From IMG/VR virus record IMGVR_UViG_3300011625_000001, positions 1 through 54,379 of that record: a DNA stretch of 54,379 bases. One strand, written 5' to 3'. Of the stretch, positions 1-54,379 are shown in pieces (within the stretch, counting starts at the first letter, position 1; the number at the start of each line of letters is the position of its first letter). The notes under the pieces were generated by a model. That model made no database searches, was not told the DNA's origin, and worked only from the letters and a program-made list of their open reading frames with translations. Made by a program: the position numbers and the translations under genes. The DNA is from a virus.

Positions 1-47
1 TGGTGGGCCCAGTAGGACTTGAACCTACGACCAAAGGATTATGAGTC
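1..47 (-). repeat. att core copy at left end (displaced 3' tRNA fragment)
   Basis: 47/47 identical to 54333-54379. The flanking sequence 48-77 does not complete an anticodon stem or D-arm, so this copy is the non-functional duplicate. Confidence 0.85.
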
Positions 48-221
48 TTATACTCGGTCAAAATAGATGGTAATACATGGCTATATACAACAATAGATAG
101 CAATAAAAACACCATTATATCAATCACTTAAAATAGTCTTGGCAATAAATGGCAATACATAGTTATTGTGTAACGATAATTATAGAGTGCCTAGGAAGTT
201 CTCATGAGCACTATTGCTTGC

Positions 222-258
222 TGAAAATATGGCCCACGACCAGAATTGGTCGTGGGCC
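222..258 (-). terminator. Hairpin terminator downstream of the excisionase-like gene
   Basis: Perfect 12-bp stem GGCCCACGACCA/TGGTCGTGGGCC (231-242/247-258) with a GAAT loop, followed on the minus strand by AUAUUUU. Confidence 0.55.
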
Positions 259-307
259 AAGGCAGGAAAACGGTAACGGCATTCTAAGAAAAATTCGCAA
301 GCCGCCA

Positions 308-595
308 CTACGCATATTGCGCGGTGCTGTGATAGGCTGGCTCGTATGTCAGATACTCGTCAAGATCACGCTTGTAGTAAACGACACACCTATGACTGGG
401 CTTAAAAAATGCTATGCCATTGGTATCTTCACAGCGCATCTTTTGCAATGTCGCTGTCGATACACCCAAGTAGCTTGCTGCATACTCAGGCGTCAGCGGC
501 GTGTTTGGTGGATTATTAATAACAAACTGCTTCATTTTCATTTTTTCGTCTTCAGTGACGTTCTTCCATAGCTTCTTAGCCATTTCAATCTCCAT
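308..595 (-). CDS. Excisionase/AlpA-like winged-HTH DNA-binding protein
   Basis: ATG at 595 (in-frame TTG at 598). LTPEYAASYLGVSTATLQKMR...VVYYKRDLDEYL resembles excisionase-type HTH. It lies at the att end opposite int. Its start overlaps the stop of the upstream micro-ORF (TGATG). Confidence 0.6.
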   Translation of the reverse strand: MEIEMAKKLWKNVTEDEKMKMKQFVINNPPNTPLTPEYAASYLGVSTATLQKMRCEDTNGIAFFKPSHRCVVYYKRDLDEYLTYEPAYHSTAQYA

Positions 596-738
596 CAAGC
601 CATATTAAAAGAAACACTTGCTTCAACATCAAACTCAGTTTGGCAGTTGCGGCAAGTAGCTGTTACCACTTCTTGATCCGCAACCTGATCTTGGCAGGTA
701 TAACCGCCGCCACACTCAGGACAATTAGCATCACCCAT
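595..738 (-). CDS. 47-aa zinc-ribbon micro-protein (not in the ORF track)
   Basis: ATG at 738 with AGGAG 7 nt upstream. Product is MGDANCPECGGGYTCQDQVADQEVVTATCRNCQTEFDVEASVSFNMA, with two CxxC pairs. It is translationally coupled to the next gene. Confidence 0.55.
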   Translation of the reverse strand: MGDANCPECGGGYTCQDQVADQEVVTATCRNCQTEFDVEASVSFNMA

Positions 739-747
739 GTCAAACTC

Positions 748-1506
748 CTACACGTTAATATTAATATTGCCGGTTATAGCATCTAGACACGCCTTAACCA
801 GATAAGCGTTGTCGTGATTTTTTATAATCCACTGTAAGTAACTGCGATCAGTGACCGCTATATCTTTGATAGCCTTGCCTTGGTGCTTACCAAACGTAAA
901 AGTAAGCGGAATCCGCGCTTCCTCGCTGGCAAGATATAACTGTTCCATGTTGGTGAAGAACCCAATCTCGCATATCTCCTCCAGCAGCCATAGCGTGAAA
1001 GTAACGTCGTAACCAGCGTCATGCGCATTGCGGCAATACTGACGTGCCAGCTCAGGATTAATCGCGTAGGTGAGTGCGCCGAGCGAGTGGCTATCCAAGT
1101 CCGGCAGCATTCTGCGTGCCAGCGCTTGCGTGCAAATCGCTTTGTACTGGCTAACATCAACGCCAGCATTGGCTGCGACTTGAATGTCGAAGTCAACGTT
1201 ATGGCCGATTATGTACGCTTCGCCGACTGGCAGATATTGCGGCACCACTATCTTATGATTCCGGTAATGCTTTACGTCGTCTGGCGTAATGTGACTGACC
1301 GCCATTGCGCCGTAACTGATCGTGCGGTCAGGGCAACAATTAATCGTATGACTAGGTATGCCGTCACCAATGTCGCTATACATCATTTCAGCGACGATAT
1401 AACCATCTTCATGAAAGCGTATATTGCGATACCCAAGCTGCGTTGCTTCCGCTTCCTTGCTAACATCGGTTGCTTCAAAATCAATTATCATTGCTGGCGT
1501 GTTCAT
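748..1506 (-). CDS. DnaQ/ExoX-like DEDDh 3'-5' exonuclease with DUF3820-like C-terminal domain
   Basis: Motifs IIDFEATD (Exo I), IIGHNVDFD (Exo II) and HDAGYD (Exo III). The C-terminal FGKHQGKAIKDI...YLQWI resembles the tail of ExoX-like proteins. Confidence 0.8.
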   Translation of the reverse strand: MNTPAMIIDFEATDVSKEAEATQLGYRNIRFHEDGYIVAEMMYSDIGDGIPSHTINCCPDRTISYGAMAVSHITPDDVKHYRNHKIVVPQYLPVGEAYIIGHNVDFDIQVAANAGVDVSQYKAICTQALARRMLPDLDSHSLGALTYAINPELARQYCRNAHDAGYDVTFTLWLLEEICEIGFFTNMEQLYLASEEARIPLTFTFGKHQGKAIKDIAVTDRSYLQWIIKNHDNAYLVKACLDAITGNININV

Positions 1507-2054
1507 GCGGCTTGACTCCCTTGGTTCTTCGTTGACATTAACCTTAATTCCTTTCTTATCATCTGCTCCGCTCTTGCGTAATTTAAGCCCATAATCGGCA
1601 CTCTCTTTTGCTCAATCAGTCGCTCAGCATCTATCGCCTTGCGCTCTTTATCGGTCAGTTTTTGCGCTCGCAACACGACATAGGATTCAGGCATATCAAT
1701 ATCATTTTCTTTTTCTCGCGCTGCTGCAAAAGCTATTTGCGCCATTTCAGGTATGGTTTTACGCTCGTTCAGGCAGTCTTGGTCAACGGTAGCAACCGCT
1801 TTGCCATATTGACGACTAAAGACATGAGCGGTCATCTTGTAGCGATGGGGATAGCTCAAAACCTCGTTAACCACACCTTTACTTCTAAATTCGTCAAAGA
1901 ACTGGCAGCGGTCACGCACTTGTGTATCACCCAATGATGGGTCCAAGGGGATAACCATATACCCATCGTAAAACTGCGGCTCTTGCTCACGCTTGACGTT
2001 TATCGCCTTAGTTTGAGCACGTTTGCGCTTATCGCGGTTTTTAATCTTTGCCAT
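1503..2054 (-). CDS. Hypothetical early protein (183 aa)
   Basis: Long ORF in operon register. Its stop overlaps the start of the downstream gene. No motif recognised. Confidence 0.6.
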   Translation of the reverse strand: MAKIKNRDKRKRAQTKAINVKREQEPQFYDGYMVIPLDPSLGDTQVRDRCQFFDEFRSKGVVNEVLSYPHRYKMTAHVFSRQYGKAVATVDQDCLNERKTIPEMAQIAFAAAREKENDIDMPESYVVLRAQKLTDKERKAIDAERLIEQKRVPIMGLNYARAEQMIRKELRLMSTKNQGSQAA

Positions 2055-2063
2055 TGGTAACTC

Positions 2064-2459
2064 CTATGCAAACATATCTATTTGCGAATCTTGTTTTATC
2101 TCGAATTTTTTATAGTGATTAAATATAGCCTTCAGATCGCTTTGCTCAATCCAGATGCAGCCATAAGCAAACACGTCAGACTTAGATAAAGCAGCATCTA
2201 CAACATTCATGTTGTCTATATAAGTCGATACCGATATCAAAAATTCATCCTGCTTCTCACTTGACCACTCACTCGCAAAGTACCTATAAAGCGATACCTT
2301 CACCGTGTTTTCATCAAGCAGGTGGAAGTAAACATCGTACTTATAATTACTGGTTGGAATGTGTAGTAATAAGCCACCAGTTGCAAAAGGTGGTTTTTTA
2401 AATAGCACCAGGTGACTAAATTGCGAGCATTCCGCTAAGCTTCTGTTATCCATAATCAC
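2064..2459 (-). CDS. Hypothetical early protein (131 aa, GTG start)
   Basis: ORF in operon register. No motif recognised. Confidence 0.5.
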   Translation of the reverse strand: MIMDNRSLAECSQFSHLVLFKKPPFATGGLLLHIPTSNYKYDVYFHLLDENTVKVSLYRYFASEWSSEKQDEFLISVSTYIDNMNVVDAALSKSDVFAYGCIWIEQSDLKAIFNHYKKFEIKQDSQIDMFA

Positions 2460-2485
2460 TATTCCGTAGTAGTTGAAAATAGGGT

Positions 2486-2579
2486 GTTTAGGCTAGCAGT
2501 TGTCCTTTCAAACTAACCCCAGCGTCATAGCCTTGGTGAGCCATCACCTCACCAACTAGCTGATACCAGCTGCCTAAAC
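2486..2579 (-). ncRNA. Stem-closed structured element resembling 16S rRNA helices h11-h12 (function unknown)
   Basis: Lies in the intergenic gap 2460-2598. Closing stem GTTTAGGC (2486-2493) pairs with GCCTAAAC (2572-2579). The minus-strand core GTATCAGCTAGTTGGTGAGGTGATGGCTCACCAAGGCTATGAC closely matches the conserved gammaproteobacterial 16S segment GGATTAGCTAGTTGGTGAGGTAATGGCTCACCAAGGCGACGAT as I remember it. It includes the TTGGTGAG/CTCACCAA hairpin. Confidence 0.4.
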
Positions 2580-2598
2580 GATTGATGGTTAAGTGGTA

Positions 2599-3090
2599 TC
2601 AAGCCAGCTTGCGCTCGTCACAGTAAATAGGCGTGTTATCTTTATGCCATGCTTTATGACATGGATCGCACAGCCACATAACATCCAGCAGCTTGTTGTA
2701 GTCGCAATGATGACCGTGTAATACAGCCTCTTGCTGGCAAGTCTCGCAACAAGAAGGTCTGACTATCTTGCCATCACGTAATGCGTTATTAACTGCATTG
2801 TGTGCTTGGCGTATAGTTGGATTGCGCTCAGCGTAAGCACGTTTGGCAGCGCCTGCCTTTCGTTGTCCGCGCTCAGTCTGCTGGTAATCCTTACGCGCTT
2901 GCACGCGGTCAGGATTGTTGGCGCGTTTGCGGTCAAACTCTAAGTAGTAATCAAGGTTTTTAGCCCGATTAGCTCTCACCTTGGCGCGGACACATTCTTT
3001 GCAGCTACCATTTATACCGTCCTTGCGGATAGATGACTGATAAAAGTCATCCGTCGGCTTGGAGGTTTTGCAGTATTGGCAATTAATCAC
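2599..3090 (-). CDS. HNH (His-Me finger) endonuclease
   Basis: Cys-rich N-terminus. C-terminal HGHHCDYNKLLDVMWLCDPCHKAWH is an HNH motif. Confidence 0.75.
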   Translation of the reverse strand: MINCQYCKTSKPTDDFYQSSIRKDGINGSCKECVRAKVRANRAKNLDYYLEFDRKRANNPDRVQARKDYQQTERGQRKAGAAKRAYAERNPTIRQAHNAVNNALRDGKIVRPSCCETCQQEAVLHGHHCDYNKLLDVMWLCDPCHKAWHKDNTPIYCDERKLA

Positions 3091-3099
3091 AGCTATCTC

Positions 3100-3864
3100 C
3101 TAGAATGGAATATCCATGTCGTCAACTATTGGGCCACCATTCGGTGCCTGATTATTGGCTGGCGCGCTGTTACCCTGCTGATTGTTATAGCCTTGCTGTG
3201 GTGCTGTGCCGCGTGAGTAAGTTGTACCTCCCTGTGGCGGCTGGCTAGCACGCTGATTGTTATAACCGCCTTTATTGCCACCCATCTGAGCATCAACTTC
3301 TTTTTCTGACTTTAGCGAGTAGCCAATCAAGCGCTCCATCTGTACTTCAATTTGCTGTGGTGCCGCCTGATCCTTTTGTTCTTGCAAAGTCTGGCGCTTC
3401 TGATTAAAGGCTGCGAATAACTGTGTCTTTTTACGCTTCTCGCCGTTATAGATTTCAAACTCGTCAATAAACAGACCAGTGAAATGCTTGCCCATCAACT
3501 CATTAGCGACTGTCATCTGAGTTGGGACCACCTTGCCAGCGGCAGCATCGTACTTGTCGATATTGGCTTGCGTTGGTGTAAGGGTCGTAACGCCAGTGAC
3601 CGCCATAATACTTTGCAGTTGGTTGTAAAAGCCTTCGATATAACTGCCGTCCTGCTTCATAAACCAAAGAGTGAAATAACCTTTTTGACCGTCTTTGTTG
3701 AACACATCAAAAGCCATACCGGTTGTGCCAGTGTTGTTCGATACGACAAACTCAGCGCGGCCAATTTTGACCAGTTGTTCGCTGTTGCCGTCAAAGAATT
3801 GACCGCCACCCGTATTGGCTTTAAGTGCGGCAGTCTCGTTTAACTGAATAGTAGGGAAATTCAT
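3100..3864 (-). CDS. Phage single-stranded DNA-binding protein (DUF669-like core, Q/G/N-rich linker, host-SSB-type acidic tip)
   Basis: Ends in DDMDIPF, the canonical bacterial SSB C-terminal tip. A G/Q/N/P-rich linker precedes it. The gene lies directly downstream of a Sak4-like ATPase, as in Sak4-DUF669 modules. Confidence 0.7.
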   Translation of the reverse strand: MNFPTIQLNETAALKANTGGGQFFDGNSEQLVKIGRAEFVVSNNTGTTGMAFDVFNKDGQKGYFTLWFMKQDGSYIEGFYNQLQSIMAVTGVTTLTPTQANIDKYDAAAGKVVPTQMTVANELMGKHFTGLFIDEFEIYNGEKRKKTQLFAAFNQKRQTLQEQKDQAAPQQIEVQMERLIGYSLKSEKEVDAQMGGNKGGYNNQRASQPPQGGTTYSRGTAPQQGYNNQQGNSAPANNQAPNGGPIVDDMDIPF

Positions 3865-3885
3865 GGGTATATCCTTTAATTAAAA

Positions 3886-4545
3886 TTAGGCTGTTTGTGC
3901 CTGTTGATTAGGGTTTTTAGCAATGCCGTAGAAGTCGCAGATTGCGTCATCTACAGCGTTTAAATCATTGGGTATTAGTTCGCTGGCAAACATTTCATGC
4001 GGCGTTTTGACAGTGGTTGTGCCGTCATTCTTGGTCATAAAGTAATGCTCGCCATTTCTAATAGTGGTTTGCAGTACGATAGTCACCATGCCTTCAAGTA
4101 CAATTTTTTCATCAAGCATCTTGCCCATCGTTTTAATCTTGGTCTTACCGTCCACCTCTTCGATATGCGACAAGATATAGATACGTTGGTCAGGGTGCGT
4201 ATTATTGATAGCCGTGTTCAGAATGTTCCAAGCGTTCTGACCAATCCGATTAAAGCGCTGGAATACTGAGTTGCCACCACCTTCATCTGTCACACCGCGC
4301 ATAAACTCATTGGCCATGATGTACTGGAAGTCATCGATAATCACGATAGGCGCTTGAAAGGTTGGCAAACGATCATTAATCTCGTAAGCGTTATCCGTGT
4401 TCAGCTTTCTAAATTGCTTGCCGGCTCGAAAGGGTAGCGGCTTACCCATGACGTTAATAACGCCACATAGCGACGGGTCAAGGTTTTGCATACTAAAAGA
4501 CTTGCCCGAACCGCTATTGCCTAACACTAAAGTCACGATAGCCAT
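3886..4545 (-). CDS. Sak4-like (AAA_24) RecA-fold recombination ATPase
   Basis: Walker A GNSGSGKS and Walker B VIIDDF. Small size and adjacency to the SSB gene fit this family. Confidence 0.7.
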   Translation of the reverse strand: MAIVTLVLGNSGSGKSFSMQNLDPSLCGVINVMGKPLPFRAGKQFRKLNTDNAYEINDRLPTFQAPIVIIDDFQYIMANEFMRGVTDEGGGNSVFQRFNRIGQNAWNILNTAINNTHPDQRIYILSHIEEVDGKTKIKTMGKMLDEKIVLEGMVTIVLQTTIRNGEHYFMTKNDGTTTVKTPHEMFASELIPNDLNAVDDAICDFYGIAKNPNQQAQTA

Positions 4546-4733
4546 TAGTTGCTCTCCTTACTTGGAATCATAAAGTGCGAGTCAAACTGAGCTAACAGGC
4601 ACTCAAATTCTTTATTGTGTTTTGCTAGCTCGCTCATGCTGGCTTGTTCGCTGATATTTTTAGCGAACCAGTATTCATCTTCCTGCTCGCGCCACTCAAA
4701 ACCTGCCTGCGCTTGTTGGTAGCTATCACTCAT
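4545..4733 (-). CDS. Hypothetical acidic small protein (62 aa)
   Basis: Internal ATG at 4733 has GGGAGG upstream and overlaps the stop of the upstream gene (ATGAGTGA). The longer ORF-track start (4850) would overlap 4726-5070. Confidence 0.5.
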   Translation of the reverse strand: MSDSYQQAQAGFEWREQEDEYWFAKNISEQASMSELAKHNKEFECLLAQFDSHFMIPSKESN

Positions 4734-5070
4734 GATCGTCGCCTCCCAGCCCAAACAAGTAGTTAAGCTTGTCATGTGCTTTCTTAACTGCTTCTTTCGC
4801 TTTCTTTGCGCCAGCAATGAGAGTGTCGATATCCAGCTCCTCCAAGTCACTCTCTAAGCGAGAAACTTCATACTCAAGATGATGGATTTCGTTTTGCAAA
4901 TCGCTACAGCTTTTGCATGGGTCATCTTCAACCTGCACACTGCCATGATTGATAGGCAGTGCATCCAACGTGATAGCTAGCTCATAAGCCAAGCTATCAG
5001 GGTCGCAATCAAGACCTTCGTCGATAAGCTCGGCGTCGGTCATCGTTTTATAGCTGATTCTGCTACTCAT
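4726..5070 (-). CDS. Hypothetical coiled-coil protein (114 aa)
   Basis: ORF in operon register with a heptad-like acidic C-terminal half. Confidence 0.5.
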   Translation of the reverse strand: MSSRISYKTMTDAELIDEGLDCDPDSLAYELAITLDALPINHGSVQVEDDPCKSCSDLQNEIHHLEYEVSRLESDLEELDIDTLIAGAKKAKEAVKKAHDKLNYLFGLGGDDHE

Positions 5071-5348
5071 GACTTCCTCCCATACGCTTTTGCTATCACT
5101 GAATTGGCATGAGCCGCTTCTTTCGCCTTCTGGCTGGCTTGGTACTCTTCCCAGCTCATATCATCTTCGCTGTCCGGGCTGGTGTTTTCTTCCAGATAAA
5201 GTTTGTGCTCTAAATGCACTTGATCTTGCGCTTCGATACCAGTTGCTAAAGCGTTGGCACCAGTAGCAATGACGGCGCTGGCGAGTAGGGCGGATATTGC
5301 GATCTTTGCAGTCAGCTCGACATTGACTAACTTTAATAATTGTTTCAT
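5067..5348 (-). CDS. Hypothetical membrane-anchored or secreted protein (93 aa)
   Basis: N-terminal hydrophobic segment AKIAISALLASAVIATGANALA followed by an acidic tail. Confidence 0.5.
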   Translation of the reverse strand: MKQLLKLVNVELTAKIAISALLASAVIATGANALATGIEAQDQVHLEHKLYLEENTSPDSEDDMSWEEYQASQKAKEAAHANSVIAKAYGRKS

Positions 5349-5403
5349 AATGGGTCTCCGTAGAAGTTTGGAAGCCCAGTCAATTTGCCTTGACTGGGTT
5401 TTT

Positions 5404-5577
5404 TTATGCCTGAATTTTGACGTTAAGCGCAGCGATTAAAGCGTCGGCGTGTTGCACTGCTGACAGCGCTATCTGAACGCTACTCACTTGCTTGCCAGCG
5501 TGGGCTTGAATAAGACCTTGCATGGCTGATGCGGCTAACTGGTCGCGTCGGCTTAACGGTTTTGATTGGTTGCTCAT
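5404..5577 (-). CDS. 57-aa hypothetical protein, first gene after the PL-like promoter (not in the ORF track)
   Basis: ATG at 5577 and TAA at 5404-5406. Product is MSNQSKPLSRRDQLAASAMQGLIQAHAGKQVSSVQIALSAVQHADALIAALNVKIQA. The RBS is weak. Confidence 0.4.
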   Translation of the reverse strand: MSNQSKPLSRRDQLAASAMQGLIQAHAGKQVSSVQIALSAVQHADALIAALNVKIQA

Positions 5578-5755
5578 AAGATGGTCCCTGTTGTTAAATG
5601 ACTATGGTAAGCAATGCCAATTGCATCACTTACGATAGCCATCCATTACCGCGCCCAATCTGGTTGAACGCGCTTCAAGATGGTTCTATGTATTCATGTG
5701 CTGTTAAATAGTTTTAGCGATTGCTCGCAGGGCGATTGCCGTTTTGATACGGTTA

Positions 5756-5784
5756 ATAATATCGTGATTACGATATAATGTAAA
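5756..5784 (-). promoter_or_regulatory. PL-like early-left promoter
   Basis: On the minus strand: TTTACA (5784-5779), 17-nt spacer, TATTAT (5761-5756). The spacer is occupied by the 18-bp operator palindrome. Confidence 0.6.
5759..5776. promoter_or_regulatory. Repressor operator (OL-type), near-perfect palindrome ATATCGTGATTACGATAT
   Basis: 18-bp palindrome sharing the TATCGT-N4-ACGATA half-sites with the three sites between cI and cro. Confidence 0.65.
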
Positions 5785-5801
5785 CCCCTGAAACGACATT
5801 A

Positions 5802-5819
5802 TTAACGTGTTTACGATAA
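5802..5819. promoter_or_regulatory. Second OL-type operator (degenerate)
   Basis: TTAACGTGTTTACGATAA matches the operator consensus at about 14 of 18 positions by eye. A further half-site ACGATAT lies at 5843-5849. Confidence 0.45.
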
Positions 5820-5858
5820 AAATAGTTAAATATAATACTAATACGATATTTTGAGCAC

Positions 5859-5884
5859 AAAAAAACCGCTAATGAAGGCGGTTT
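5859..5884 (-). terminator. Intrinsic terminator T3 of the island operon
   Basis: Minus strand: stem AAACCGC/GCGGTTT, loop CTTCATTA, then a run of 7 T. Confidence 0.7.
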
Positions 5885-5921
5885 GGTGGGAAAGCAATAT
5901 GAAATTAATTGTTAATTTACG

Positions 5922-5943
5922 AAAAAACCCGCACAAAGCGGGT
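5922..5943 (-). terminator. Intrinsic terminator T2
   Basis: Minus strand: CCCGC-TTTGT-GCGGG followed by TTTTTT. Confidence 0.7.
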
Positions 5944-5962
5944 CGGGTGTAGGATAGGCGAT

Positions 5963-5986
5963 AAAAAACCCACCGGTGGTGGGTTT
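5963..5986 (-). terminator. Intrinsic terminator T1, immediately after the methyltransferase stop
   Basis: Minus strand: CCCACC...GGTGGG stem followed by TTTTTT. Lies 15 nt downstream of the stop at 6001. Confidence 0.7.
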
Positions 5987-6000
5987 GATCGTTCTAGGTA

Positions 6001-6858
6001 TTAAGCTATCTTCAGTCTTTCATGTTCAAGGCTATCAAAGTGTTGTGATGTTATAAACAGCTCATTGCCAACTCGTTTCTTTGCAGCACTGTAGTTGATG
6101 TCAAACTGATACTGAGCAAAGTTTTTGTATAAGTCACTAATTTCAGGGGTGTTATCGTAAGTAAGCAACCAAGGCAAATCTGTTTTGGCCAATTTTTCAG
6201 AAACGGCCGCATGGTCTTCATGATTATAGAAATTAGTGTATAAAGACTGGCCTTTATTATAGTACGGAGGGTCTACCATAAGCAGGGGCTTGGGCAGTGC
6301 AAGACTCTCTAGCTTTTCCATGAACTCGATTGCATCCATATTGTAAATATGAATCTTATCTTTAATCGCAGCAATCTGATGAACTTTTTTTATTAAAGCC
6401 ACCTTGTTAAATCGGCAATCCATTCTATAGGCACCATCTTGCTTCTTTCCACCTATAACTCCGGCTTTAATAATGCCAGACCGGTTGGTACGATTAAGGA
6501 AGAGGGTAGAGAACGCAAGCTCTAAAGGATCCACAGTATCTTTAATATCCTGTATGGCTTTTTGCTTATACCATTCGTCCATATCGATTTTGGTCAAACT
6601 AATAAGGTTGGCTAGCTCTTCTGGCTGATGGACTATAGCGCTCCATAATGAAGCAATTGATTGATCTATATCATTGAGGTGCAGCTCTTCAACTACATTG
6701 TTGGTTAGTAATCTTAAGGCAAGGCCACAGCCACCAGCATAAGGCTCAGCATACTGGCACAGCTCCATATCATGGCTTGCAATAACGTCACGAGTCATAT
6801 CATAAATACTAGCTTTGCCGCCTGGATAACGGAGAGGCGAGAGTGAGCGCTTAATCAT
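6001..6858 (-). CDS. D12-class (Dam-type) N6-adenine DNA methyltransferase
   Basis: RYPGGK near the N-terminus, EPYAGGCG (SAM motif I, aa 38-45), FLNRTNRSG, and DPPYY (motif IV, aa 196-200). Motif order is alpha-group. The coding sequence is AT-rich. Confidence 0.85.
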   Translation of the reverse strand: MIKRSLSPLRYPGGKASIYDMTRDVIASHDMELCQYAEPYAGGCGLALRLLTNNVVEELHLNDIDQSIASLWSAIVHQPEELANLISLTKIDMDEWYKQKAIQDIKDTVDPLELAFSTLFLNRTNRSGIIKAGVIGGKKQDGAYRMDCRFNKVALIKKVHQIAAIKDKIHIYNMDAIEFMEKLESLALPKPLLMVDPPYYNKGQSLYTNFYNHEDHAAVSEKLAKTDLPWLLTYDNTPEISDLYKNFAQYQFDINYSAAKKRVGNELFITSQHFDSLEHERLKIA

Positions 6859-6908
6859 TTCTATGCCTTAAATTTTGTCTATATTGTAAACAAAACATGT
6901 TATAAAAT

Positions 6909-8639
6909 CTATCGTCCTTCGCCAAAATAAGTATCAACATCTAGCTTTTGGACACGTCTATGCTTCACTAATATGTTTTTCAGTTTATTCACGAACGTTT
7001 CCTGAAAATCAGCCCTTTCAGAAGGGTTGATTGTTAAATAGTACTCCAATGGACTATTTTTTACTGTTTTTAATAGTTTTTGAATATCGTTACTGTTATA
7101 GAAATCCTTAAAATCATTACGTAAGGCTCTTTCACTCTTATTCCCTTTATTCTGTTCTATTTTTACAATTTTATCAAAATCGTATTCATCTTCTGAATCA
7201 AGATTATTTAAGCCTAATTTATTCATTATTTTCTGAACGTGTTTATCAGACGTAAAGTTGGATTTATTATACCTAATGCTATTCTTCCAAAAAGAATCAT
7301 CTTCTGGAAGACTGTAGAGTAGCTTAAAAATCAATCTATCTGGCGGTTGAGAGCTAGGTAAGAGAATAACGCTTTCATTTTTCTTTATATCAATATCAAC
7401 ATCACCATCTAAAACTACAATGCTATTTTCAGTAAACTCAGGTATCTTGTATTTCTCTATAAGATTCATATAGACCGTACTACCTACACTTATATCTTTA
7501 AGGATGTTTAATACCTTATTTGTTTTTCTATCAATGATTAGCCTTTTAAAAAAATCTACAGCCTCTTTATCTTCAAAATAAACATTAGTAAGTGGAAGGT
7601 TGATTTCCTCTGAAACTTTCACAGTTCTCGTATAGAGGTCAGCATTTATATCATTCCAGTCATAATCGTTACATACTTCTAACTTGCCATAGCTATTAGT
7701 TAGAAATATGCTTTTGAAGTTATTCTCTTTTGTGTTTTTTTCTTTTTCATTTTTATAGTATATTTTTTCTATAATAGTTGGAGAGTGCGAAGATAATATT
7801 ATTTGTATATTATATTTATTACTGTAATGAATTAATACATCTACAATTCTTTCCTGAGCAAATGGAAAAAGCCCAGCATCTAACTCATCTATTATTAAGA
7901 TACCTCCATGGTAATCAGAATACTCTTCCTTTAATTTTCTAAACGAGAAAAGAGCTTGAACGATTTGTCCGACATTATCTTCTCCTGAAGAAACAGATTC
8001 ATGATCATAGTCTGTCCCGTGTACAACTGAAGAGTCGATTATACCTTTGGTTGACGTAACATTAGTACCTTTATGCTTCCCGATGATTTCATTGCAACAA
8101 CTAATAAAATCTTGCTTATTATCTTTCAAGTAATCAACATCATACACCTGATCGTTATTACGCTCAGCTACAGGCATTAATCTATTTAAGCTTAAATAAA
8201 TTATAGGATGTGTAACATTCCTAGACGTGTTATCACTTATTTTACCTGGTAAGTTGTTACGAACCACCGTTCTATGATTTCTACCTTCAGTATCTGTCAT
8301 AGCTAGTTTAAGATTTTCAATATCTTGTTTAAAATAAGCATCGTAAACACTGTATGAAACATTCATTTCTCCTGGTTTATCGTGTTTTGCTGAAAGACGA
8401 AAGTGATCACTAAATCTGGATTTAAATTGCTTACCATTTAATGTTTTATGCTCTATTTTTTCATCCGTTATATAATTTTTATCAAAGCTGAAAATTTGCG
8501 CTACAAGCCCTAGTATTGTCGATTTTGCCGTACCATTCTTACCACTAATGACAGTAACTTTCTGTCCAAACTCAATGTCGATATCTTTCATATTCCTAAA
8601 TTTTTTGACTGACATTTTTTTTAGAACAGTGGGTTGCAT
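6909..8639 (-). CDS. OLD-family-like protein: ABC/AAA_15-type ATPase fused to a TOPRIM/DUF4435-like C-terminal domain
   Basis: Walker A GKNGTAKST (aa 33-41), SSGE (217-220), Walker B ILIIDELD (247-254), SSHS (283-286). Then VYFEDKE (353-359) and VVLDGDVD (408-415) about 55 aa apart, the E...DxD spacing of TOPRIM. The coding sequence is AT-rich. Confidence 0.7.
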   Translation of the reverse strand: MQPTVLKKMSVKKFRNMKDIDIEFGQKVTVISGKNGTAKSTILGLVAQIFSFDKNYITDEKIEHKTLNGKQFKSRFSDHFRLSAKHDKPGEMNVSYSVYDAYFKQDIENLKLAMTDTEGRNHRTVVRNNLPGKISDNTSRNVTHPIIYLSLNRLMPVAERNNDQVYDVDYLKDNKQDFISCCNEIIGKHKGTNVTSTKGIIDSSVVHGTDYDHESVSSGEDNVGQIVQALFSFRKLKEEYSDYHGGILIIDELDAGLFPFAQERIVDVLIHYSNKYNIQIILSSHSPTIIEKIYYKNEKEKNTKENNFKSIFLTNSYGKLEVCNDYDWNDINADLYTRTVKVSEEINLPLTNVYFEDKEAVDFFKRLIIDRKTNKVLNILKDISVGSTVYMNLIEKYKIPEFTENSIVVLDGDVDIDIKKNESVILLPSSQPPDRLIFKLLYSLPEDDSFWKNSIRYNKSNFTSDKHVQKIMNKLGLNNLDSEDEYDFDKIVKIEQNKGNKSERALRNDFKDFYNSNDIQKLLKTVKNSPLEYYLTINPSERADFQETFVNKLKNILVKHRRVQKLDVDTYFGEGR

Positions 8640-8668
8640 GCTTTTAATTCCTATTAAAAAAATAATAA

Positions 8669-8696
8669 ATTGTATTTAATTATATAATATTGCCAA
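8669..8696 (-). promoter_or_regulatory. Dedicated sigma70-type promoter of the OLD-like/methyltransferase operon
   Basis: Minus strand: TTGGCA (8696-8691), 16-nt spacer, TACAAT (8674-8669). AGGAA lies 9 nt upstream of the ATG at 8639. Confidence 0.55.
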
Positions 8697-8787
8697 TATA
8701 CCTATCCTTAAGTATATTCTATCTGCTCATCATACACTCGCAGCCCAACTTCTCTAACCTTACTCAAGTCAGCACCGATCTCAAGCA

Positions 8788-9081
8788 TCAACCACCCGGA
8801 CAAATACTCTCACACGGCACACCGTCGTTATCTCTATCCAGCTTAGTATTGCCACACTTAAGCGCTTGCTTGGCTTGCTCACAGCTCACCATCTGCCCAC
8901 AAGTACGCGGCAAGCCTTTGCACTGTGAACCGCCAGCACCTTTAGCGAATAGTGGGTGATCAACCTCAACAGATTCCTTCAGGACAGAATTGCCTTGAAA
9001 TGGATTGTCTACTGTCTTAACTCCAGCATTGGAGGATAGGGCGAACACAGATAATGCCGCTGCTAGTATTAACTTTTTCAT
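8788..9081 (-). CDS. Secreted Excalibur calcium-binding-domain protein
   Basis: The likely start MKKLILAAALSVFALSSNA is a Sec signal peptide. C-terminal SCEQAKQALKCGNTKLDRDNDGVPCE matches the Excalibur DxDxDGxxCE motif. It lies downstream of cI on the same strand. Confidence 0.7.
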   Translation of the reverse strand: MKKLILAAALSVFALSSNAGVKTVDNPFQGNSVLKESVEVDHPLFAKGAGGSQCKGLPRTCGQMVSCEQAKQALKCGNTKLDRDNDGVPCESICPGG

Positions 9082-9130
9082 GATTACGTCCTTGTATTGC
9101 TTTAGATGCGTCGAATCTGAGGTAAGCACA

Positions 9131-9334
9131 CTATTCTTCAGGTGCGCCTTTATTGCGCGTATATTTATCTACTGGAAAATTGCTCATCTCATAAACCGGA
9201 GCCATCACAAGTTTCCCAAAACTCTTAGCCATCAATTTTACTTCATCAACGGACAGACTCATAGGTTCGTTGTTTTCTGCTGCCACATTGATTTTATCTA
9301 TAAGCTGGTTTATCGGTAATTTAGTGTTGTCCAT
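9131..9334 (-). CDS. Hypothetical protein (67 aa) downstream of cI
   Basis: ORF 20 nt after the cI stop, same strand. No motif recognised. Confidence 0.45.
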   Translation of the reverse strand: MDNTKLPINQLIDKINVAAENNEPMSLSVDEVKLMAKSFGKLVMAPVYEMSNFPVDKYTRNKGAPEE

Positions 9335-9353
9335 GATATTAATTCCCTAATCT

Positions 9354-10094
9354 TTAGTATTCGACATATTTACCTACGACTTTTCCTACTAGGTTGCAGT
9401 CACCCATTGGCATCATTTTTTGTTCGTGCCAATCAGGATTAAGCGGCTTTAAGTACATATCATTTGATTTTTCACCTATTACCAACTGCTTGAATGTAGC
9501 TTCCGTGTCGTCATTACACTGAACAACTACTAAGTCACTATCTTTAAGGGCGAATAATCCAGTCTCAGGCTCAACATAGATTATTTCATTAGGCTTAAAC
9601 TCAGGCAGCATGCTGCGCCCTTGAACGCGCAAGCAAAAACCGTTCTTAGATAGGTTAGGAGGGCGTGGCGCTTTGCCTATAGCATCTAGCATCGTTACAG
9701 ACTCAATATTAGACCAACTACCAGCCGCTACCCAGCTCAGTATAGGCACCATGCTGGGATCTTCTGATATAGAGACGCGTCGAGTATCGATAGGCAGGTT
9801 AAATAAATCATCCCCACCTTTCCCTTGTATCTCTTTTATTTGCGCTCTTAACTCGTCGATAGATGGATTTTTAGGCACATCTAACATTTCACCATGATTA
9901 TTAATCAACCAGTCAGCATTCACACCAGTAGTCTTAGCTATATCAAATAGGCTAGATGATTCTTTATTTCTATCATTCTCAATATCTGATATAGCGCCTT
10001 GCGATGTCTTAACTTTTTTTGCAAGTTGTACTTGGGTTAGTCCTGCGTGTTTACGGGCTTTTTTAACCCTATCTCCAAGACTTTCAATATTCAT
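9354..10094 (-). CDS. cI: CI-like repressor (XRE HTH plus S24 LexA-type autopeptidase)
   Basis: N-terminal HTH LTQVQLAKKVKTSQGAISDIE, candidate Ala-Gly cleavage site (VAAGSW), and GRSMLPEF serine motif. Divergent from the cro-like gene. Confidence 0.9.
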   Translation of the reverse strand: MNIESLGDRVKKARKHAGLTQVQLAKKVKTSQGAISDIENDRNKESSSLFDIAKTTGVNADWLINNHGEMLDVPKNPSIDELRAQIKEIQGKGGDDLFNLPIDTRRVSISEDPSMVPILSWVAAGSWSNIESVTMLDAIGKAPRPPNLSKNGFCLRVQGRSMLPEFKPNEIIYVEPETGLFALKDSDLVVVQCNDDTEATFKQLVIGEKSNDMYLKPLNPDWHEQKMMPMGDCNLVGKVVGKYVEY

Positions 10095-10104
10095 CTCAAT
10101 ACCC

Positions 10105-10132
10105 CTTATAAATTATCGTAATTATGATACAA
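10105..10132 (-). promoter_or_regulatory. PRM-like promoter for cI (near-leaderless transcript)
   Basis: Minus strand: TTGTAT (10132-10127), 16-nt spacer, TATAAG (10110-10105). Only 10 nt separate the -10 box from the cI ATG, and no SD is present. Confidence 0.45.
10113..10130. promoter_or_regulatory. Operator OR-a (TTATCGTAATTATGATAC)
   Basis: About 15 of 18 positions match the ATATCGTRATYACGATAT palindrome. Overlaps the PRM-like spacer. Confidence 0.6.
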
Positions 10133-10136
10133 ATAA

Positions 10137-10154
10137 ATATCGTTTTGACGTTTG
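10137..10154. promoter_or_regulatory. Operator OR-b (degenerate)
   Basis: ATATCGTTTTGACGTTTG retains the left half-site and ACG of the right half-site. It lies 24 bp from OR-a and 23 bp from OR-c. Confidence 0.4.
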
Positions 10155-10180
10155 ATTAAATAACGTAATTACGATAATAT
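10152..10180 (+). promoter_or_regulatory. PR-like early-right promoter
   Basis: TTGATT (10152-10157), 17-nt spacer, TAATAT (10175-10180). GGAG RBS at 10198-10201 precedes the cro ATG. Confidence 0.5.
10160..10177. promoter_or_regulatory. Operator OR-c (ATAACGTAATTACGATAA)
   Basis: About 16 of 18 positions match the operator palindrome. Overlaps the PR-like promoter. Confidence 0.6.
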
Positions 10181-10209
10181 GATTATTATTAAACGTCGGA
10201 GCGATATTT

Positions 10210-10419
10210 ATGACCAACACTATCAATTGGACGTCTATTGTCCGAGACCTATTGAAAGATAGGACGCAAATTGAACTGCAAGAAATAACTGGTGTGCATC
10301 AAGGCGTTATTAGCGACCTTAAGAGCGGCAAACCTAAACCGCACCTTACATACATCAATGGCGCTGCATTAATAAAGGCTCATCAAGAGCTTTGCCAAGA
10401 ACAAACAGAGGAGGCCTAA
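10210..10419 (+). CDS. cro: Cro-like HTH regulator
   Basis: 69 aa with HTH ELQEITGVHQGVISDLKSGK. Divergent from cI across the operators. Confidence 0.75.
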   Translation: MTNTINWTSIVRDLLKDRTQIELQEITGVHQGVISDLKSGKPKPHLTYINGAALIKAHQELCQEQTEEA

Positions 10420-10421
10420 CC

Positions 10422-11060
10422 ATGTCCATAAACCAATTATCACCCGAAAGAGTGCAGCGGTCACGCAATATGCAATCAGACATCTTGCATGCAGTTGCAG
10501 AGACTAGACAGGTAAATGTCGCTAAATGCCTTGGCGTAGAGTCAAGCACCGTCGGTCGCTGGCTAGATTCAAAAAACCCAGAAAGCCAAGTTGTGCGCTT
10601 TTGCGACATGCTGGCGCTTTGCGGCTTAAAGGTCGTGCCAGCTAACGCCCAGTGTTATGACGTTGAAAAAATAGAGATGCTGTTTAACGTCACAAAAGAC
10701 TATTTCAAGCGTTTAGATGGAGTAGATGATTTTTTTCAAAATGACGCGGGCATGTCTGAAAGGCCTGATGTGCGCTACAGCCGTACAAGTGATCTATCAA
10801 ATATAGAAACCTATCCGAACACCATATTGGCATTGCTTGCCAGCTTTTGTGAAGCCTGCAAGAGCTTGGTAGCTGCTAAGAGCAATACCAACAGACCAAC
10901 CGTACTGGTCGCAAGATTGAATATTGAAAACGAGATAAAGCAAGAACGTCAAGACATCGTGGCAGACGATGCCGCGTTTTGGAAGACGGCTCTGATTCTA
11001 TCCAACATCGTCGGATTATTTATCTTGCTGACTATGACTTTTAGATTCTGGGGGCTGTGA
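10422..11060 (+). CDS. CII-like HTH protein with C-terminal hydrophobic segment
   Basis: GAGGAGG lies upstream of the ATG at 10422; the ORF-track start at 10392 overlaps cro. VAKCLGVESSTVGRWL...MLALCGLKVV aligns by eye with lambda CII AEAVGVDKSQISRWK...LLAVLEWGVV. C-terminal segment is TALILSNIVGLFILLTMTF. Confidence 0.5.
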   Translation: MSINQLSPERVQRSRNMQSDILHAVAETRQVNVAKCLGVESSTVGRWLDSKNPESQVVRFCDMLALCGLKVVPANAQCYDVEKIEMLFNVTKDYFKRLDGVDDFFQNDAGMSERPDVRYSRTSDLSNIETYPNTILALLASFCEACKSLVAAKSNTNRPTVLVARLNIENEIKQERQDIVADDAAFWKTALILSNIVGLFILLTMTFRFWGL

Positions 11061-11920
11061 TGTTAGAAGAAAAACACTATGCGCCCATGAATCGCTATGC
11101 CAGTAGTAGCGACACATCAACCACGCTTGATGCTGTTGAGTGGTTCGCTAAAAACAAAGGTATTACCAATCTCGATGATCCAAGCACGAAAGTACGCACG
11201 ATTATTGAAGATGCAAATAAAGTTGAGCTGGCACGCCAGCAAGCTAAGAAAGCTGGTGAGGCCAAGGCGCAAGATGAGTTTCTTGATGCCATGTTTAACC
11301 TTGATAACGGCACAGCGGTATTGCGTCAGAAGAAAGAGCGCACGCCAGTAGTGACAGGCAAGGAAAAAGCAGTTAAGACCAAAAGAGACAGCTCGAAGGA
11401 TAGACCGAATGCAGCAGTACGCCGAGCCAAGATCATAAAAACGCTTAACACTGGCGGCAGAATTAAGTTAGAGCGTAAAAAAGGCGCAGCTTATCAAGCG
11501 CAGTACATAGATATCCGCTGGATTATCGACAATCACAAAATGAATATCAAGCGCATCAAGTCAGTCAGCTCTAGCGATTCTTACTTTGTCTTAGATAAGT
11601 TTGCTCGCTATCAAGCGCCGGTAGCTATTAACGGTGCAGCTGAAGATAAAGACAAGCTGCTTACTGCATTACTTAGTAAGAAGCTGGTGCTGGCAAGTGA
11701 TGTCATGGGCACGAATAAGTTAGCCACAGCGACAGTGCTCACTATTGCGACGCAGCACGACTTGGATGTTTATACCGTGTTTGATGATAGCCGCAAGACA
11801 GTGGGTTGGATATACATTTTAGATGAAGAAAAGCGCAAGACGAAGATTCATAAGCTTGGCGATATGTTGCAAGCGCTGGATCATTTAAAAGAGAAGAAGG
11901 CAAAAAATAATGGGCAATAA
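11057..11920 (+). CDS. Hypothetical early protein (287 aa)
   Basis: Long ORF with start overlapping the upstream stop. Lys-rich centre. No motif recognised. Confidence 0.6.
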   Translation: MMLEEKHYAPMNRYASSSDTSTTLDAVEWFAKNKGITNLDDPSTKVRTIIEDANKVELARQQAKKAGEAKAQDEFLDAMFNLDNGTAVLRQKKERTPVVTGKEKAVKTKRDSSKDRPNAAVRRAKIIKTLNTGGRIKLERKKGAAYQAQYIDIRWIIDNHKMNIKRIKSVSSSDSYFVLDKFARYQAPVAINGAAEDKDKLLTALLSKKLVLASDVMGTNKLATATVLTIATQHDLDVYTVFDDSRKTVGWIYILDEEKRKTKIHKLGDMLQALDHLKEKKAKNNGQ

Positions 11921-11987
11921 AAAACCCTAAGAGATGCGAACTCAAAGGGTTTTCAACAAACCTAACCTGTAATCGGAGTATATATCC

Positions 11988-12689
11988 ATGAACGACATTA
12001 TGCAAGTAAACAACATCAACAAAACCATGAGCAGTCGTGAAATGGCAGCGCTATGCAAAAAACGCCACGACAATACGCTGCTAGTTATCAGAGATTTGGA
12101 AAATAGGGGTCTCCTAGAAAATAGTAGACCCCAATACTACACGCACGCGCAGAACGGTCAGCAATATATTGAATATATATCAGACAAAAGAGACAGTCTT
12201 GTCATTGTTGCACGCTTATCGCCTGAATTTATGGCCGCAGTAATTGACCGCTGGCAAGAACTAGAACAGCAAGTGAGTGCCAGCCAGCCAGTAATGGCAA
12301 TGCCTGATTTTACCAATCCAGCTGAAGCCGCACGCGCTTTTGCCGACCAGTATGAAGCAAAGCAGATAGCGCAAGAGCAATTAGCCTTAGCACAACCAAA
12401 AGTGAATTTTTACAACACGGTTGCCGCTAGTAATTCATTGATGACTGTCTCAGACGTGGCTAAGAAGATGGATATGTCAGCTCAAGCACTTAATGTGAGG
12501 CTTATTGAGATTGGCGCATACGACAAGCGCAGACTGCCCAAGAAGGTGTTTAGCCATGGTTTTATTAGTAAAGGCTATGGCGCTATGAAATTAACGGCAG
12601 ACGGTCATGATCGCAACCTACTGACGCAGGCAGGTCAGATTTACGTCATTGGCTTATTTAGCTGTAACAAAGAATTGGAGCCAATGTAA
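11988..12689 (+). CDS. Rha-family / KilAC (ANT) antirepressor-like regulator
   Basis: N-terminal MSSREMAALCKKRHDNTLLVIRDLE is Phage_pRha-like. The C-terminal half (PDFTNPAEAARAFADQYEAK...PKVNFYNTV...VSDVAKKM) is KilA-C/ANT-like. Confidence 0.7.
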   Translation: MNDIMQVNNINKTMSSREMAALCKKRHDNTLLVIRDLENRGLLENSRPQYYTHAQNGQQYIEYISDKRDSLVIVARLSPEFMAAVIDRWQELEQQVSASQPVMAMPDFTNPAEAARAFADQYEAKQIAQEQLALAQPKVNFYNTVAASNSLMTVSDVAKKMDMSAQALNVRLIEIGAYDKRRLPKKVFSHGFISKGYGAMKLTADGHDRNLLTQAGQIYVIGLFSCNKELEPM

Positions 12690-13627
12690 TGACGGTACAC
12701 GTTTTTAACGTAGATGATGCAGTGAAGTACGGCATGGAAAAAGCTGTGATATTGCAGAACATGCGCTTTTGGCTGGATAAAAACAAAGCTAATGGCACTA
12801 ACTTGCATGATGGCTATTACTGGACGTACAACAGTGCAGAGGCTTTCTTTAAGTTGTTCCCTTACTTCAAGTCAGCAAAAGTAATTCAGCGACTACTGAA
12901 AAGTATGGTTGAGGACGGCTTATTGCTGGCTAGCAACTACAACAAGAAGGGTTATGACCGTACTAAGTGGTACTCAATGCCTGAATATTGCGCTGAAAGC
13001 TTTGATACAAGCCATTGTTCAAAAATGACCAATGGATTGGACAAAAACGACCAATGCAATGGTCAAGAATGTCCAATGGATTGTTCAAAAATGACCAATG
13101 CAATGGTCAAAAATGACCAACCTATACCAGATATAAACACAGATAGTAAACCAGATGTAAAAACAGATACTAATACGTCTGTTAATAGCGATAGCAGTTG
13201 GATTGAAGAAAGTTTTGAAGCGTTCTATGGGTCTTATCCAAACAAGAAAGGGAAAGGGCAAGCACAGAAAACTTGGAACAATGTATTTCTAGGTAAAGGT
13301 GATCATAAAAAACCATCAAACCCAGTTGAGCTTTTTGAAACGATTATGAACGCTGTCAAAGTACAGACACCAGTAATCCTTTTGTCAGAACCACAGTTTA
13401 GAAAACATCCTAGCACTTGGTTAAACGCACAAGCTTGGCTTGATGAGATAGAGCAGTCACAGCCAACAAACAATACTCAGGGGAACACTCATGCAAACAA
13501 CCAGCCAGCTAACAACAAACCTCGCAGAGAAACTACAGAAGAATACAAACAGCGGATGCAGCGAGAGTTTAACGAAGAGTTTGGAATCGAAGTACAGCCC
13601 GACAGCAATACAGACTGCTACAGCTAA
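12689..13627 (+). CDS. Replication initiator (lambda O-like organiser) containing the origin iterons
   Basis: Assigned by position before a P-like gene and by five regularly spaced iterons plus an AT-rich stretch inside the coding sequence, as in lambda O/ori. Confidence 0.6.
   Translation: MTVHVFNVDDAVKYGMEKAVILQNMRFWLDKNKANGTNLHDGYYWTYNSAEAFFKLFPYFKSAKVIQRLLKSMVEDGLLLASNYNKKGYDRTKWYSMPEYCAESFDTSHCSKMTNGLDKNDQCNGQECPMDCSKMTNAMVKNDQPIPDINTDSKPDVKTDTNTSVNSDSSWIEESFEAFYGSYPNKKGKGQAQKTWNNVFLGKGDHKKPSNPVELFETIMNAVKVQTPVILLSEPQFRKHPSTWLNAQAWLDEIEQSQPTNNTQGNTHANNQPANNKPRRETTEEYKQRMQREFNEEFGIEVQPDSNTDCYS
13021..13122. repeat. Origin iterons: five 14-bp repeats at an exact 22-bp period
   Basis: AAAAATGACCAATG-type repeats start at 13021, 13043, 13065, 13087 and 13109. 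An AT-rich CAGAT-rich stretch follows at 13123-13190. Confidence 0.75.
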
Positions 13628-14183
13628 AGTCTTAAATCTTTTTGCAGAACTCAAAGAAGAGTATGGCGCCTTATTTGATAACAAAGAACATCGCTACACG
13701 CCAGCCAAGGCACGCGAATGGGCAGTAGAGCTGCTAGAGAGTGGTATCAACGGCGAACAGTACCAACGTGGACGCTGGCAAGCACTCAAGCAGCAGGATT
13801 ATCCAGTAGAGCGAGCTTACAAGTTTATTCAGTTATGCAAACTGGGTGAGATTGATACATACCCCACAGCCAACGACGCTTTTACCATAGCTTGCCAAAA
13901 TTGCGGCATGAAGGGTGACATAGAGCGCGACTGGAAGCATGAAGTGGTTTATGAGACAGCAAATAGGATTGGATGGGGAAAGCTGGCAAGTGCGACGGAG
14001 TATTTCTTCAAGACGTTTAAGCAGGTTTATGAGCAAGTAGTGAGTGAGCATAAGGCTGGCAAGACGTTTGTAGTACCGAAATCACATCGCTTAGCTAATG
14101 TTCACCAGCCGGTCGAAGTAGGTAGTGAGGCGGATAAGCGGATTAGTGAAAAATTGGCGGAGTTGCGGAGAATGAGCGCATGA
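13491..14183 (+). CDS. Lambda P-like replication protein (helicase loader)
   Basis: REWAVELLESGINGEQYQRGRWQALKQQDYP resembles lambda P RRQWVLAFRENGITTMEQVNAGMRVARRQNRPF, from memory. The start is uncertain: ATG at 13491 (AGGGGA RBS) overlaps the upstream gene by 137 nt. Confidence 0.55.
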   Translation: MQTTSQLTTNLAEKLQKNTNSGCSESLTKSLESKYSPTAIQTATAKVLNLFAELKEEYGALFDNKEHRYTPAKAREWAVELLESGINGEQYQRGRWQALKQQDYPVERAYKFIQLCKLGEIDTYPTANDAFTIACQNCGMKGDIERDWKHEVVYETANRIGWGKLASATEYFFKTFKQVYEQVVSEHKAGKTFVVPKSHRLANVHQPVEVGSEADKRISEKLAELRRMSA

Positions 14184-14443
14184 GCAAACCAGACAGACAC
14201 TTCATCGCCTTCGTCCACATCGATATGCCCTGGTGCAGCAGCCCGAAAGCATGGCAGCCAGTTTCTAACGAGATTGTCTTATTCGAGCAGCCGGACATGC
14301 CAGCGTATGACGATATTGTGAGCGCCGTTAAGCAGGCGTGTCCAGCAGCAGTTGGCGTCGTGCTGAATAATTTGCATGAGATCAGCCACACGGACTTTTT
14401 AAAGTTTATCAACGGTAGTAAGGATTGGGAGGTTGGAGCGTGA
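14180..14443 (+). CDS. Hypothetical protein (87 aa)
   Basis: ORF with start overlapping the upstream stop (ATGA). Confidence 0.5.
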   Translation: MSKPDRHFIAFVHIDMPWCSSPKAWQPVSNEIVLFEQPDMPAYDDIVSAVKQACPAAVGVVLNNLHEISHTDFLKFINGSKDWEVGA

Positions 14444-14748
14444 AGAAGGACCCATCCGACTACACCGCAGGCGAGCAGAAGTACCTAGCTCGCCAGCAAG
14501 CGGTCAAGGCTGGCAGGCCAAACGCCATGACGTACTTTAAAAACGTCGCAGTGACCAAGGCAGGCGATTTTGTCATAGGGCTGACGTACAACAGCAAGCT
14601 ACAGCGTTATTCAGCGAGTGCGATTGAGATAGACGGGGTTCGTGATAACGGCAAGTTGTGTGAGTGGGATAGAGAAGGTGGTGCACTAGATGACGATTTG
14701 AGCGACTTAGTTCTTGGTTCGGTGCAAGTGGGTGTAAGAACAATCTAA
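14440..14748 (+). CDS. Hypothetical protein (102 aa, GTG start)
   Basis: GTG at 14440 overlaps the upstream stop (GTGA). GGGAGG lies 7 nt upstream. Confidence 0.5.
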   Translation: MKKDPSDYTAGEQKYLARQQAVKAGRPNAMTYFKNVAVTKAGDFVIGLTYNSKLQRYSASAIEIDGVRDNGKLCEWDREGGALDDDLSDLVLGSVQVGVRTI

Positions 14749-14771
14749 AACAAACCTAGGGGTGAAATTTA

Positions 14772-15296
14772 GTGATTTTGATAGGGATAGACACAGGGGT
14801 GAGCACTGGTTTTGCGTGGAGCATCAACGGTAGGTTTCAAAGCATCGATACTGAATCGATTTTGAGCGCACAGGAGCGAGTATTAAGTATCGCTGGTGAT
14901 GTTGGTCACGCTGGCATGAATGTGATTGTGTGTATTGAAGACGTGAGACTGCGCAAGTGGGTACAAAAAGGCGTTGGCAATGAGCGTATGCAAGGCGTCG
15001 GCTCAGTAAAGCGTGATTGTAGTATCTGGCAAGAGTTTTGTGAGCGCAACGGCATACCGCATATCTTTGTCGCGCCAAAAGCGATACAGACCAAGCTTAG
15101 CGAAAAAGACTTCAATATGATTACTAAGTGGCCATACCAAACGTCAGGGCACGCACGAGACGCAGCGATGATGATTGACAAGGTTTATCGATTGCTAAAG
15201 CGCAAGCATATCAACATACCAGCTAAGTTTGAGCCAAAAATTAAGAAACCGCGCAAGCCAGCGCTATACAAAGTTAAAAAGGAGAAGGCGTTGTGA
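14772..15296 (+). CDS. RuvC-like Holliday junction resolvase
   Basis: N-terminal IGIDTGVSTGFAW and C-terminal SGHARDAAMM motifs. GTG start. Confidence 0.7.
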   Translation: MILIGIDTGVSTGFAWSINGRFQSIDTESILSAQERVLSIAGDVGHAGMNVIVCIEDVRLRKWVQKGVGNERMQGVGSVKRDCSIWQEFCERNGIPHIFVAPKAIQTKLSEKDFNMITKWPYQTSGHARDAAMMIDKVYRLLKRKHINIPAKFEPKIKKPRKPALYKVKKEKAL

Positions 15297-16288
15297 GTGA
15301 GATTAAAGCAGGGCTTTGGCAAAACACGCTTGATGGTAGTTTTATCAAAGTTATCCGTATAAGTGAGTCTTTTGCTGCATACAACGAAGATGATTGTAAG
15401 TACAGATACACAATGAGCATAAACGAGCTTGTTAGCTGCTATAAACCGGTAGAGGCAGAGAGGCCGGCACCAGCGATTGACGACACATTCAACGATGACA
15501 CGCCAGCGCAGACGTTTGGTGATATTCAGTGGGACGAAGGTACGCAGGATAGGACTGAGGAGGTTGTGGTTATACCATGTCCTAAATGCCAAAAAGCTGT
15601 GCCATACGATAAACACGGCGCTTTATTCCTCATTGGGAAACAGGCTGTTTGTTCTGACTGCTATGTTAATAATGATGGAGAAAGGTTTTACGCTGGCAAG
15701 AAGTACACAACTAGAATACCAAACCCATGGCGTAGAGATGAGGAGAAGGTGGAGGTTTCTAGCAAGATGCGCCTCATCGGTATCGCAGGACCAGCACGCG
15801 CAGGCAAGGACACACTCGCCAGCTACTTACTTGATAATTTAAGCGATGACTGGTCGCGCTCATCGTTCGCTGATCCGATTAAAAAAATGCTTGAAGTTAT
15901 AGGTGTGGATTGTAGCGATGAGGCAAAGGCGGTGATTGATGATCGTTTTTGCTACACACCTCGCCATATGATGCAGATATTAGGCACTGAATGGGGTCGT
16001 GAGATGATCCACGGTAATATCTGGGTAGAGGCTTTTGCTCGCTTGAACGCTGGCGAGTGCGTGATTGTGCCTGATGTTCGTTTTGAGAATGAAGCTGAGT
16101 TGGTGCGGGAGCATGGCGTACTCATTCATCTGGTTGGACGCGGTGGTATCGAAGGCAATCACGTATCAGAGAACGCTATTGAGTTTAAGCCTGGTGATAT
16201 CGTGATTGATAACTCGCGTGACTTGGCTTGGTTGCATGGTCAGGTTGATGGTAATGCGGTTTTGGGTGAGTTTGTGAGTGCTGAATAA
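15293..16288 (+). CDS. Deoxynucleoside monophosphate kinase fused to an N-terminal Zn-ribbon domain
   Basis: The C-terminal half (IGIAGPARAGKDTLA...FADPIKKML...PRHMMQILGTEWGR...VPDVRFENE) matches the phage dNMP kinase pattern. The N-terminal ~160 aa contain CPKC...CSDC. Confidence 0.65.
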   Translation: MSEIKAGLWQNTLDGSFIKVIRISESFAAYNEDDCKYRYTMSINELVSCYKPVEAERPAPAIDDTFNDDTPAQTFGDIQWDEGTQDRTEEVVVIPCPKCQKAVPYDKHGALFLIGKQAVCSDCYVNNDGERFYAGKKYTTRIPNPWRRDEEKVEVSSKMRLIGIAGPARAGKDTLASYLLDNLSDDWSRSSFADPIKKMLEVIGVDCSDEAKAVIDDRFCYTPRHMMQILGTEWGREMIHGNIWVEAFARLNAGECVIVPDVRFENEAELVREHGVLIHLVGRGGIEGNHVSENAIEFKPGDIVIDNSRDLAWLHGQVDGNAVLGEFVSAE

Positions 16289-16294
16289 ATAAAA

Positions 16295-16323
16295 AGCACT
16301 CATGTTGGTCGCATGAGTGCTTT
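16295..16323 (+). terminator. Hairpin after the kinase gene
   Basis: 10-bp stem AGCACTCATG/CATGAGTGCT and a 7-nt loop. The U-tract is short (TTTGG). Confidence 0.45.
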
Positions 16324-16386
16324 GGCTGGCAAGTAACAGAGCAATGTTATTCCCAAAATGATTATACATTACTTTGGGGATGACGT

Positions 16387-16842
16387 ATGAGCGATACTAT
16401 TGAAAAATCTGCGGTAACTGATTTATTAGAGGTGCAAGGCTGGCTGACGGGATGGGGAGACTTTTGTAATAATCGTGGCACTGTAGGTGGTCATCTGGGC
16501 TATCAATCGCCGTGTGCAATCATCATGCGTGATAATGTAGAGCAGCAGAGCGCAAGTATTCGTCCAGTGCTGTGGAATATGGACGATCAGGCGTACTACA
16601 CGCTGATAGACCGCGAACTGGCTGGCATGAGGCAGTCGGGTGACAAGGAGCTTATGATGTGGGCAAGTTTGATACGACGTTATTACTTGTATGGTATGTC
16701 TTATACTCGCTTGAGTAAGTCGGTGGTCAGTAAGTATGAGTATGGCGAGGACACGAAGATACAGGCTCATGTGCGCAAGGTGCAGAGGCATTTAAGTAAT
16801 GCTGAGCGTCATATTTATGAGGCTATTTTGGAGTTGGTGTGA
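16387..16842 (+). CDS. Putative Q-like late-gene antiterminator
   Basis: Assigned mainly by position: last regulator-sized gene before a leader plus strong terminator and the packaging genes. Family resemblance by eye is only weak. Confidence 0.4.
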   Translation: MSDTIEKSAVTDLLEVQGWLTGWGDFCNNRGTVGGHLGYQSPCAIIMRDNVEQQSASIRPVLWNMDDQAYYTLIDRELAGMRQSGDKELMMWASLIRRYYLYGMSYTRLSKSVVSKYEYGEDTKIQAHVRKVQRHLSNAERHIYEAILELV

Positions 16843-17180
16843 TGAGCAGGAACTATCAAGACTACATTGCTTTTAAACGTAAAATCGCAGAGATTGAGCG
16901 CCAACTTAACAATAGCGGCTATCAGACTGAAGATAATGAGCGTGAGTGCTGGCTAAGCACGACGCGATATAAGAAGCAAAGTCAAATGGCTTACTTTTTT
17001 ATCATGGAAGAATCTATAGATCGCGTTGTTATAGAGATCAAGAGTTATTTAGAGTTGCATAATTCTGTATGTGTCACTCAATATACGCCCGCAAGCCACA
17101 CCCGCCAGCAATTTAACCCCATGCAAACAAATATCAAGTGTAATCGCGTTAATTTACGTGACGCGCTTAAAATAGCTTGA
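16839..17180 (+). CDS. Hypothetical protein (113 aa)
   Basis: ORF overlapping the upstream stop. Confidence 0.5.
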   Translation: MMSRNYQDYIAFKRKIAEIERQLNNSGYQTEDNERECWLSTTRYKKQSQMAYFFIMEESIDRVVIEIKSYLELHNSVCVTQYTPASHTRQQFNPMQTNIKCNRVNLRDALKIA

Positions 17181-17291
17181 TTATTGGAACGACATGGGGT
17201 AACTTTGTGATATCGTGAACGGGTAGGTCGATGGATAAGAGGTTTTGTATTCGCAATCCGCCAGACCTTCCGCACTAAACATATTCTAAAA

Positions 17292-17323
17292 AGCTCATAC
17301 CTTAATTGGTGTGGGCTTTTTTT
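17292..17323 (+). terminator. Strong intrinsic terminator (tR'-like) after the late leader
   Basis: 10-bp stem AGCUCAUACC/GGUGUGGGCU (two G-U pairs), loop UUAAUU, then 7 U. Confidence 0.8.
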
Positions 17324-17335
17324 GTGGGTGATTTT

Positions 17336-18148
17336 ATGGCTATTCAGAAGATCAACTTAACAGTACCGGGCGGTGACACGCCTCGAAGTGCTAATACAAA
17401 GATTAATGCTAACTTTAGCGACCAGGCTAATGCAGCAAGTCGATTGCTTGGGTCATCAAGGGGGCAAGTGCCTTTAGCTGAAGAAGTATCAGTAGCTATA
17501 GGAATACGTCCTAAATTGAAAGTAACCACAGATATAGATAGTTTGAGTGGTGGTATACACAATATAGATACAGGTTCGACAGAAAATTTACTAACATGGG
17601 GAGATAGGTATTCACACCTATTCCATTATGAAACCATTGCGGCTGGTTGCGACTTGCAAATAGCGTACCCCACTATCGCCGCATATCCCAAATCGCCGCG
17701 CTACAGAATACGACTATCAGGAGTATGGCAACCTTGGAACATCTTTTACAATACAGGTAACACAACAAAAGATAGCAATGGTTTTATCAAAGCCGCAAGC
17801 CCCATCGTCAAAGTCTTTGCAGACAAAGCAGAGTTTAATGGCGAAGCGGAAGACCAAAATGTAGCGTACAAAAAGAATGGGGTTGGCGACTATACAGTCA
17901 CAACCGTAAGCGGATTATCTACTGATGGCTGGTACATTGAGCTACCAAAAGACATGAATGGCAATCCTAAAGTCGCGGTCACATTACAAGAAACAAACGG
18001 CGTGATTAGTCTAAAAAGCTACAAGCGTATCTTTAGCATGGAAACATTCACTTTTGAGCCTGACTTGGATAGTCCGCTTGATATTCCAGATGGTCGTTGG
18101 ATTGATTTGCGTCTAAATGAGATTCCGGCAGAAGAAGTAAACCCATAA
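17336..18148 (+). CDS. Tail-fibre-like protein encoded outside the tail module
   Basis: ATG at 17336. N-terminal GGDTPRSANTKINANFSD is a fibre-type head motif. The C-terminus (GWYIELPKDMNGNPKVAV...DIPDGRWIDLRLNE) resembles a conserved fibre tip domain, from memory. Confidence 0.55.
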   Translation: MAIQKINLTVPGGDTPRSANTKINANFSDQANAASRLLGSSRGQVPLAEEVSVAIGIRPKLKVTTDIDSLSGGIHNIDTGSTENLLTWGDRYSHLFHYETIAAGCDLQIAYPTIAAYPKSPRYRIRLSGVWQPWNIFYNTGNTTKDSNGFIKAASPIVKVFADKAEFNGEAEDQNVAYKKNGVGDYTVTTVSGLSTDGWYIELPKDMNGNPKVAVTLQETNGVISLKSYKRIFSMETFTFEPDLDSPLDIPDGRWIDLRLNEIPAEEVNP

Positions 18149-18155
18149 CCCTTTT

Positions 18156-18190
18156 GACTCATAAGTATCTGTTTGCTGTGAGTCTTTTTT
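18156..18190 (+). terminator. Intrinsic terminator after the fibre-like gene
   Basis: Stem GACTCA/TGAGTC followed by TTTTTT. Confidence 0.55.
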
Positions 18191-18220
18191 ACATGCGAGG
18201 TAAGCCAGAGAGGTGCAAGC

Positions 18221-18886
18221 ATGGCAGATAATATTTGCGGTGCTAAGACACGAGCTGGCAAGCCTTGTAGAAAATCGCCCGTCGAGGGTAAGAAGCGTTG
18301 CCGATTGCATGGTGGGCTGTCAACTGGACCCAGTAAGGGCAGTAGAAATAATCTAAAGCATGGCATCTACAGTCGTATCTTTGATGACAGTCAGATAGAC
18401 GATGCGATAGCAATGCAGGGCACAGTAAGCCGCGAGCTTGCAATCGCACGCATACAGCTGGCTAATTGCTTGGCTTATCGCAAAGCGCAGGGTGACACGC
18501 CAGCGCTGGACGAGATTAAAGACGAGACGCTGGCTGACGAAGAAGATGAAGATGTCGTTAAGAAAGCTCGCGCTAAAGATGCAGCTAGGTGTGGTGAATA
18601 TTATGATCCCAATGAAGATGATTATGGCGGGCAAGAGTCAGAGCCGCTAAAACGCACAAGAGTTTATCGCACACGCGACTGGGCAAACGAAGAAGCCCGG
18701 CTGATTAACTTGATTGCTAAGCTTGAGATGCAGCTAATCAAACAAAGCATAGCGACGCTTGAGCTTGAGCAGCGCAAAAAACTGATGGAGGCAGCAGAAC
18801 GTAGAGAGTCTGGCAGCGGCAGAAACGTAGAGGACATGACAGATGAGCAGCTTAACGCCTACTTGGAGCAGCTACTCAAGTCTTAG
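18221..18886 (+). CDS. Putative small terminase subunit
   Basis: Lies immediately upstream of and overlapping terL. The N-terminal basic Cys motif CGAKTRAGKPCRKSPVEGKKRCRLHGGLSTGP is common in small-terminase-position proteins. Confidence 0.45.
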   Translation: MADNICGAKTRAGKPCRKSPVEGKKRCRLHGGLSTGPSKGSRNNLKHGIYSRIFDDSQIDDAIAMQGTVSRELAIARIQLANCLAYRKAQGDTPALDEIKDETLADEEDEDVVKKARAKDAARCGEYYDPNEDDYGGQESEPLKRTRVYRTRDWANEEARLINLIAKLEMQLIKQSIATLELEQRKKLMEAAERRESGSGRNVEDMTDEQLNAYLEQLLKS

Positions 18887-20369
18887 CGAACTTGCCAGCA
18901 GATTACCAGATTTAAAGAAGCTCACTGCTAAGCAAAAAATTGCGCTCATTAATATCATCAAAGAGATCAAGAAGCGCAAGAAGTACAAGCTCAACGAGTT
19001 ATTCCCCAATGAAGGGCCATTTGCCAGACATGGTTATACCAAGCACCTATCGTTCTTCAGTGATGGCGCGTTCTACGGCTCGCGCTTATTCATGGCGGGT
19101 AACCGTGTCGGCAAGACGATTGCGGGCACGTATGAAGATACGTTGCACGCAACTGGCCTTTATCCTGAATGGTGGGAAGGCAAGCGCTTTGACCATCCAA
19201 CGAAGGGTTGGATTGCTGGCAAGACGAACGAGACTACACGCGACATTCTGCAAGTCGAATTGTTTGGCAACGTCGTCTTTAAAGATGGTGGCAAGAAAAA
19301 GACCATAGACGGCACTGGCATTATTCCAATCCACTTGATTGACCAAAAATCAATCAGATGGAAGTCTGGCGTTGCTGACTTGATCGATACAGTCAAGGTC
19401 AAACATGCCAGCGGTGGCTGGTCGTACATTGGTTTGAAGTCATACCAACAAGGGCGAGGAAGTTTTGAAGGTACGGCGATGCACTACATCCATCTGGATG
19501 AGGAACCGCCAGAAGAAGTTTATACCGAGTGTTTGACGCGGACAGCAACGACACGCGGCTTGATTTATATCACGTTTACGCCGCTGATGGGCGTAACGCC
19601 GATGGTCAAGAACTTCATTGAGAAAGCCGATGAGGGAATTACCAGTGTTACACGCGCTACTTGGAACGACGCGCCGCATTTAACAGACGATGACAAGGCA
19701 AACTACTTAGCGCTATTTCCGAAACACGAGCACAAAGCGCGTATGGAGGGCATACCGTATGCAGGCAGTGGTCTTATCTATCCGATTGACGAAGATGAAA
19801 TCATCGTTGAACGTTTCGATATACCGGCGCACTGGCCGCAAATCAAAGGTATGGACTTTGGATGGGACCATCCAACGACGTGCGTTACGCTGGCATGGGA
19901 TAGAGACAACGACATTGTTTATGTCACGGACGAATATGCAGCACGTGAGCGCACACCACGCGAGCACGCGCCACACTTTAACGATAACGGATCATGGCAG
20001 CCAGTCGCATGGCCGCATGATGGTTATCAGCATGACAAAGGCAGCGGCTTAACACTCGCTGAGCAGTACCGAGACGAAGGCGTCAACATGTTGGATGAAA
20101 ATGCCACGCATGATGATGGTAGTAATGGCGTCGAGGCTGGCTTGATGGAAATACTACAGCGCATGGAGACTGGCAGATTGCTGGTGTTCAGTGATTGTAC
20201 CGAGTGGCAGGACGAACGCCGCACCTATCATCGAGACAAAGGCAAGATCAAGAAGCTATACGATGACTTGATGGATGCCACACGCTACGGCGTGATGATG
20301 TTAAGACATGCGAAGGTCAAGCCGCGAGCAGGACGCAATCGAGTTAATAATAATACGACGGTTTTATAA
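18843..20369 (+). CDS. terL: Large terminase subunit
   Basis: Walker A-like AGNRVGKT, Walker B YIHLDEEP, and nuclease-domain DDLMDATRYGVM. The start may lie downstream of 18843. Confidence 0.9.
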   Translation: MSSLTPTWSSYSSLSELASRLPDLKKLTAKQKIALINIIKEIKKRKKYKLNELFPNEGPFARHGYTKHLSFFSDGAFYGSRLFMAGNRVGKTIAGTYEDTLHATGLYPEWWEGKRFDHPTKGWIAGKTNETTRDILQVELFGNVVFKDGGKKKTIDGTGIIPIHLIDQKSIRWKSGVADLIDTVKVKHASGGWSYIGLKSYQQGRGSFEGTAMHYIHLDEEPPEEVYTECLTRTATTRGLIYITFTPLMGVTPMVKNFIEKADEGITSVTRATWNDAPHLTDDDKANYLALFPKHEHKARMEGIPYAGSGLIYPIDEDEIIVERFDIPAHWPQIKGMDFGWDHPTTCVTLAWDRDNDIVYVTDEYAARERTPREHAPHFNDNGSWQPVAWPHDGYQHDKGSGLTLAEQYRDEGVNMLDENATHDDGSNGVEAGLMEILQRMETGRLLVFSDCTEWQDERRTYHRDKGKIKKLYDDLMDATRYGVMMLRHAKVKPRAGRNRVNNNTTVL

Positions 20370-20380
20370 AGGATAAAGAT

Positions 20381-21088
20381 ATGTCAGAGCTACCGAACAG
20401 TGTTACCAAAGAAAGCTTGGAAGATTTAATTGCTAAAAGCGAAGTCGTTTATACAAACCCAGTTGGTACATTAACGCATTGCGTAATCACGTTACCTTGT
20501 GGATATGGCGTCACTGGCGAGTCTGCTTGCGTTGATCCAGCTAAGTACGATAAAGCTATTGGCGAAAAGTATGCGCTGGAACAAGCCGTGGATAAACTAT
20601 GGCCGCTTGAAGGTTACTTGCTAGCCAATGATCGTTATCGTGCTGAACAAAAACGCACTGACAAATATGCTGGCGAGTTCGTACCATGCACAGCACCGAA
20701 AGACCCAGACCACGTATTGACTGGCGATGAGATCAAACGACTGGCTGAAACTGGCTCATTGTGCGATTGCCAATACTTTGAGATTGACGGTACTGAGCAC
20801 CCAATCGAAAAAGGCGATGAGTTTGATTTTGGTACAGCTACTCACTTGATGAAGCTTGGTAATCGCGTACAACGCGCTGGCTGGAACGGCAAAGGCATGT
20901 TTGTTTATTACGTGCCAGCGGCCAGTTATCCGGCAGATCGTAATAGCAAGTCAACTATGGCTGGCGAGTTTGCCGATGATATGGTGCCTTATCGTGAATA
21001 CTTGGCGCTAAAGACCGCGCAAAACGATGTGTCAACATGGGCACCGAGTGTATCAGATGCACTTGCTGAAGATTGGCAGTTGGCATAA
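20381..21088 (+). CDS. Gp49-like (N4 gp49/Sf6 gp66 family) N-domain fused to a DUF2829 (Tad2-like) C-domain
   Basis: N-terminal LTHCVITLPCGYGVTGESACVDPAKYDKAIGEKYALEQAVDKLWPLEGYLL. C-terminal FDFGTATHLMKLGNRVQRAGWNGKGMFVYYV...WAPSVSDALAEDWQL matches the DUF2829 pattern. Confidence 0.7.
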   Translation: MSELPNSVTKESLEDLIAKSEVVYTNPVGTLTHCVITLPCGYGVTGESACVDPAKYDKAIGEKYALEQAVDKLWPLEGYLLANDRYRAEQKRTDKYAGEFVPCTAPKDPDHVLTGDEIKRLAETGSLCDCQYFEIDGTEHPIEKGDEFDFGTATHLMKLGNRVQRAGWNGKGMFVYYVPAASYPADRNSKSTMAGEFADDMVPYREYLALKTAQNDVSTWAPSVSDALAEDWQLA

Positions 21089-21136
21089 GTTAGAAATGCT
21101 ATGATTAACATATAAGTTAATCAAAAGGATAATACT

Positions 21137-21427
21137 ATGTCATACCAAGAAACAATGGATAGAGTATTTAGCGATATGATTGCTACTAGCAGAGGTGGCG
21201 TCGTGGTAAGCATACCTAATCGTGCTGGCAAGTCTACGATACATAGACAAATGCAGCATGTAGATAAAGCGCCAAAAAAGAATGATGATTTTCAAATAAT
21301 AGTGGATGAATGGCGAGACACACCTCAAGACTGGCGAGAATGGGATTGTATAAAGCGGTACACTCGCAAGGAGATTGAAGATATGTTGACACCTAACCCT
21401 ATTGAATTGCCGAAAGGCGACGCATAA
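21137..21427 (+). CDS. Hypothetical protein (96 aa)
   Basis: ORF with an AAAGGA RBS. Confidence 0.5.
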   Translation: MSYQETMDRVFSDMIATSRGGVVVSIPNRAGKSTIHRQMQHVDKAPKKNDDFQIIVDEWRDTPQDWREWDCIKRYTRKEIEDMLTPNPIELPKGDA

Positions 21428-21445
21428 CAATACAACCAAACACCA

Positions 21446-21474
21446 AAGCCACCTCATCGAAGGTGGCTTTTTTG
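21446..21474 (+). terminator. Intrinsic terminator
   Basis: 9-bp stem AAGCCACCT/AGGTGGCTT, loop CATCGA, then a T-run. Confidence 0.75.
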
Positions 21475-21488
21475 TGGGAAGAATAAGC

Positions 21489-21659
21489 ATGACGCATTAC
21501 CAGATACCCAATAGCGTACTGTTTGGCAGAGCGCAAGGTAAGAATGTTAGCAAAGCGCTGAGCGATTACAGCTTAGAGGCGCTGCAAAAGCGTGCGAACA
21601 ATGGTAATGCGGACGCTAAACGATTGATTAAGCAATTAAAGGATAAGCAATGTCACTAA
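21489..21659 (+). CDS. Hypothetical small protein (56 aa)
   Basis: ATG at 21489 lies after the terminator. The ORF-track start at 21402 would span the terminator. Confidence 0.4.
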   Translation: MTHYQIPNSVLFGRAQGKNVSKALSDYSLEALQKRANNGNADAKRLIKQLKDKQCH

Positions 21660-22087
21660 CCATACGATACGGCGTGCCAGCACCAGCAGCAGTTAAAAAA
21701 GGCTATGGCTTGCAAGCGTTTATCTCAAACGTATTCTTTGAGGCGGACGAAGGCGCAACCGCCAATGATGCGGCATTGATACTTTGTCGTCGTGCGTTTG
21801 GCATTGGCAAGTCTTATATCGCTGTGCGCCGCAATCAAGCGTACCAACTGCGCGACAAGGACGGCAAGTTCTTAGCAGATACCGCAGAGGACTGTGCTCA
21901 ATACTTGTGGAATGGTCATGCAGCAGAGCGTGAGAAGCATATCGTCATGGATTGCTTACTAGAAAACATCGATCAGCTGGTCATGCACAAACCTGAAGGC
22001 GAAGATTTAAACCGCAAGGCGCTAGACAAATATTTTGAAGGTGAAGAAACCTTTACCACCGGACTAATGGATATTGCCAACTCATGA
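21650..22087 (+). CDS. Hypothetical protein (145 aa)
   Basis: ORF overlapping both neighbours. Confidence 0.5.
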   Translation: MSLTIRYGVPAPAAVKKGYGLQAFISNVFFEADEGATANDAALILCRRAFGIGKSYIAVRRNQAYQLRDKDGKFLADTAEDCAQYLWNGHAAEREKHIVMDCLLENIDQLVMHKPEGEDLNRKALDKYFEGEETFTTGLMDIANS

Positions 22088-24474
22088 GTAATCAAGCGAC
22101 ACACGGACTAGATGACGACTTTAAACTAACAAAGGACGGCAAGTTTCTTGTGTGGGCGCATGATATGTATGAGTACGAGCGCGAAGCACAGGCAGAAGGT
22201 CGAGCACTGCGGGCACGCGATGAGCGCTTCTATGACGGGCACCAATTCAGCGATGAAGAAAAGCAAGTCTATGCTGAGCGCAATCAAAAGCCGCGTACCT
22301 ATAACGAGATCAAGCCAGCGGTCGACTGGATTATCGGCAGTGAACGCCGAGCCCGTAGTGACTGGAATGTGCTACCGCGTACCGCTGATGATGTCGAGCC
22401 AGCCCAGTTAAAGACCAAACTCATTAAGTATGTTGATGATATCAACAAAGCTAAGTGGCAGCGCAGTACCGCATTTGAGGATTGCGTCAAGACTGGTGAG
22501 GGCTGGACCCGTATCAGCGTAGAGCCAAACGAAGATGGCGAGCTGATGATCCAGCTTAACTATGAGAACTGGCAAAACATTTTGATTGACGGGCAGTCGG
22601 TCAAAGCTGACTTATCAGACAACCGCTACTTGTGGGCCACAAAGATTATTGATATTGAGACGCTTGAGCAGTGGTTCCCGAAAAAGAAAGAAGAGATTGA
22701 AGCGGACGCTGGCGAGTACCAAGAGCTTGATGATGACTTGATGTTTGACCAAGTAGGCGATGACGGCAATAATTTATATAACAACTCACGTCGTACAAGC
22801 AGTGGGTGCAGTGACGCCAACATCAATGTGGTGCGCTCAGGTTCAATGAGCATCATGGGTGGTCACTACTCATCAACGCGCCGCGCTGTGCGCGTGTGGG
22901 AGATGTGGTATCGCAAAACCGAACGAGTTGAGCTATTGGCTAACGCTGGCGGATTGACTGGTCAGATATTCAATAGCAAAAATGAGAAGCATGTACTGGC
23001 ACTAGAAGAAGGCGCTAAGAAGCGCGAGACAGTGCGTGAGCAGATGTATATGGCTATCTATACCGCCACCACCGTTTTGTACCATGGCAAGTCTATCTAT
23101 AAGCATAACCGCTATCCATTCGTGCGCCGCTTAGCATTCATCGATAAAACCACTAAGTCACCCTATGGCGTCGTTCGCCAGATTGTTGATCCGCAGTCGG
23201 ACTTAAACCAACGTAAGAACCAAGCACTATTTATGATGGCAACCCGTCAAGTGGTTGCAGATGAAGGTGCGGTCGAAGATAAAGATGATGCTATCAAGCA
23301 AGTCGCCAAGGTTAATGGCTATATCGAAGTTAAAAAAGGCGCACGCTTTGAGATTCGCGACAATCAATCGCTGGCAGGACCGCATGTACAGTTCGCTGAA
23401 ATGGACAGTGCCTATCTAAAGCAGATAAGCGGCGTGACCAGCGAAAACCGCGGTATGGGCAACAGCGCCCTATCAGGTATCGCTATTCAGTCTTTGCAAG
23501 AGCAAGGCACCGTTATTACCACACCTATCATCGACAATCACCAGCTGGCGCACCAGTTAGAGGGTGAGCTTGTGCTGTCACTGTGCGAGCAGTACATCAA
23601 TCGCAAGATGCAGTTTCGCGTAACCAGTGACATTAAGAACCCTGGTGAAAAAGATTTTGTGGTATTGAACGAGACGCCAGAGACAGACATTACCGCGACG
23701 CAAGCAGACTTTGTAATATCCGAGCGTGACTACAGACAAACCATGCGTCAAGCCCTGTCTGAGCAGTTAATGAACGTATCAGCACAGATAACACAAGCAA
23801 CAGGTGATCCAGCAATAGCTATTGGCTTTATTGAAATGGCAATTGACTTACAAGACCTGCCAAACAAAGAGCGCCTATCTAGCAAGCTGCGTGAGATTTC
23901 AGGACTACCACCGATTGATGAGAATGAAGATGACAAACAAGCGCGTGAAGAGGGTGAAAAAGAAGAGCAAGCGAAGCAGCAAGCAATGCAAGAAGCGCTA
24001 CAAGAGCTTGAAATGGCGAAGCAGAAGTCAGCAATCAACCTTGATAACTCGCGTGCGAACCAATACAACCGCGAAGGCGAGCGCGAGAAAGCCAATGCTC
24101 GACGTGCGCAAGCTGAAGCGCTGGTTAAGTACCTTGAAGCCGCTGGAATTGTGGTTGATAACGCTGACCTTAGCAATATTGCTGACGACCTTATCAGTAA
24201 TATGGACAACATAATGAACGGTACACAGCCAACACAGCCGGGCGCCGAACAGTTGGAAGCGCAAGGTCAGCCAGTTGAGCAAGCACCAGTACCGATGCAG
24301 ACCGACCTGCCAGCACAGCCGCAGCAACCAGAGTCGCCAACACAAGAGCAACCGGTTATGCCGGAAGATGAAGTGCCAGCTGGCGAGGACGAACAACCAC
24401 CAATGTCACCAGAAGAAGCTGCCATGATGGAACAAGTAATGGGGCAGGACATGCCACCGAGTGAGGGCGTGTAA
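22084..24474 (+). CDS. Portal protein with long Q/E/P-rich C-terminal extension
   Basis: 796 aa. N-terminal RDERFYDGHQFSDEE...NEIKPAVDWIIG is the typical portal signature. Lies between terminase and scaffold/capsid. Confidence 0.8.
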   Translation: MSNQATHGLDDDFKLTKDGKFLVWAHDMYEYEREAQAEGRALRARDERFYDGHQFSDEEKQVYAERNQKPRTYNEIKPAVDWIIGSERRARSDWNVLPRTADDVEPAQLKTKLIKYVDDINKAKWQRSTAFEDCVKTGEGWTRISVEPNEDGELMIQLNYENWQNILIDGQSVKADLSDNRYLWATKIIDIETLEQWFPKKKEEIEADAGEYQELDDDLMFDQVGDDGNNLYNNSRRTSSGCSDANINVVRSGSMSIMGGHYSSTRRAVRVWEMWYRKTERVELLANAGGLTGQIFNSKNEKHVLALEEGAKKRETVREQMYMAIYTATTVLYHGKSIYKHNRYPFVRRLAFIDKTTKSPYGVVRQIVDPQSDLNQRKNQALFMMATRQVVADEGAVEDKDDAIKQVAKVNGYIEVKKGARFEIRDNQSLAGPHVQFAEMDSAYLKQISGVTSENRGMGNSALSGIAIQSLQEQGTVITTPIIDNHQLAHQLEGELVLSLCEQYINRKMQFRVTSDIKNPGEKDFVVLNETPETDITATQADFVISERDYRQTMRQALSEQLMNVSAQITQATGDPAIAIGFIEMAIDLQDLPNKERLSSKLREISGLPPIDENEDDKQAREEGEKEEQAKQQAMQEALQELEMAKQKSAINLDNSRANQYNREGEREKANARRAQAEALVKYLEAAGIVVDNADLSNIADDLISNMDNIMNGTQPTQPGAEQLEAQGQPVEQAPVPMQTDLPAQPQQPESPTQEQPVMPEDEVPAGEDEQPPMSPEEAAMMEQVMGQDMPPSEGV

Positions 24475-24710
24475 TGACTACGAGCTTAGATATAAAGATA
24501 CATGATGATAAAAAATGCAAGTGGCAAAGCTTTACGGCTAGTGTTGATCTAAAGCTACCGCATTTATTTAACTCAGAAATAGAAGCTTATGGTGCTAATG
24601 AAAAGGAAGCTGTAGACAACCTTATTGTAATGTTAAGCGCATTGGCAAAAGATATTAATGAAAAACACAAGTTACTAACCATCCATAAGGATAATCACGA
24701 TGCCAGATGA
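24474..24710 (+). CDS. Hypothetical protein (78 aa)
   Basis: ORF whose start overlaps the portal stop. Confidence 0.45.
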   Translation: MTTSLDIKIHDDKKCKWQSFTASVDLKLPHLFNSEIEAYGANEKEAVDNLIVMLSALAKDINEKHKLLTIHKDNHDAR

Positions 24711-25659
24711 TATGAATGACGACTTTGAAGTCGACACCAGTGAATTAGAAAACTTGCCAGCCGACGCGGTAGAAGATACTGACGACGCAACTGATGATGA
24801 CTTTGATTTTGCTGGATTGACCGATGAAGAAATTGAGGCCATCAATGCCGAAGAATCCGATGAGACAACACTTGATGATGACGAATCCGATGAAACCGAT
24901 AGTGATGATGATGGCGCTGCTGACGATATCGATACTGCCGAAGATGACGCCGACAATGCAGATGAAGCTAGTAGCGCTGATGCTGATAATGATAGTACTG
25001 ATGACGACTACCAGCAAGAAGCCGCAACGGTAGCGGACAAGCGAGCTGCTATTGATTCAGAATTTGACGCTAAGCACGCAGAGCTTGCAGAGCTTGGCGA
25101 AAAGTACGACAGCGGCGATATCTTAGACGGCGCATACAATGCAGCAAAGGTTCGCATTGAGCGTGATTTAAAACGCATTGAGGCGCGTGAAGCGGACTTG
25201 ATTACAAAAGAAGATGCGATTGCAGAGCGTGAGACCAGTAAGCAAGAGCAGTTTCAAAATGACTTTGCTGTAGCAGCCAATGAGTTCATGGCGCGGACTG
25301 AAAACACTATCTTTGTAGAGGGCAGCCCAGAGTTTGCCGCATTGGACAATCAGCTAGGTATGGTCGCTCAAAGTATGCCGCCGGGCACGCCGTTTGATGT
25401 ATTGCTTGATAAAGCTCGCGCCGCTGTATCGTCTTACATGACACTGCCAGAAGTCGTCAAGACTGATAGCAAGCCGGCAGAAAAAGCAGTCAAGCAAGAT
25501 CCTGAGACCATGCCAAGTATTTCAAACATGCCGGCAGTTGTGCCAAACACTAATGATGGCAATAAGTTTGCACACTTGGATAAACTTGATGGCCCAGCAT
25601 TAGAGCGTGCTATCTCAGATATGAGCGACGTACAACAAGCTGAATACTTAAACCAATAG
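24700..25659 (+). CDS. Putative scaffolding protein with hyper-acidic N-terminal ~100 aa
   Basis: Lies between portal and capsid genes. Coiled-coil centre. The N-terminus is dominated by D/E runs. Confidence 0.55.
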   Translation: MPDDMNDDFEVDTSELENLPADAVEDTDDATDDDFDFAGLTDEEIEAINAEESDETTLDDDESDETDSDDDGAADDIDTAEDDADNADEASSADADNDSTDDDYQQEAATVADKRAAIDSEFDAKHAELAELGEKYDSGDILDGAYNAAKVRIERDLKRIEAREADLITKEDAIAERETSKQEQFQNDFAVAANEFMARTENTIFVEGSPEFAALDNQLGMVAQSMPPGTPFDVLLDKARAAVSSYMTLPEVVKTDSKPAEKAVKQDPETMPSISNMPAVVPNTNDGNKFAHLDKLDGPALERAISDMSDVQQAEYLNQ

Positions 25660-25673
25660 GTTAGTAATTATTT

Positions 25674-25895
25674 ATGAAAAAAATACGCTATCGAGACTGT
25701 AGCATAGGCGACGTTATTGAAGTCACTGGCGCTTGCACGATCACTGTGGAAAACAAGAGTGGTCGAGCGCCAAGGATTAAAATAACCACAAGCCTTGATA
25801 GCGACGTGAGTTTTTTAAAGGGTGAGCAAGCGCATACGTGCTGTGATACCAAAACTAGTCTGACAACAGGAGACCAGTATCATGGCACAGACTAA
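25674..25895 (+). CDS. Hypothetical small protein (73 aa)
   Basis: ORF overlapping the capsid gene start. Confidence 0.4.
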   Translation: MKKIRYRDCSIGDVIEVTGACTITVENKSGRAPRIKITTSLDSDVSFLKGEQAHTCCDTKTSLTTGDQYHGTD

Positions 25896-27012
25896 GATCA
25901 ACGATAGACAAGCTGTTAAGAAATGGGCGGGCGCGTTATTCGGTTCAGCTTTCGTAAAATCTTTTTACGGCAGCAAGCTGATGGCTTCTACTAAATTGGA
26001 AGGTAAATCCGGTCAAATGGCGAACGCGCCAATCGGTGTTATCAATGATTTAGAAAGCGGCGCAGGTGACAACGTATCGTTCGATATGTTTGTTCAGCTC
26101 AAAGGTCGCGGTACTTATGGCGATGACGTTCTTGAAGGTAACGAAGAAGATTTAACGGCGTTCACGGACGAAGTTAAAATCAACCAAGTTCGTCATGGTG
26201 TGACGCCTGGTGGCAAGATGAACCAGAAGCGCACTATCAATGACTTGCGTTCAATTGCAAAAGTTAAGCTTGAACGCTGGCACGCTAACCATTTTGATGA
26301 TGTCGTGATGACAACATTGGGCGGTGGCCGTGGTCATGCGAAAGACCTGTATATCCCGTTAGGTGCAACAGCGCCTATTCGCGGCACAATGGATTATCAA
26401 CAGTACGATGCAGATAGTATTGTTTATGGCGGTTCAGCCACGTCTAAAGCCAGTATGACAACTGCTGATACTATGTCGCTAGATATCATCGACGAGCTTA
26501 TCCTAAAAGCAAAGCGCGGTGGTAAAGCAGACGGTGAGTTCCGCATGGAGCCGTTAGAAGAGTCGGCAGAAGAGTATTACATGCTGACACTATCACCTGA
26601 GCAGATTCACGACTTGCGTAAAGATACTGGCGTTGGTGGCTGGCTTGATATCCAAAAAGCGGCTGCCGCTGCCAATGGGTATCAGAACCATATCTTTAAA
26701 GGCAGTGCAGGCGAGTACAACAAGACTCACATTAAAGAAGTGAATAGTGTTGTGACCTATAACGACTTTGGTGCAGGCGGCAACGTCAAGGCGCACACTG
26801 GCGTATTCATGGGGCGTCAGGCTGCTGTGGTTGCGTTCGGTTCAGCGAGCGACAAGAACATGCGCGCTAACTGGGAAGAGACCGAAAAAGATTATGGCAA
26901 TCAGGTCGGTATTTCTGCTGGTATGGTCTACGGTACTAAGTTACCAGCATTCGATGGCAAGGTCGTCAACTCAATGGCAACATACACCGCGGTGAGCAAG
27001 TCACGCACCTAA
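25882..27012 (+). CDS. Major capsid protein, N4-gp56-like family
   Basis: N-terminal KKWAGALFGSAFVKSFYGSKLM...GAGDNVSFDMFVQLKGRGTYGDDVLEGNEEDL matches the N4-type capsid pattern, from memory. A strong terminator follows. Confidence 0.8.
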   Translation: MAQTKINDRQAVKKWAGALFGSAFVKSFYGSKLMASTKLEGKSGQMANAPIGVINDLESGAGDNVSFDMFVQLKGRGTYGDDVLEGNEEDLTAFTDEVKINQVRHGVTPGGKMNQKRTINDLRSIAKVKLERWHANHFDDVVMTTLGGGRGHAKDLYIPLGATAPIRGTMDYQQYDADSIVYGGSATSKASMTTADTMSLDIIDELILKAKRGGKADGEFRMEPLEESAEEYYMLTLSPEQIHDLRKDTGVGGWLDIQKAAAAANGYQNHIFKGSAGEYNKTHIKEVNSVVTYNDFGAGGNVKAHTGVFMGRQAAVVAFGSASDKNMRANWEETEKDYGNQVGISAGMVYGTKLPAFDGKVVNSMATYTAVSKSRT

Positions 27013-27030
27013 TTTAAGCGCTTAACTTAA

Positions 27031-27062
27031 AAGCAAGTTGGTCATGCCAGCTTGCTTTTTTA
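27031..27062 (+). terminator. Strong terminator after the capsid gene
   Basis: 11-bp stem AAGCAAGTTGG/CCAGCTTGCTT (one G-U pair) followed by TTTTTT. Confidence 0.8.
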
Positions 27063-27103
27063 TTACCCAATTTTTACACAGTATCTTTATAAAAGGATAA
27101 AAG

Positions 27104-27559
27104 ATGATGGCTAAGTTCCAGACTGAGCGCTATTTGCACAACACGCAAATTCAAAGCTCAATGATCAGTGGTGTGATTAACGCACCAACCATTACCCATA
27201 AGTTTGCTGCGGCAACAACCGTTGCTATTGGTGACTTTTTACTTATCGCTAAGCTGCCTGAGCGTGCGGTTATCTCGCATATCGAAGTGGTATGTAGTGC
27301 ACTTGGTGGCACCTTGACCGCTGACGTTGGTGTGATGGACGCTGGCGAGACGGCAATCACCGCTAAGTTCTTAACCGCGGCCAGCCTTGCTGCTGCTAAG
27401 TGGTTTAAAGTTGGCGATAACGTCATTGACGGACGCCTTGCACCAGTGCGAGATATCCCAGCGACTATCGCTATTGAGTTTAAAGCCGCTGGCACGATTC
27501 CAAAGGATGCGGTTATTTCTGTCACGCCGCATTACCGTCATGCCAATAACGACGAATAA
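27104..27559 (+). CDS. Virion structural protein (151 aa), possible decoration protein
   Basis: Assigned by position after the capsid gene. No motif recognised. Confidence 0.45.
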   Translation: MMAKFQTERYLHNTQIQSSMISGVINAPTITHKFAAATTVAIGDFLLIAKLPERAVISHIEVVCSALGGTLTADVGVMDAGETAITAKFLTAASLAAAKWFKVGDNVIDGRLAPVRDIPATIAIEFKAAGTIPKDAVISVTPHYRHANNDE

Positions 27560-27647
27560 GCTGTCTATTAGTTAAGTGGTAAAGCTCATGGCGTTGGTCG
27601 CTGTGAGTTTTCTTTATTCACACTCTATCTATAAAGGAGTCATTCAA

Positions 27648-28205
27648 ATGGCTGACGATAAAAACAAAGACGCTCCTGAAAGTGTCGACCAACAGACCAC
27701 ACCCATTCAGTGCATCTTGCGCCGCAAAGGTGGCACTAAGGTGACGTTTGGCAATAACCGAGCGACACAAATTCTTTATCATTTTCAGCCGATTGATGCT
27801 GATGATGACAGCTCTCCGCATGTTTGCAATGTTGACAACGAAGAACATGCAGATCAACTGCTATCTATCCGCGAAGCATATCGTTTATATCGTGGCGGCG
27901 CTGGCGTGATTGATAAGATTGAAGTGACTATGGGTGCAGACGATGATGAGAACGCGTTTGTAAATCGCTTCGATGACATCCTGTCCATGGACTTTGAAAC
28001 GGCAGAAAACAACATGGTGGCAGACTGGGCGAAAGAAGTGCTAGAGCTCACTCCATCGCATAGTGCGAAGATCCGTGAGAAAGCCGCAATGCTTAATGTT
28101 GACGTCAAGAAAGGCGACAATATGAATGAGCTACTGCGCAAAATCGGTCAAGCAATGCAAGAAGAAGAGCGCGCTGCGAGCGAGCAAGCCAGCAAAGATA
28201 AGTAG
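27648..28205 (+). CDS. Hypothetical head-module protein (185 aa)
   Basis: ATG at 27648 preceded by AAGGAG. Confidence 0.5.
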   Translation: MADDKNKDAPESVDQQTTPIQCILRRKGGTKVTFGNNRATQILYHFQPIDADDDSSPHVCNVDNEEHADQLLSIREAYRLYRGGAGVIDKIEVTMGADDDENAFVNRFDDILSMDFETAENNMVADWAKEVLELTPSHSAKIREKAAMLNVDVKKGDNMNELLRKIGQAMQEEERAASEQASKDK

Positions 28206-28244
28206 GTCACTACTTTATATAACTTAGATTAGGACGATACCGCT

Positions 28245-28889
28245 ATGTTTAGCAGTCAAGATTTATTAAATGGCGTGCGCATGACGCAGCTAAATGACCC
28301 TGAAGCAATTACGTGGTCAGACTCGGCACTTATTATCGCGCTCAATCAAGCATTACTTATGCTGGCTTTGGTGCGTCCTGATGCCACATCAAAGATCGCA
28401 GAGATTGATTTAGCTAAAGGCTCGCGGCAATTTATTCCCGCCGATGGTGAGCGTTTACTTCGTGTGGTGAGAAATATCACAGAGCTGGGCGAAACTGGGC
28501 GAGCAGTACGTCTGGTACAGCAAGAGGATATGGATAGCATGTCCCCTGATTGGCACAACGCAACTGGCACAATCGTCAAGGAGTATATGTTTGATGCACG
28601 TTCACCCAAGCATTTCTATATTTACCCAACCGTACCAGCCGGTAGTAAAGTTGAGATTGAGTACAGTAGCTATGCAGATAACGTGACCGAACTTAACGTC
28701 GGTGATGCCTTGCCGGTATCAGCGGTTTTTGCGCAGCCGGTGCAAGAGCTAATGCTTTATAAATTGCTATCTGGTGACGCCTCAAACGGTACAAGCGGTA
28801 ACGATCACTTGCGCGTCGCAATGGAGCTATTGGGCGTGAAAGACGTGCAAGATGAGCGCGTATCATCGGCAAGACGAACTTCTATTTAA
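28245..28889 (+). CDS. Putative head-tail adaptor/completion protein
   Basis: Assigned by position only. Confidence 0.35.
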   Translation: MFSSQDLLNGVRMTQLNDPEAITWSDSALIIALNQALLMLALVRPDATSKIAEIDLAKGSRQFIPADGERLLRVVRNITELGETGRAVRLVQQEDMDSMSPDWHNATGTIVKEYMFDARSPKHFYIYPTVPAGSKVEIEYSSYADNVTELNVGDALPVSAVFAQPVQELMLYKLLSGDASNGTSGNDHLRVAMELLGVKDVQDERVSSARRTSI

Positions 28890-28899
28890 TAGGTGATGT

Positions 28900-29526
28900 A
28901 TGGCACAGCTTGATGATTTTGTAGATGGGATTAGCATCCATCTGGGTAATACTGACGCAAGCAATGTGCCGCGCATTGCTGTGGTATTTGCCGCAAGGCA
29001 GGCGTTAAAAAAGTTTTGCGATGAAAGCTTTGCTTATATTGTCAATGCTTTTGACCCGCTTATTGAAATCAATAGGCCATTAACCGATTCAGACTTGGCA
29101 CTAACACGGCTGGATAAGCGCTGTGAGCTTAGCTTGCCAGCAAACACCCATATCATCAAGGTATGGCGTTTGACGGACAACCACTGCGAGCATGATAGTT
29201 GGCTGGCAAGTGCTCGCTATGGCTATCCCAACATCATCACCTTAGATGACAAGCGGCGCCATACCGATAACGTCGTCGTATCTCTATCCGTCAGTCAAAC
29301 AACTGAGGAATGCCCGGACTATCTTTTCAATCATTACTATGATGGCTTGCTGTCCGGCACCATTGCTTACTTGCAGATGATGCCGAACCGCGAATGGGCA
29401 GTGCCAAACTTGGCGCAAGACCACTATGCGCTATTTGAAAGAGCTATCCAAAAGGCTAAGAGCGATATAAGCAAGGGCTTCCTAAAAGATAGACCGATGA
29501 CCGAGATACCAGCCAGCTTTGGCTAG
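28900..29526 (+). CDS. Hypothetical structural protein (208 aa)
   Basis: Assigned by position only. Confidence 0.4.
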   Translation: MAQLDDFVDGISIHLGNTDASNVPRIAVVFAARQALKKFCDESFAYIVNAFDPLIEINRPLTDSDLALTRLDKRCELSLPANTHIIKVWRLTDNHCEHDSWLASARYGYPNIITLDDKRRHTDNVVVSLSVSQTTEECPDYLFNHYYDGLLSGTIAYLQMMPNREWAVPNLAQDHYALFERAIQKAKSDISKGFLKDRPMTEIPASFG

Positions 29527-29586
29527 AGAACAATTCAATACAACCGCATATGTGGCTGTCTTTTTTCACACAAAAAAGGAGCGACT

Positions 29587-30108
29587 ATGCTCAGATTAAA
29601 ACACGGTATTTATATTAAGCAGCGAGTGCTATGGCTATTTGCCATCATACTTACGCTTATGACTGGGGCGATGGCAGCCGAGCCAACATACATAACCGCC
29701 CAGACAGTTATAGTGGTCAACAAGTACGGTATGGGCGCGCCCTTTCTTTTGAGCTGGGTGCCCGTCTGGATATTTGCACTGGTGGGCGGTATTGGCGCCA
29801 ACTTTATTAAGATACCTGAAATCGATAAACACTTTCGCTACCTAATGCTAGCCAAGCCATTCTTAGGTTTGTTTGGCGGTATCGCTTTATGCTTGCTTGT
29901 GTCTGATGGTAGTGAGCCGCCACAAGTTGCATTGACCGCCTACGGGTTTGGCGCAGCGTTATTATCAGCACCGATACTGCAAGCGGTAATAGCAGTCGTA
30001 ACCATTCCTAAAAACCAAGCTGGGCTATTTAATAGCCTAAATCCATTTAAATTTAAGATCGTGGTGGCAGGCGATAAGGATATTAAAGATGGCAGCAATG
30101 ACAGTTAG
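29587..30108 (+). CDS. Multi-pass membrane protein, holin candidate
   Basis: Four to five hydrophobic helices. Lies two genes upstream of the endolysin. Confidence 0.45.
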   Translation: MLRLKHGIYIKQRVLWLFAIILTLMTGAMAAEPTYITAQTVIVVNKYGMGAPFLLSWVPVWIFALVGGIGANFIKIPEIDKHFRYLMLAKPFLGLFGGIALCLLVSDGSEPPQVALTAYGFGAALLSAPILQAVIAVVTIPKNQAGLFNSLNPFKFKIVVAGDKDIKDGSNDS

Positions 30109-30403
30109 TTCTATGTTGTGTGTAGTTGGTGCACTGTACGGTATATACGTTCTGATTAATCACCTAAAAGCTATTCGTCAGGACGTGGCAACGCAGATGA
30201 AATACGCGTTCCCTATAATCTGCGGCACGCTGGCATGGACCAGTGCGGCCTATACTTTCTATTCGATGGGGATTACCAGTCATATCGATGCGCCTCGTGT
30301 GCTCATGCTGATAAGCTGGTGTGTGCTGGCAGGCCAGTACCGACAAAAATACTTATCGTGCGGTAAGCGCAAGCGCACAAAACCACAAACAACGCCTCGT
30401 TAA
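30089..30403 (+). CDS. Small three-TM membrane protein with basic C-terminus, holin/antiholin candidate
   Basis: Three hydrophobic segments and a KRKRTKPQ tail. Lies immediately upstream of the endolysin. Confidence 0.5.
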   Translation: MAAMTVSSMLCVVGALYGIYVLINHLKAIRQDVATQMKYAFPIICGTLAWTSAAYTFYSMGITSHIDAPRVLMLISWCVLAGQYRQKYLSCGKRKRTKPQTTPR

Positions 30404-30417
30404 TACGGGGCTTTTTT
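30394..30417 (+). terminator. Hairpin plus T-run overlapping the holin-candidate stop
   Basis: Stem GCCTCG/CGGGGC with loop TTAATA (which contains the TAA stop), then TTTTTT. Confidence 0.5.
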
Positions 30418-30434
30418 ACGGCTGGAGAAAAGTT

Positions 30435-31175
30435 ATGAGTTACGACGATAGGATAGATGACGCCGTAAGACGGTTGCAGCGCGAGTTAAAACTTGCGCCA
30501 AAACATATCGATGGTGCATGGGGCGGAACATCGCAAAAGGCGTTACAAGCCAGCGGTAAAAAGCTTGACTACAACTGGGGTGTATTGCGTGACCACTTTG
30601 GAAGATTCACCCAAGCACAGGTTGACGGCTTCAATACGCTGATTGCCGCAATCAATAAGCGCGGCACTGACGCCCTAAACCCATTGTATGCCGCCTACAC
30701 ACTAGCTACCACGTGGCATGAAACCGCCGCCAAAATGGAAGCTATCAACGAATACGGCAAGGGCAGTACCCGCAAGTACGGTAAATGGTATAAGAATAGC
30801 AAGGGCGTGGTTTACGGCCATGCCAATCACCGAGGCGACGTTTACCTTAAGTCACAATATCCTCATTTATTTTGGGGCAGGGGTTATCCACAGCTAACGT
30901 GGCTTGATAACTATAAGAAAATGGGTGAGCTGCTAGGCTTGGATTTAGCCAACAATCCCGAGTTGGCACTGGTGCCAGCCAACAGTGCCGCCATTATGAT
31001 TGAGGGTATGCTCCTGGGTTCATTCACAGGCTTATCATTATCTAAGTGTATGCGCTACGGCTCTTATGGTGAGTTTGTTTACAGCCGCCGTATCATCAAT
31101 GGTACAGACCGCGATAGCCTTGTCGCACGCTATGCCGTTCAATTCTTAGAGTGCTTAACCATAGTGGACGCCTGA
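30435..31175 (+). CDS. Endolysin: PG-binding-like N-domain plus GH19 chitinase-like catalytic domain
   Basis: ATG at 30435. LQRELKLAPKHIDGAWGGTSQKAL is PG_binding-like. TTWHETA and FWGRGYPQLTWLDNYKKMGELLGLDLANNPEL are GH19 motifs. Confidence 0.8.
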   Translation: MSYDDRIDDAVRRLQRELKLAPKHIDGAWGGTSQKALQASGKKLDYNWGVLRDHFGRFTQAQVDGFNTLIAAINKRGTDALNPLYAAYTLATTWHETAAKMEAINEYGKGSTRKYGKWYKNSKGVVYGHANHRGDVYLKSQYPHLFWGRGYPQLTWLDNYKKMGELLGLDLANNPELALVPANSAAIMIEGMLLGSFTGLSLSKCMRYGSYGEFVYSRRIINGTDRDSLVARYAVQFLECLTIVDA

Positions 31176-31176
31176 T

Positions 31177-33105
31177 ATGCACATACGGATTAATGATTTT
31201 GCTGGCACGTTCCCGCGCTTGCACCCAACAAAATTACCGGAACACGCGGCGCAGTCGTGTCAAAACGTCATGGTCGAGCACGACATACTATCGCCAAGCA
31301 ATCAGGCGGTGCAGTCGTTCCCATCAAACGAGGTAGGGCTTGAGAAGTTTGTGAGCGCTACCTTTTTTCAGTATGGCGGGCAGACGTATAAAAAATTTAG
31401 TAATGAGCAGGTATCGTTCGCCTTTTCACCCGTCCATGAGTCGTACAAGCTTTACTGGACTGGCGAGGGTGCGGTTAATAAGCCGTTAAGATTTAACGTG
31501 TGGGAAACCAATTTGTCGGGCAGCCTGGTATCAGATAGGTTTGATTATATCGCTGGTATGCCGCCAATAGACCCTATCAATATTAGCGTGACCGCAGTTA
31601 TTAAAGGGCCGCCATTGCCGCCACCAGAGCCAGCCGAAGATGGCACGCCAGCACCGACGCCAGCGCCAGTGATACCAGAGGGCACAAAAGTTACTGGCGA
31701 TGAGCTTGCTAAGATCATGAGCACGCAATTATTTAGAAATATATTTTCCAAGGTGATAGAGCAGGTAAAGGCCGCCAACGAAAACAAGAAAGAACCTGAA
31801 CTTGACGACGCTGTTACCGAGGCGGTCAGCAGTCCACCAGTGAATAAAGAGGCTCGCGTCTATGCCTTTACTTATGTCAATCGCTTTGGTGATGAATCCG
31901 TACCCAGCGTGAAAGAGGAGCTTATCTTTACCGAGCTTGGTGATAAGCCAGTACTTACCATTACCTATGCCGCTGGCGAGCGTGAAAACTTGGTCCAAAA
32001 CTACGGGGTGAATAAAATAAGGCTGTACCGTTCCGTCACCAATTCGCTAGGCGTCGCGCAATTTTTGTTTATTAAAGAAGTAAGTTTGTCGATGACCGGC
32101 AGCGCAATAGAGATTACCGACGATGTGCCGCAAGGTTCATTAATGATAGGTGAGCCATTGGCAACGATTAACTATGATCCGCCGCGTGTCGGCATGAGAG
32201 GGTTGGGCGTTACCGATTCAGGCGTCGGCTATGCGTATGTTGATAAGACGATATGCTTATCTGAACCGTATATTCTGTACGCATGGCCGAGATACTACGA
32301 GATGAGCACGCAGCATACCATCATGGGTATGGGGCATTACGACAATACTATTGTGGTCGCTACGACTGGCAATCCGGTGCTTATCACTGGTGATGCGCCT
32401 GAAAGTATGGGCGCACTTAGCTTGCCACTGTATGAAGGCTGTGTGTCGTCACGTAGCATGGTTAATTTAAATCACGGCTGTATGTATGCCAGCGAAAACG
32501 GCCTAGTGCTGGTGACAGGCAATAGCGCCAAACTGCTAACCGAGACATTATTTGCAACAGATGACTGGCAAAAGATAAAGCCATCAAGCATACATGCCAG
32601 CAGCTATAAAAACGGCTATCTATTCTTTTGGGATAATGGCAGCGCAAAGGGCAGTGGTTATATTGATCTTAATAATCCCGCCAAAGGGGTGATGTGGTTT
32701 GATGATTATGCGCTTAATACCTTTTTAGACAAGGGCGTTGTGCAGATGATAACCCGGCAAACGGATTATCTGAACACCACGCTATCCGTCTATAAAGCCT
32801 TTAACCCTGAATATGGTCAGGACAAAACCAAGAAGGTTTATAAGTGGCGCTCAAAGACATTCAAGATAGACACGCCAAGACGTATGCTTGCCGCGCAAGT
32901 TATCGCAGACACCTATGAGGCTGGCACGATAACCTTCCGCGTCTATGCGGATGGGGCGCTACTACATGAGACACTGGTGAGTAGTGAACGAGCTTTTAGA
33001 ATAAAAAACCACAGCGCCCGCCGCGACTTCTCAGTAGAGGTGCAATCAAGCACACCTATTCGTGAGATTGTGCTTGGCGAGACGATGCGCGATTTAATTG
33101 TATAG
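31177..33105 (+). CDS. Tail structural protein (642 aa)
   Basis: Large ORF directly upstream of the fibre gene. No motif recognised. Confidence 0.5.
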   Translation: MHIRINDFAGTFPRLHPTKLPEHAAQSCQNVMVEHDILSPSNQAVQSFPSNEVGLEKFVSATFFQYGGQTYKKFSNEQVSFAFSPVHESYKLYWTGEGAVNKPLRFNVWETNLSGSLVSDRFDYIAGMPPIDPINISVTAVIKGPPLPPPEPAEDGTPAPTPAPVIPEGTKVTGDELAKIMSTQLFRNIFSKVIEQVKAANENKKEPELDDAVTEAVSSPPVNKEARVYAFTYVNRFGDESVPSVKEELIFTELGDKPVLTITYAAGERENLVQNYGVNKIRLYRSVTNSLGVAQFLFIKEVSLSMTGSAIEITDDVPQGSLMIGEPLATINYDPPRVGMRGLGVTDSGVGYAYVDKTICLSEPYILYAWPRYYEMSTQHTIMGMGHYDNTIVVATTGNPVLITGDAPESMGALSLPLYEGCVSSRSMVNLNHGCMYASENGLVLVTGNSAKLLTETLFATDDWQKIKPSSIHASSYKNGYLFFWDNGSAKGSGYIDLNNPAKGVMWFDDYALNTFLDKGVVQMITRQTDYLNTTLSVYKAFNPEYGQDKTKKVYKWRSKTFKIDTPRRMLAAQVIADTYEAGTITFRVYADGALLHETLVSSERAFRIKNHSARRDFSVEVQSSTPIREIVLGETMRDLIV

Positions 33106-33113
33106 GTGACACC

Positions 33114-36100
33114 ATGACAGTAAAAATTCGTTTGCCAAACATACCGCGCAGCGCAGACCGTGACACAATGGTGTTTTTCAAAGGCTTGAAGGTTGCACTT
33201 GAGACACTTGCCAGCAGTGACGCGGATAGCAATATCAGCGCTAAGACCAGACAGTATATTCAGCAGCTTAATAAAAAAAGCAATCAAGAGCTTGTAGATG
33301 TTTTAGGAGATTCATTAGGGGTTGGCAATCTGCTTGATATCCTAAATGGCAGTATAACCAATTCGCAGTTGCATAAAGATTTAAGCACACGCATAGAAAA
33401 GATAACATCTAATGAAAACGCGATTAGCCAAGAGCGCTTGGAGCGTGTGGCTGATGTGTTGGCCGCTAACGAGGCGCTTATACAAGAGCGCCGCGACAGG
33501 GTGCAAGCGATCACAGATAGCTCAAATCTATTACAGCAAGATATCGATGCAGAAGTTTCGGCTCGAGTAAACGCGATAAGCGATACCAGAGATCAAGTAT
33601 TAGCTGAGCGCAACGAGCGTGTGGCTGACCTATTGCTTGTTAATGGCAAGATAACCCAAGAAGCAGAAGATAGACTTCAAGCCATTGCTGCAACCAACAC
33701 TGCATTAGAGGGTGAGACGCGAGATCGTATTGCCGCCATACTTGCCGCTAATACCGCTATAGATTCTGAGCGCGAAGCACGTATAGCAAGCGTTCTGGAA
33801 AATAGCAACGCCATCGCAACAGAGGCACAGGAACGAGCTGACGCTATTCTTGCGACCAACCAAGCGGTGACTGACGAGCGCCGTGACCGTATCGAAGAAG
33901 TCAAAAACAAGGCGTCCGAATTACAGAGCAAAATTGACGCAGAAGGTGCAGAGCGATTACGTCTTGATAACTTGTTAGCACAGGACATTGTAAATGAAAC
34001 AACGCAGCGTCAAAATGAAACGGGCGTCTTGACCGAACAGTTTAACGGCGTTTATGCTCAAGTCAATCCGAGAATGGCTGGTGACGTTAATGGCTGGGCG
34101 GGTGATAATGATTATTTTGCAGGGGTTTGGTCCTTGCAATCAGCACGTATTGAAGATGGACTTGCGACAGCAAAGAATTTTGATGTGGTAAAAGCAAGCA
34201 TTGATAGTAATACTGCCACTATTAGCCAAGTGAATACAGCGCTAGTAACCAAAACAGAGGTGGTCGCGAATCAAATTGACATGCTATCTGCGCAAATGGT
34301 TGGTGGGTATAAAGGTAGTGACTTAAACCAAGTAACGTCAGGGCTTATTTTCCAAGAGCGAACCGCTAGAGCTACCGAGTTTGAGGGATTGGCAGAGCAA
34401 GTAAGCTTGCTATCGGCTGGCGTGGGTGAGCAGTTTGACCCATTTGAGATATGGCACTTTAACGAGGATAAGGATGGTTGGACTGGTGGCACGTATAACA
34501 ACGGATTCATCGACGTTAGTAACGACACGCTAACAAGCCCAGCGATTGATATCAACGGTTCTATGTATCGCCATATAAAGATGCGTATCAAGAAAGTTGG
34601 CAACCCTACATGGTCCGCAAAGATTATGTATGGCGCTATTGAGCAAACAGAGAAAGAACCAGACTTTGACCTTGACGGTATTGCAACCATATCTATTCGT
34701 ATGCAGTGGACCGGTACAGTAACAGGCCTTACTTTACGGTTAAGTGATATCGCGAGCACCACTAATTACTATTCTATCGACTGGATAGCAGTCGGCAGAC
34801 CGTCACCTGGCGCTAGTAGTGCAGCCTTACTTAATGAGCAGCGTGCAAGATCAGAGAAAGACGAAGCGCTTGCGCAATCAATAACCACGCTTGATAGTAA
34901 AGTGAATACTGAAACCAGTAATCTATCGTCAACCATCACGCAGGGCTTAACCACTTTAACCACAGCCACAGAAACCAACGCCACTAATATATCAGGACTT
35001 AGCTCGCGCATAGATGGTGAGCTTGGTGATATAACAGCAGTCATCGATGGTAATTATCAGACTCAGGCGACAGAAAACGCAGCCACCGCCGTTAAGTTAG
35101 ATAGCGTCATAGCTAAGGCCGGTGCGAATTCAGCAGCGATCACAAGCGAAGCCAGCGCAAGAGTCTCCGAAGATGAGGCATTAAGCAGCCGCATTGATAC
35201 GTTGGTATCAACCACTGATGCAAACTCAGCAGCCATTGAGTCAGAGGTGACAGCCAGAACTACGCAGGACACAGCGCTTAGTAGTCGTATTGACACGCTA
35301 ACAGCTACGACTGGAGAGAACACCGCAGCTATTCAAACAGAGGTTGCTGCTAGAGCCACCGAGGACGACGCCCTAAGTAGCAGGATTGAAACACTTGTTG
35401 CTACCACTGGTAGCAATACCGCAGCAATCACCTCAGAAGTAACAGCCAGAACCACTGAGGATACCGCACTTAGTGGACGCATTGACACCCTATCTTCCAA
35501 GACCGATGGTAGCTTAGCGTTAATTACTAGCGATATTGAGACACTAACCACCGACACAACCGCGACGGCCACAAAACTAGATGGGGTTTTTGCACAAATT
35601 AATCCCAAGCTGGCAGGTGATACGGACGGCTGGGCAGGTGATACGGAAAGCTATGTTGGCGTGTGGACTGAACAATCAGCACGTATTGAAGAAGATTTTG
35701 CGCTAGGTCAACGCATTGATACTTTGAACGCAGATTTCGATAACAGCAATGCTTTAATACAAAGTAATTACAAAGTGCTTGCAGAAGTAGATAGCGCACT
35801 TGCTATGCAGACCGATGTTATTCGCGCTAGAACTGAGCAGAATACCGCTGCTATCAATACTGAAACGCAGGCGCGTACTGACGCTAATAGCGCTATGTCT
35901 AGCCGTATCGATACGCTGAGCGCTGTAACGGATGATAATAAAGCTACCATTACCAGTGAATCGATTGCGCGTACCAGCGAGGACGAGGCGCTTAGCAAGC
36001 GCATTAACACGATTGTTGCAACAACCAATGGCAACGCCGCCGCTATTCAGACTGAGGCTACCGCACGAACCAATGCTGATAGTGCCATGTCTAACCGTAT

Positions 36101-38756
36101 TGATACGCTGACTACCACGACTGGCGAAAATAGCGCCGCTATCCAAACAGAGGTCACAGCGCGTACTGACGCCGATAGTGCATTGAGCACGAGGATTGAA
36201 ACACTCGTTGCAACGACAGGCACTAATACAGCATCCATCGCTCAAGAAGTTATTACTCGAACCACTGAAGATGAGGCATTAAGCAGCCGCATTGACACGT
36301 TGGTATCAACCACTGGCACCAACTCAGCGCTTATTCAAACAGAAACGCAAGCACGTACCAATGCTGATAGCTCACTAAGCAGTAGAATAGACACATTGGT
36401 ATCAACCACGGGCGAAAACACTGCCGCCATTCAAGACAATTTTGAGGCGCTAACGACCGAAAATAGCGCTCAAGCAAAACGGATTGACGGGGTTTACGCG
36501 CAAGTTAATCCAAAAATGGCAGGTGATACCGAAGGGTGGGCAGGTGATGATAGTCCGCAAAACCTAGTGGGCGCATGGAGTGAGCGCAGTGCGATTATTG
36601 AAAACGATTTGTCAATGGCAAAGCGCGTCGATGGCTTAACCACCGAGGTAGGTAATAACAAAGCAACCATCACTGAGGTTAATAAAACCCTAGTCACTAA
36701 AAACGAGGCGGTGGCGTCGCAGATAAATCGCCTCGCCGCGCAAATGACCGGAGGTTATAACGGCGATGACTTATCACAGCTAACATCGGGGCTTATTCAT
36801 CAAGAACGCACCGCACGCGCGACTGACATTGAAGGATTGGCAGAGCAAGTAAGCTTGCTATCGGCTGGCGTGGGTGAGCAGTTTGATAGTTTTGAGATCT
36901 GGCACTTTGATAAAAATCATGACGGCTGGGTAAACGGTGTTTACGCGAACGGCTGGATCAACGTCAGAACCGAAACCATTAATAGCCCGGTAATTAGTGT
37001 TGATGGCAGTATGTATCGGCATGTCAAACTACGCATACAAAAAGTAGGTACGCCAACATGGGCTGCGTTACTGACGTATGCTGGCGGCAGCTTAACCGCG
37101 GCTGAGCCTGAATATACACCAGAAGGGTTTGCGATTGTTAATTTCTACATGGAATGGTCAGGAACTGTTACGGGGTTTAGCCTAAAGCTTGCCAGCCTAG
37201 CAGACAACTTAAACTACTTTAAGATTGACTGGATAGCGGTCGGCAGACCGTCACCTGGCGCAAGTCATGCCGCGCTACTACGTGAAGAAAAAGCGCGGGC
37301 CGATAAAGATACAGCGCTGACACAGCAATTTGTCTCGCTTGATAGTCAGATTAATGGTGATGGGGTTAATTCGTCATCATCTATCGTGCAAAAGCTTGAA
37401 ACTACCGCTACTAAAACCGATACCAATGCCACTGATATATCAAACCTATCATCAACTTTTAATGATGAGGTGATGAGTAGTCAAGGTATCGTGGCTCGTA
37501 ACGCGCAGACAGCCGCCAGTGCCAGTGCTGCTAATGCAAGCGATATTAGTGGGGTGTTTGCTCAGGTAAATCCGCGCATGGCAGGTGATGAAGAAGGCTG
37601 GGCGGGTGACGATTCACCAGAGAATCTGGTCGGTGTTTGGAGTGAGCGTAGCGCAAGCCAAGAGCTTGAGTATTCAACCAGCCAGCAATTCGATGCGGTG
37701 TACTCAAGAGTGGACGGCAATAGCGCCGCTATCTCAACTGAAAGTAAAACGCGGGTAGATGCTATCAAAGCATTGTCAGAACAAACCACAACCATACGCG
37801 CAGACTTTGCGGCCAACGCTGGTGTAATGCAGACCGCTATCACGGCGGTGGCTGATGCCAACACTGCATTATCCAAACGCACTGATACCATACAATCAAC
37901 CGTTGGCGAGCATACATCGTCTATACAAACAGCGCAAAGTGCTATCAATGGTATCAATGCGAGCTGGACAATCCGCGCTGATGTGAATGGAGTGATAGGT
38001 GGGCTTGGGATTGCCAATGATGGTCGCACCGTTGATTTTCTTGTGAGCGCTGGCAGGTTTGCGATTGCCGGGCAGAATGGAAGCACGTCAACACCGTTTG
38101 TATCGATACCTGATGGCACAGTGATTGATGGTGTGACTATACCGGCAGGTAACTACTTAGAAGATACTTTTATTCGTAGAGCGTCGATTGATACTTTAGA
38201 TATTAAAGGTAATGCGGTAACGGTGCCAGTATCGGCATTTACAGAGGCAGCGATAGAGGTTGGAAGTCTGTACGAGACAATACAAAGTTTGTTTGTACCG
38301 GCCGATATGGGTCATACCATGCTAAATTTTAATGCTATTTTCAACTTCCCAGGTTACGCGCGTAAGCAAAGTATTTTATGTCGTATCGTAAAGGGCGGCG
38401 CGGTGATTGCTGACAATATAGAGGTGTTTTTTAGTGAAGCAAGGTCAGCAAGCCGAGTAACGTCTGCCGTTGATGCGTCAGGGCACAATCACGGCGGAAG
38501 CTTTCAAGGCTCAGCCTACGTCAACGGGCAGTTCATCAATATTGGTGGACCAGTACATATAGATTATGCATCCGGTGGTTCTCATAGTCACAATATCGAT
38601 GTGGCGAACGACAACCGAAATGCAGGCAGTTTTTCGTTATCAAGACACGATAGTACGGGGGTGGCTGGCACTTATGAGCTACAAATGCGTGTGGCTGATG
38701 GAAGCACTGCCAATTTATCCCAACGTTACATTCATGCCATGACCATGCGGAGATAA
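33114..38756 (+). CDS. Giant repetitive tail fibre / host-specificity protein (1880 aa) with J-like C-terminal region
   Basis: About eleven 32-aa repeats (..ARTxxDxALSSRIDTLvxTTGxNxAAIQxE..). Two ~265-aa duplicated modules. Four GV[YF]AQ[VI]NPxxAGDxxGWAGD motifs. C-terminal WTIRADVNGVIGGLGIANDGRTVDFLVSAGRFAIAG resembles lambda J / DUF1983. Confidence 0.8.
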   Translation: MTVKIRLPNIPRSADRDTMVFFKGLKVALETLASSDADSNISAKTRQYIQQLNKKSNQELVDVLGDSLGVGNLLDILNGSITNSQLHKDLSTRIEKITSNENAISQERLERVADVLAANEALIQERRDRVQAITDSSNLLQQDIDAEVSARVNAISDTRDQVLAERNERVADLLLVNGKITQEAEDRLQAIAATNTALEGETRDRIAAILAANTAIDSEREARIASVLENSNAIATEAQERADAILATNQAVTDERRDRIEEVKNKASELQSKIDAEGAERLRLDNLLAQDIVNETTQRQNETGVLTEQFNGVYAQVNPRMAGDVNGWAGDNDYFAGVWSLQSARIEDGLATAKNFDVVKASIDSNTATISQVNTALVTKTEVVANQIDMLSAQMVGGYKGSDLNQVTSGLIFQERTARATEFEGLAEQVSLLSAGVGEQFDPFEIWHFNEDKDGWTGGTYNNGFIDVSNDTLTSPAIDINGSMYRHIKMRIKKVGNPTWSAKIMYGAIEQTEKEPDFDLDGIATISIRMQWTGTVTGLTLRLSDIASTTNYYSIDWIAVGRPSPGASSAALLNEQRARSEKDEALAQSITTLDSKVNTETSNLSSTITQGLTTLTTATETNATNISGLSSRIDGELGDITAVIDGNYQTQATENAATAVKLDSVIAKAGANSAAITSEASARVSEDEALSSRIDTLVSTTDANSAAIESEVTARTTQDTALSSRIDTLTATTGENTAAIQTEVAARATEDDALSSRIETLVATTGSNTAAITSEVTARTTEDTALSGRIDTLSSKTDGSLALITSDIETLTTDTTATATKLDGVFAQINPKLAGDTDGWAGDTESYVGVWTEQSARIEEDFALGQRIDTLNADFDNSNALIQSNYKVLAEVDSALAMQTDVIRARTEQNTAAINTETQARTDANSAMSSRIDTLSAVTDDNKATITSESIARTSEDEALSKRINTIVATTNGNAAAIQTEATARTNADSAMSNRIDTLTTTTGENSAAIQTEVTARTDADSALSTRIETLVATTGTNTASIAQEVITRTTEDEALSSRIDTLVSTTGTNSALIQTETQARTNADSSLSSRIDTLVSTTGENTAAIQDNFEALTTENSAQAKRIDGVYAQVNPKMAGDTEGWAGDDSPQNLVGAWSERSAIIENDLSMAKRVDGLTTEVGNNKATITEVNKTLVTKNEAVASQINRLAAQMTGGYNGDDLSQLTSGLIHQERTARATDIEGLAEQVSLLSAGVGEQFDSFEIWHFDKNHDGWVNGVYANGWINVRTETINSPVISVDGSMYRHVKLRIQKVGTPTWAALLTYAGGSLTAAEPEYTPEGFAIVNFYMEWSGTVTGFSLKLASLADNLNYFKIDWIAVGRPSPGASHAALLREEKARADKDTALTQQFVSLDSQINGDGVNSSSSIVQKLETTATKTDTNATDISNLSSTFNDEVMSSQGIVARNAQTAASASAANASDISGVFAQVNPRMAGDEEGWAGDDSPENLVGVWSERSASQELEYSTSQQFDAVYSRVDGNSAAISTESKTRVDAIKALSEQTTTIRADFAANAGVMQTAITAVADANTALSKRTDTIQSTVGEHTSSIQTAQSAINGINASWTIRADVNGVIGGLGIANDGRTVDFLVSAGRFAIAGQNGSTSTPFVSIPDGTVIDGVTIPAGNYLEDTFIRRASIDTLDIKGNAVTVPVSAFTEAAIEVGSLYETIQSLFVPADMGHTMLNFNAIFNFPGYARKQSILCRIVKGGAVIADNIEVFFSEARSASRVTSAVDASGHNHGGSFQGSAYVNGQFINIGGPVHIDYASGGSHSHNIDVANDNRNAGSFSLSRHDSTGVAGTYELQMRVADGSTANLSQRYIHAMTMRR

Positions 38757-38760
38757 AAAA

Positions 38761-38955
38761 ATGGCTCACTATGCAGTATATAAGACGGACACGGGCGAGA
38801 TAGTAAAGACGGTAGAAGGTCCAACTTGGTTTATTGAGGATATGCCGATAGGAGAAAACGAGTCTATTGTGCCTATTGATAGACAGGCTGATGATCGATA
38901 TGAGTATATTAAAAATGGCAAACTAACCGATAAAGAGAGTTTGCCGCTACAGTAA
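38761..38955 (+). CDS. Small protein after the fibre gene (possible fibre assembly chaperone)
   Basis: Assigned by position. N-terminal YAVYKTDTGEIV resembles Tfa-type starts. Confidence 0.35.
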   Translation: MAHYAVYKTDTGEIVKTVEGPTWFIEDMPIGENESIVPIDRQADDRYEYIKNGKLTDKESLPLQ

Positions 38956-39034
38956 TTTGTTATACTAAACCTATAATAAAAGCAGCATACTTGTAGCACT
39001 TAGGCAGTCTTTGCCACCTCACAACAAACAGATA

Positions 39035-39063
39035 CCTAGTCATTTACAGATGATTGGGTTTTT
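39035..39063 (+). terminator. Intrinsic terminator after the fibre module
   Basis: 9-bp stem CCUAGUCAU/AUGAUUGGG (two G-U pairs), loop UUACAG, then 5 U. Confidence 0.6.
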
Positions 39064-39117
39064 GTCGTGTCTAAAATTCATAAATTACATATTCATTATT
39101 AAATAAGCGAGGGCGTC

Positions 39118-39849
39118 ATGGGCTTTTTAAGCGGCATACTTGGGGCGGCAACAGGGTTTTTAACGGGTGGTCCGGCTGGTGCTGTGATTGGCGGGGTTGG
39201 TGGCTTGCTCAGCGGTAACGAGCAAGAAAAGCAGCAGAAAAAGGCGGACGGCTATAACGACGCTTCACTTGCCTTGCAAAGAGAGCAGATGGAGATTGCC
39301 AAAAAGAAACAGGAGGACTACGAGAAGATATACGGTCCGATTGAGACAAACTATCTATCACTGGTGAGGCAGGGCGCAAAGCCTGATATAGAGGGCGTGA
39401 CCACGAGAGCCATTGGCGATGTTAATACTCAGTTCGCCAATTCAGAAGCCGCACGACTCAGACAGATGCAGCGCACAGGCGTCAATCCCAATAGCGGACG
39501 TGCTGATTCATTAGGGCGTCAACTGTCTTTATCACGAGCACTTGCACTGGCAGGAACGGTTAATCAGACGCGCCAGCAAGAAATGGACCGAGCCGAGGAT
39601 TTAACCTTTGCGCGTTATCAAGACGCCAATCAGACCGGTATCAACAAGCTAAATGGCGTGCAATCAAATATCGATAGCGCCTCAACCGCGCTGTCTCAGA
39701 CCTACACCAATCGCGCCGATCAATCGCAAGCCAATGCCAATAGTACAGCGAATAACTGGGCTGATCTTGGTGGTACCGTTTTCAAAGCATGGGATCAATA
39801 TAAAAATAAGCCAGCAAAGACCACGGTCGGCACCGGCGTTTGGATGTAA
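39118..39849 (+). CDS. Internal virion/ejection protein (243 aa) with Gly-rich hydrophobic N-terminus
   Basis: N-terminal GFLSGILGAATGFLTGGPAGAVIGGVGGLLSG followed by a Q/N-rich coiled region. First of three consecutive ejection-type genes. Confidence 0.5.
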   Translation: MGFLSGILGAATGFLTGGPAGAVIGGVGGLLSGNEQEKQQKKADGYNDASLALQREQMEIAKKKQEDYEKIYGPIETNYLSLVRQGAKPDIEGVTTRAIGDVNTQFANSEAARLRQMQRTGVNPNSGRADSLGRQLSLSRALALAGTVNQTRQQEMDRAEDLTFARYQDANQTGINKLNGVQSNIDSASTALSQTYTNRADQSQANANSTANNWADLGGTVFKAWDQYKNKPAKTTVGTGVWM

Positions 39850-39862
39850 TTAGGAGAATGGC

Positions 39863-41821
39863 ATGAGTAGCTTAACCGGCATTGCGCAGTTTACCAATCG
39901 TTTCGCCCAAAACATCATGGGTTATGAGCAGGATAAAAAAGACGAGGCTGAACGTGTAGCGGACAAGCAGTACAACCGCAACCGCCAACAGCAGACGGAT
40001 TTACGAGAGCAGCAAAACCATGATGTGACGCTTGAAGGCAATCAGATAACGCTGAATCAGAACAAGATTAAAAATCAAGAGTTTAACGATTCAGTAACCT
40101 ATGAGCAGACACGCAATCAACTGGCTTACTTAGATGGTATCGGTGCGGACGAGCAGCAAAAAATTGATGTATTGGCCAAAGCGGTCAACAGCAATCAAAA
40201 GCTACCGTACAAGATTGAGTTCGAGCGTGACGTAACCACAGGCAAGATTATTCAACGTCAAGGTCCAGACGGCAAGCCGTTCTATTTTCAAACCATCATC
40301 GATAAAGAAACCGGTCAAGAGCTTGGGCGCAAGGGCACAACATTTGAAGAAGCGACTGGTAATTACAACCAGCTACAAAACGCAGGCGCGATTGAAGATG
40401 AAATTAAAGCAGCAGCAGCAGCGCGCGAAGCCGCTAAGCAGAAGGCGCAGGACGAGCTTAGCTTGTATAAGGGTAAGGCGTTGGTTGATGACGCCAAAGA
40501 CGCCAATAAACAACAGCGTGAGCATATCTACAAAGTCGATGAAATGGGTATTAAGCATGGCTATACCGTTGATGAGCTAGGCGTGAAGCATGGCTTTACG
40601 ATTGATGAGCTAGGCGTCAGACACGCGAACGCCGTGGACTTATCAAACGTCAATAGTCAAAACCGTATTGGCGAATACGTTGGGCGCTCAGACGTTGACG
40701 CAGGTGGTACGCCTATCGTTAATGGCGGCGGCGGACAAGGCGCGGTAAGTGTGGTTGCAGCAGGCCCAGGCTGGACTAAGATGGAAATGCCAGACGGCAC
40801 CGTAGTAACAGCCAAAGGAAACCGTAACTTTAGAAATAATAATATAGGAAACATTGAGTACGGCCCGTTTGCAAAAGCCAATGGGGCGATAGGTAGTGAT
40901 GGCAGATTTGCTGTATTCCCCGATAATGAGACGGGCGCAAAAGCGATGGAGAGTTTAATTTTTGGCAGCAATAGCTACCGAAATTTACCGTTATCAAAAG
41001 CTATTGGTAGGTACGCACCTAAGTTTGAGAACGATACCGCAGGTTACGCGAGCAAAGTATTGGCAGCAGTAGGCGGTAAAAACAAACCTATGAGTCAATA
41101 CACAGCCAGTGAGCGCCAAGCAATCATAAGAACAATGGTGTCTATAGAGGGTAAAAATAACGCTACTTACTCAGGCGGCGGTAATACCATTGCTCGCTCA
41201 GTGCCAGCCATTCCAAAACTACCAAAGGGCGCAAGTAAAACCAATCAGACGCCATCACAAGCCGTCAGAACCACAAAAGACTATAACGCCACAGTTGATA
41301 AGGGCGTCAATATTGCGCTAAAAGACGTGAAGAATCTAGGTATCAAGCCGGATGCTGCCACCACTGCCACCTACGCACGTGCTGGCACGAAGCTAAAAAG
41401 CATGGGTACAGCCAAGAATGAGCAAGAGTTTTTAAGCTTATATCAAGAAGCGTTTGACTTAGTGATTAGCGCTGTACCAGAGCCAAGGGGTAAGAAGAAA
41501 TCGATGAGTAAGGCTGATAAGAACGCCCTAGGGCATAAAGTATTGCTTTCAATGGCAGGCGCGTCATCACTTGGTCAGCTCAAGCAAATGATCTACGACA
41601 TCAATCCCAATGCAAGAGGCGGTGGGTCTACTGCCAGTGCCAATACAGGTGGTGGGCTGATGTTACCCGGTCAGCAGCCAAAAGCGCCAGCAAGACAAAC
41701 TTCGCAAACCGGTAAGCTGCAAGCTCTATCCTTACGCGGCTTGCCAGCGGTAAAGACTGACCCAAAAGCCGCCGAAAACCTTAATTACTTAGAAAACCTA
41801 AACGACAACATGGACTGGTAG
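39863..41821 (+). CDS. Internal virion/ejection protein (652 aa)
   Basis: Assigned by position. The central NRNFRNNNIGNIEYGPFA...AIGRYAPKFENDTAGYASKV motif recurs in virion-associated phage proteins, from memory. Confidence 0.5.
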   Translation: MSSLTGIAQFTNRFAQNIMGYEQDKKDEAERVADKQYNRNRQQQTDLREQQNHDVTLEGNQITLNQNKIKNQEFNDSVTYEQTRNQLAYLDGIGADEQQKIDVLAKAVNSNQKLPYKIEFERDVTTGKIIQRQGPDGKPFYFQTIIDKETGQELGRKGTTFEEATGNYNQLQNAGAIEDEIKAAAAAREAAKQKAQDELSLYKGKALVDDAKDANKQQREHIYKVDEMGIKHGYTVDELGVKHGFTIDELGVRHANAVDLSNVNSQNRIGEYVGRSDVDAGGTPIVNGGGGQGAVSVVAAGPGWTKMEMPDGTVVTAKGNRNFRNNNIGNIEYGPFAKANGAIGSDGRFAVFPDNETGAKAMESLIFGSNSYRNLPLSKAIGRYAPKFENDTAGYASKVLAAVGGKNKPMSQYTASERQAIIRTMVSIEGKNNATYSGGGNTIARSVPAIPKLPKGASKTNQTPSQAVRTTKDYNATVDKGVNIALKDVKNLGIKPDAATTATYARAGTKLKSMGTAKNEQEFLSLYQEAFDLVISAVPEPRGKKKSMSKADKNALGHKVLLSMAGASSLGQLKQMIYDINPNARGGGSTASANTGGGLMLPGQQPKAPARQTSQTGKLQALSLRGLPAVKTDPKAAENLNYLENLNDNMDW

Positions 41822-41828
41822 ATAAACT

Positions 41829-44800
41829 ATGAGCTTAGACAAAACATTATTAGGTATTGCCAAGTCTGCCGTTGATACGCAGCGCAAATCACGCGATGGC
41901 CGTAACGTCGTATCAAAGGGTGTCGATGCTGTCACTAATAAAAGCTATGCCAATGAAGATAAAAAGGTAGCGGCCGCAGCCTTGCGTCAATGGGAGAACA
42001 GCACTTGGAAACCAAAGGTTGAAGCCAAGTTAAAGCAGGAGCTAAAAACCCGAGCGCCGCATTTAAAGCCGGGTAGTAAAGCCTATCAGCAAACCTATGA
42101 CAGCCTGTTTAATAAAAACTATAAAGACTTGCAATCCGCTAAAGCTAAAGCGCAGCAGCAAATAGGTACGTTACGCCAAAAAGGACAGACACAACGCCAA
42201 GTTGATGATCGTTACACCCAGAAAGAATCTCTACGCAACAACACAGCTAAAATACAATCAGCCGCAAGCGTTGGGCGTGATGTAGCTGAGGAAGCGGCCG
42301 GTGCGCTCGCTACTGGTACATCAAGAGCATTGCGTTATCCATTACAGCTTGCCGCTGACGTAGGTGAAAATGACGACGGTGGAATCTTCGACCGCGGCGC
42401 TAAGGCGTTAGAGCGCCACGAGGATAACTTACAACAAGTCTATCCAGCCTATGCTGATACCCAGCAAAACGGATCGTTTACCGAAAAACTAACACTATCC
42501 GCTATCGAACAAATACCAAACCTTGCCTTAAGCTTTACGGGTGCCGGCGCCGCTGCAAAAGGTGCGCAGCTGGCAGGCGCAGGCGCGAAGATGACTGCCG
42601 CCACTGCCTACGGTACAGCAGCCGCAACCATGTACCCACAAGCTTATGGTGATGGTAATGACAGCACCAAGCAAGAGTTAGAGAATGCCACACCCGAGCA
42701 ACTAGCCACAGCGGTACGCTCAAAGGATATCTACAAAGGGCACTTTGATAAAAACATCAAAGCTGGCATGAGTGAAGATGAGGCATACCAAAAAGCACGC
42801 GACCAGACAGTCAGTAGTATTGCTGAAGAATCAGGTGATGCCGTTGGCCTTGTGACACTCGCGCTTAGTATGCTTGCGCCGGGTGTTGGCTCATTTACTG
42901 CCAACCACGCCGCTGGTGGCGCTGTCAGCAAGTGGGGGCAAAAAGTATTTAACACATTGGCGGTCAAAGCTGACGCTGGCAAGGTGGCAAGGGTTGCTAT
43001 CCCCGCCGTCGTCGGCACTGGCATTGTGGGCTTGAACGTTGCTGAAGAAGCGTTGCAAGAAGGTTATACCGACTACACAGCACAGAAAGCTGCCGTTGAT
43101 GTGGGCGTGAAAAACAAGATTGATACCGCGCAGACAAAAGAAGCCATGCTGATGGGCGGTATCTTGGGCGGGGCTATGGGTGGCAGTGTCTATGTTGGCA
43201 CACGCAACTCAAAACTACATCAAGCACAAGATGATTTAAAAACCGCACAACAATCCTATGCCGAAGTTGCCGGACAAATACCGCAGCTGCAACAGCAGAT
43301 TGAAGCTGTATCGCCACGATCACCAGAAGGTCAGCAGCTAACCAGTCAGTTAGAGCAGGTTAAAGCGTACCTTGAACAAAGAGTTGCCAACGCCGAAAGC
43401 ATGGGCGTACCGCGCACCTCATTAACACGTCGCGCGCCGCGCATTGACCCAACCAATAGTGCGGCCAGTGACTTTGACGGTCAAGTCGAGGGTGTGACAG
43501 AGTTAAGCGAACAAGATTTTGAGAACGCATTAAACCCAGACGGCACGCCAGCGACGCAAGCGCCAGTCGTCCAGCCAATGAGTGAAGCAGAGCTTGATGC
43601 CCAAGACGCACAGATTGCTGAGCTTATTGCAGAGCAAGCAGCACTTGATGAGGCGATTGAAGATGGTAGTAATGAGAAACCGCTAGAAGAATCGATTGCC
43701 GCCGCCCAAAGCTGGTACGACAGCAAGCGCGGTGAAGGTAAGCAAGGGCTGGCGGGTGTGGTCAGTCGCGCCGCTGCTACTGAGCAGGACGCAGCGTTCG
43801 CCCAGCAGCAGGAAAGTATCAAAGGTGCTACCGCAAGTATTAATGATTACATCGCTAGTGAGCGTGCAAAACAGCAGCAAATCGACGGTCAGTTACAGCA
43901 AGAGGCGCAAGCCGCTACTACTGATGCAGAAAAACAAGCCGTCGCACAAAAAATTGAACAGCGAGAAGCTGATCGTGCCAAAGAAGATGAGTTGCTATCG
44001 ACACGCGAGCAGCTTGCACAGCCTTATGAAAATGAATCGTTTGATACTACTATCGTGGGTGCTGATGGCACGCCGTTTAAGCTGGCACGTTTTTGGGATA
44101 GTGGCTTGCCAGCGACAGCCAAAGCAAAGGCAATCGCTGAGGCGTTTGGTGGTCAGGTAGAACAGAACGTCGCTAAGTCTGACTGGGCTAATCTTCCAGA
44201 AGGCGTACAAAAAGAATTACACCAGTGGTTCACTGACAGCCTAACGAGAGTGCGACAAAGTCGTGAAGGCGTGGTAGCGCAGGCAGATGAACAAGTTGCT
44301 GCGCCAATCGAAACTGAGCAGACGCAAGAAGTAGCACCTACTGAAAGTGGGTTAACCATGCCAGTACAGCAATCAGTAGCAGAGCAAGCTCCGATTGCGC
44401 CAGTTGAAGCTGAGCAGGTAGCGGTAGTCGACACGCCAGATACCAATCAGTTAACCGATGAAAACCCAGTCATCAATATACCAGCGCCGGGCAGTAAAGC
44501 TGCAAATATTGCAACCAAGCCAACTGTTAGCAGCAAGGTATCGCAAGCGCTTATTGATAAGTATGGTGCTACAAAGATATACGGGCGTGAGCCGTGGCAG
44601 CTTATCGGTGAAAACGATTACGGTATGCCTATCTACCAACATCAAAATGGCGAGCGTATCACTCAAAAAGCAAGTGGTGATAACTTGGGTGCCGAAGCTG
44701 TCACGCCTGATAGTTATACCGTTGATGCAAAAGAATTAGCTAAAGAGCATTACACAAAGGAAGAAGTAGAGGCAGCAAGAGAGAGAGGTCAGGCACGCGC

Positions 44801-47800
44801 TGATGAATCCAAAAAAAGCGTAGCGCCAACTACTGACGAGGGTATCTATAAGAGCAAGCCAGCCGCAAAATCTGCTATCAAGAAGCAAAAGCTTGACCCT
44901 GATAGCGTGACCATTAAACAGGTGAAAGGTGGCGGCTTTGAGATTGTGCCGAACGCGCCAGAAAAACTAAGTTATACACAAGCACAAGAGCAAGCTGCTA
45001 CTGAATTGGGTATGACTATCAATGAAGATGGTGAGTACGGTGGAACAGACGCAGAGTTTGAGATATTCGCTAATCGCGTTGATGAAATACAAGGGCGCTC
45101 ACTAAGCAATAGTACGCCAACACCACAGCAAAATACCGTAGCACCTAACAATGATGTTGCTATCGGTAAAGATGGTCAGGCTAAATGGTTTGGTAGTAAC
45201 GACAAGGCGCAAGCATTTATTAGTAAGAAAGGCTTGTCTGATACGCATGAAGTTGTGAGTGCTGGCAAGTCTCGCTTTGAGATTCAGCCGAAAGCGCAAA
45301 CCACAGCAGCTACCAACCAAACCTCAACACCTACTGATGTAATAAGTGAAAATGGAAGTCCCGATACTCAGGAGCTAACCGCAGCAGGCACGACACCGTC
45401 ACAGCAAGACACCGCAGCGCCTAAAAAAACACCAAGAGGACTATCAGACAGAGCGATGGTTCGTGAAATGCAGAAACCTACTATCAACAATGGCGAGGTT
45501 GATTATAAATCAAAACTAAACCTGTCAGAAGATCAGAGTCTTGGTCGCTTGATTATGTCTAGTGGCAGGGTTTTTGATGACGCTGTAGTAAAAAGCATGG
45601 ACGATAAAAGCGTCACACTAGAGGCGACAGTTAATGGTAAGCGCGGACTGCATAAAGGCATGAGCTACCAAACCGTAGATGCAGGTATTAGTAATACAAA
45701 AAGCTATGCCGAACAGCAGGCGGCCAAATCATCTACACCGACTGGCGAGCAGTCCGCGCCAGCCAAACGAGCCGCCGCTAAAAAGCAGGCTAGTATTATC
45801 AACGAAACCACGTCGGAAACCACCACCAAACAAACACAAAATGATATAAAAGATACTGAGCTTGCAGAACAACACGGGTTTAACGATAGTAATAGATTAG
45901 ATCATGGGGAGCTATCTATACCCAATCGCACAAATAATATTGATAGTGAGATCGATTCTTATAAACGCGATAAGGCAAAGCTTGATGCTAAAAAACTTGA
46001 TGCGGTTAAAGCTAAGAACACAGAGAAGGCGGCGGCGGAGAAAGATCGCCTACTACCAATCAAAGAGCAAGCTCAAGTAGAGTACAAGCAGTACGGCACA
46101 GCAATGGTCAAGGCTTATAAAGACAAGCTTGATGCCAAAGGAGTGAATGCGCGCGACTTCTTCCGTGATGAGGCAAAATACAACCCCGAAGCATTCTTGA
46201 AATTATCTAAAAAATTCCAAGAAGAGCAGCAAGTAAAGCCCACGCCTATTGGTGACTGGCGCTCGCAGGTAGGAGGTAATGAAATCCGTGATAATAAGGA
46301 TGGAGTTACGGTGCGTAAACACGATAGGGTTGTCCATATTCGAGGAGCAAACTCCATAGCGGCCAACAAAAAGGCGCGCGAGCTTGCCAGCCAAGAGATT
46401 CGAGAGCTGCATTATATTGCCGCCAAAGAAAACCCTAGTGACCCATTTAGCGAAGCGTCTATTTGGCTCGATGGTGAAGGCGATATGATTCGTAAGAAGG
46501 GGACCAAGAAACCTTCTGGTGCCTTATTGCCAGTTCTAAAATTAGCCAAGAGTAATACCGAGCCTCAAGCGCCTGTAGCGAAACCGGAAACGGCACCGGA
46601 AACCAAAAAAACTGCCGCCGAAAAATCAGGTAAGCCAGCCGAGCAGGTCGCAGAGATTGAAGACTTTGGCGAAAAGATAACTGGCGCACGTAAAGATATG
46701 GATTCGTTTTATCAAAAAGAAATCACTGATGACGACATATCAAATCAGCCGCTTAGTAAGATATGGCCCAAGAAAGATATTGAGGCTATCGAAGATAAGC
46801 AGACGGCAGCTCTTGCTACTGTGTTGCGTGGCACGATACCAAGTAAGCCGCGTAAAGGTTATAAGCTCAATAACTGGGTGGCACAGGTTAAAAACGCACG
46901 TGGTATCATGCAGCAAATGCTTAGCGAAGATACTTTGGTTAATGAATTTATTGACAAAATGACCCAAGTGAAGGGCTTGCAAACTACCGGTTATCACACG
47001 CAATTACTAACCGCTATTGAACAAGATCAGTGGTCACGAGTAACAGCCGTGGATCATCGTCCTTACTACGCCATTCAAAATGACGACGGTAGCACCTCGC
47101 CTGATATGAGCTTTGATATCACTATCGATAAGCGCCGCCACGTTATTCCTACTGAAACCAAGCAGATATCAGAGGTGGTAGGCAAAGTAAACGAGATACT
47201 ATCAGGTGAGGTTAAAGCACCGACATTAAAATTTGATTTATACAGTCGTGGTCGTGGCGATGCCAAGTCGTGGTTTATCACACAGACCAGTGACAAAGAT
47301 AAGGCGCCGTTAATTACCTTTAACGACAGAGATTCTGCCAGAGCCTTTTTGAAAGAAAATAATAACGAGCTGTCTGAGTTATGGGCGCAGCACAAAGAAA
47401 AAGTCAACGTCAAAAAAACTGATACTCGTTCAAGGCAAAACCGTGAGCGCATTGGTCCCGACCATCGAAGTGGTCAAGATGTAACGACCGAGCAGTTCAT
47501 GAAGGCTTTCGGCTTACGCGGCGGTCAGTTTGGTAATTGGGTTAAGCAAGGCGCAAATAGTAAAGACCGTCAAGGTATGCTTAATGATGCTTATGACGCC
47601 TTCATAGACTTGGCTGGCGTGCTAGGTATTCCATCTGAAGCTATCGGACTAGGCGGTAAGCTTGGTATGTCTTTTGGTGCGCGTGGCAAGGGCAGTGCTA
47701 TGGCGCACTATGAACCATCGCAAGTGGTGATTAACCTAACCAAAACCAAAGGCGCTGGCACGTTGGCGCATGAATGGTTTCATGCACTCGATCATCACTT

Positions 47801-50800
47801 CACATCATTCCGTGATTCGCCAGCGAGAAACAAGTCGCGAGAAGATACTTATATCACCTATAAGCCTGAACCTTCTATGATGTACACACCTCAAAAAGGT
47901 AGAGGTTATTTAATTAGCAAACCAGCGCTTGAGAAGCGCAGAGCTAATAGCAATGACCCAATGTACGCCGCTGAAAATTGGGCGCCTGATCCAAACCACC
48001 CTGCAGGTGTGCGTCCAAAAGTTGAAGAGGCTTTTGCTGACTTAGTGAATGCACTCAATGATTCGCCAATGAAAGATCGTGCCACTACTATCGATAAAGG
48101 TGCAACCGATGGTTATTGGTCACGTATCATCGAGCGTGCAGCACGAGCTTTTGAAAGCTACGTTATCAACAAGCTGGACAAACAAGGCGTACGCAGCGAC
48201 TTCTTAGCCAATATTACGCCTGAAAACGCATTCCCTCGCAACATGGATAGATACCCATACTTATTGGAAAGCGAGATGGCACCAGTAGCAGAGGCGTTTG
48301 ATAATCTGTTTGCTACCATTGACAGCAAAGCTTCAAAAGATGGTAACGGCAAAATATTATTTAGTCGCGTGGGACAGATGAAGCAAGCATCTGAAAGTAT
48401 AAAAACTAATCCCACCAAAGGATTGACTGGCACAACGAGCCAGCAAATTATTGGTGCACTACAAAAGCATTTCGGTAAAGATGCAGTCGCTCAGCTTATG
48501 AAGTCTGGCAAGCTACGAGTTCGAACACTAAGTGATTTTGTTAGTAGCGACGGCCGCTTGCTTATCCCAAGAGATGCAGAAGGCTTTTATCATAGAGAAA
48601 AAGTTGTATTAATCGCTGATAATCTCACAACCGATACGGCAGTTGCAACTCTACTTCATGAGCTTGGTGGTCATGCTGGTATTCAGTCAATGCTTGCACC
48701 GCAAACCTATATGAGCCTGATGGAAAACTTTTACGCCTTAGTAAGGTCTGGTAATAAGTATGCAGTCAGAGCTAAGAGTCGCGCAGAGGCAATGACTGGC
48801 AGCGATAGCGAAGCACGCGATGAATATATTCCATACCTAATCACTGAGTACGCCCAAGCAACAGAGCGTGGCGGTCCGCTTGCAGTCATTAAACGCTTTA
48901 TTAATCGCGTTATGGCTGGCGTGCGTGCATGGGTGAGCGCAAACACTGGCGTTCAATTAAAGATTACACCGAATGATATTACCCAGCTTGCTGAACGCAT
49001 GGTTAAGCGCTTGGCAGAACAGAGTGCAATTGATATGACTGTCGCTGATGTTGAGAATATACCAGCCGGACAGATGCAGTTTAGCCAAGACAGTGTGCAA
49101 CAGGCAAACACGCCAGCATTTAGAGAGTGGTTTGACGCTAACACCCCTGATATCAGATTCAGCCGTCGCTACTCAACACTTGGCACTGACGGCAAGCCAG
49201 TCACTGCTAAAGAAAAAGCACGCGATAGAGTGGCACTAGCACAAGCGACTACCATGTCATCCAAGTTTGGAGTGAACCTACTACTTAGACGCCATCTAGC
49301 AACGCCGCAGCATGTAGCTCTACTTAATCCTGTCTTTAAGGTATTTACGGACAACGTGCAAGCGCGCATCGCTTATGAGAACAACGAGGCAGGGCTGGTG
49401 CAAACATACCTACCTGAGATATGGGACACACGCCTTGTTGTTGGTAAGAAAAAAGAAGCAATGGAGCGTGTATCAAAAGCAATTTTTGACGGCACCATGG
49501 CGGACAAGGTGTGGGGTGATAACGAGCTGCAAACGATGTTTGATTTAACTGATAAGGATATTAATTTTTACCGCAGAGCACGTCAGGCAATTGATGGCTC
49601 GGTATTAAATATGACGGTCGATACGCTGTCTGCATTAGCCAAGGGTACAAAACTGGTTAGCCTCCCTACTGTGCAAAGGTTAAAGCTGGCAGGGCTGACA
49701 CCTATTGGTCATAATCTCATGCTTCAGCAGCACATGACCGATGAGCTTGAGAAGCTAGCCAAGGGCGGGTTGATTACACCAAAAGCTGAAGCACGTATGC
49801 AGAAGCAGTTGGATGCCGTGTTCGATGTGATGAGCGCGGTCGCCGGCAAGTATGACAAGCTGGTTGAAGATGGTTATGCGCCACTCATGCGTTTTGGCCA
49901 TTACGCAGTAGAGGTGCGCGATAAAGTATCGAATGACTTAGACTTGTTCGAGTTATACGAAACCAAAGGTCAGCAGCGTAAGGCTATTAAAGAGTTAAAA
50001 GAGCGCTACGATGAGAGCCAATTTACCATCGGTACTGGTACGCTGAATCCAGAAGGATTTAAGCAGTTTAAGGATAAAGGCTTATCTCCTGAAACAGTGC
50101 AGTTATTTGCCGCTGAACTTGGCTTAGATGACGATGGCGCTTATCAAGCGTACTTAAAGATTGCGGTCAGTGATCGTAGTGCACTAAAACGATTGATTCA
50201 TCGCAAAAAAGTGCCTGGTTATAGCGAGGATATGCCACGCGTGCTGTCATCGTTTGTGATGAGTAATGCGCGTTACAGTGGCCGCAGTCTATACAACAAT
50301 GAGATTGAACGCTCAATCCAAGATATTGAAGACGGAAACCTACAGAACGAGGCGCAAAAAGTCTTTGAGAACATGGAGAATCCGCAAGAAGAGTTTGCAC
50401 AGCAGCGCAGCCTTATGTTCCATTACTTCATGGGGTTCTCGCCAGCGTTCTTCCTTCTAAACCTAACGCAGCCGTTTACGCAGACTATCCCCAAACTAAC
50501 TGCTTATGCAGGCATAGTAAAAGGACACGCGTACATGGCGCAAGCACTCGGTATCGTTGGTAAAAATATGGGTTCATCTGCCATAAATATGGGTAAGAAA
50601 GCCGCTGGGATGCCGACGCCAAACTGGAGGGGTTTTGAAGATAACTTGCCAGTATGGGTTAAAAAAGAGGATTACTTACGCATGGCTCGGGAGGGTCATC
50701 TTGATCCGCAAAATATTTACATGATCAAAGGACTTGAGCGCGGGAAGGGTGGGGTAGCAAGTGGTGTGTGGGGTAATATTGAATCCGCTGCCGGCTGGTT

Positions 50801-51920
50801 CGCTGAGGTATCAGAATCTATCAACCGCCGTAGTACTATGATTGCTGCTTTTAGAGTAGCCAAAGATATGGGCGATACCAACCTAAAAGCAGAAGGTTTT
50901 GATAATGCTTATGACTTTGCAGTTTCAGTCATTCAGCAAACACAGGGTATCTACAACAAAGCGAACCGCTCGGGACTGGCGCGCGGTAACGGCAAGCTTG
51001 GTCAGTACGGGCCATTAATCCTAGTGTTTAAACAATTCACGATTAACTACACCGAGCAAATGATACGCCATGGCCGAGATAGAGAGGTCAAGTCGTTAGC
51101 GGTCGCTATGATGTGGCAGTTTGCGCTGGCTGGCATGCTGGGCTTACCGTTTGCGGATGACTTACGCGATATATTTGAAGGGATTGCGTATCGCGTGTTT
51201 GGTAAAGCATTTAACTTGCCTGATTATCTGCAAGAGAAGCTAGGTAAGAGTAATGCGGATGCGCTTATGTATGGGATTGCCAGCGAGAAAGGGCGTATCG
51301 ACTTGTTCGGTCGATCAAGCTTAGGTAATGTCATACCTGGCACTGATGTCATTAGACCGGGACCAACGGACTGGGGTGAAATACTTGGCGCATCATCTGG
51401 GTTTTACGAAAGCTTCTTTTCAGCTGCTTCAATGGCCGCCGATGGCAAGTATAAAGATGCACTTATCACCGCCTCACCTCGCTATATTCGTGACGCCGCG
51501 TCAGGCGCAGAGATTGCATTAACAGGATCATACCGCAACACCAAAGGCGATAAGATCATGGACTTGGATAAAACCGATGCCGTGATTAAGACGCTGGCAT
51601 TTAACCCGTCGAACAATGCAAAGCCGGGACGTGATCGTAGTAACTCTTATAATATGAAAAATATGCTCAAAGCTAAGACGGATTACTTCAGCAAGCATTT
51701 GGCTGAAGCAATCTACCAAGAAAACGATGATCGCGTCGATGAGTTGTATAACGAGATGGACGAATGGAATGATAGTAACGCTGAGCACTTTAATGTTGAT
51801 ATCGATAAGATTGAAAAGTCAGCAGAGAAGCGCGTCGAGCGTAAAGACTTCGGTAGTGCTGAGCGCCAGAACATACAGGATAGCTTAGCATTAAGACAGG
51901 AGGAATTGGCTGGCACGTAA
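41829..51920 (+). CDS. Giant 3363-aa polyvalent virion protein (zincin HExxH module, PLxRFG domain)
   Basis: HEWFH at aa 1981-1985 (nt 47769-47783) in GAGTLAHEWFHALDHH. EDFGEKITGARKD from aa 1611. PLMRFG at aa 2685-2690 (nt 49881-49898). Gly/Ala-rich hydrophobic N- and C-terminal segments. Confidence 0.7.
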   Translation: MSLDKTLLGIAKSAVDTQRKSRDGRNVVSKGVDAVTNKSYANEDKKVAAAALRQWENSTWKPKVEAKLKQELKTRAPHLKPGSKAYQQTYDSLFNKNYKDLQSAKAKAQQQIGTLRQKGQTQRQVDDRYTQKESLRNNTAKIQSAASVGRDVAEEAAGALATGTSRALRYPLQLAADVGENDDGGIFDRGAKALERHEDNLQQVYPAYADTQQNGSFTEKLTLSAIEQIPNLALSFTGAGAAAKGAQLAGAGAKMTAATAYGTAAATMYPQAYGDGNDSTKQELENATPEQLATAVRSKDIYKGHFDKNIKAGMSEDEAYQKARDQTVSSIAEESGDAVGLVTLALSMLAPGVGSFTANHAAGGAVSKWGQKVFNTLAVKADAGKVARVAIPAVVGTGIVGLNVAEEALQEGYTDYTAQKAAVDVGVKNKIDTAQTKEAMLMGGILGGAMGGSVYVGTRNSKLHQAQDDLKTAQQSYAEVAGQIPQLQQQIEAVSPRSPEGQQLTSQLEQVKAYLEQRVANAESMGVPRTSLTRRAPRIDPTNSAASDFDGQVEGVTELSEQDFENALNPDGTPATQAPVVQPMSEAELDAQDAQIAELIAEQAALDEAIEDGSNEKPLEESIAAAQSWYDSKRGEGKQGLAGVVSRAAATEQDAAFAQQQESIKGATASINDYIASERAKQQQIDGQLQQEAQAATTDAEKQAVAQKIEQREADRAKEDELLSTREQLAQPYENESFDTTIVGADGTPFKLARFWDSGLPATAKAKAIAEAFGGQVEQNVAKSDWANLPEGVQKELHQWFTDSLTRVRQSREGVVAQADEQVAAPIETEQTQEVAPTESGLTMPVQQSVAEQAPIAPVEAEQVAVVDTPDTNQLTDENPVINIPAPGSKAANIATKPTVSSKVSQALIDKYGATKIYGREPWQLIGENDYGMPIYQHQNGERITQKASGDNLGAEAVTPDSYTVDAKELAKEHYTKEEVEAARERGQARADESKKSVAPTTDEGIYKSKPAAKSAIKKQKLDPDSVTIKQVKGGGFEIVPNAPEKLSYTQAQEQAATELGMTINEDGEYGGTDAEFEIFANRVDEIQGRSLSNSTPTPQQNTVAPNNDVAIGKDGQAKWFGSNDKAQAFISKKGLSDTHEVVSAGKSRFEIQPKAQTTAATNQTSTPTDVISENGSPDTQELTAAGTTPSQQDTAAPKKTPRGLSDRAMVREMQKPTINNGEVDYKSKLNLSEDQSLGRLIMSSGRVFDDAVVKSMDDKSVTLEATVNGKRGLHKGMSYQTVDAGISNTKSYAEQQAAKSSTPTGEQSAPAKRAAAKKQASIINETTSETTTKQTQNDIKDTELAEQHGFNDSNRLDHGELSIPNRTNNIDSEIDSYKRDKAKLDAKKLDAVKAKNTEKAAAEKDRLLPIKEQAQVEYKQYGTAMVKAYKDKLDAKGVNARDFFRDEAKYNPEAFLKLSKKFQEEQQVKPTPIGDWRSQVGGNEIRDNKDGVTVRKHDRVVHIRGANSIAANKKARELASQEIRELHYIAAKENPSDPFSEASIWLDGEGDMIRKKGTKKPSGALLPVLKLAKSNTEPQAPVAKPETAPETKKTAAEKSGKPAEQVAEIEDFGEKITGARKDMDSFYQKEITDDDISNQPLSKIWPKKDIEAIEDKQTAALATVLRGTIPSKPRKGYKLNNWVAQVKNARGIMQQMLSEDTLVNEFIDKMTQVKGLQTTGYHTQLLTAIEQDQWSRVTAVDHRPYYAIQNDDGSTSPDMSFDITIDKRRHVIPTETKQISEVVGKVNEILSGEVKAPTLKFDLYSRGRGDAKSWFITQTSDKDKAPLITFNDRDSARAFLKENNNELSELWAQHKEKVNVKKTDTRSRQNRERIGPDHRSGQDVTTEQFMKAFGLRGGQFGNWVKQGANSKDRQGMLNDAYDAFIDLAGVLGIPSEAIGLGGKLGMSFGARGKGSAMAHYEPSQVVINLTKTKGAGTLAHEWFHALDHHFTSFRDSPARNKSREDTYITYKPEPSMMYTPQKGRGYLISKPALEKRRANSNDPMYAAENWAPDPNHPAGVRPKVEEAFADLVNALNDSPMKDRATTIDKGATDGYWSRIIERAARAFESYVINKLDKQGVRSDFLANITPENAFPRNMDRYPYLLESEMAPVAEAFDNLFATIDSKASKDGNGKILFSRVGQMKQASESIKTNPTKGLTGTTSQQIIGALQKHFGKDAVAQLMKSGKLRVRTLSDFVSSDGRLLIPRDAEGFYHREKVVLIADNLTTDTAVATLLHELGGHAGIQSMLAPQTYMSLMENFYALVRSGNKYAVRAKSRAEAMTGSDSEARDEYIPYLITEYAQATERGGPLAVIKRFINRVMAGVRAWVSANTGVQLKITPNDITQLAERMVKRLAEQSAIDMTVADVENIPAGQMQFSQDSVQQANTPAFREWFDANTPDIRFSRRYSTLGTDGKPVTAKEKARDRVALAQATTMSSKFGVNLLLRRHLATPQHVALLNPVFKVFTDNVQARIAYENNEAGLVQTYLPEIWDTRLVVGKKKEAMERVSKAIFDGTMADKVWGDNELQTMFDLTDKDINFYRRARQAIDGSVLNMTVDTLSALAKGTKLVSLPTVQRLKLAGLTPIGHNLMLQQHMTDELEKLAKGGLITPKAEARMQKQLDAVFDVMSAVAGKYDKLVEDGYAPLMRFGHYAVEVRDKVSNDLDLFELYETKGQQRKAIKELKERYDESQFTIGTGTLNPEGFKQFKDKGLSPETVQLFAAELGLDDDGAYQAYLKIAVSDRSALKRLIHRKKVPGYSEDMPRVLSSFVMSNARYSGRSLYNNEIERSIQDIEDGNLQNEAQKVFENMENPQEEFAQQRSLMFHYFMGFSPAFFLLNLTQPFTQTIPKLTAYAGIVKGHAYMAQALGIVGKNMGSSAINMGKKAAGMPTPNWRGFEDNLPVWVKKEDYLRMAREGHLDPQNIYMIKGLERGKGGVASGVWGNIESAAGWFAEVSESINRRSTMIAAFRVAKDMGDTNLKAEGFDNAYDFAVSVIQQTQGIYNKANRSGLARGNGKLGQYGPLILVFKQFTINYTEQMIRHGRDREVKSLAVAMMWQFALAGMLGLPFADDLRDIFEGIAYRVFGKAFNLPDYLQEKLGKSNADALMYGIASEKGRIDLFGRSSLGNVIPGTDVIRPGPTDWGEILGASSGFYESFFSAASMAADGKYKDALITASPRYIRDAASGAEIALTGSYRNTKGDKIMDLDKTDAVIKTLAFNPSNNAKPGRDRSNSYNMKNMLKAKTDYFSKHLAEAIYQENDDRVDELYNEMDEWNDSNAEHFNVDIDKIEKSAEKRVERKDFGSAERQNIQDSLALRQEELAGT

Positions 51921-51973
51921 CAGGGTAAACCTATTCAAATACTTATCATCTTCGTCGACTTGATTGCTAAGCG

Positions 51974-52010
51974 GCATTAGTTTGTTTATAGTAAATAGAC
52001 AAACTAATGC
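51974..52010. promoter_or_regulatory. Perfect 12-bp inverted repeat abutting the RBS of the secreted-protein gene
   Basis: GCATTAGTTTGT (51974-51985) and ACAAACTAATGC (51999-52010) with a 13-nt AT-rich spacer. GGAG follows at 52011-52014. No U-tract. Confidence 0.5.
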
Positions 52011-52022
52011 GGAGATGGTGTT

Positions 52023-52382
52023 ATGGGTAAATTGATTGTTTTATTATTGAGTGGATTGTTTGTTAGCGGCGCTAATGCCTCGTGTTTTGGGTCTGAGAGC
52101 GTGTACACCTGCAACGATCCTCAGTCTGGCAACACCTACAATGTAACAAAGTTTGGTGGCTCAACCAACATGACTGGCACCAACTCTCGTACTGGAAGCA
52201 GCTGGAGTCAAAACTCAACCACTTACGGGGGCATTACCCAGCAAAATGGTAGAAGTTCGGATGGCGGCTCTTGGAGACAGACTATTCAGAAAAACAGTTT
52301 AACAGGAGGAACTACTTACTCCGGTACTGACTCACAAGGAAAGTCTTACAGCAAAACTTGTAACCAATTTGGGTGCTATTAA
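52023..52382 (+). CDS. Small secreted G/S/T/N-rich protein with terminal Cys pairs
   Basis: Signal peptide ending ANA|S. The mature ~99 aa protein has CFGSESVYTC at the N-end and CNQFGCY at the C-end, plus internal GG[ST]T..GT[ND]S..G.S[WY]S repeats. Confidence 0.65.
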   Translation: MGKLIVLLLSGLFVSGANASCFGSESVYTCNDPQSGNTYNVTKFGGSTNMTGTNSRTGSSWSQNSTTYGGITQQNGRSSDGGSWRQTIQKNSLTGGTTYSGTDSQGKSYSKTCNQFGCY

Positions 52383-52474
52383 CTTAGCTACACCTAGCTA
52401 GATTTAGCTGCCTTGTCTCTCAAAAACAGCTATAAATGAATGACAAGCCTATTTGTATCTCAATATGAACAATA

Positions 52475-52506
52475 AAGCCCATCTATTAATTTAGGTGGGC
52501 TTTTTT
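52475..52506 (+). terminator. Intrinsic terminator after the secreted-protein gene
   Basis: 10-bp stem AAGCCCAUCU/AGGUGGGCUU followed by UUUUUU. Confidence 0.8.
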
Positions 52507-52507
52507 A

Positions 52508-52575
52508 TTTGCGTTCATTTGCGTTCACGAAAAATGAACGCAAAATTTGAGAGAAGTGAGCGAGTTTTGAGAGAA
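52508..52575. repeat. Cluster of short direct and inverted repeats
   Basis: TTTGCGTTCA at 52508-52517 and 52518-52527, inverted copy TGAACGCAAA at 52535-52544. TTTGAGAGAA at 52546-52555 and 52566-52575. Confidence 0.6.
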
Positions 52576-52641
52576 AGAATGAGAGAGCGAAAACGCTGTA
52601 ACCCTTATATATCAGCCGGGAGCCATAAGGATAGCAGACGT

Positions 52642-52674
52642 AAAAAAGCCGCCGATAGGAGTAATATCGGCGGC
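52642..52674 (-). terminator. Strong minus-strand terminator ~230 nt downstream of int
   Basis: Perfect 10-bp stem GCCGCCGATA/TATCGGCGGC, followed on the minus strand by UUUUUU. Confidence 0.75.
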
Positions 52675-52905
52675 GATTGTGGAGCAATACCTTAGTACAA
52701 CTTTACGGGTATCAGTCGGATGACTCATGTGATGAGAATAGCCTGTAAGGAGTCACACATCATCTGCCAGTGTTTTTGCATGTCGTAGCACCGCTGGTCT
52801 GACTACGTCCGCTCTATCTGGAAGCCCAGCCCTAGCGACTAGGGATTACACCTCAAAGAATATATCAGGTAATACAAAATAGTATAACATAACAATAATT
52901 GTTAG

Positions 52906-54162
52906 CTAGTAAATCTTGTACAACCTCTCGATAACTTCCTCTTGTGACATGCCAGCCTCATTAAAAATAAACTCTTCAATATCGTTCATTGCAGTACGCA
53001 GTCTTTTTTGACTGACTTGAATGTACTGCAATGTCACATCGTCAGACGCTTTCGATGTTCGATGATTCATCAAGCGCTTGATAACCGATATATTTAAATT
53101 AAGAATATCGCCAATGGTCGAGAAGGTCCGGCGTAGATCGTGCGGCGTGATACAAATGCCAGCTGCATCACCAATATTTCTATACTGCCTTGATATGTCA
53201 GTCAGATTTCCATCATGCTCAGTCAAGCGAGAAGGGAATACCCAAGGTTCATTTTTTCGGTAGTGGTGACGATGCCCCATCATTGCGCACATGACTTTAC
53301 CCAATGGCACATGCAAGGTATCACCATTTTTAGTCTCATGAATAGTCATAGTACCGTGTTTTAAATCAATAAAATCCCATCTTAATGTGTAACCTTCGCT
53401 GGCACGTATGCCGGTGCACAGAAATAGCAGCATGATATCGCGTGCATTATTACTATGAGGCTGCATGTTATGAAAATCCTCACTCTTAAAATCAGTGAGT
53501 ACGCGCACATAGTTGCCCATCGTATCTTCATTGAGATAAGTCGTGCGAGGCTTAACCGTGTTCCACAATTTTTTGGCTGTCAGTATCTCAACCGGACTTA
53601 GCTTAATAATAGGAGATTCGGAATTGTCTAAAAAGCTTAGCCTAGCAAAATTCCACACGGCATTAAGGGCTCTAAAAGTGGCATTGGCTTGTGACGGGCT
53701 CAACTTGGTAAGCTCTAAATGCTTTTCGGTGACATTGCTTTGCATGATCTCGTTCATCGACCTATCTTGCCATTCTGCCAACTTGCCCGGTATCTGCCGA
53801 TTATAGGTGTTGATAGTCGACTGCTTCAGTCCCGGCTTATGAGTAATATAATATTCATAAGCTTCACCAAGTGTGGGAACTATCACGTCTTTCATATCAT
53901 CATTGAATGGATCACGGCCTTGCATCAATTCACTAATGATAGACATGGCTTGCTCGCGTGCATCCTGCAAAGTCATGACTGAGCAATCACCGATAGACTT
54001 ACGGATCATCTTTCCGCCAATCCGCTTGCTAATCATGTAGCTTTTATTTGTCTTATTGGTACGCACGGCAAAACCGTTGACCAACTCATCTTGGATGATA
54101 TCCGCTTTATCAGAGTATTCAAGCGCGTCTATAAAGCGCTTGGTTAGTTTAACCCGTGCCAT
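52906..54162 (-). CDS. int: P4-type tyrosine integrase
   Basis: Likely start MARVKLTKRFIDAL (ATG at 54162). N-terminal arm-binding domain pattern (VNGFAVRTNKTNKSYMISKRIGGKMIRKSIG...LQDAREQA). C-terminal HDLRRTF and LMNH catalytic motifs. Adjacent to the tRNA att site. Confidence 0.9.
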   Translation of the reverse strand: MARVKLTKRFIDALEYSDKADIIQDELVNGFAVRTNKTNKSYMISKRIGGKMIRKSIGDCSVMTLQDAREQAMSIISELMQGRDPFNDDMKDVIVPTLGEAYEYYITHKPGLKQSTINTYNRQIPGKLAEWQDRSMNEIMQSNVTEKHLELTKLSPSQANATFRALNAVWNFARLSFLDNSESPIIKLSPVEILTAKKLWNTVKPRTTYLNEDTMGNYVRVLTDFKSEDFHNMQPHSNNARDIMLLFLCTGIRASEGYTLRWDFIDLKHGTMTIHETKNGDTLHVPLGKVMCAMMGHRHHYRKNEPWVFPSRLTEHDGNLTDISRQYRNIGDAAGICITPHDLRRTFSTIGDILNLNISVIKRLMNHRTSKASDDVTLQYIQVSQKRLRTAMNDIEEFIFNEAGMSQEEVIERLYKIY

Positions 54163-54293
54163 TTTAGCCTGCCTATTCCGTATATTTACTTGGGTATCAT
54201 AGCCGATAAGCGAGATTATAAGAAGTGCCCACAAAGTGCCCATACAGGGGTTTATCGTACACTACAGCAAGCCAGCCAAAAACATTAGGCAAC

Positions 54294-54327
54294 AAAAAAC
54301 CCCGTAAACAGTGCGTTTGCGGGGTTT
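54294..54327 (-). terminator. Minus-strand terminator between the tRNA 3' end and int
   Basis: 10-bp stem (54300-54309/54315-54324), followed on the minus strand by UUUUUU (54299-54294). Begins 6 nt after the tRNA CCA end. Confidence 0.65.
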
Positions 54328-54332
54328 AAATA

Positions 54333-54379
54333 TGGTGGGCCCAGTAGGACTTGAACCTACGACCAAAGGATTATGAGTC
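54333..54379 (-). tRNA. 3' part of a tRNA with CAU anticodon (Met or Ile2), truncated by the window edge
   Basis: The reverse complement reads GACTCATAATCCTTTGGTCGTAGGTTCAAGTCCTACTGGGCCCACCA. It contains anticodon loop CTCATAA, T-stem GTAGG/CCTAC, T-loop TTCAAGT and an encoded CCA. The 5' half lies beyond 54379. Confidence 0.75.

Follow-up and report, generated by a model that had tools for sequence, protein, structure and literature searches.

Autogenous leaders of ribosomal protein (r-protein) operons, among them those of S15, S8/spc, L1 and L20, are mRNA operators that mimic rRNA (Meyer 2018, as cited in PMC10931766). Like the element described below, they are RNAs outside the ribosome that imitate the rRNA site of an r-protein in both sequence and structure; they lie before the gene of that same protein, are usually loose structural mimics and have a narrow distribution. 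To our knowledge, mimicry of an rRNA protein-binding site is known only from such cellular leaders. Phages encode stable RNAs that act as substitutes or decoys, including sets of tRNAs, RNA anti-CRISPR repeats and pseudo-ToxI, which copy host or defence RNAs and so saturate or bypass a factor; we know of none that imitates rRNA. ROOL and GOLLD are large, ornate, phage-associated non-coding RNAs found near tRNAs. The put antiterminator RNAs of HK022 and HK639 are a further point of comparison, as one class of the copies described here (class B) shares the same untranslated pL leader.

The window, by which we mean the whole stretch of DNA analysed, is the 54,379-nt viral record IMGVR_UViG_3300011625_000001. 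We studied the gap at positions 2460–2598 on the minus strand, the gene-carrying one, which is bounded by an HNH-type endonuclease gene (2599–3090) and the next open reading frame (ORF; 2064–2459). The first-pass annotation had proposed that this gap specifies a stem-closed RNA resembling helices h11–h12 of 16S rRNA, and the minus-strand sequence that it quoted was exact. Its description of the gap as free of ORFs holds on the minus strand (none of 40 or more amino acids), but a 42-amino-acid plus-strand ORF (2593–2721) clips the upstream edge by 6 nt; this ORF lies outside the element itself. R1, a covariance model built from nine copies of the window's class (class A), matched the element over its full length (1–94; 116.1 bits, E = 1.3e-30). 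The functional unit is 2486–2579 and not the entire 139-nt gap, and it is oriented in the same direction as the flanking genes. Its parts are as follows.

2486–2579, minus strand: whole element, a 94-nt three-way-junction RNA (P1, P2, P3); the only match to the R1 model in the window
2572–2579, minus strand: 5′ strand of P1, GUUUAGGC, which pairs with 2486–2493 in the MFE fold
2486–2493, minus strand: 3′ strand of P1, GCCUAAAC, from the MFE fold and the 66-sequence alignment
2521–2567, minus strand: P2, the mimic of 16S helix h11, with 3 basal bp, a GCU/GGC helix, internal loops and an apical hairpin
2533–2555, minus strand: apical hairpin of P2, UUGGUGAG, loop GUGAUGG, CUCACCAA, from sequence and the MFE fold
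2495–2518, minus strand: P3, a hairpin at the position of h12, with GGU-U-AGUU, loop UGAAAGGAC and AACU-GCU
2580–2590, minus strand: conserved 5′ flank, AACCAUCAAUC, common to all window-like copies and to locus L148
2461–2485, minus strand: conserved 3′ flank, ACCCUAUUUUCAACUACUACGGAAU, running into the next start codon

The MFE fold of the element region has an energy of −35.5 kcal/mol (z = −2.6). In this fold, the ends pair over 8 bp (GTTTAGGC/GCCTAAAC) as initially proposed, but the AGC/GCT extension suggested for this stem is peculiar to the window and is lost in relatives; the core hairpin forms over 8 bp (TTGGTGAG/CTCACCAA), as had been read from the sequence. Pairing in P3 is kept by compensation, with GGU/GCU in the window versus GGC/GCC in Shewanella phage Y11, and the P3 loop of the window is h12-like. 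Another hairpin in the MFE fold, AGCUG/CAGCU on the 5′ side of P2, was rejected; relatives read AACUG, CACUG or GACUU there. The element is bordered by CAATC and ACCCT without duplication, phage coding sequence lies within 30 nt, and the element ends around 27 nt before the next start codon. The 3′ flank is retained in relatives despite a differing downstream ORF. Neither a promoter nor a terminator adjoins the element in the window, and ARAGORN called no tRNA or tmRNA anywhere in the window.

The likeness to 16S h11 was borne out by the bacterial small subunit (SSU) rRNA model of Rfam, RF00177, which aligned 2522–2566 (minus strand) to model positions 238–282, corresponding to h11, with a posterior probability of 1.00 throughout (29.3 bits, E = 8.3e-7 in a 461-nt search). 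The gathering score of RF00177 is 50 bits, hence the absence of this match from a gathering scan of the whole window. Across that scan and a scan of the region at E ≤ 10, SSU rRNA alone fitted the element; weak matches to mir-200, SNORD2, RAGATH-12 and RNAIII in the region were judged to be noise. A chance match had been considered unlikely, and the 32-nt core AGCTAGTTGGTGAGGTGATGGCTCACCAAGGC, which occurs once in the window, never appeared in 100 shuffles with three mismatches allowed. The longest run identical between the element and the real 16S genes that we fetched was 36 nt (Gemmatimonadota MAG L159). The echo of h12 reported downstream of the core also held up, as the alignment to real 16S runs on into the h12 loop, where the element has GTTTGAAAGGA and 16S has GTCTGAGAGGA; mimicry of h12 is only partial, with a P3 loop sequence that varies across classes.

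The element is nevertheless not an SSU rRNA gene: the match is limited to model positions 238–282, with no adjacent 16S domains. It shares strand sense, secondary structure and universally conserved unpaired nucleotides with 16S h11–h12 (together with the h7 stem), but it is cut from the rRNA context, closed by P1, which has no counterpart in 16S, and encoded in phage operons. Helices h8–h10 are absent, h7 is absent or reduced to a stub, and the stem and often the loop of P3 differ. It is thus, as the first-pass annotation had concluded, a sense-strand, stem-closed, non-coding 16S h11–h12 mimic that falls outside the standard annotated classes. In other phages the SSU model covered h11 and h12 (the nearest phage, Shewanella phage Y11, L001; model 237–308, 41 bits), positions 106–311 (Streptomyces phage Omar, which at 68.4 bits exceeds the gathering score) and positions 113–308 (a Yersinia phage). 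The model's assignment of the upstream region in the Yersinia phage to h7–h10 is doubtful; the closing stem there, GGCUUUGG-ACUGGC, holds only h11 and one hairpin. In some classes, a short hairpin and GGUGAAUG precede P2, equivalent to the base of h7 and the conserved 16S GGUGAGUAAUG.

The same module was found at more than 130 phage and prophage loci. BLAST searches of phage genomes recovered the complete element from Shewanella phage vB_SbaS_Y11 (91% identity), where it likewise occupies an intergenic gap, and the h11 core from Yersinia phage vB_YenM_30.14, Jedunavirus of Klebsiella and E. coli (SBP and ZCEC13), Stenotrophomonas Schitoviridae (Piffle, Paxi and Pokken), Serratia phage Muldoon, Cronobacter phage VP8 and Streptomyces phage Omar. 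Moraxella phage Mcat16 and several small unannotated ‘phage’ records were set aside as true 16S contamination. A degenerate pattern scan of IMG/VR yielded 113 loci, and a looser pattern, with N in the stem, revealed further variants and classes among the matches listed. In the phage loci screened, the universal 16S site at 338–357 lay downstream of the core only in a public record, L003 (Moraxella Mcat16), which is a true 16S gene; without this site, essentially all of the others are mimics and not rRNA genes. One locus, L010, was excluded from the mimic set as 16S-like by eye. It lies at a contig start (positions 1–110; IMGVR_UViG_3300009914_000008), follows 16S h11–h12 to around position 330 and then diverges; it may represent either a mimic of greater length or a chimeric assembly. 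When species-representative bacterial genomes were scanned, most matches proved to be real 16S genes carrying the same core (the 338–357 test identified 14 of 18, and L165 looked like true 16S by eye), so the scan says little about prevalence; copies were also present in Psychrobacter genomes. Matches on plasmids were mostly plasmid-borne rrn operons, with the exception of a prophage-like region of pKPN-498. All loci carried a single copy, and the copies fell into classes by their flanks and genomic context.

Class A (that of the window): early recombination/replication operon of Shewanella/Psychrobacter-type prophages
Class B: pL leader of enterobacterial lambdoid prophages
Class C: Jedunavirus and the prophage-like region of K. 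pneumoniae plasmid pKPN-498
Class D and L148: between the tail-tube and tail-chaperone genes of Psychrobacter-type myovirus prophages
Class E: Streptomyces phages
Classes F and G: tRNA clusters of Stenotrophomonas and Serratia phages

The family is thus broad: the phages that carry it include temperate and virulent ones, belong to several morphotypes and are spread over at least two bacterial phyla. Scored against around 60 other loci of different classes, R1 gave 30–120 bits, with full-length matches in nearly every class. The closing stem P1 differs class by class and reaches 15–17 bp in classes other than that of the window. L148 has the 5′ flank AACCATCAATC in common with class A, but it lies in a tail operon and has a different P1; cassette-like movement between genomic contexts is real. 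Class D copies (L074, L084, L116 and L120) have an extra outer stem outside P1, UGGCCA/UGGCCA, with a compensatory variant, UGACCA/UGGUCA.

Pairing and covariation were consistent with selection on the folded RNA. Among 44 distinct phage copies, 95% of cells in P2 pair, with double changes at 9 of the 15 pairs and a covariation score of 0.36 versus 0.137 in shuffles, none of 500 of which reached it; slid controls paired at 31–49%. R1 yielded an alignment of 66 copies (A4), from which the junction counts were taken instead of from a MAFFT alignment (A1) that misplaced the 3′ end of class D. Across the whole junction, 95.5% of cells pair (28–48% in slid controls) and 23 of 29 pairs show double, compensatory changes, including every pair of P1 (8/8) and of the P2 base and P3 (7/7), although these pair counts lean toward the structure because pattern searches supplied the sequences and A4 is itself a fit to the model. 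The apical stem of P2 varies among other phages (AUGG/CCAU, UAGG/CCUA and GUAGG/CCUAC). The positions that are invariant among the phage copies, AGCU.G..GG...GGU.A.GGC..CC...G.GA.GA, coincide with those that the Rfam SSU consensus gives in upper case as universally conserved, and the unpaired universal h11 nucleotides stay the same in phages as far apart as those of Streptomyces and Shewanella, even as the stems drift. Judged from sequence, drifting stems around fixed loops are the signature expected of an RNA surface that is read by a conserved partner. The first-pass annotation had named both recurrence of the element in relatives and compensatory changes as checks. We place the probability that these copies constitute a selected, structured family of rRNA-domain mimics at about 0.9.

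In the window, the element is probably co-transcribed with genes for a Sak4-like annealase, an SSB, the HNH endonuclease, two hypothetical proteins and a DnaQ-like exonuclease. No r-protein gene was found near the element in any context examined. The HNH gene is absent beside the element in Y11, L033, L040, L067, L095 and L169; in L095 the SSB gene directly precedes the element and other relatives differ, indicating that the HNH gene is a later insertion in the window. This gene (HNH/endonuclease VII-like, phrog_2340; 2599–3090, minus strand) is an insertion polymorphism, and other relatives carry different small genes. Farther upstream on the minus strand, at 5756–5944, two terminator-like hairpins (5944–5926 and 5884–5863) are followed by a promoter-like TTTACA-17-TATTAT (5784–5756); the early operon to which the element belongs probably begins here.

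Other classes place the module in RNA genes. In Klebsiella phage SBP it forms the 3′ domain of an RNA gene of around 480 nt, antisense to baseplate genes, with a promoter-like TTGACA-17-AATTAT with TG and a strong intrinsic terminator; the homologous region of pKPN-498 spans around 700 nt. A 480–700-nt non-coding RNA gene is accordingly present in both a virulent Jedunavirus (SBP, L006 1632–2156) and a plasmid-borne prophage-like region (pKPN-498, L174 ~2050–2780), and Rfam identified nothing in this large Klebsiella RNA beyond h11. In Stenotrophomonas and Serratia phages, the module lies among tRNA genes on the tRNA strand. Possession of its own gene in SBP and placement on the tRNA strand suggest a module with the behaviour of a stable RNA. 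The copies of classes C, F and G resemble ROOL and GOLLD in being domains of 400–700-nt phage non-coding RNAs, some of them in tRNA clusters, whereas the window copy is just 94 nt and SSU rRNA is the sole Rfam 15 family to match any of the copies.

Class B copies occupy the pL leader, in the early left operon beside recombination, Gam and Kil genes, where they lie inside a long closing stem downstream of an HK639-type putL-like antiterminator RNA and an intrinsic terminator. The annotated putL-like RNA (L124 1575–1700) is separate and upstream; the mimic, downstream of the terminator, occupies a distinct slot, and the window copy lies outside the pL leader altogether. In HK639 the same stem-closed slot (L124 2100–2200) holds a 70-nt tRNA-like gene (2124–2193; called as tRNA-Ile gat by ARAGORN), and in CobraSix (L171 ~750–850) and KO-TP1 (L173 ~835–995) it holds other folds. 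One slot that houses a 16S mimic in some phages and a tRNA-like gene or another fold in others looks like the RNA equivalent of the hotspots known for protein ‘morons’ or counter-defence. The module also resembles the phage RNA decoys in lying beside phage tRNA genes and in being exchanged for the tRNA-like gene of HK639. The module is probably a stable, trans-acting RNA domain that phages exchange.

The element at 2486–2579 (minus strand), probably transcribed within the early recombination/replication operon, folds as a three-way junction, with the copy of h11 as its long arm (P2) and a second arm, P3, at the place of h12. The family as a whole comprises widespread, mobile, phage-borne mimics of a subdomain of the 16S 5′ domain, around positions 106–311 (h7 stub, h11 and h12), and we propose that these RNAs present the h11 surface to a host factor able to recognise h11 in every bacterium. 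That factor would most likely be the primary 30S assembly protein uS17, perhaps together with bS16 at the base of P3. Helices h7 and h11 are tied to the S17 binding domain, and S16 to the base of h12 (PMC5591316); uS17 is also named as the protein associated with h11 and as one of the primary binders (PMC12825303). A decoy for an h11-binding factor, with S17 and S20 as candidates, was already among the suggestions of the first-pass annotation; it remains the best reading as far as uS17 is concerned, which these two sources tie to h11, and S20 gained no specific support. The coincidence of the phage-invariant positions with the universally conserved SSU positions fits a universally conserved partner, and the reproduction of the h11 subdomain with its universal nucleotides makes uS17 binding, possibly with bS16, the best-supported mechanism. 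Against it, the window copy lacks the h7 stub, which is part of the S17 domain, the P3 loop sequence varies across classes, and in related lambdoid phages the pL slot accepts a tRNA-like gene or other folds, so the slot could matter rather than uS17 binding. A leader responding to S17 is mentioned neither in PMC7247131 nor in the 2024 review PMC10931766, from which S17 is absent, and we found no extraribosomal or phage-related role of uS17 in the literature. On balance, uS17 is a possible partner of the mimic RNA, at odds somewhat below even.

An RNA that bound uS17 could act as a protein-binding decoy or as a recruitment site. It might titrate free uS17 from new 30S assembly, or the phage RNA might take up uS17 as a cofactor or a protector. 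The full version of this proposal, in which a mobile cassette of gammaproteobacterial and actinobacterial phages is a working uS17-binding domain of 16S rRNA and its capture of uS17 stops new host 30S assembly or builds a phage RNP with the r-protein as cofactor, is tentative and, in our estimation, would more often than not prove wrong.

A different kind of decoy was also considered, in which the RNA serves as a competitive substrate for an rRNA-directed nuclease or modifier, such as a toxin or defence effector, that attacks h11 of 16S or pre-16S rRNA. Phage tRNAs replace or decoy tRNAs attacked by defence nucleases, and the module is mobile, clusters with phage tRNAs, swaps with the tRNA-like module in HK639 and, in the early left operon with its recombination, Gam and Kil genes, occupies a place that phages use for counter-defence. 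Some copies also follow the sequence of the host type: those of Streptomyces phages read AGCTTG, and certain enterobacterial ones have UAGG/CCUA together with GGUAACGGC. However, we found no h11-directed toxin or defence enzyme in the literature, where the rRNA toxins listed act at the anti-SD, the decoding centre or the sarcin–ricin loop, and the RNA would face competition from tens of thousands of ribosomes. Moreover, most enterobacterial copies differ at 4–5 positions from what we take to be the E. coli h11 sequence, although some match closely. We consider such a nuclease decoy unlikely.

A module that acts in cis and binds no ligand, for example a processing site, a 5′ or 3′ stabiliser or an insulator between cistrons that reuses a very stable rRNA fold, would account for the lack of a promoter or terminator of its own in the window, for the position of the element between cistrons with conserved flanks that include the ribosome-binding region of the next gene, and for the acceptance of other folded RNAs in the same slot; the 15–17-bp closing stems of other classes resemble RNase III-type excision stems. 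Stability of the fold alone, however, does not require invariant unpaired nucleotides in the loop and internal loops of h11, and class C is a free-standing gene, making this explanation improbable as well.

Regulation in cis by an r-protein, with free uS17 as a read-out of ribosome synthesis that binds the leader and tunes the downstream early genes, is quite improbable. The location of class B in the pL leader, between the putL-like antiterminator, the intrinsic terminator and the first ORF, and the short distance of around 27 nt from the window element to the next start codon are compatible with such a sensor, but P1 does not overlap the ribosome-binding site, the downstream genes vary among relatives, and copies in tail operons, in tRNA clusters and as free-standing genes fit no single cis-regulatory logic.

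The first-pass annotation had also raised a MITE-like insertion and a recognition-site memory of the adjacent HNH endonuclease, both now very unlikely. The element does have a terminal inverted repeat, it occurs as a cassette with the flank AACCATCAATC in two genomic contexts, and an HNH gene lies next door in the window. Against a MITE, there is a single copy in the 54-kb window without target-site duplication, and the terminal repeat covaries as an RNA helix, with a P1 sequence that differs between classes, and is not kept as a transposase site; against a memory, the HNH insertion is specific to the window, and relatives have SSB or other genes directly upstream. A neutral relic of recombination with a host rrn operon, likewise suggested at the outset, or contamination or mis-assembly has a negligible probability. 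Real 16S genes of several phyla do share the identical core, and true 16S contamination exists in public ‘phage’ records (Moraxella phage Mcat16). However, the module is only 94 nt long, lies among phage genes in over 130 independent assemblies or isolates, persists across many lineages of phages with every helix showing compensatory changes, and is closed by a stem, P1, that 16S lacks; the departure of most enterobacterial copies from the E. coli h11 sequence also speaks against a relic.

Returning to the family of 16S mimics, it differs from the r-protein leaders in being a near-exact sequence copy with no adjoining r-protein gene and in occurring in phages of several phyla. What is new is a copy of a 16S subdomain that is near-exact, mobile and carried by phages; the principle of rRNA mimicry for r-protein binding was already known. 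The module is apparently undescribed: we found no description of a phage 16S mimic in the literature, in which coverage of subscription journals was thin and absence is unproven. The family was probably overlooked since rRNA-like matches are filtered out as contamination, and such elements can trigger partial 16S calls in viral contigs, as in phage Omar (68 bits). A copy of this kind points to an unrecognised interaction between viruses and the ribosome, and the 94-nt element is a small RNA that can be tested directly for uS17 binding. Were uS17 capture true, this would be the first virus-encoded mimic of an rRNA domain and a new viral route to manipulating ribosome biogenesis.

Several ‘hypothetical protein’ coding sequences have been annotated across the element and are probably mis-annotations, namely vBYenM3014_026 in the Yersinia phage (gp026; L002 1744–2406), Pokken_044 (gp044; L009 1925–2107), UPU16079 in ZCEC13 (L005 2007–2201) and WP_004152448.1 on pKPN-498 (L174 2507–2749). 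Phage Omar (L004) also encodes two type II hammerhead ribozymes, at 1717–1781 and 2113–2175 (47.8 and 44.6 bits, above the gathering score), 1–1.5 kb downstream of its 16S mimic. A second structured phage RNA in the window, a Proteo-phage-1 RNA (RF03044), lies at 52762–52844 on the minus strand (44.5 bits, above the gathering score). Finally, the window end cuts a tRNA whose 3′ part (Rfam model 29–71) occupies 54336–54379 on the minus strand, where ARAGORN makes no call; this partial tRNA may mark the prophage attachment site.

Follow-up and report, generated by a model that had tools for sequence, protein, structure and literature searches.

A candidate two-gene anti-phage cassette of a temperate phage, pairing an ABC-ATPase/Toprim-like protein with a PD-λ-5-like DNA methyltransferase

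Downstream of the cI repressor gene of a temperate phage lies a gene for an ABC ATPase resembling the overcoming-lysogenization-defect (OLD) nucleases, followed by a gene for a small DNA methyltransferase (MTase). Do these two genes act together in defense, with methylation as the mark of self, or do they merely share a locus? We addressed this question in the 54,379 nucleotides of IMG/VR virus record IMGVR_UViG_3300011625_000001, hereafter the window, starting from an original prediction made from the sequence letters and open reading frames (ORFs).

A two-gene operon in the lysogeny region

Both predicted ORFs were found, 50 nt apart on one strand, which is the minus strand (Table 1). The original prediction named neither this strand nor the location of the pair past cI. 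They form an operon, and no further ORF was found in the cassette. As had also been predicted, the window has neither a restriction nor a specificity gene flanking the pair, and the window ORFs included no helicase, reverse transcriptase, or AriB partner. The promoter-like site was identified solely by its match to the consensus, and such sites are no commoner in the region than shuffles predict. Two of the terminator-like hairpins came from the scan, and inspection of the sequence itself gave the first (5986-5963), which has a 9-bp stem, a 3-nt loop, and a T-run. The GC content was 0.295 at positions 7001-8000 versus about 0.46 elsewhere. A tRNA scan of the window found none. The phage host is probably Psychrobacter or another member of the Moraxellaceae; no GenBank phage was matched by megablast, whether with the cassette or with 20 kb of structural genes as the query.

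Table 1 Features of the cassette and its flanks in the window
Feature	Position	Strand	Basis
Gene for the 576-aa ABC-ATPase and Toprim-like protein, proposed effector	6909..8639 (stop codon included)	minus	ORF
ABC ATPase domain, aa 1-335	7635..8639	minus	Pfam, PDB sequence matches, invariant residues
Toprim-like core, aa 347-445	7305..7601	minus	topology of C-terminal model, invariant residues
Helical subdomain at the C-terminus, aa 446-576, the least conserved region	6912..7304	minus	DSSP of model
Intergenic spacer, 50 nt, with AAGG ribosome-binding site	6859..6908	minus	read from sequence
Gene for the 285-aa alpha-class (D12-type) DNA MTase, assigned to PD-Lambda-5_B clade	6001..6858	minus	ORF
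Codons of MTase DPPY motif	6262-6273	minus	
Promoter-like site, TTGGCA-16 nt-TACAAT, 30 nt 5' of ATPase start codon	8669..8696	minus	consensus scan, 10/12 matches
Three tandem terminator-like hairpins past MTase stop codon	5863..5986 (5986-5963, 5944-5926, 5884-5863)	minus	scan and reading

The ATPase protein and its putative Toprim-like domain

Every motif that had been listed for the 576-aa protein was present: GKNGTAKST (residues 33-41), SSGE (217-220), ILIIDELD (247-254), SSHS (283-286), FEDKE (355-359), and DGDVD (411-415). These are more than chance occurrences, since the key residues K39, D251/E252, H285, E356/D357/E359, and D411/D413 were invariant in 28 homologues at 40-67% identity. 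The ATPase domain carries the Walker A lysine K39, the signature-like SSGE, the Walker B pair D251/E252, and the H-loop histidine H285; Pfam AAA_15 (47.5 bits) and AAA_21 (46.2 bits) both scored above their cut-offs, and sequence matches in the PDB were PtuA, Ts OLD (6p74), AriA, and Rad50. The whole protein was matched by phrog_3940 (7e-150) and had 492 homologues. Its AF2 model (pLDDT 88) gave as best full-length Foldseek matches Ts OLD 6p74, GajA 8sm3_A, and the retron Eco8 effector 9lpa_B. Conservation, scored in successive alignment segments, was 0.8-0.87 in the ATPase core versus 0.32-0.54 in the subdomain of residues 446-576. The architecture originally proposed, an ABC ATPase followed by a C-terminal E...DxD domain, is supported.

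The C-terminal domain was modeled with a pLDDT of 94, with a Glu after strand 1 and a DxD after strand 3. Strand 351-355 leads into E356 (FEDKE), and strand 407-410 into D411-G-D413. Foldseek of this model ranked the C-terminal regions of OLD proteins (6njw, 6nk8) and AriB (8ux9_A) at the top, yet with E values of 0.15-0.25 and TM scores of 0.22-0.35, and a search against BFVD returned no significant match. The Toprim assignment of the domain is not statistically secure. Pfam at E <= 10 found neither TOPRIM_OLD nor DUF4435 in any of 28 family members scanned individually (the window protein and 27 aligned sequences), and precomputed PF20469 (TOPRIM_OLD), which nearly all P2 Old homologues have, was absent from all 120 homologues listed. 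Comparison by hhalign of the C-terminal profile with a 27-member P2 Old family profile was null (probability 1.4%), as was comparison with the single P2 Old sequence; at full length the Walker B region alone aligned. When the C-terminal profile was searched against 1.84 billion representatives, 444 relatives were obtained, the distant members of which lacked a Pfam Toprim annotation and were not HEC-04.

The 576-aa protein is OLD-like in architecture but fails the sequence tests for a canonical OLD TOPRIM, and the membership in the OLD family that had been claimed for it did not hold at the sequence level. It shares with that family the N-terminal ABC ATPase and the overall architecture, and P2 Old is of similar size (586 aa) and is a lysogenic-conversion gene, just as the cassette is phage-borne beside cI. 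The contexts that define the OLD classes are a solitary gene (Class 1), a UvrD/PcrA helicase (Class 2), a retron (Class 3), and split AriA/AriB (Class 4). The protein fits none of these: in 78 of 80 loci its family pairs with a D12-type MTase.

The PADLOC models gave a distant but validated relative. ATPase-Toprim_I-B aligned end to end with the 576-aa protein. HEC-04 matched it in three separate stretches (1.8e-21, 74 bits) and was the only PADLOC model to match the C-terminal fragment alone (1.5e-6, 25 bits, profile 315-477 of 494). By these matches, HEC-04/IbfA (Payne et al. 2024, bioRxiv 10.1101/2024.01.29.577857; PMC12111858) appears to be the nearest validated relative of the ATPase protein. 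HEC-04 loses defense upon mutation of its Walker A lysine or of E319/D375/D377 (PMC12111858). The HMM alignment begins at residue 352 of the 576-aa protein and profile position 315, and E356, D411, and D413 would correspond to E319, D375, and D377. HEC-04/IbfA and the 576-aa protein are each an ABC ATPase fused in one polypeptide to a C-terminal domain, putatively Toprim-type in the 576-aa protein, with an E...DxD spacing of 55-56 residues, and both HEC-04/IbfA and the ATPase/MTase pair are found inside other defense systems. HEC-04/IbfA works as a single gene and is toxic when induced (PMC12111858), whereas members of the ATPase family essentially always come with the MTase. A tblastn search of plasmids gave 15 matching records, none of them IncI1 (R64-type), and ibfA was absent from the first 9 kb of R64.

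A fused form of PARIS was considered and rejected, as the AriAB model covers the N-terminus only (profile 3-86 of 694). The AriA model was likewise confined to ATPase segments, and PADLOC at E <= 10 found no AriB in the C-terminal fragment.

The methyltransferase, its linkage to the ATPase, and the exchange of effectors

The RYPGGK, EPYAGGCG, FLNRTNRSG, and DPPYY motifs originally noted in the MTase are all present, and EPxAGG and DPPY were invariant in 16 aligned MTases that included both of the partner types described below. The description of the enzyme as a Dam-class adenine MTase is unproven: it scored 59.7 bits with NCBIfam dam (TIGR00571), below the cut-off of 114.85, and its nearest solved structure was M.CbeI (7m6b), an alpha-class N4-cytosine (m4C) MTase that also has DPPY. 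Pfam-A at E <= 0.1 gave no match to the window MTase; PF02086 is carried by many of its homologues. The PADLOC model PD-Lambda-5_B (PDLC04018) matched residues 4-279 over profile positions 3-278 of 291 (9.8e-116, 384 bits). The MTase is a member of the PD-Lambda-5_B clade, the B component of the validated system PD-λ-5, and as a partner in defense it was already known.

PD-λ-5 is a broad-range defense system described by Vassallo et al. 2022 (PMC9519451). Its MTase is active in vivo, since cloning required an mrr-deleted host, and its strongest protection is against the T-even phages, which have heavily modified DNA; the authors termed it a compacted "RM+Abi" system (PMC9519451). Like the window cassette, PD-λ-5 consists of two prophage-borne genes, that of the effector preceding that of the MTase. 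Its A component is a ParB/HEPN protein of about 440-540 aa, whereas the window cassette has the unrelated ABC-ATPase-Toprim-like protein instead.

The two genes were also expected to be neighbors elsewhere, and they are. The MTase accompanied an ATPase homologue (38-68% identity) in 78 of 80 genome loci from Gamma- and Betaproteobacteria, Bacteroidota, Acidobacteriota, Geobacter, and Mycobacterium; the remaining two contigs stop at the ATPase. It was directly downstream on the same strand in about 72 of the 80, and in many homologous loci the two frames overlap or are 1-3 nt apart. The pairwise identities of the ATPase and MTase proteins correlate (r = 0.80, 77 loci). The pair also occurs in Citrobacter phage phiNP, in Vibrio phage ValB1MD-2, where the two genes are convergent, not co-oriented, and in Firmicutes (Streptococcus phage Javan645 and a Clostridium butyricum prophage). 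Remote ATPase relatives of ~510-520 aa were paired with an MTase in three of four contexts, the fourth contig ending just past the ATPase. A DrmD-like helicase adjoins about 21 of the 80 loci and a Type III MTase adjoins 18; some copies are embedded in DISARM-like loci, and one pair was found between cas12a and cas4-cas1-cas2. The two genes are a conserved functional unit, and their pairing is not due to chance.

The MTase is the constant member of this unit. A related, syntenic prophage, L088, has 75% (cI) and 78% (orf113) nucleotide identity to the window and encodes an MTase 93% identical in protein sequence to that of the window, but it has PD-Lambda-5_A (ParB/HEPN) in place of the ATPase. 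That nearly identical MTases have different neighbors in syntenic prophages shows that effectors have been swapped on a constant MTase. Other MTase pairs across the partner types were 82, 73, and 71% identical, three-gene loci with both the ATPase and PD-Lambda-5_A exist, and MTases of the PD-Lambda-5_B clade almost always have one or the other alongside.

The window pair is not PD-λ-5 itself, as the A component is missing. PD-Lambda-5_A was absent among the 25 best PADLOC matches of the 576-aa protein; genuine PD-Lambda-5_A proteins score 3e-154. A system call by PADLOC would require every component, and a pair without the A component would presumably not be called PD-λ-5. From these comparisons, the window cassette appears to be a sibling of PD-λ-5 with a replaced effector.

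The linkage bears directly on whether the two genes are independent morons that travel together, one a stand-alone HEC-04-like defense gene and the other a phage orphan MTase shielding phage DNA from host restriction. Orphan Dam-like MTases are common in phages, HEC-04/IbfA functions alone, and the genes are convergent in ValB1MD-2. Yet co-occurrence across phyla at 78 of 80, pairs outside phages in DISARM-like and Cas12a loci, overlapping frames, correlated protein identities, and the near-constant presence of the ATPase or PD-Lambda-5_A beside MTases of the clade all speak against independence, which we regard as quite unlikely. The related alternative raised in the original prediction, an abortive infection (Abi) module with an unrelated anti-restriction methylase, is disfavored by the same near-obligate co-occurrence and overlapping frames.

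Modes of action considered for the pair

We give about an even chance to the proposal that the pair is a self-contained two-gene anti-phage cassette working by a logic like that of restriction-modification (R-M): the MTase would mark self and probably also provide recognition, with the ATPase-Toprim-like protein as effector. A lysogen making the MTase would methylate a short motif on host and prophage DNA as the mark of self. The 576-aa protein would be an ATP-dependent nuclease, combining the ABC ATPase with a Toprim-like metal-binding domain (E356, D411, D413), and it would act upon entry of DNA without the methyl mark. The MTase rather than the effector would supply sequence recognition or sense methylation, resembling Type III Mod; we infer this because closely related MTases pair with two unrelated effectors, the ATPase and ParB/HEPN. 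No ATPase homologue without an MTase was seen among the 80 loci where the contig reached far enough, an asymmetry that dependence of the nuclease on the MTase would predict.

Type III R-M (Mod and Res) resembles this proposed organization in having two genes and, as proposed here, recognition by the MTase and an ATP-dependent nuclease subunit without its own specificity, which would explain why effectors are exchangeable. The Type III Res ATPase is, however, a superfamily-2 helicase, whereas that of the cassette is of the ABC type; the nucleases are PD-(D/E)xK and, putatively, Toprim-like, respectively; the small alpha-class D12 MTase is unlike Type III Mod, and the gene order is reversed. A classical Type II system was rejected, as there is no restriction-enzyme fold and the effectors are exchanged. 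The occurrence of unrelated effectors with 93%-identical MTases speaks against an effector that recognizes the site on its own.

Several considerations weigh against an R-M-like logic, the insecure Toprim assignment among them. Validated relatives of the same architecture (HEC-04/IbfA, PARIS, and the retron Eco8 effector) are mostly infection sensors that trigger abortive infection rather than methylation-sensitive restriction enzymes, and the strongest action of PD-λ-5, on T-even phages with modified DNA, is unusual for classical R-M. Two unrelated effectors would also have to read one mark or dock on one MTase. A tentative elaboration, less likely than not, makes the MTase, besides marking self DNA, the sensing and specificity subunit of a modular immune platform, on which unmethylated foreign sites, or titration by them, would license the ATPase, ParB/HEPN, or both.

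The analogies with infection sensors lead to a guarded Abi module, as in PrrC/EcoprrI or PARIS. The MTase protein would keep the ATPase-Toprim-like protein latent until a phage anti-restriction factor, DNA mimic, or S-adenosylmethionine hydrolase disables or titrates it, and the freed effector would kill or arrest the cell, possibly through cleavage of tRNA or RNA in the manner of AriB. PARIS and PrrC with EcoprrI resemble the pair in coupling an ABC ATPase to a nuclease and in their tie to DNA modification or anti-restriction sensing. The PrrC nuclease, however, is a HEPN-type anticodon nuclease beside a complete Type I system, and PARIS has no MTase. Sensing is the typical role of ABC-ATPase effectors whose nuclease is fused or a separate partner (PARIS, PrrC/RloC, retron Eco8), Anantharaman et al. 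read methylase-linked HEPN proteins in this way, and the "RM+Abi" label of PD-λ-5, the toxicity of HEC-04 on induction, and a constant MTase with swapped effectors, fitting a shared guardee, are all in keeping with it. On the other hand, there is no restriction enzyme to guard, which would make the lone MTase a mere decoy; its catalytic motifs are invariant in the 16 aligned MTases, and incompatibility with mrr indicates that the host genome is methylated by the PD-λ-5 MTase. Invariant motifs and host-genome methylation suggest that the mark itself matters, and we consider a guarded Abi module somewhat unlikely.

The same asymmetric dependence of the ATPase on the MTase would be seen if the pair were an addiction (post-segregational killing) module, or had another non-defense role, stabilizing the prophage or island, with loss of the MTase exposing the chromosome to the nuclease. 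R-M systems behave as addiction modules, and this is a mobile cassette of low GC content; embedding in defense loci and the validated defense roles of PD-λ-5 and HEC-04 favor defense, and we view this explanation as very unlikely. Addiction and defense are not mutually exclusive.

Methylation could also mark the target instead of self, as in Pgl, with the MTase marking the DNA of phage that escapes a first round of infection and the nuclease attacking marked DNA on re-infection. Such a reverse R-M system would fit the general precedent set by Pgl, and also the strength with which PD-λ-5 acts on phages whose DNA is modified. Constitutive methylation of the host chromosome by the PD-λ-5 MTase, again indicated by mrr incompatibility, would instead make the host a target, and no regulatory component is present; a reverse system is extremely unlikely.

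Our search of the literature on OLD or Toprim proteins paired with an MTase found nothing describing the ATPase/MTase pair. Of the original statement that no characterized OLD-family system has a dedicated MTase, the part concerning the pair stands, but the MTase itself was already known from PD-λ-5. No model in PADLOC-DB 2.0 was recorded as matching the ATPase protein over its full length (compare the end-to-end alignment with ATPase-Toprim_I-B), and current annotation therefore probably misses the pair. The pair is widespread: it occurs in many phyla, in proteobacterial and firmicute prophages, and as an insertion in loci of the DISARM-like and Cas12a kinds.

Confirmation of the R-M-like logic would make the PD-λ-5 MTase the invariable core around which a family of defense systems exchanges its effectors, and would make the 576-aa protein the first OLD-like (HEC-04-type) nuclease whose activity is linked to a methyl mark on DNA. 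Were the modular platform to prove true, it would constitute a new R-M-like class with interchangeable effectors, in which an OLD-like nuclease is the equivalent of the Res subunit. The natural swap between syntenic prophages with 93%-identical MTases can be used to test whether PD-λ-5 acts by restriction or by abortive infection, as well as how a self/non-self signal passes from an MTase to an unrelated nuclease.

Layout of the phage and its cassette

The window is a temperate phage or prophage, and the coordinates of its relevant features are collected in the table. The pair occupies the slot downstream of cI, which we take to be the rexAB position in phage lambda, and is separated from cI by a 67-aa ORF and the gene for a secreted Excalibur-domain protein. 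The spacer between the ATPase and MTase genes is 50 nt and carries an AAGG ribosome-binding site. GC content is 0.295 in the ATPase gene versus ~0.46 across the remainder of the window, and this low value, together with a promoter-like site of its own and terminator-like hairpins, makes the pair look like an imported, self-contained moron.

Features of the window
Feature	Coordinates	Strand	Remark
Protein with DDMDIPF end, 254 aa	3100-3864	minus	early left operon
P-loop protein	3886-4545		adjoins 254-aa protein
MTase gene, 285-aa ORF	6858..6001	minus	downstream of cI
Terminator-like hairpins (three)			3' of MTase gene
ATPase gene, 576-aa ORF	8639..6909	minus	downstream of cI
Promoter-like site	8696-8669
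Excalibur-domain protein, 113 aa	9129..8788	minus	between cI and cassette
cI-type repressor, S24/HTH	10094..9354	minus
cro-like gene	10210..10419	plus
Nucleotide kinase domain protein	15293-16288	plus
Large terminase	18843..20369
1880-aa ORF	33114-38756		adjoins 3363-aa ORF
3363-aa ORF	41829-51920	plus	tail region
Tyrosine integrase	54243..52906	minus

The Excalibur protein has a signal peptide and a calcium-binding domain (3.9e-8), and its gene retains 76-78 % nucleotide identity in two related prophages, L088 and L005 (the latter from Psychrobacter aquimaris). Elsewhere, this temperate phage encodes a deoxynucleotide monophosphate kinase domain (PF21448, 1.4e-18), a possible sign of nucleotide metabolism or DNA modification of an unusual type, and the single 3363-aa ORF presumably encodes a giant host-specificity or tail-fibre protein. 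The 254-aa protein has a Gln/Gly/Asn-rich tail whose C-terminal DDMDIPF is similar to the acidic tip of bacterial SSB; neither it nor its P-loop neighbor matched Pfam.

Pairing of the two genes across genomes and phages

A survey of one genome per species yielded ATPase homologues (38-68 % identity) at 80 loci in Gamma- and Betaproteobacteria, Bacteroidota, Acidobacteriota, Geobacter, and Mycobacterium. The MTase was found by tblastn in 78 of these, the remaining two contigs stopping at the ATPase, and in ~72 it lay directly downstream on the same strand, in many cases with the ATPase stop and MTase start codons overlapping or 1-3 nt apart. Four apparent exceptions (L014, L016, L060, and L081) were three-gene forms also carrying a PD-Lambda-5_A gene. 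Pairwise identities of the two proteins were correlated (r = 0.80, 77 loci). The pairing put forward in the original prediction is therefore real, and that the genes are two independent morons is very improbable.

Citrobacter phage phiNP also has the pair, with an unannotated MTase ORF, as does Vibrio phage ValB1MD-2, with the two genes in convergent orientation. Further copies lie between cI and int of Streptococcus phage Javan645 and in a Clostridium butyricum prophage. The MTases of the last two are PD-Lambda-5_B proteins (378-407 bits). In phiNP (OR565852.1, 43926-44807; L003:927-1808), the ~1 kb following the 'AAA family ATPase', left blank in GenBank, encodes a 293-aa homologue of the window MTase. 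Remote relatives of the C-terminal domain of the ATPase protein (~510-520 aa) adjoined a D12 MTase in three of the four contexts looked up, the fourth contig ending 146 codons into the next gene. An Abi_2 (HEPN) gene accompanied the pair in one of three such loci; the gene order at L174 is Abi_2(HEPN)-MTase-ATPase.

Among the 80 genome loci, a DrmD-like SNF2 helicase (671 bits) lay upstream in ~21 and a Type III MTase (757 bits) downstream in 18, and pairs with these flanks are thus embedded in DISARM-like systems; L017:2986-10297 and about 20 more genome loci have this arrangement. In a type V-A CRISPR locus (L175:182-8585; ENA ERZ28634635, scaffold_125), cas12a is separated from cas4-cas1-cas2 by an inserted pair whose ORFs share 22 nt and encode an ATPase of 520 aa and a D12 MTase of 284 aa.

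Architecture of the ATPase protein

All motifs named in the original prediction were found at their assigned residues. Residues ~1-335 form an ABC-type ATPase for which Pfam AAA_15 and AAA_21 exceeded their cut-offs, and the best PDB sequence matches were PtuA, Thermus OLD, AriA, and Rad50. The best matches of the full-length AlphaFold model (pLDDT 88) were Ts OLD 6p74 (E = 1e-12, 556 aligned columns), GajA (8sm3_A), and the effector of retron Eco8 (9lpa_B). When the C-terminal domain was modeled separately (aa 337-576, pLDDT 94), one strand ended in E356 and another in D411-G-D413, the layout of a Toprim domain, and a variable helical subdomain followed. The top Foldseek matches of this model were the C-terminal regions of OLD proteins from Xanthomonas and Burkholderia and the AriB protein of PARIS, with E only 0.15-0.25; a BFVD structure search with the domain returned nothing. 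Residues K39, D251/E252, H285, E356/D357/E359, and D411/D413 were invariant across 28 homologues (40-67 % identity). A Toprim-type nuclease domain is quite probably carried by this protein.

The protein is OLD-like in overall architecture, but the proposed OLD-family membership was not supported by sequence comparisons of the C-terminal domain. Pfam Toprim models matched none of 28 family members even at E <= 10, profile-profile comparison of the domain with the P2 Old family profile was null, and PF20469, which nearly all P2 Old homologues have, was carried by none of the 120 closest ATPase homologues. Membership in the canonical OLD classes could not be demonstrated for the protein. The sole significant sequence link of the domain was to the PADLOC HEC-04 model (1.5e-6, fragment alone), with residue 352 on profile position 315. 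HEC-04 is a validated single-gene ABC-ATPase-TOPRIM defence, reported to be homologous to IbfA of IncI1 plasmids, that loses activity by K62A and by E319A/D375A/D377A (bioRxiv 10.1101/2024.01.29.577857; PMC12111858). By alignment register, E356, D411, and D413 would lie opposite HEC-04 E319/D375/D377. HEC-04/IbfA is the nearest validated relative of the effector, and a distant one.

The methyltransferase and its effectors

Assignment of the MTase as a Dam-class adenine enzyme was not sustained. Its NCBIfam dam score of 59.7 bits fell under the cut-off of 114.85, Pfam-A gave no match at E <= 0.1, and PADLOC PD-Lambda-5_B matched over the full length (9.8e-116). EPxAGG and DPPY are invariant within the clade. 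The nearest solved structure is M.CbeI (7m6b; profile E-value 1.9e-29, with DpnM at 1e-8 and E. coli Dam at 1e-5), and as this alpha-class N4-cytosine MTase also has DPPY, adenine is not established as the target base; database names calling the clade "DNA adenine methylase" may be unsafe.

PD-λ-5, selected from E. coli ECOR7 and described as 'ParB/HEPN, methyltransferase', gave the broadest protection within its study, and its cloning required an mrr-deleted host (PMC9519451). The window MTase belongs to the same family, whereas its partner is an ABC-ATPase protein rather than ParB/HEPN. In Acinetobacter baumannii, an MTase sharing 55 % identity with that of the window sits downstream of a PD-Lambda-5_A protein (3e-154). 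Across 80 IMG/VR contigs with MTases of the window clade, the neighbors were PD-Lambda-5_A in 33, an ABC-ATPase in ~20-23, and both in 2; the MTases of the other contigs are mostly distant ones. The closest viral MTase (93 % protein, 87 % nucleotide identity) is that of L088, a syntenic related prophage (nucleotide identity: cI 75 %, orf113 78 %) in which PD-Lambda-5_A replaces the ATPase upstream. Between the window (6909-8639) and L005:5968-7713, the ATPase is 68 % and the MTase 95 % identical, and the divergence, mostly at aa 376-576, suggests fast evolution or recombination in the effector's C-terminal half. Together with other cross-partner MTase pairs of 82, 73, and 71 % identity, these two loci indicate that effectors have been exchanged repeatedly and recently while the MTase was conserved. 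Seven three-gene loci (L105, L116, L014, L016, L060, L081, and L173) combine ATPase, PD-Lambda-5_A-like protein, and MTase in several gene orders, the PD-Lambda-5_A-like protein being called by jackhmmer in six and assumed in L173 (512-aa middle protein, no Pfam match).

The near-universal MTase partner, its invariant catalytic motifs, the modification of the host chromosome by the PD-λ-5 MTase, and the embedding in defence loci and in a prophage lysogeny module favor a restriction-modification-like logic, a reading we hold with as much doubt as conviction. Methylation would mark self, and the ATP-dependent Toprim-like protein would act on DNA lacking the mark. Because unrelated effectors accompany nearly identical MTases, we infer that the MTase, like Type III Mod, would supply recognition or methylation sensing in place of independent site recognition by the effector. 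The main rival takes the pair for an abortive-infection module under guard, as in PrrC or PARIS, a reading that has precedent in related ABC-ATPase effectors and the HEPN literature, but there is no restriction enzyme present to guard; we regard it as possible though unlikely. Less likely than this are that the pair is an addiction module, which is very improbable, or that it operates reverse restriction-modification, the least credible of all.

Validated relatives exist for both halves: the MTase has PD-λ-5 and the effector, at a distance, HEC-04/IbfA. PADLOC-DB 2.0 does not contain the combination and has no model fitting the full-length ATPase protein, and a literature search for the ATPase-MTase pair found no description. 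Modular effector exchange is an established theme in bacterial immunity. The pair is widespread and immediately testable, and its natural effector swap is informative on how PD-λ-5-type systems work.
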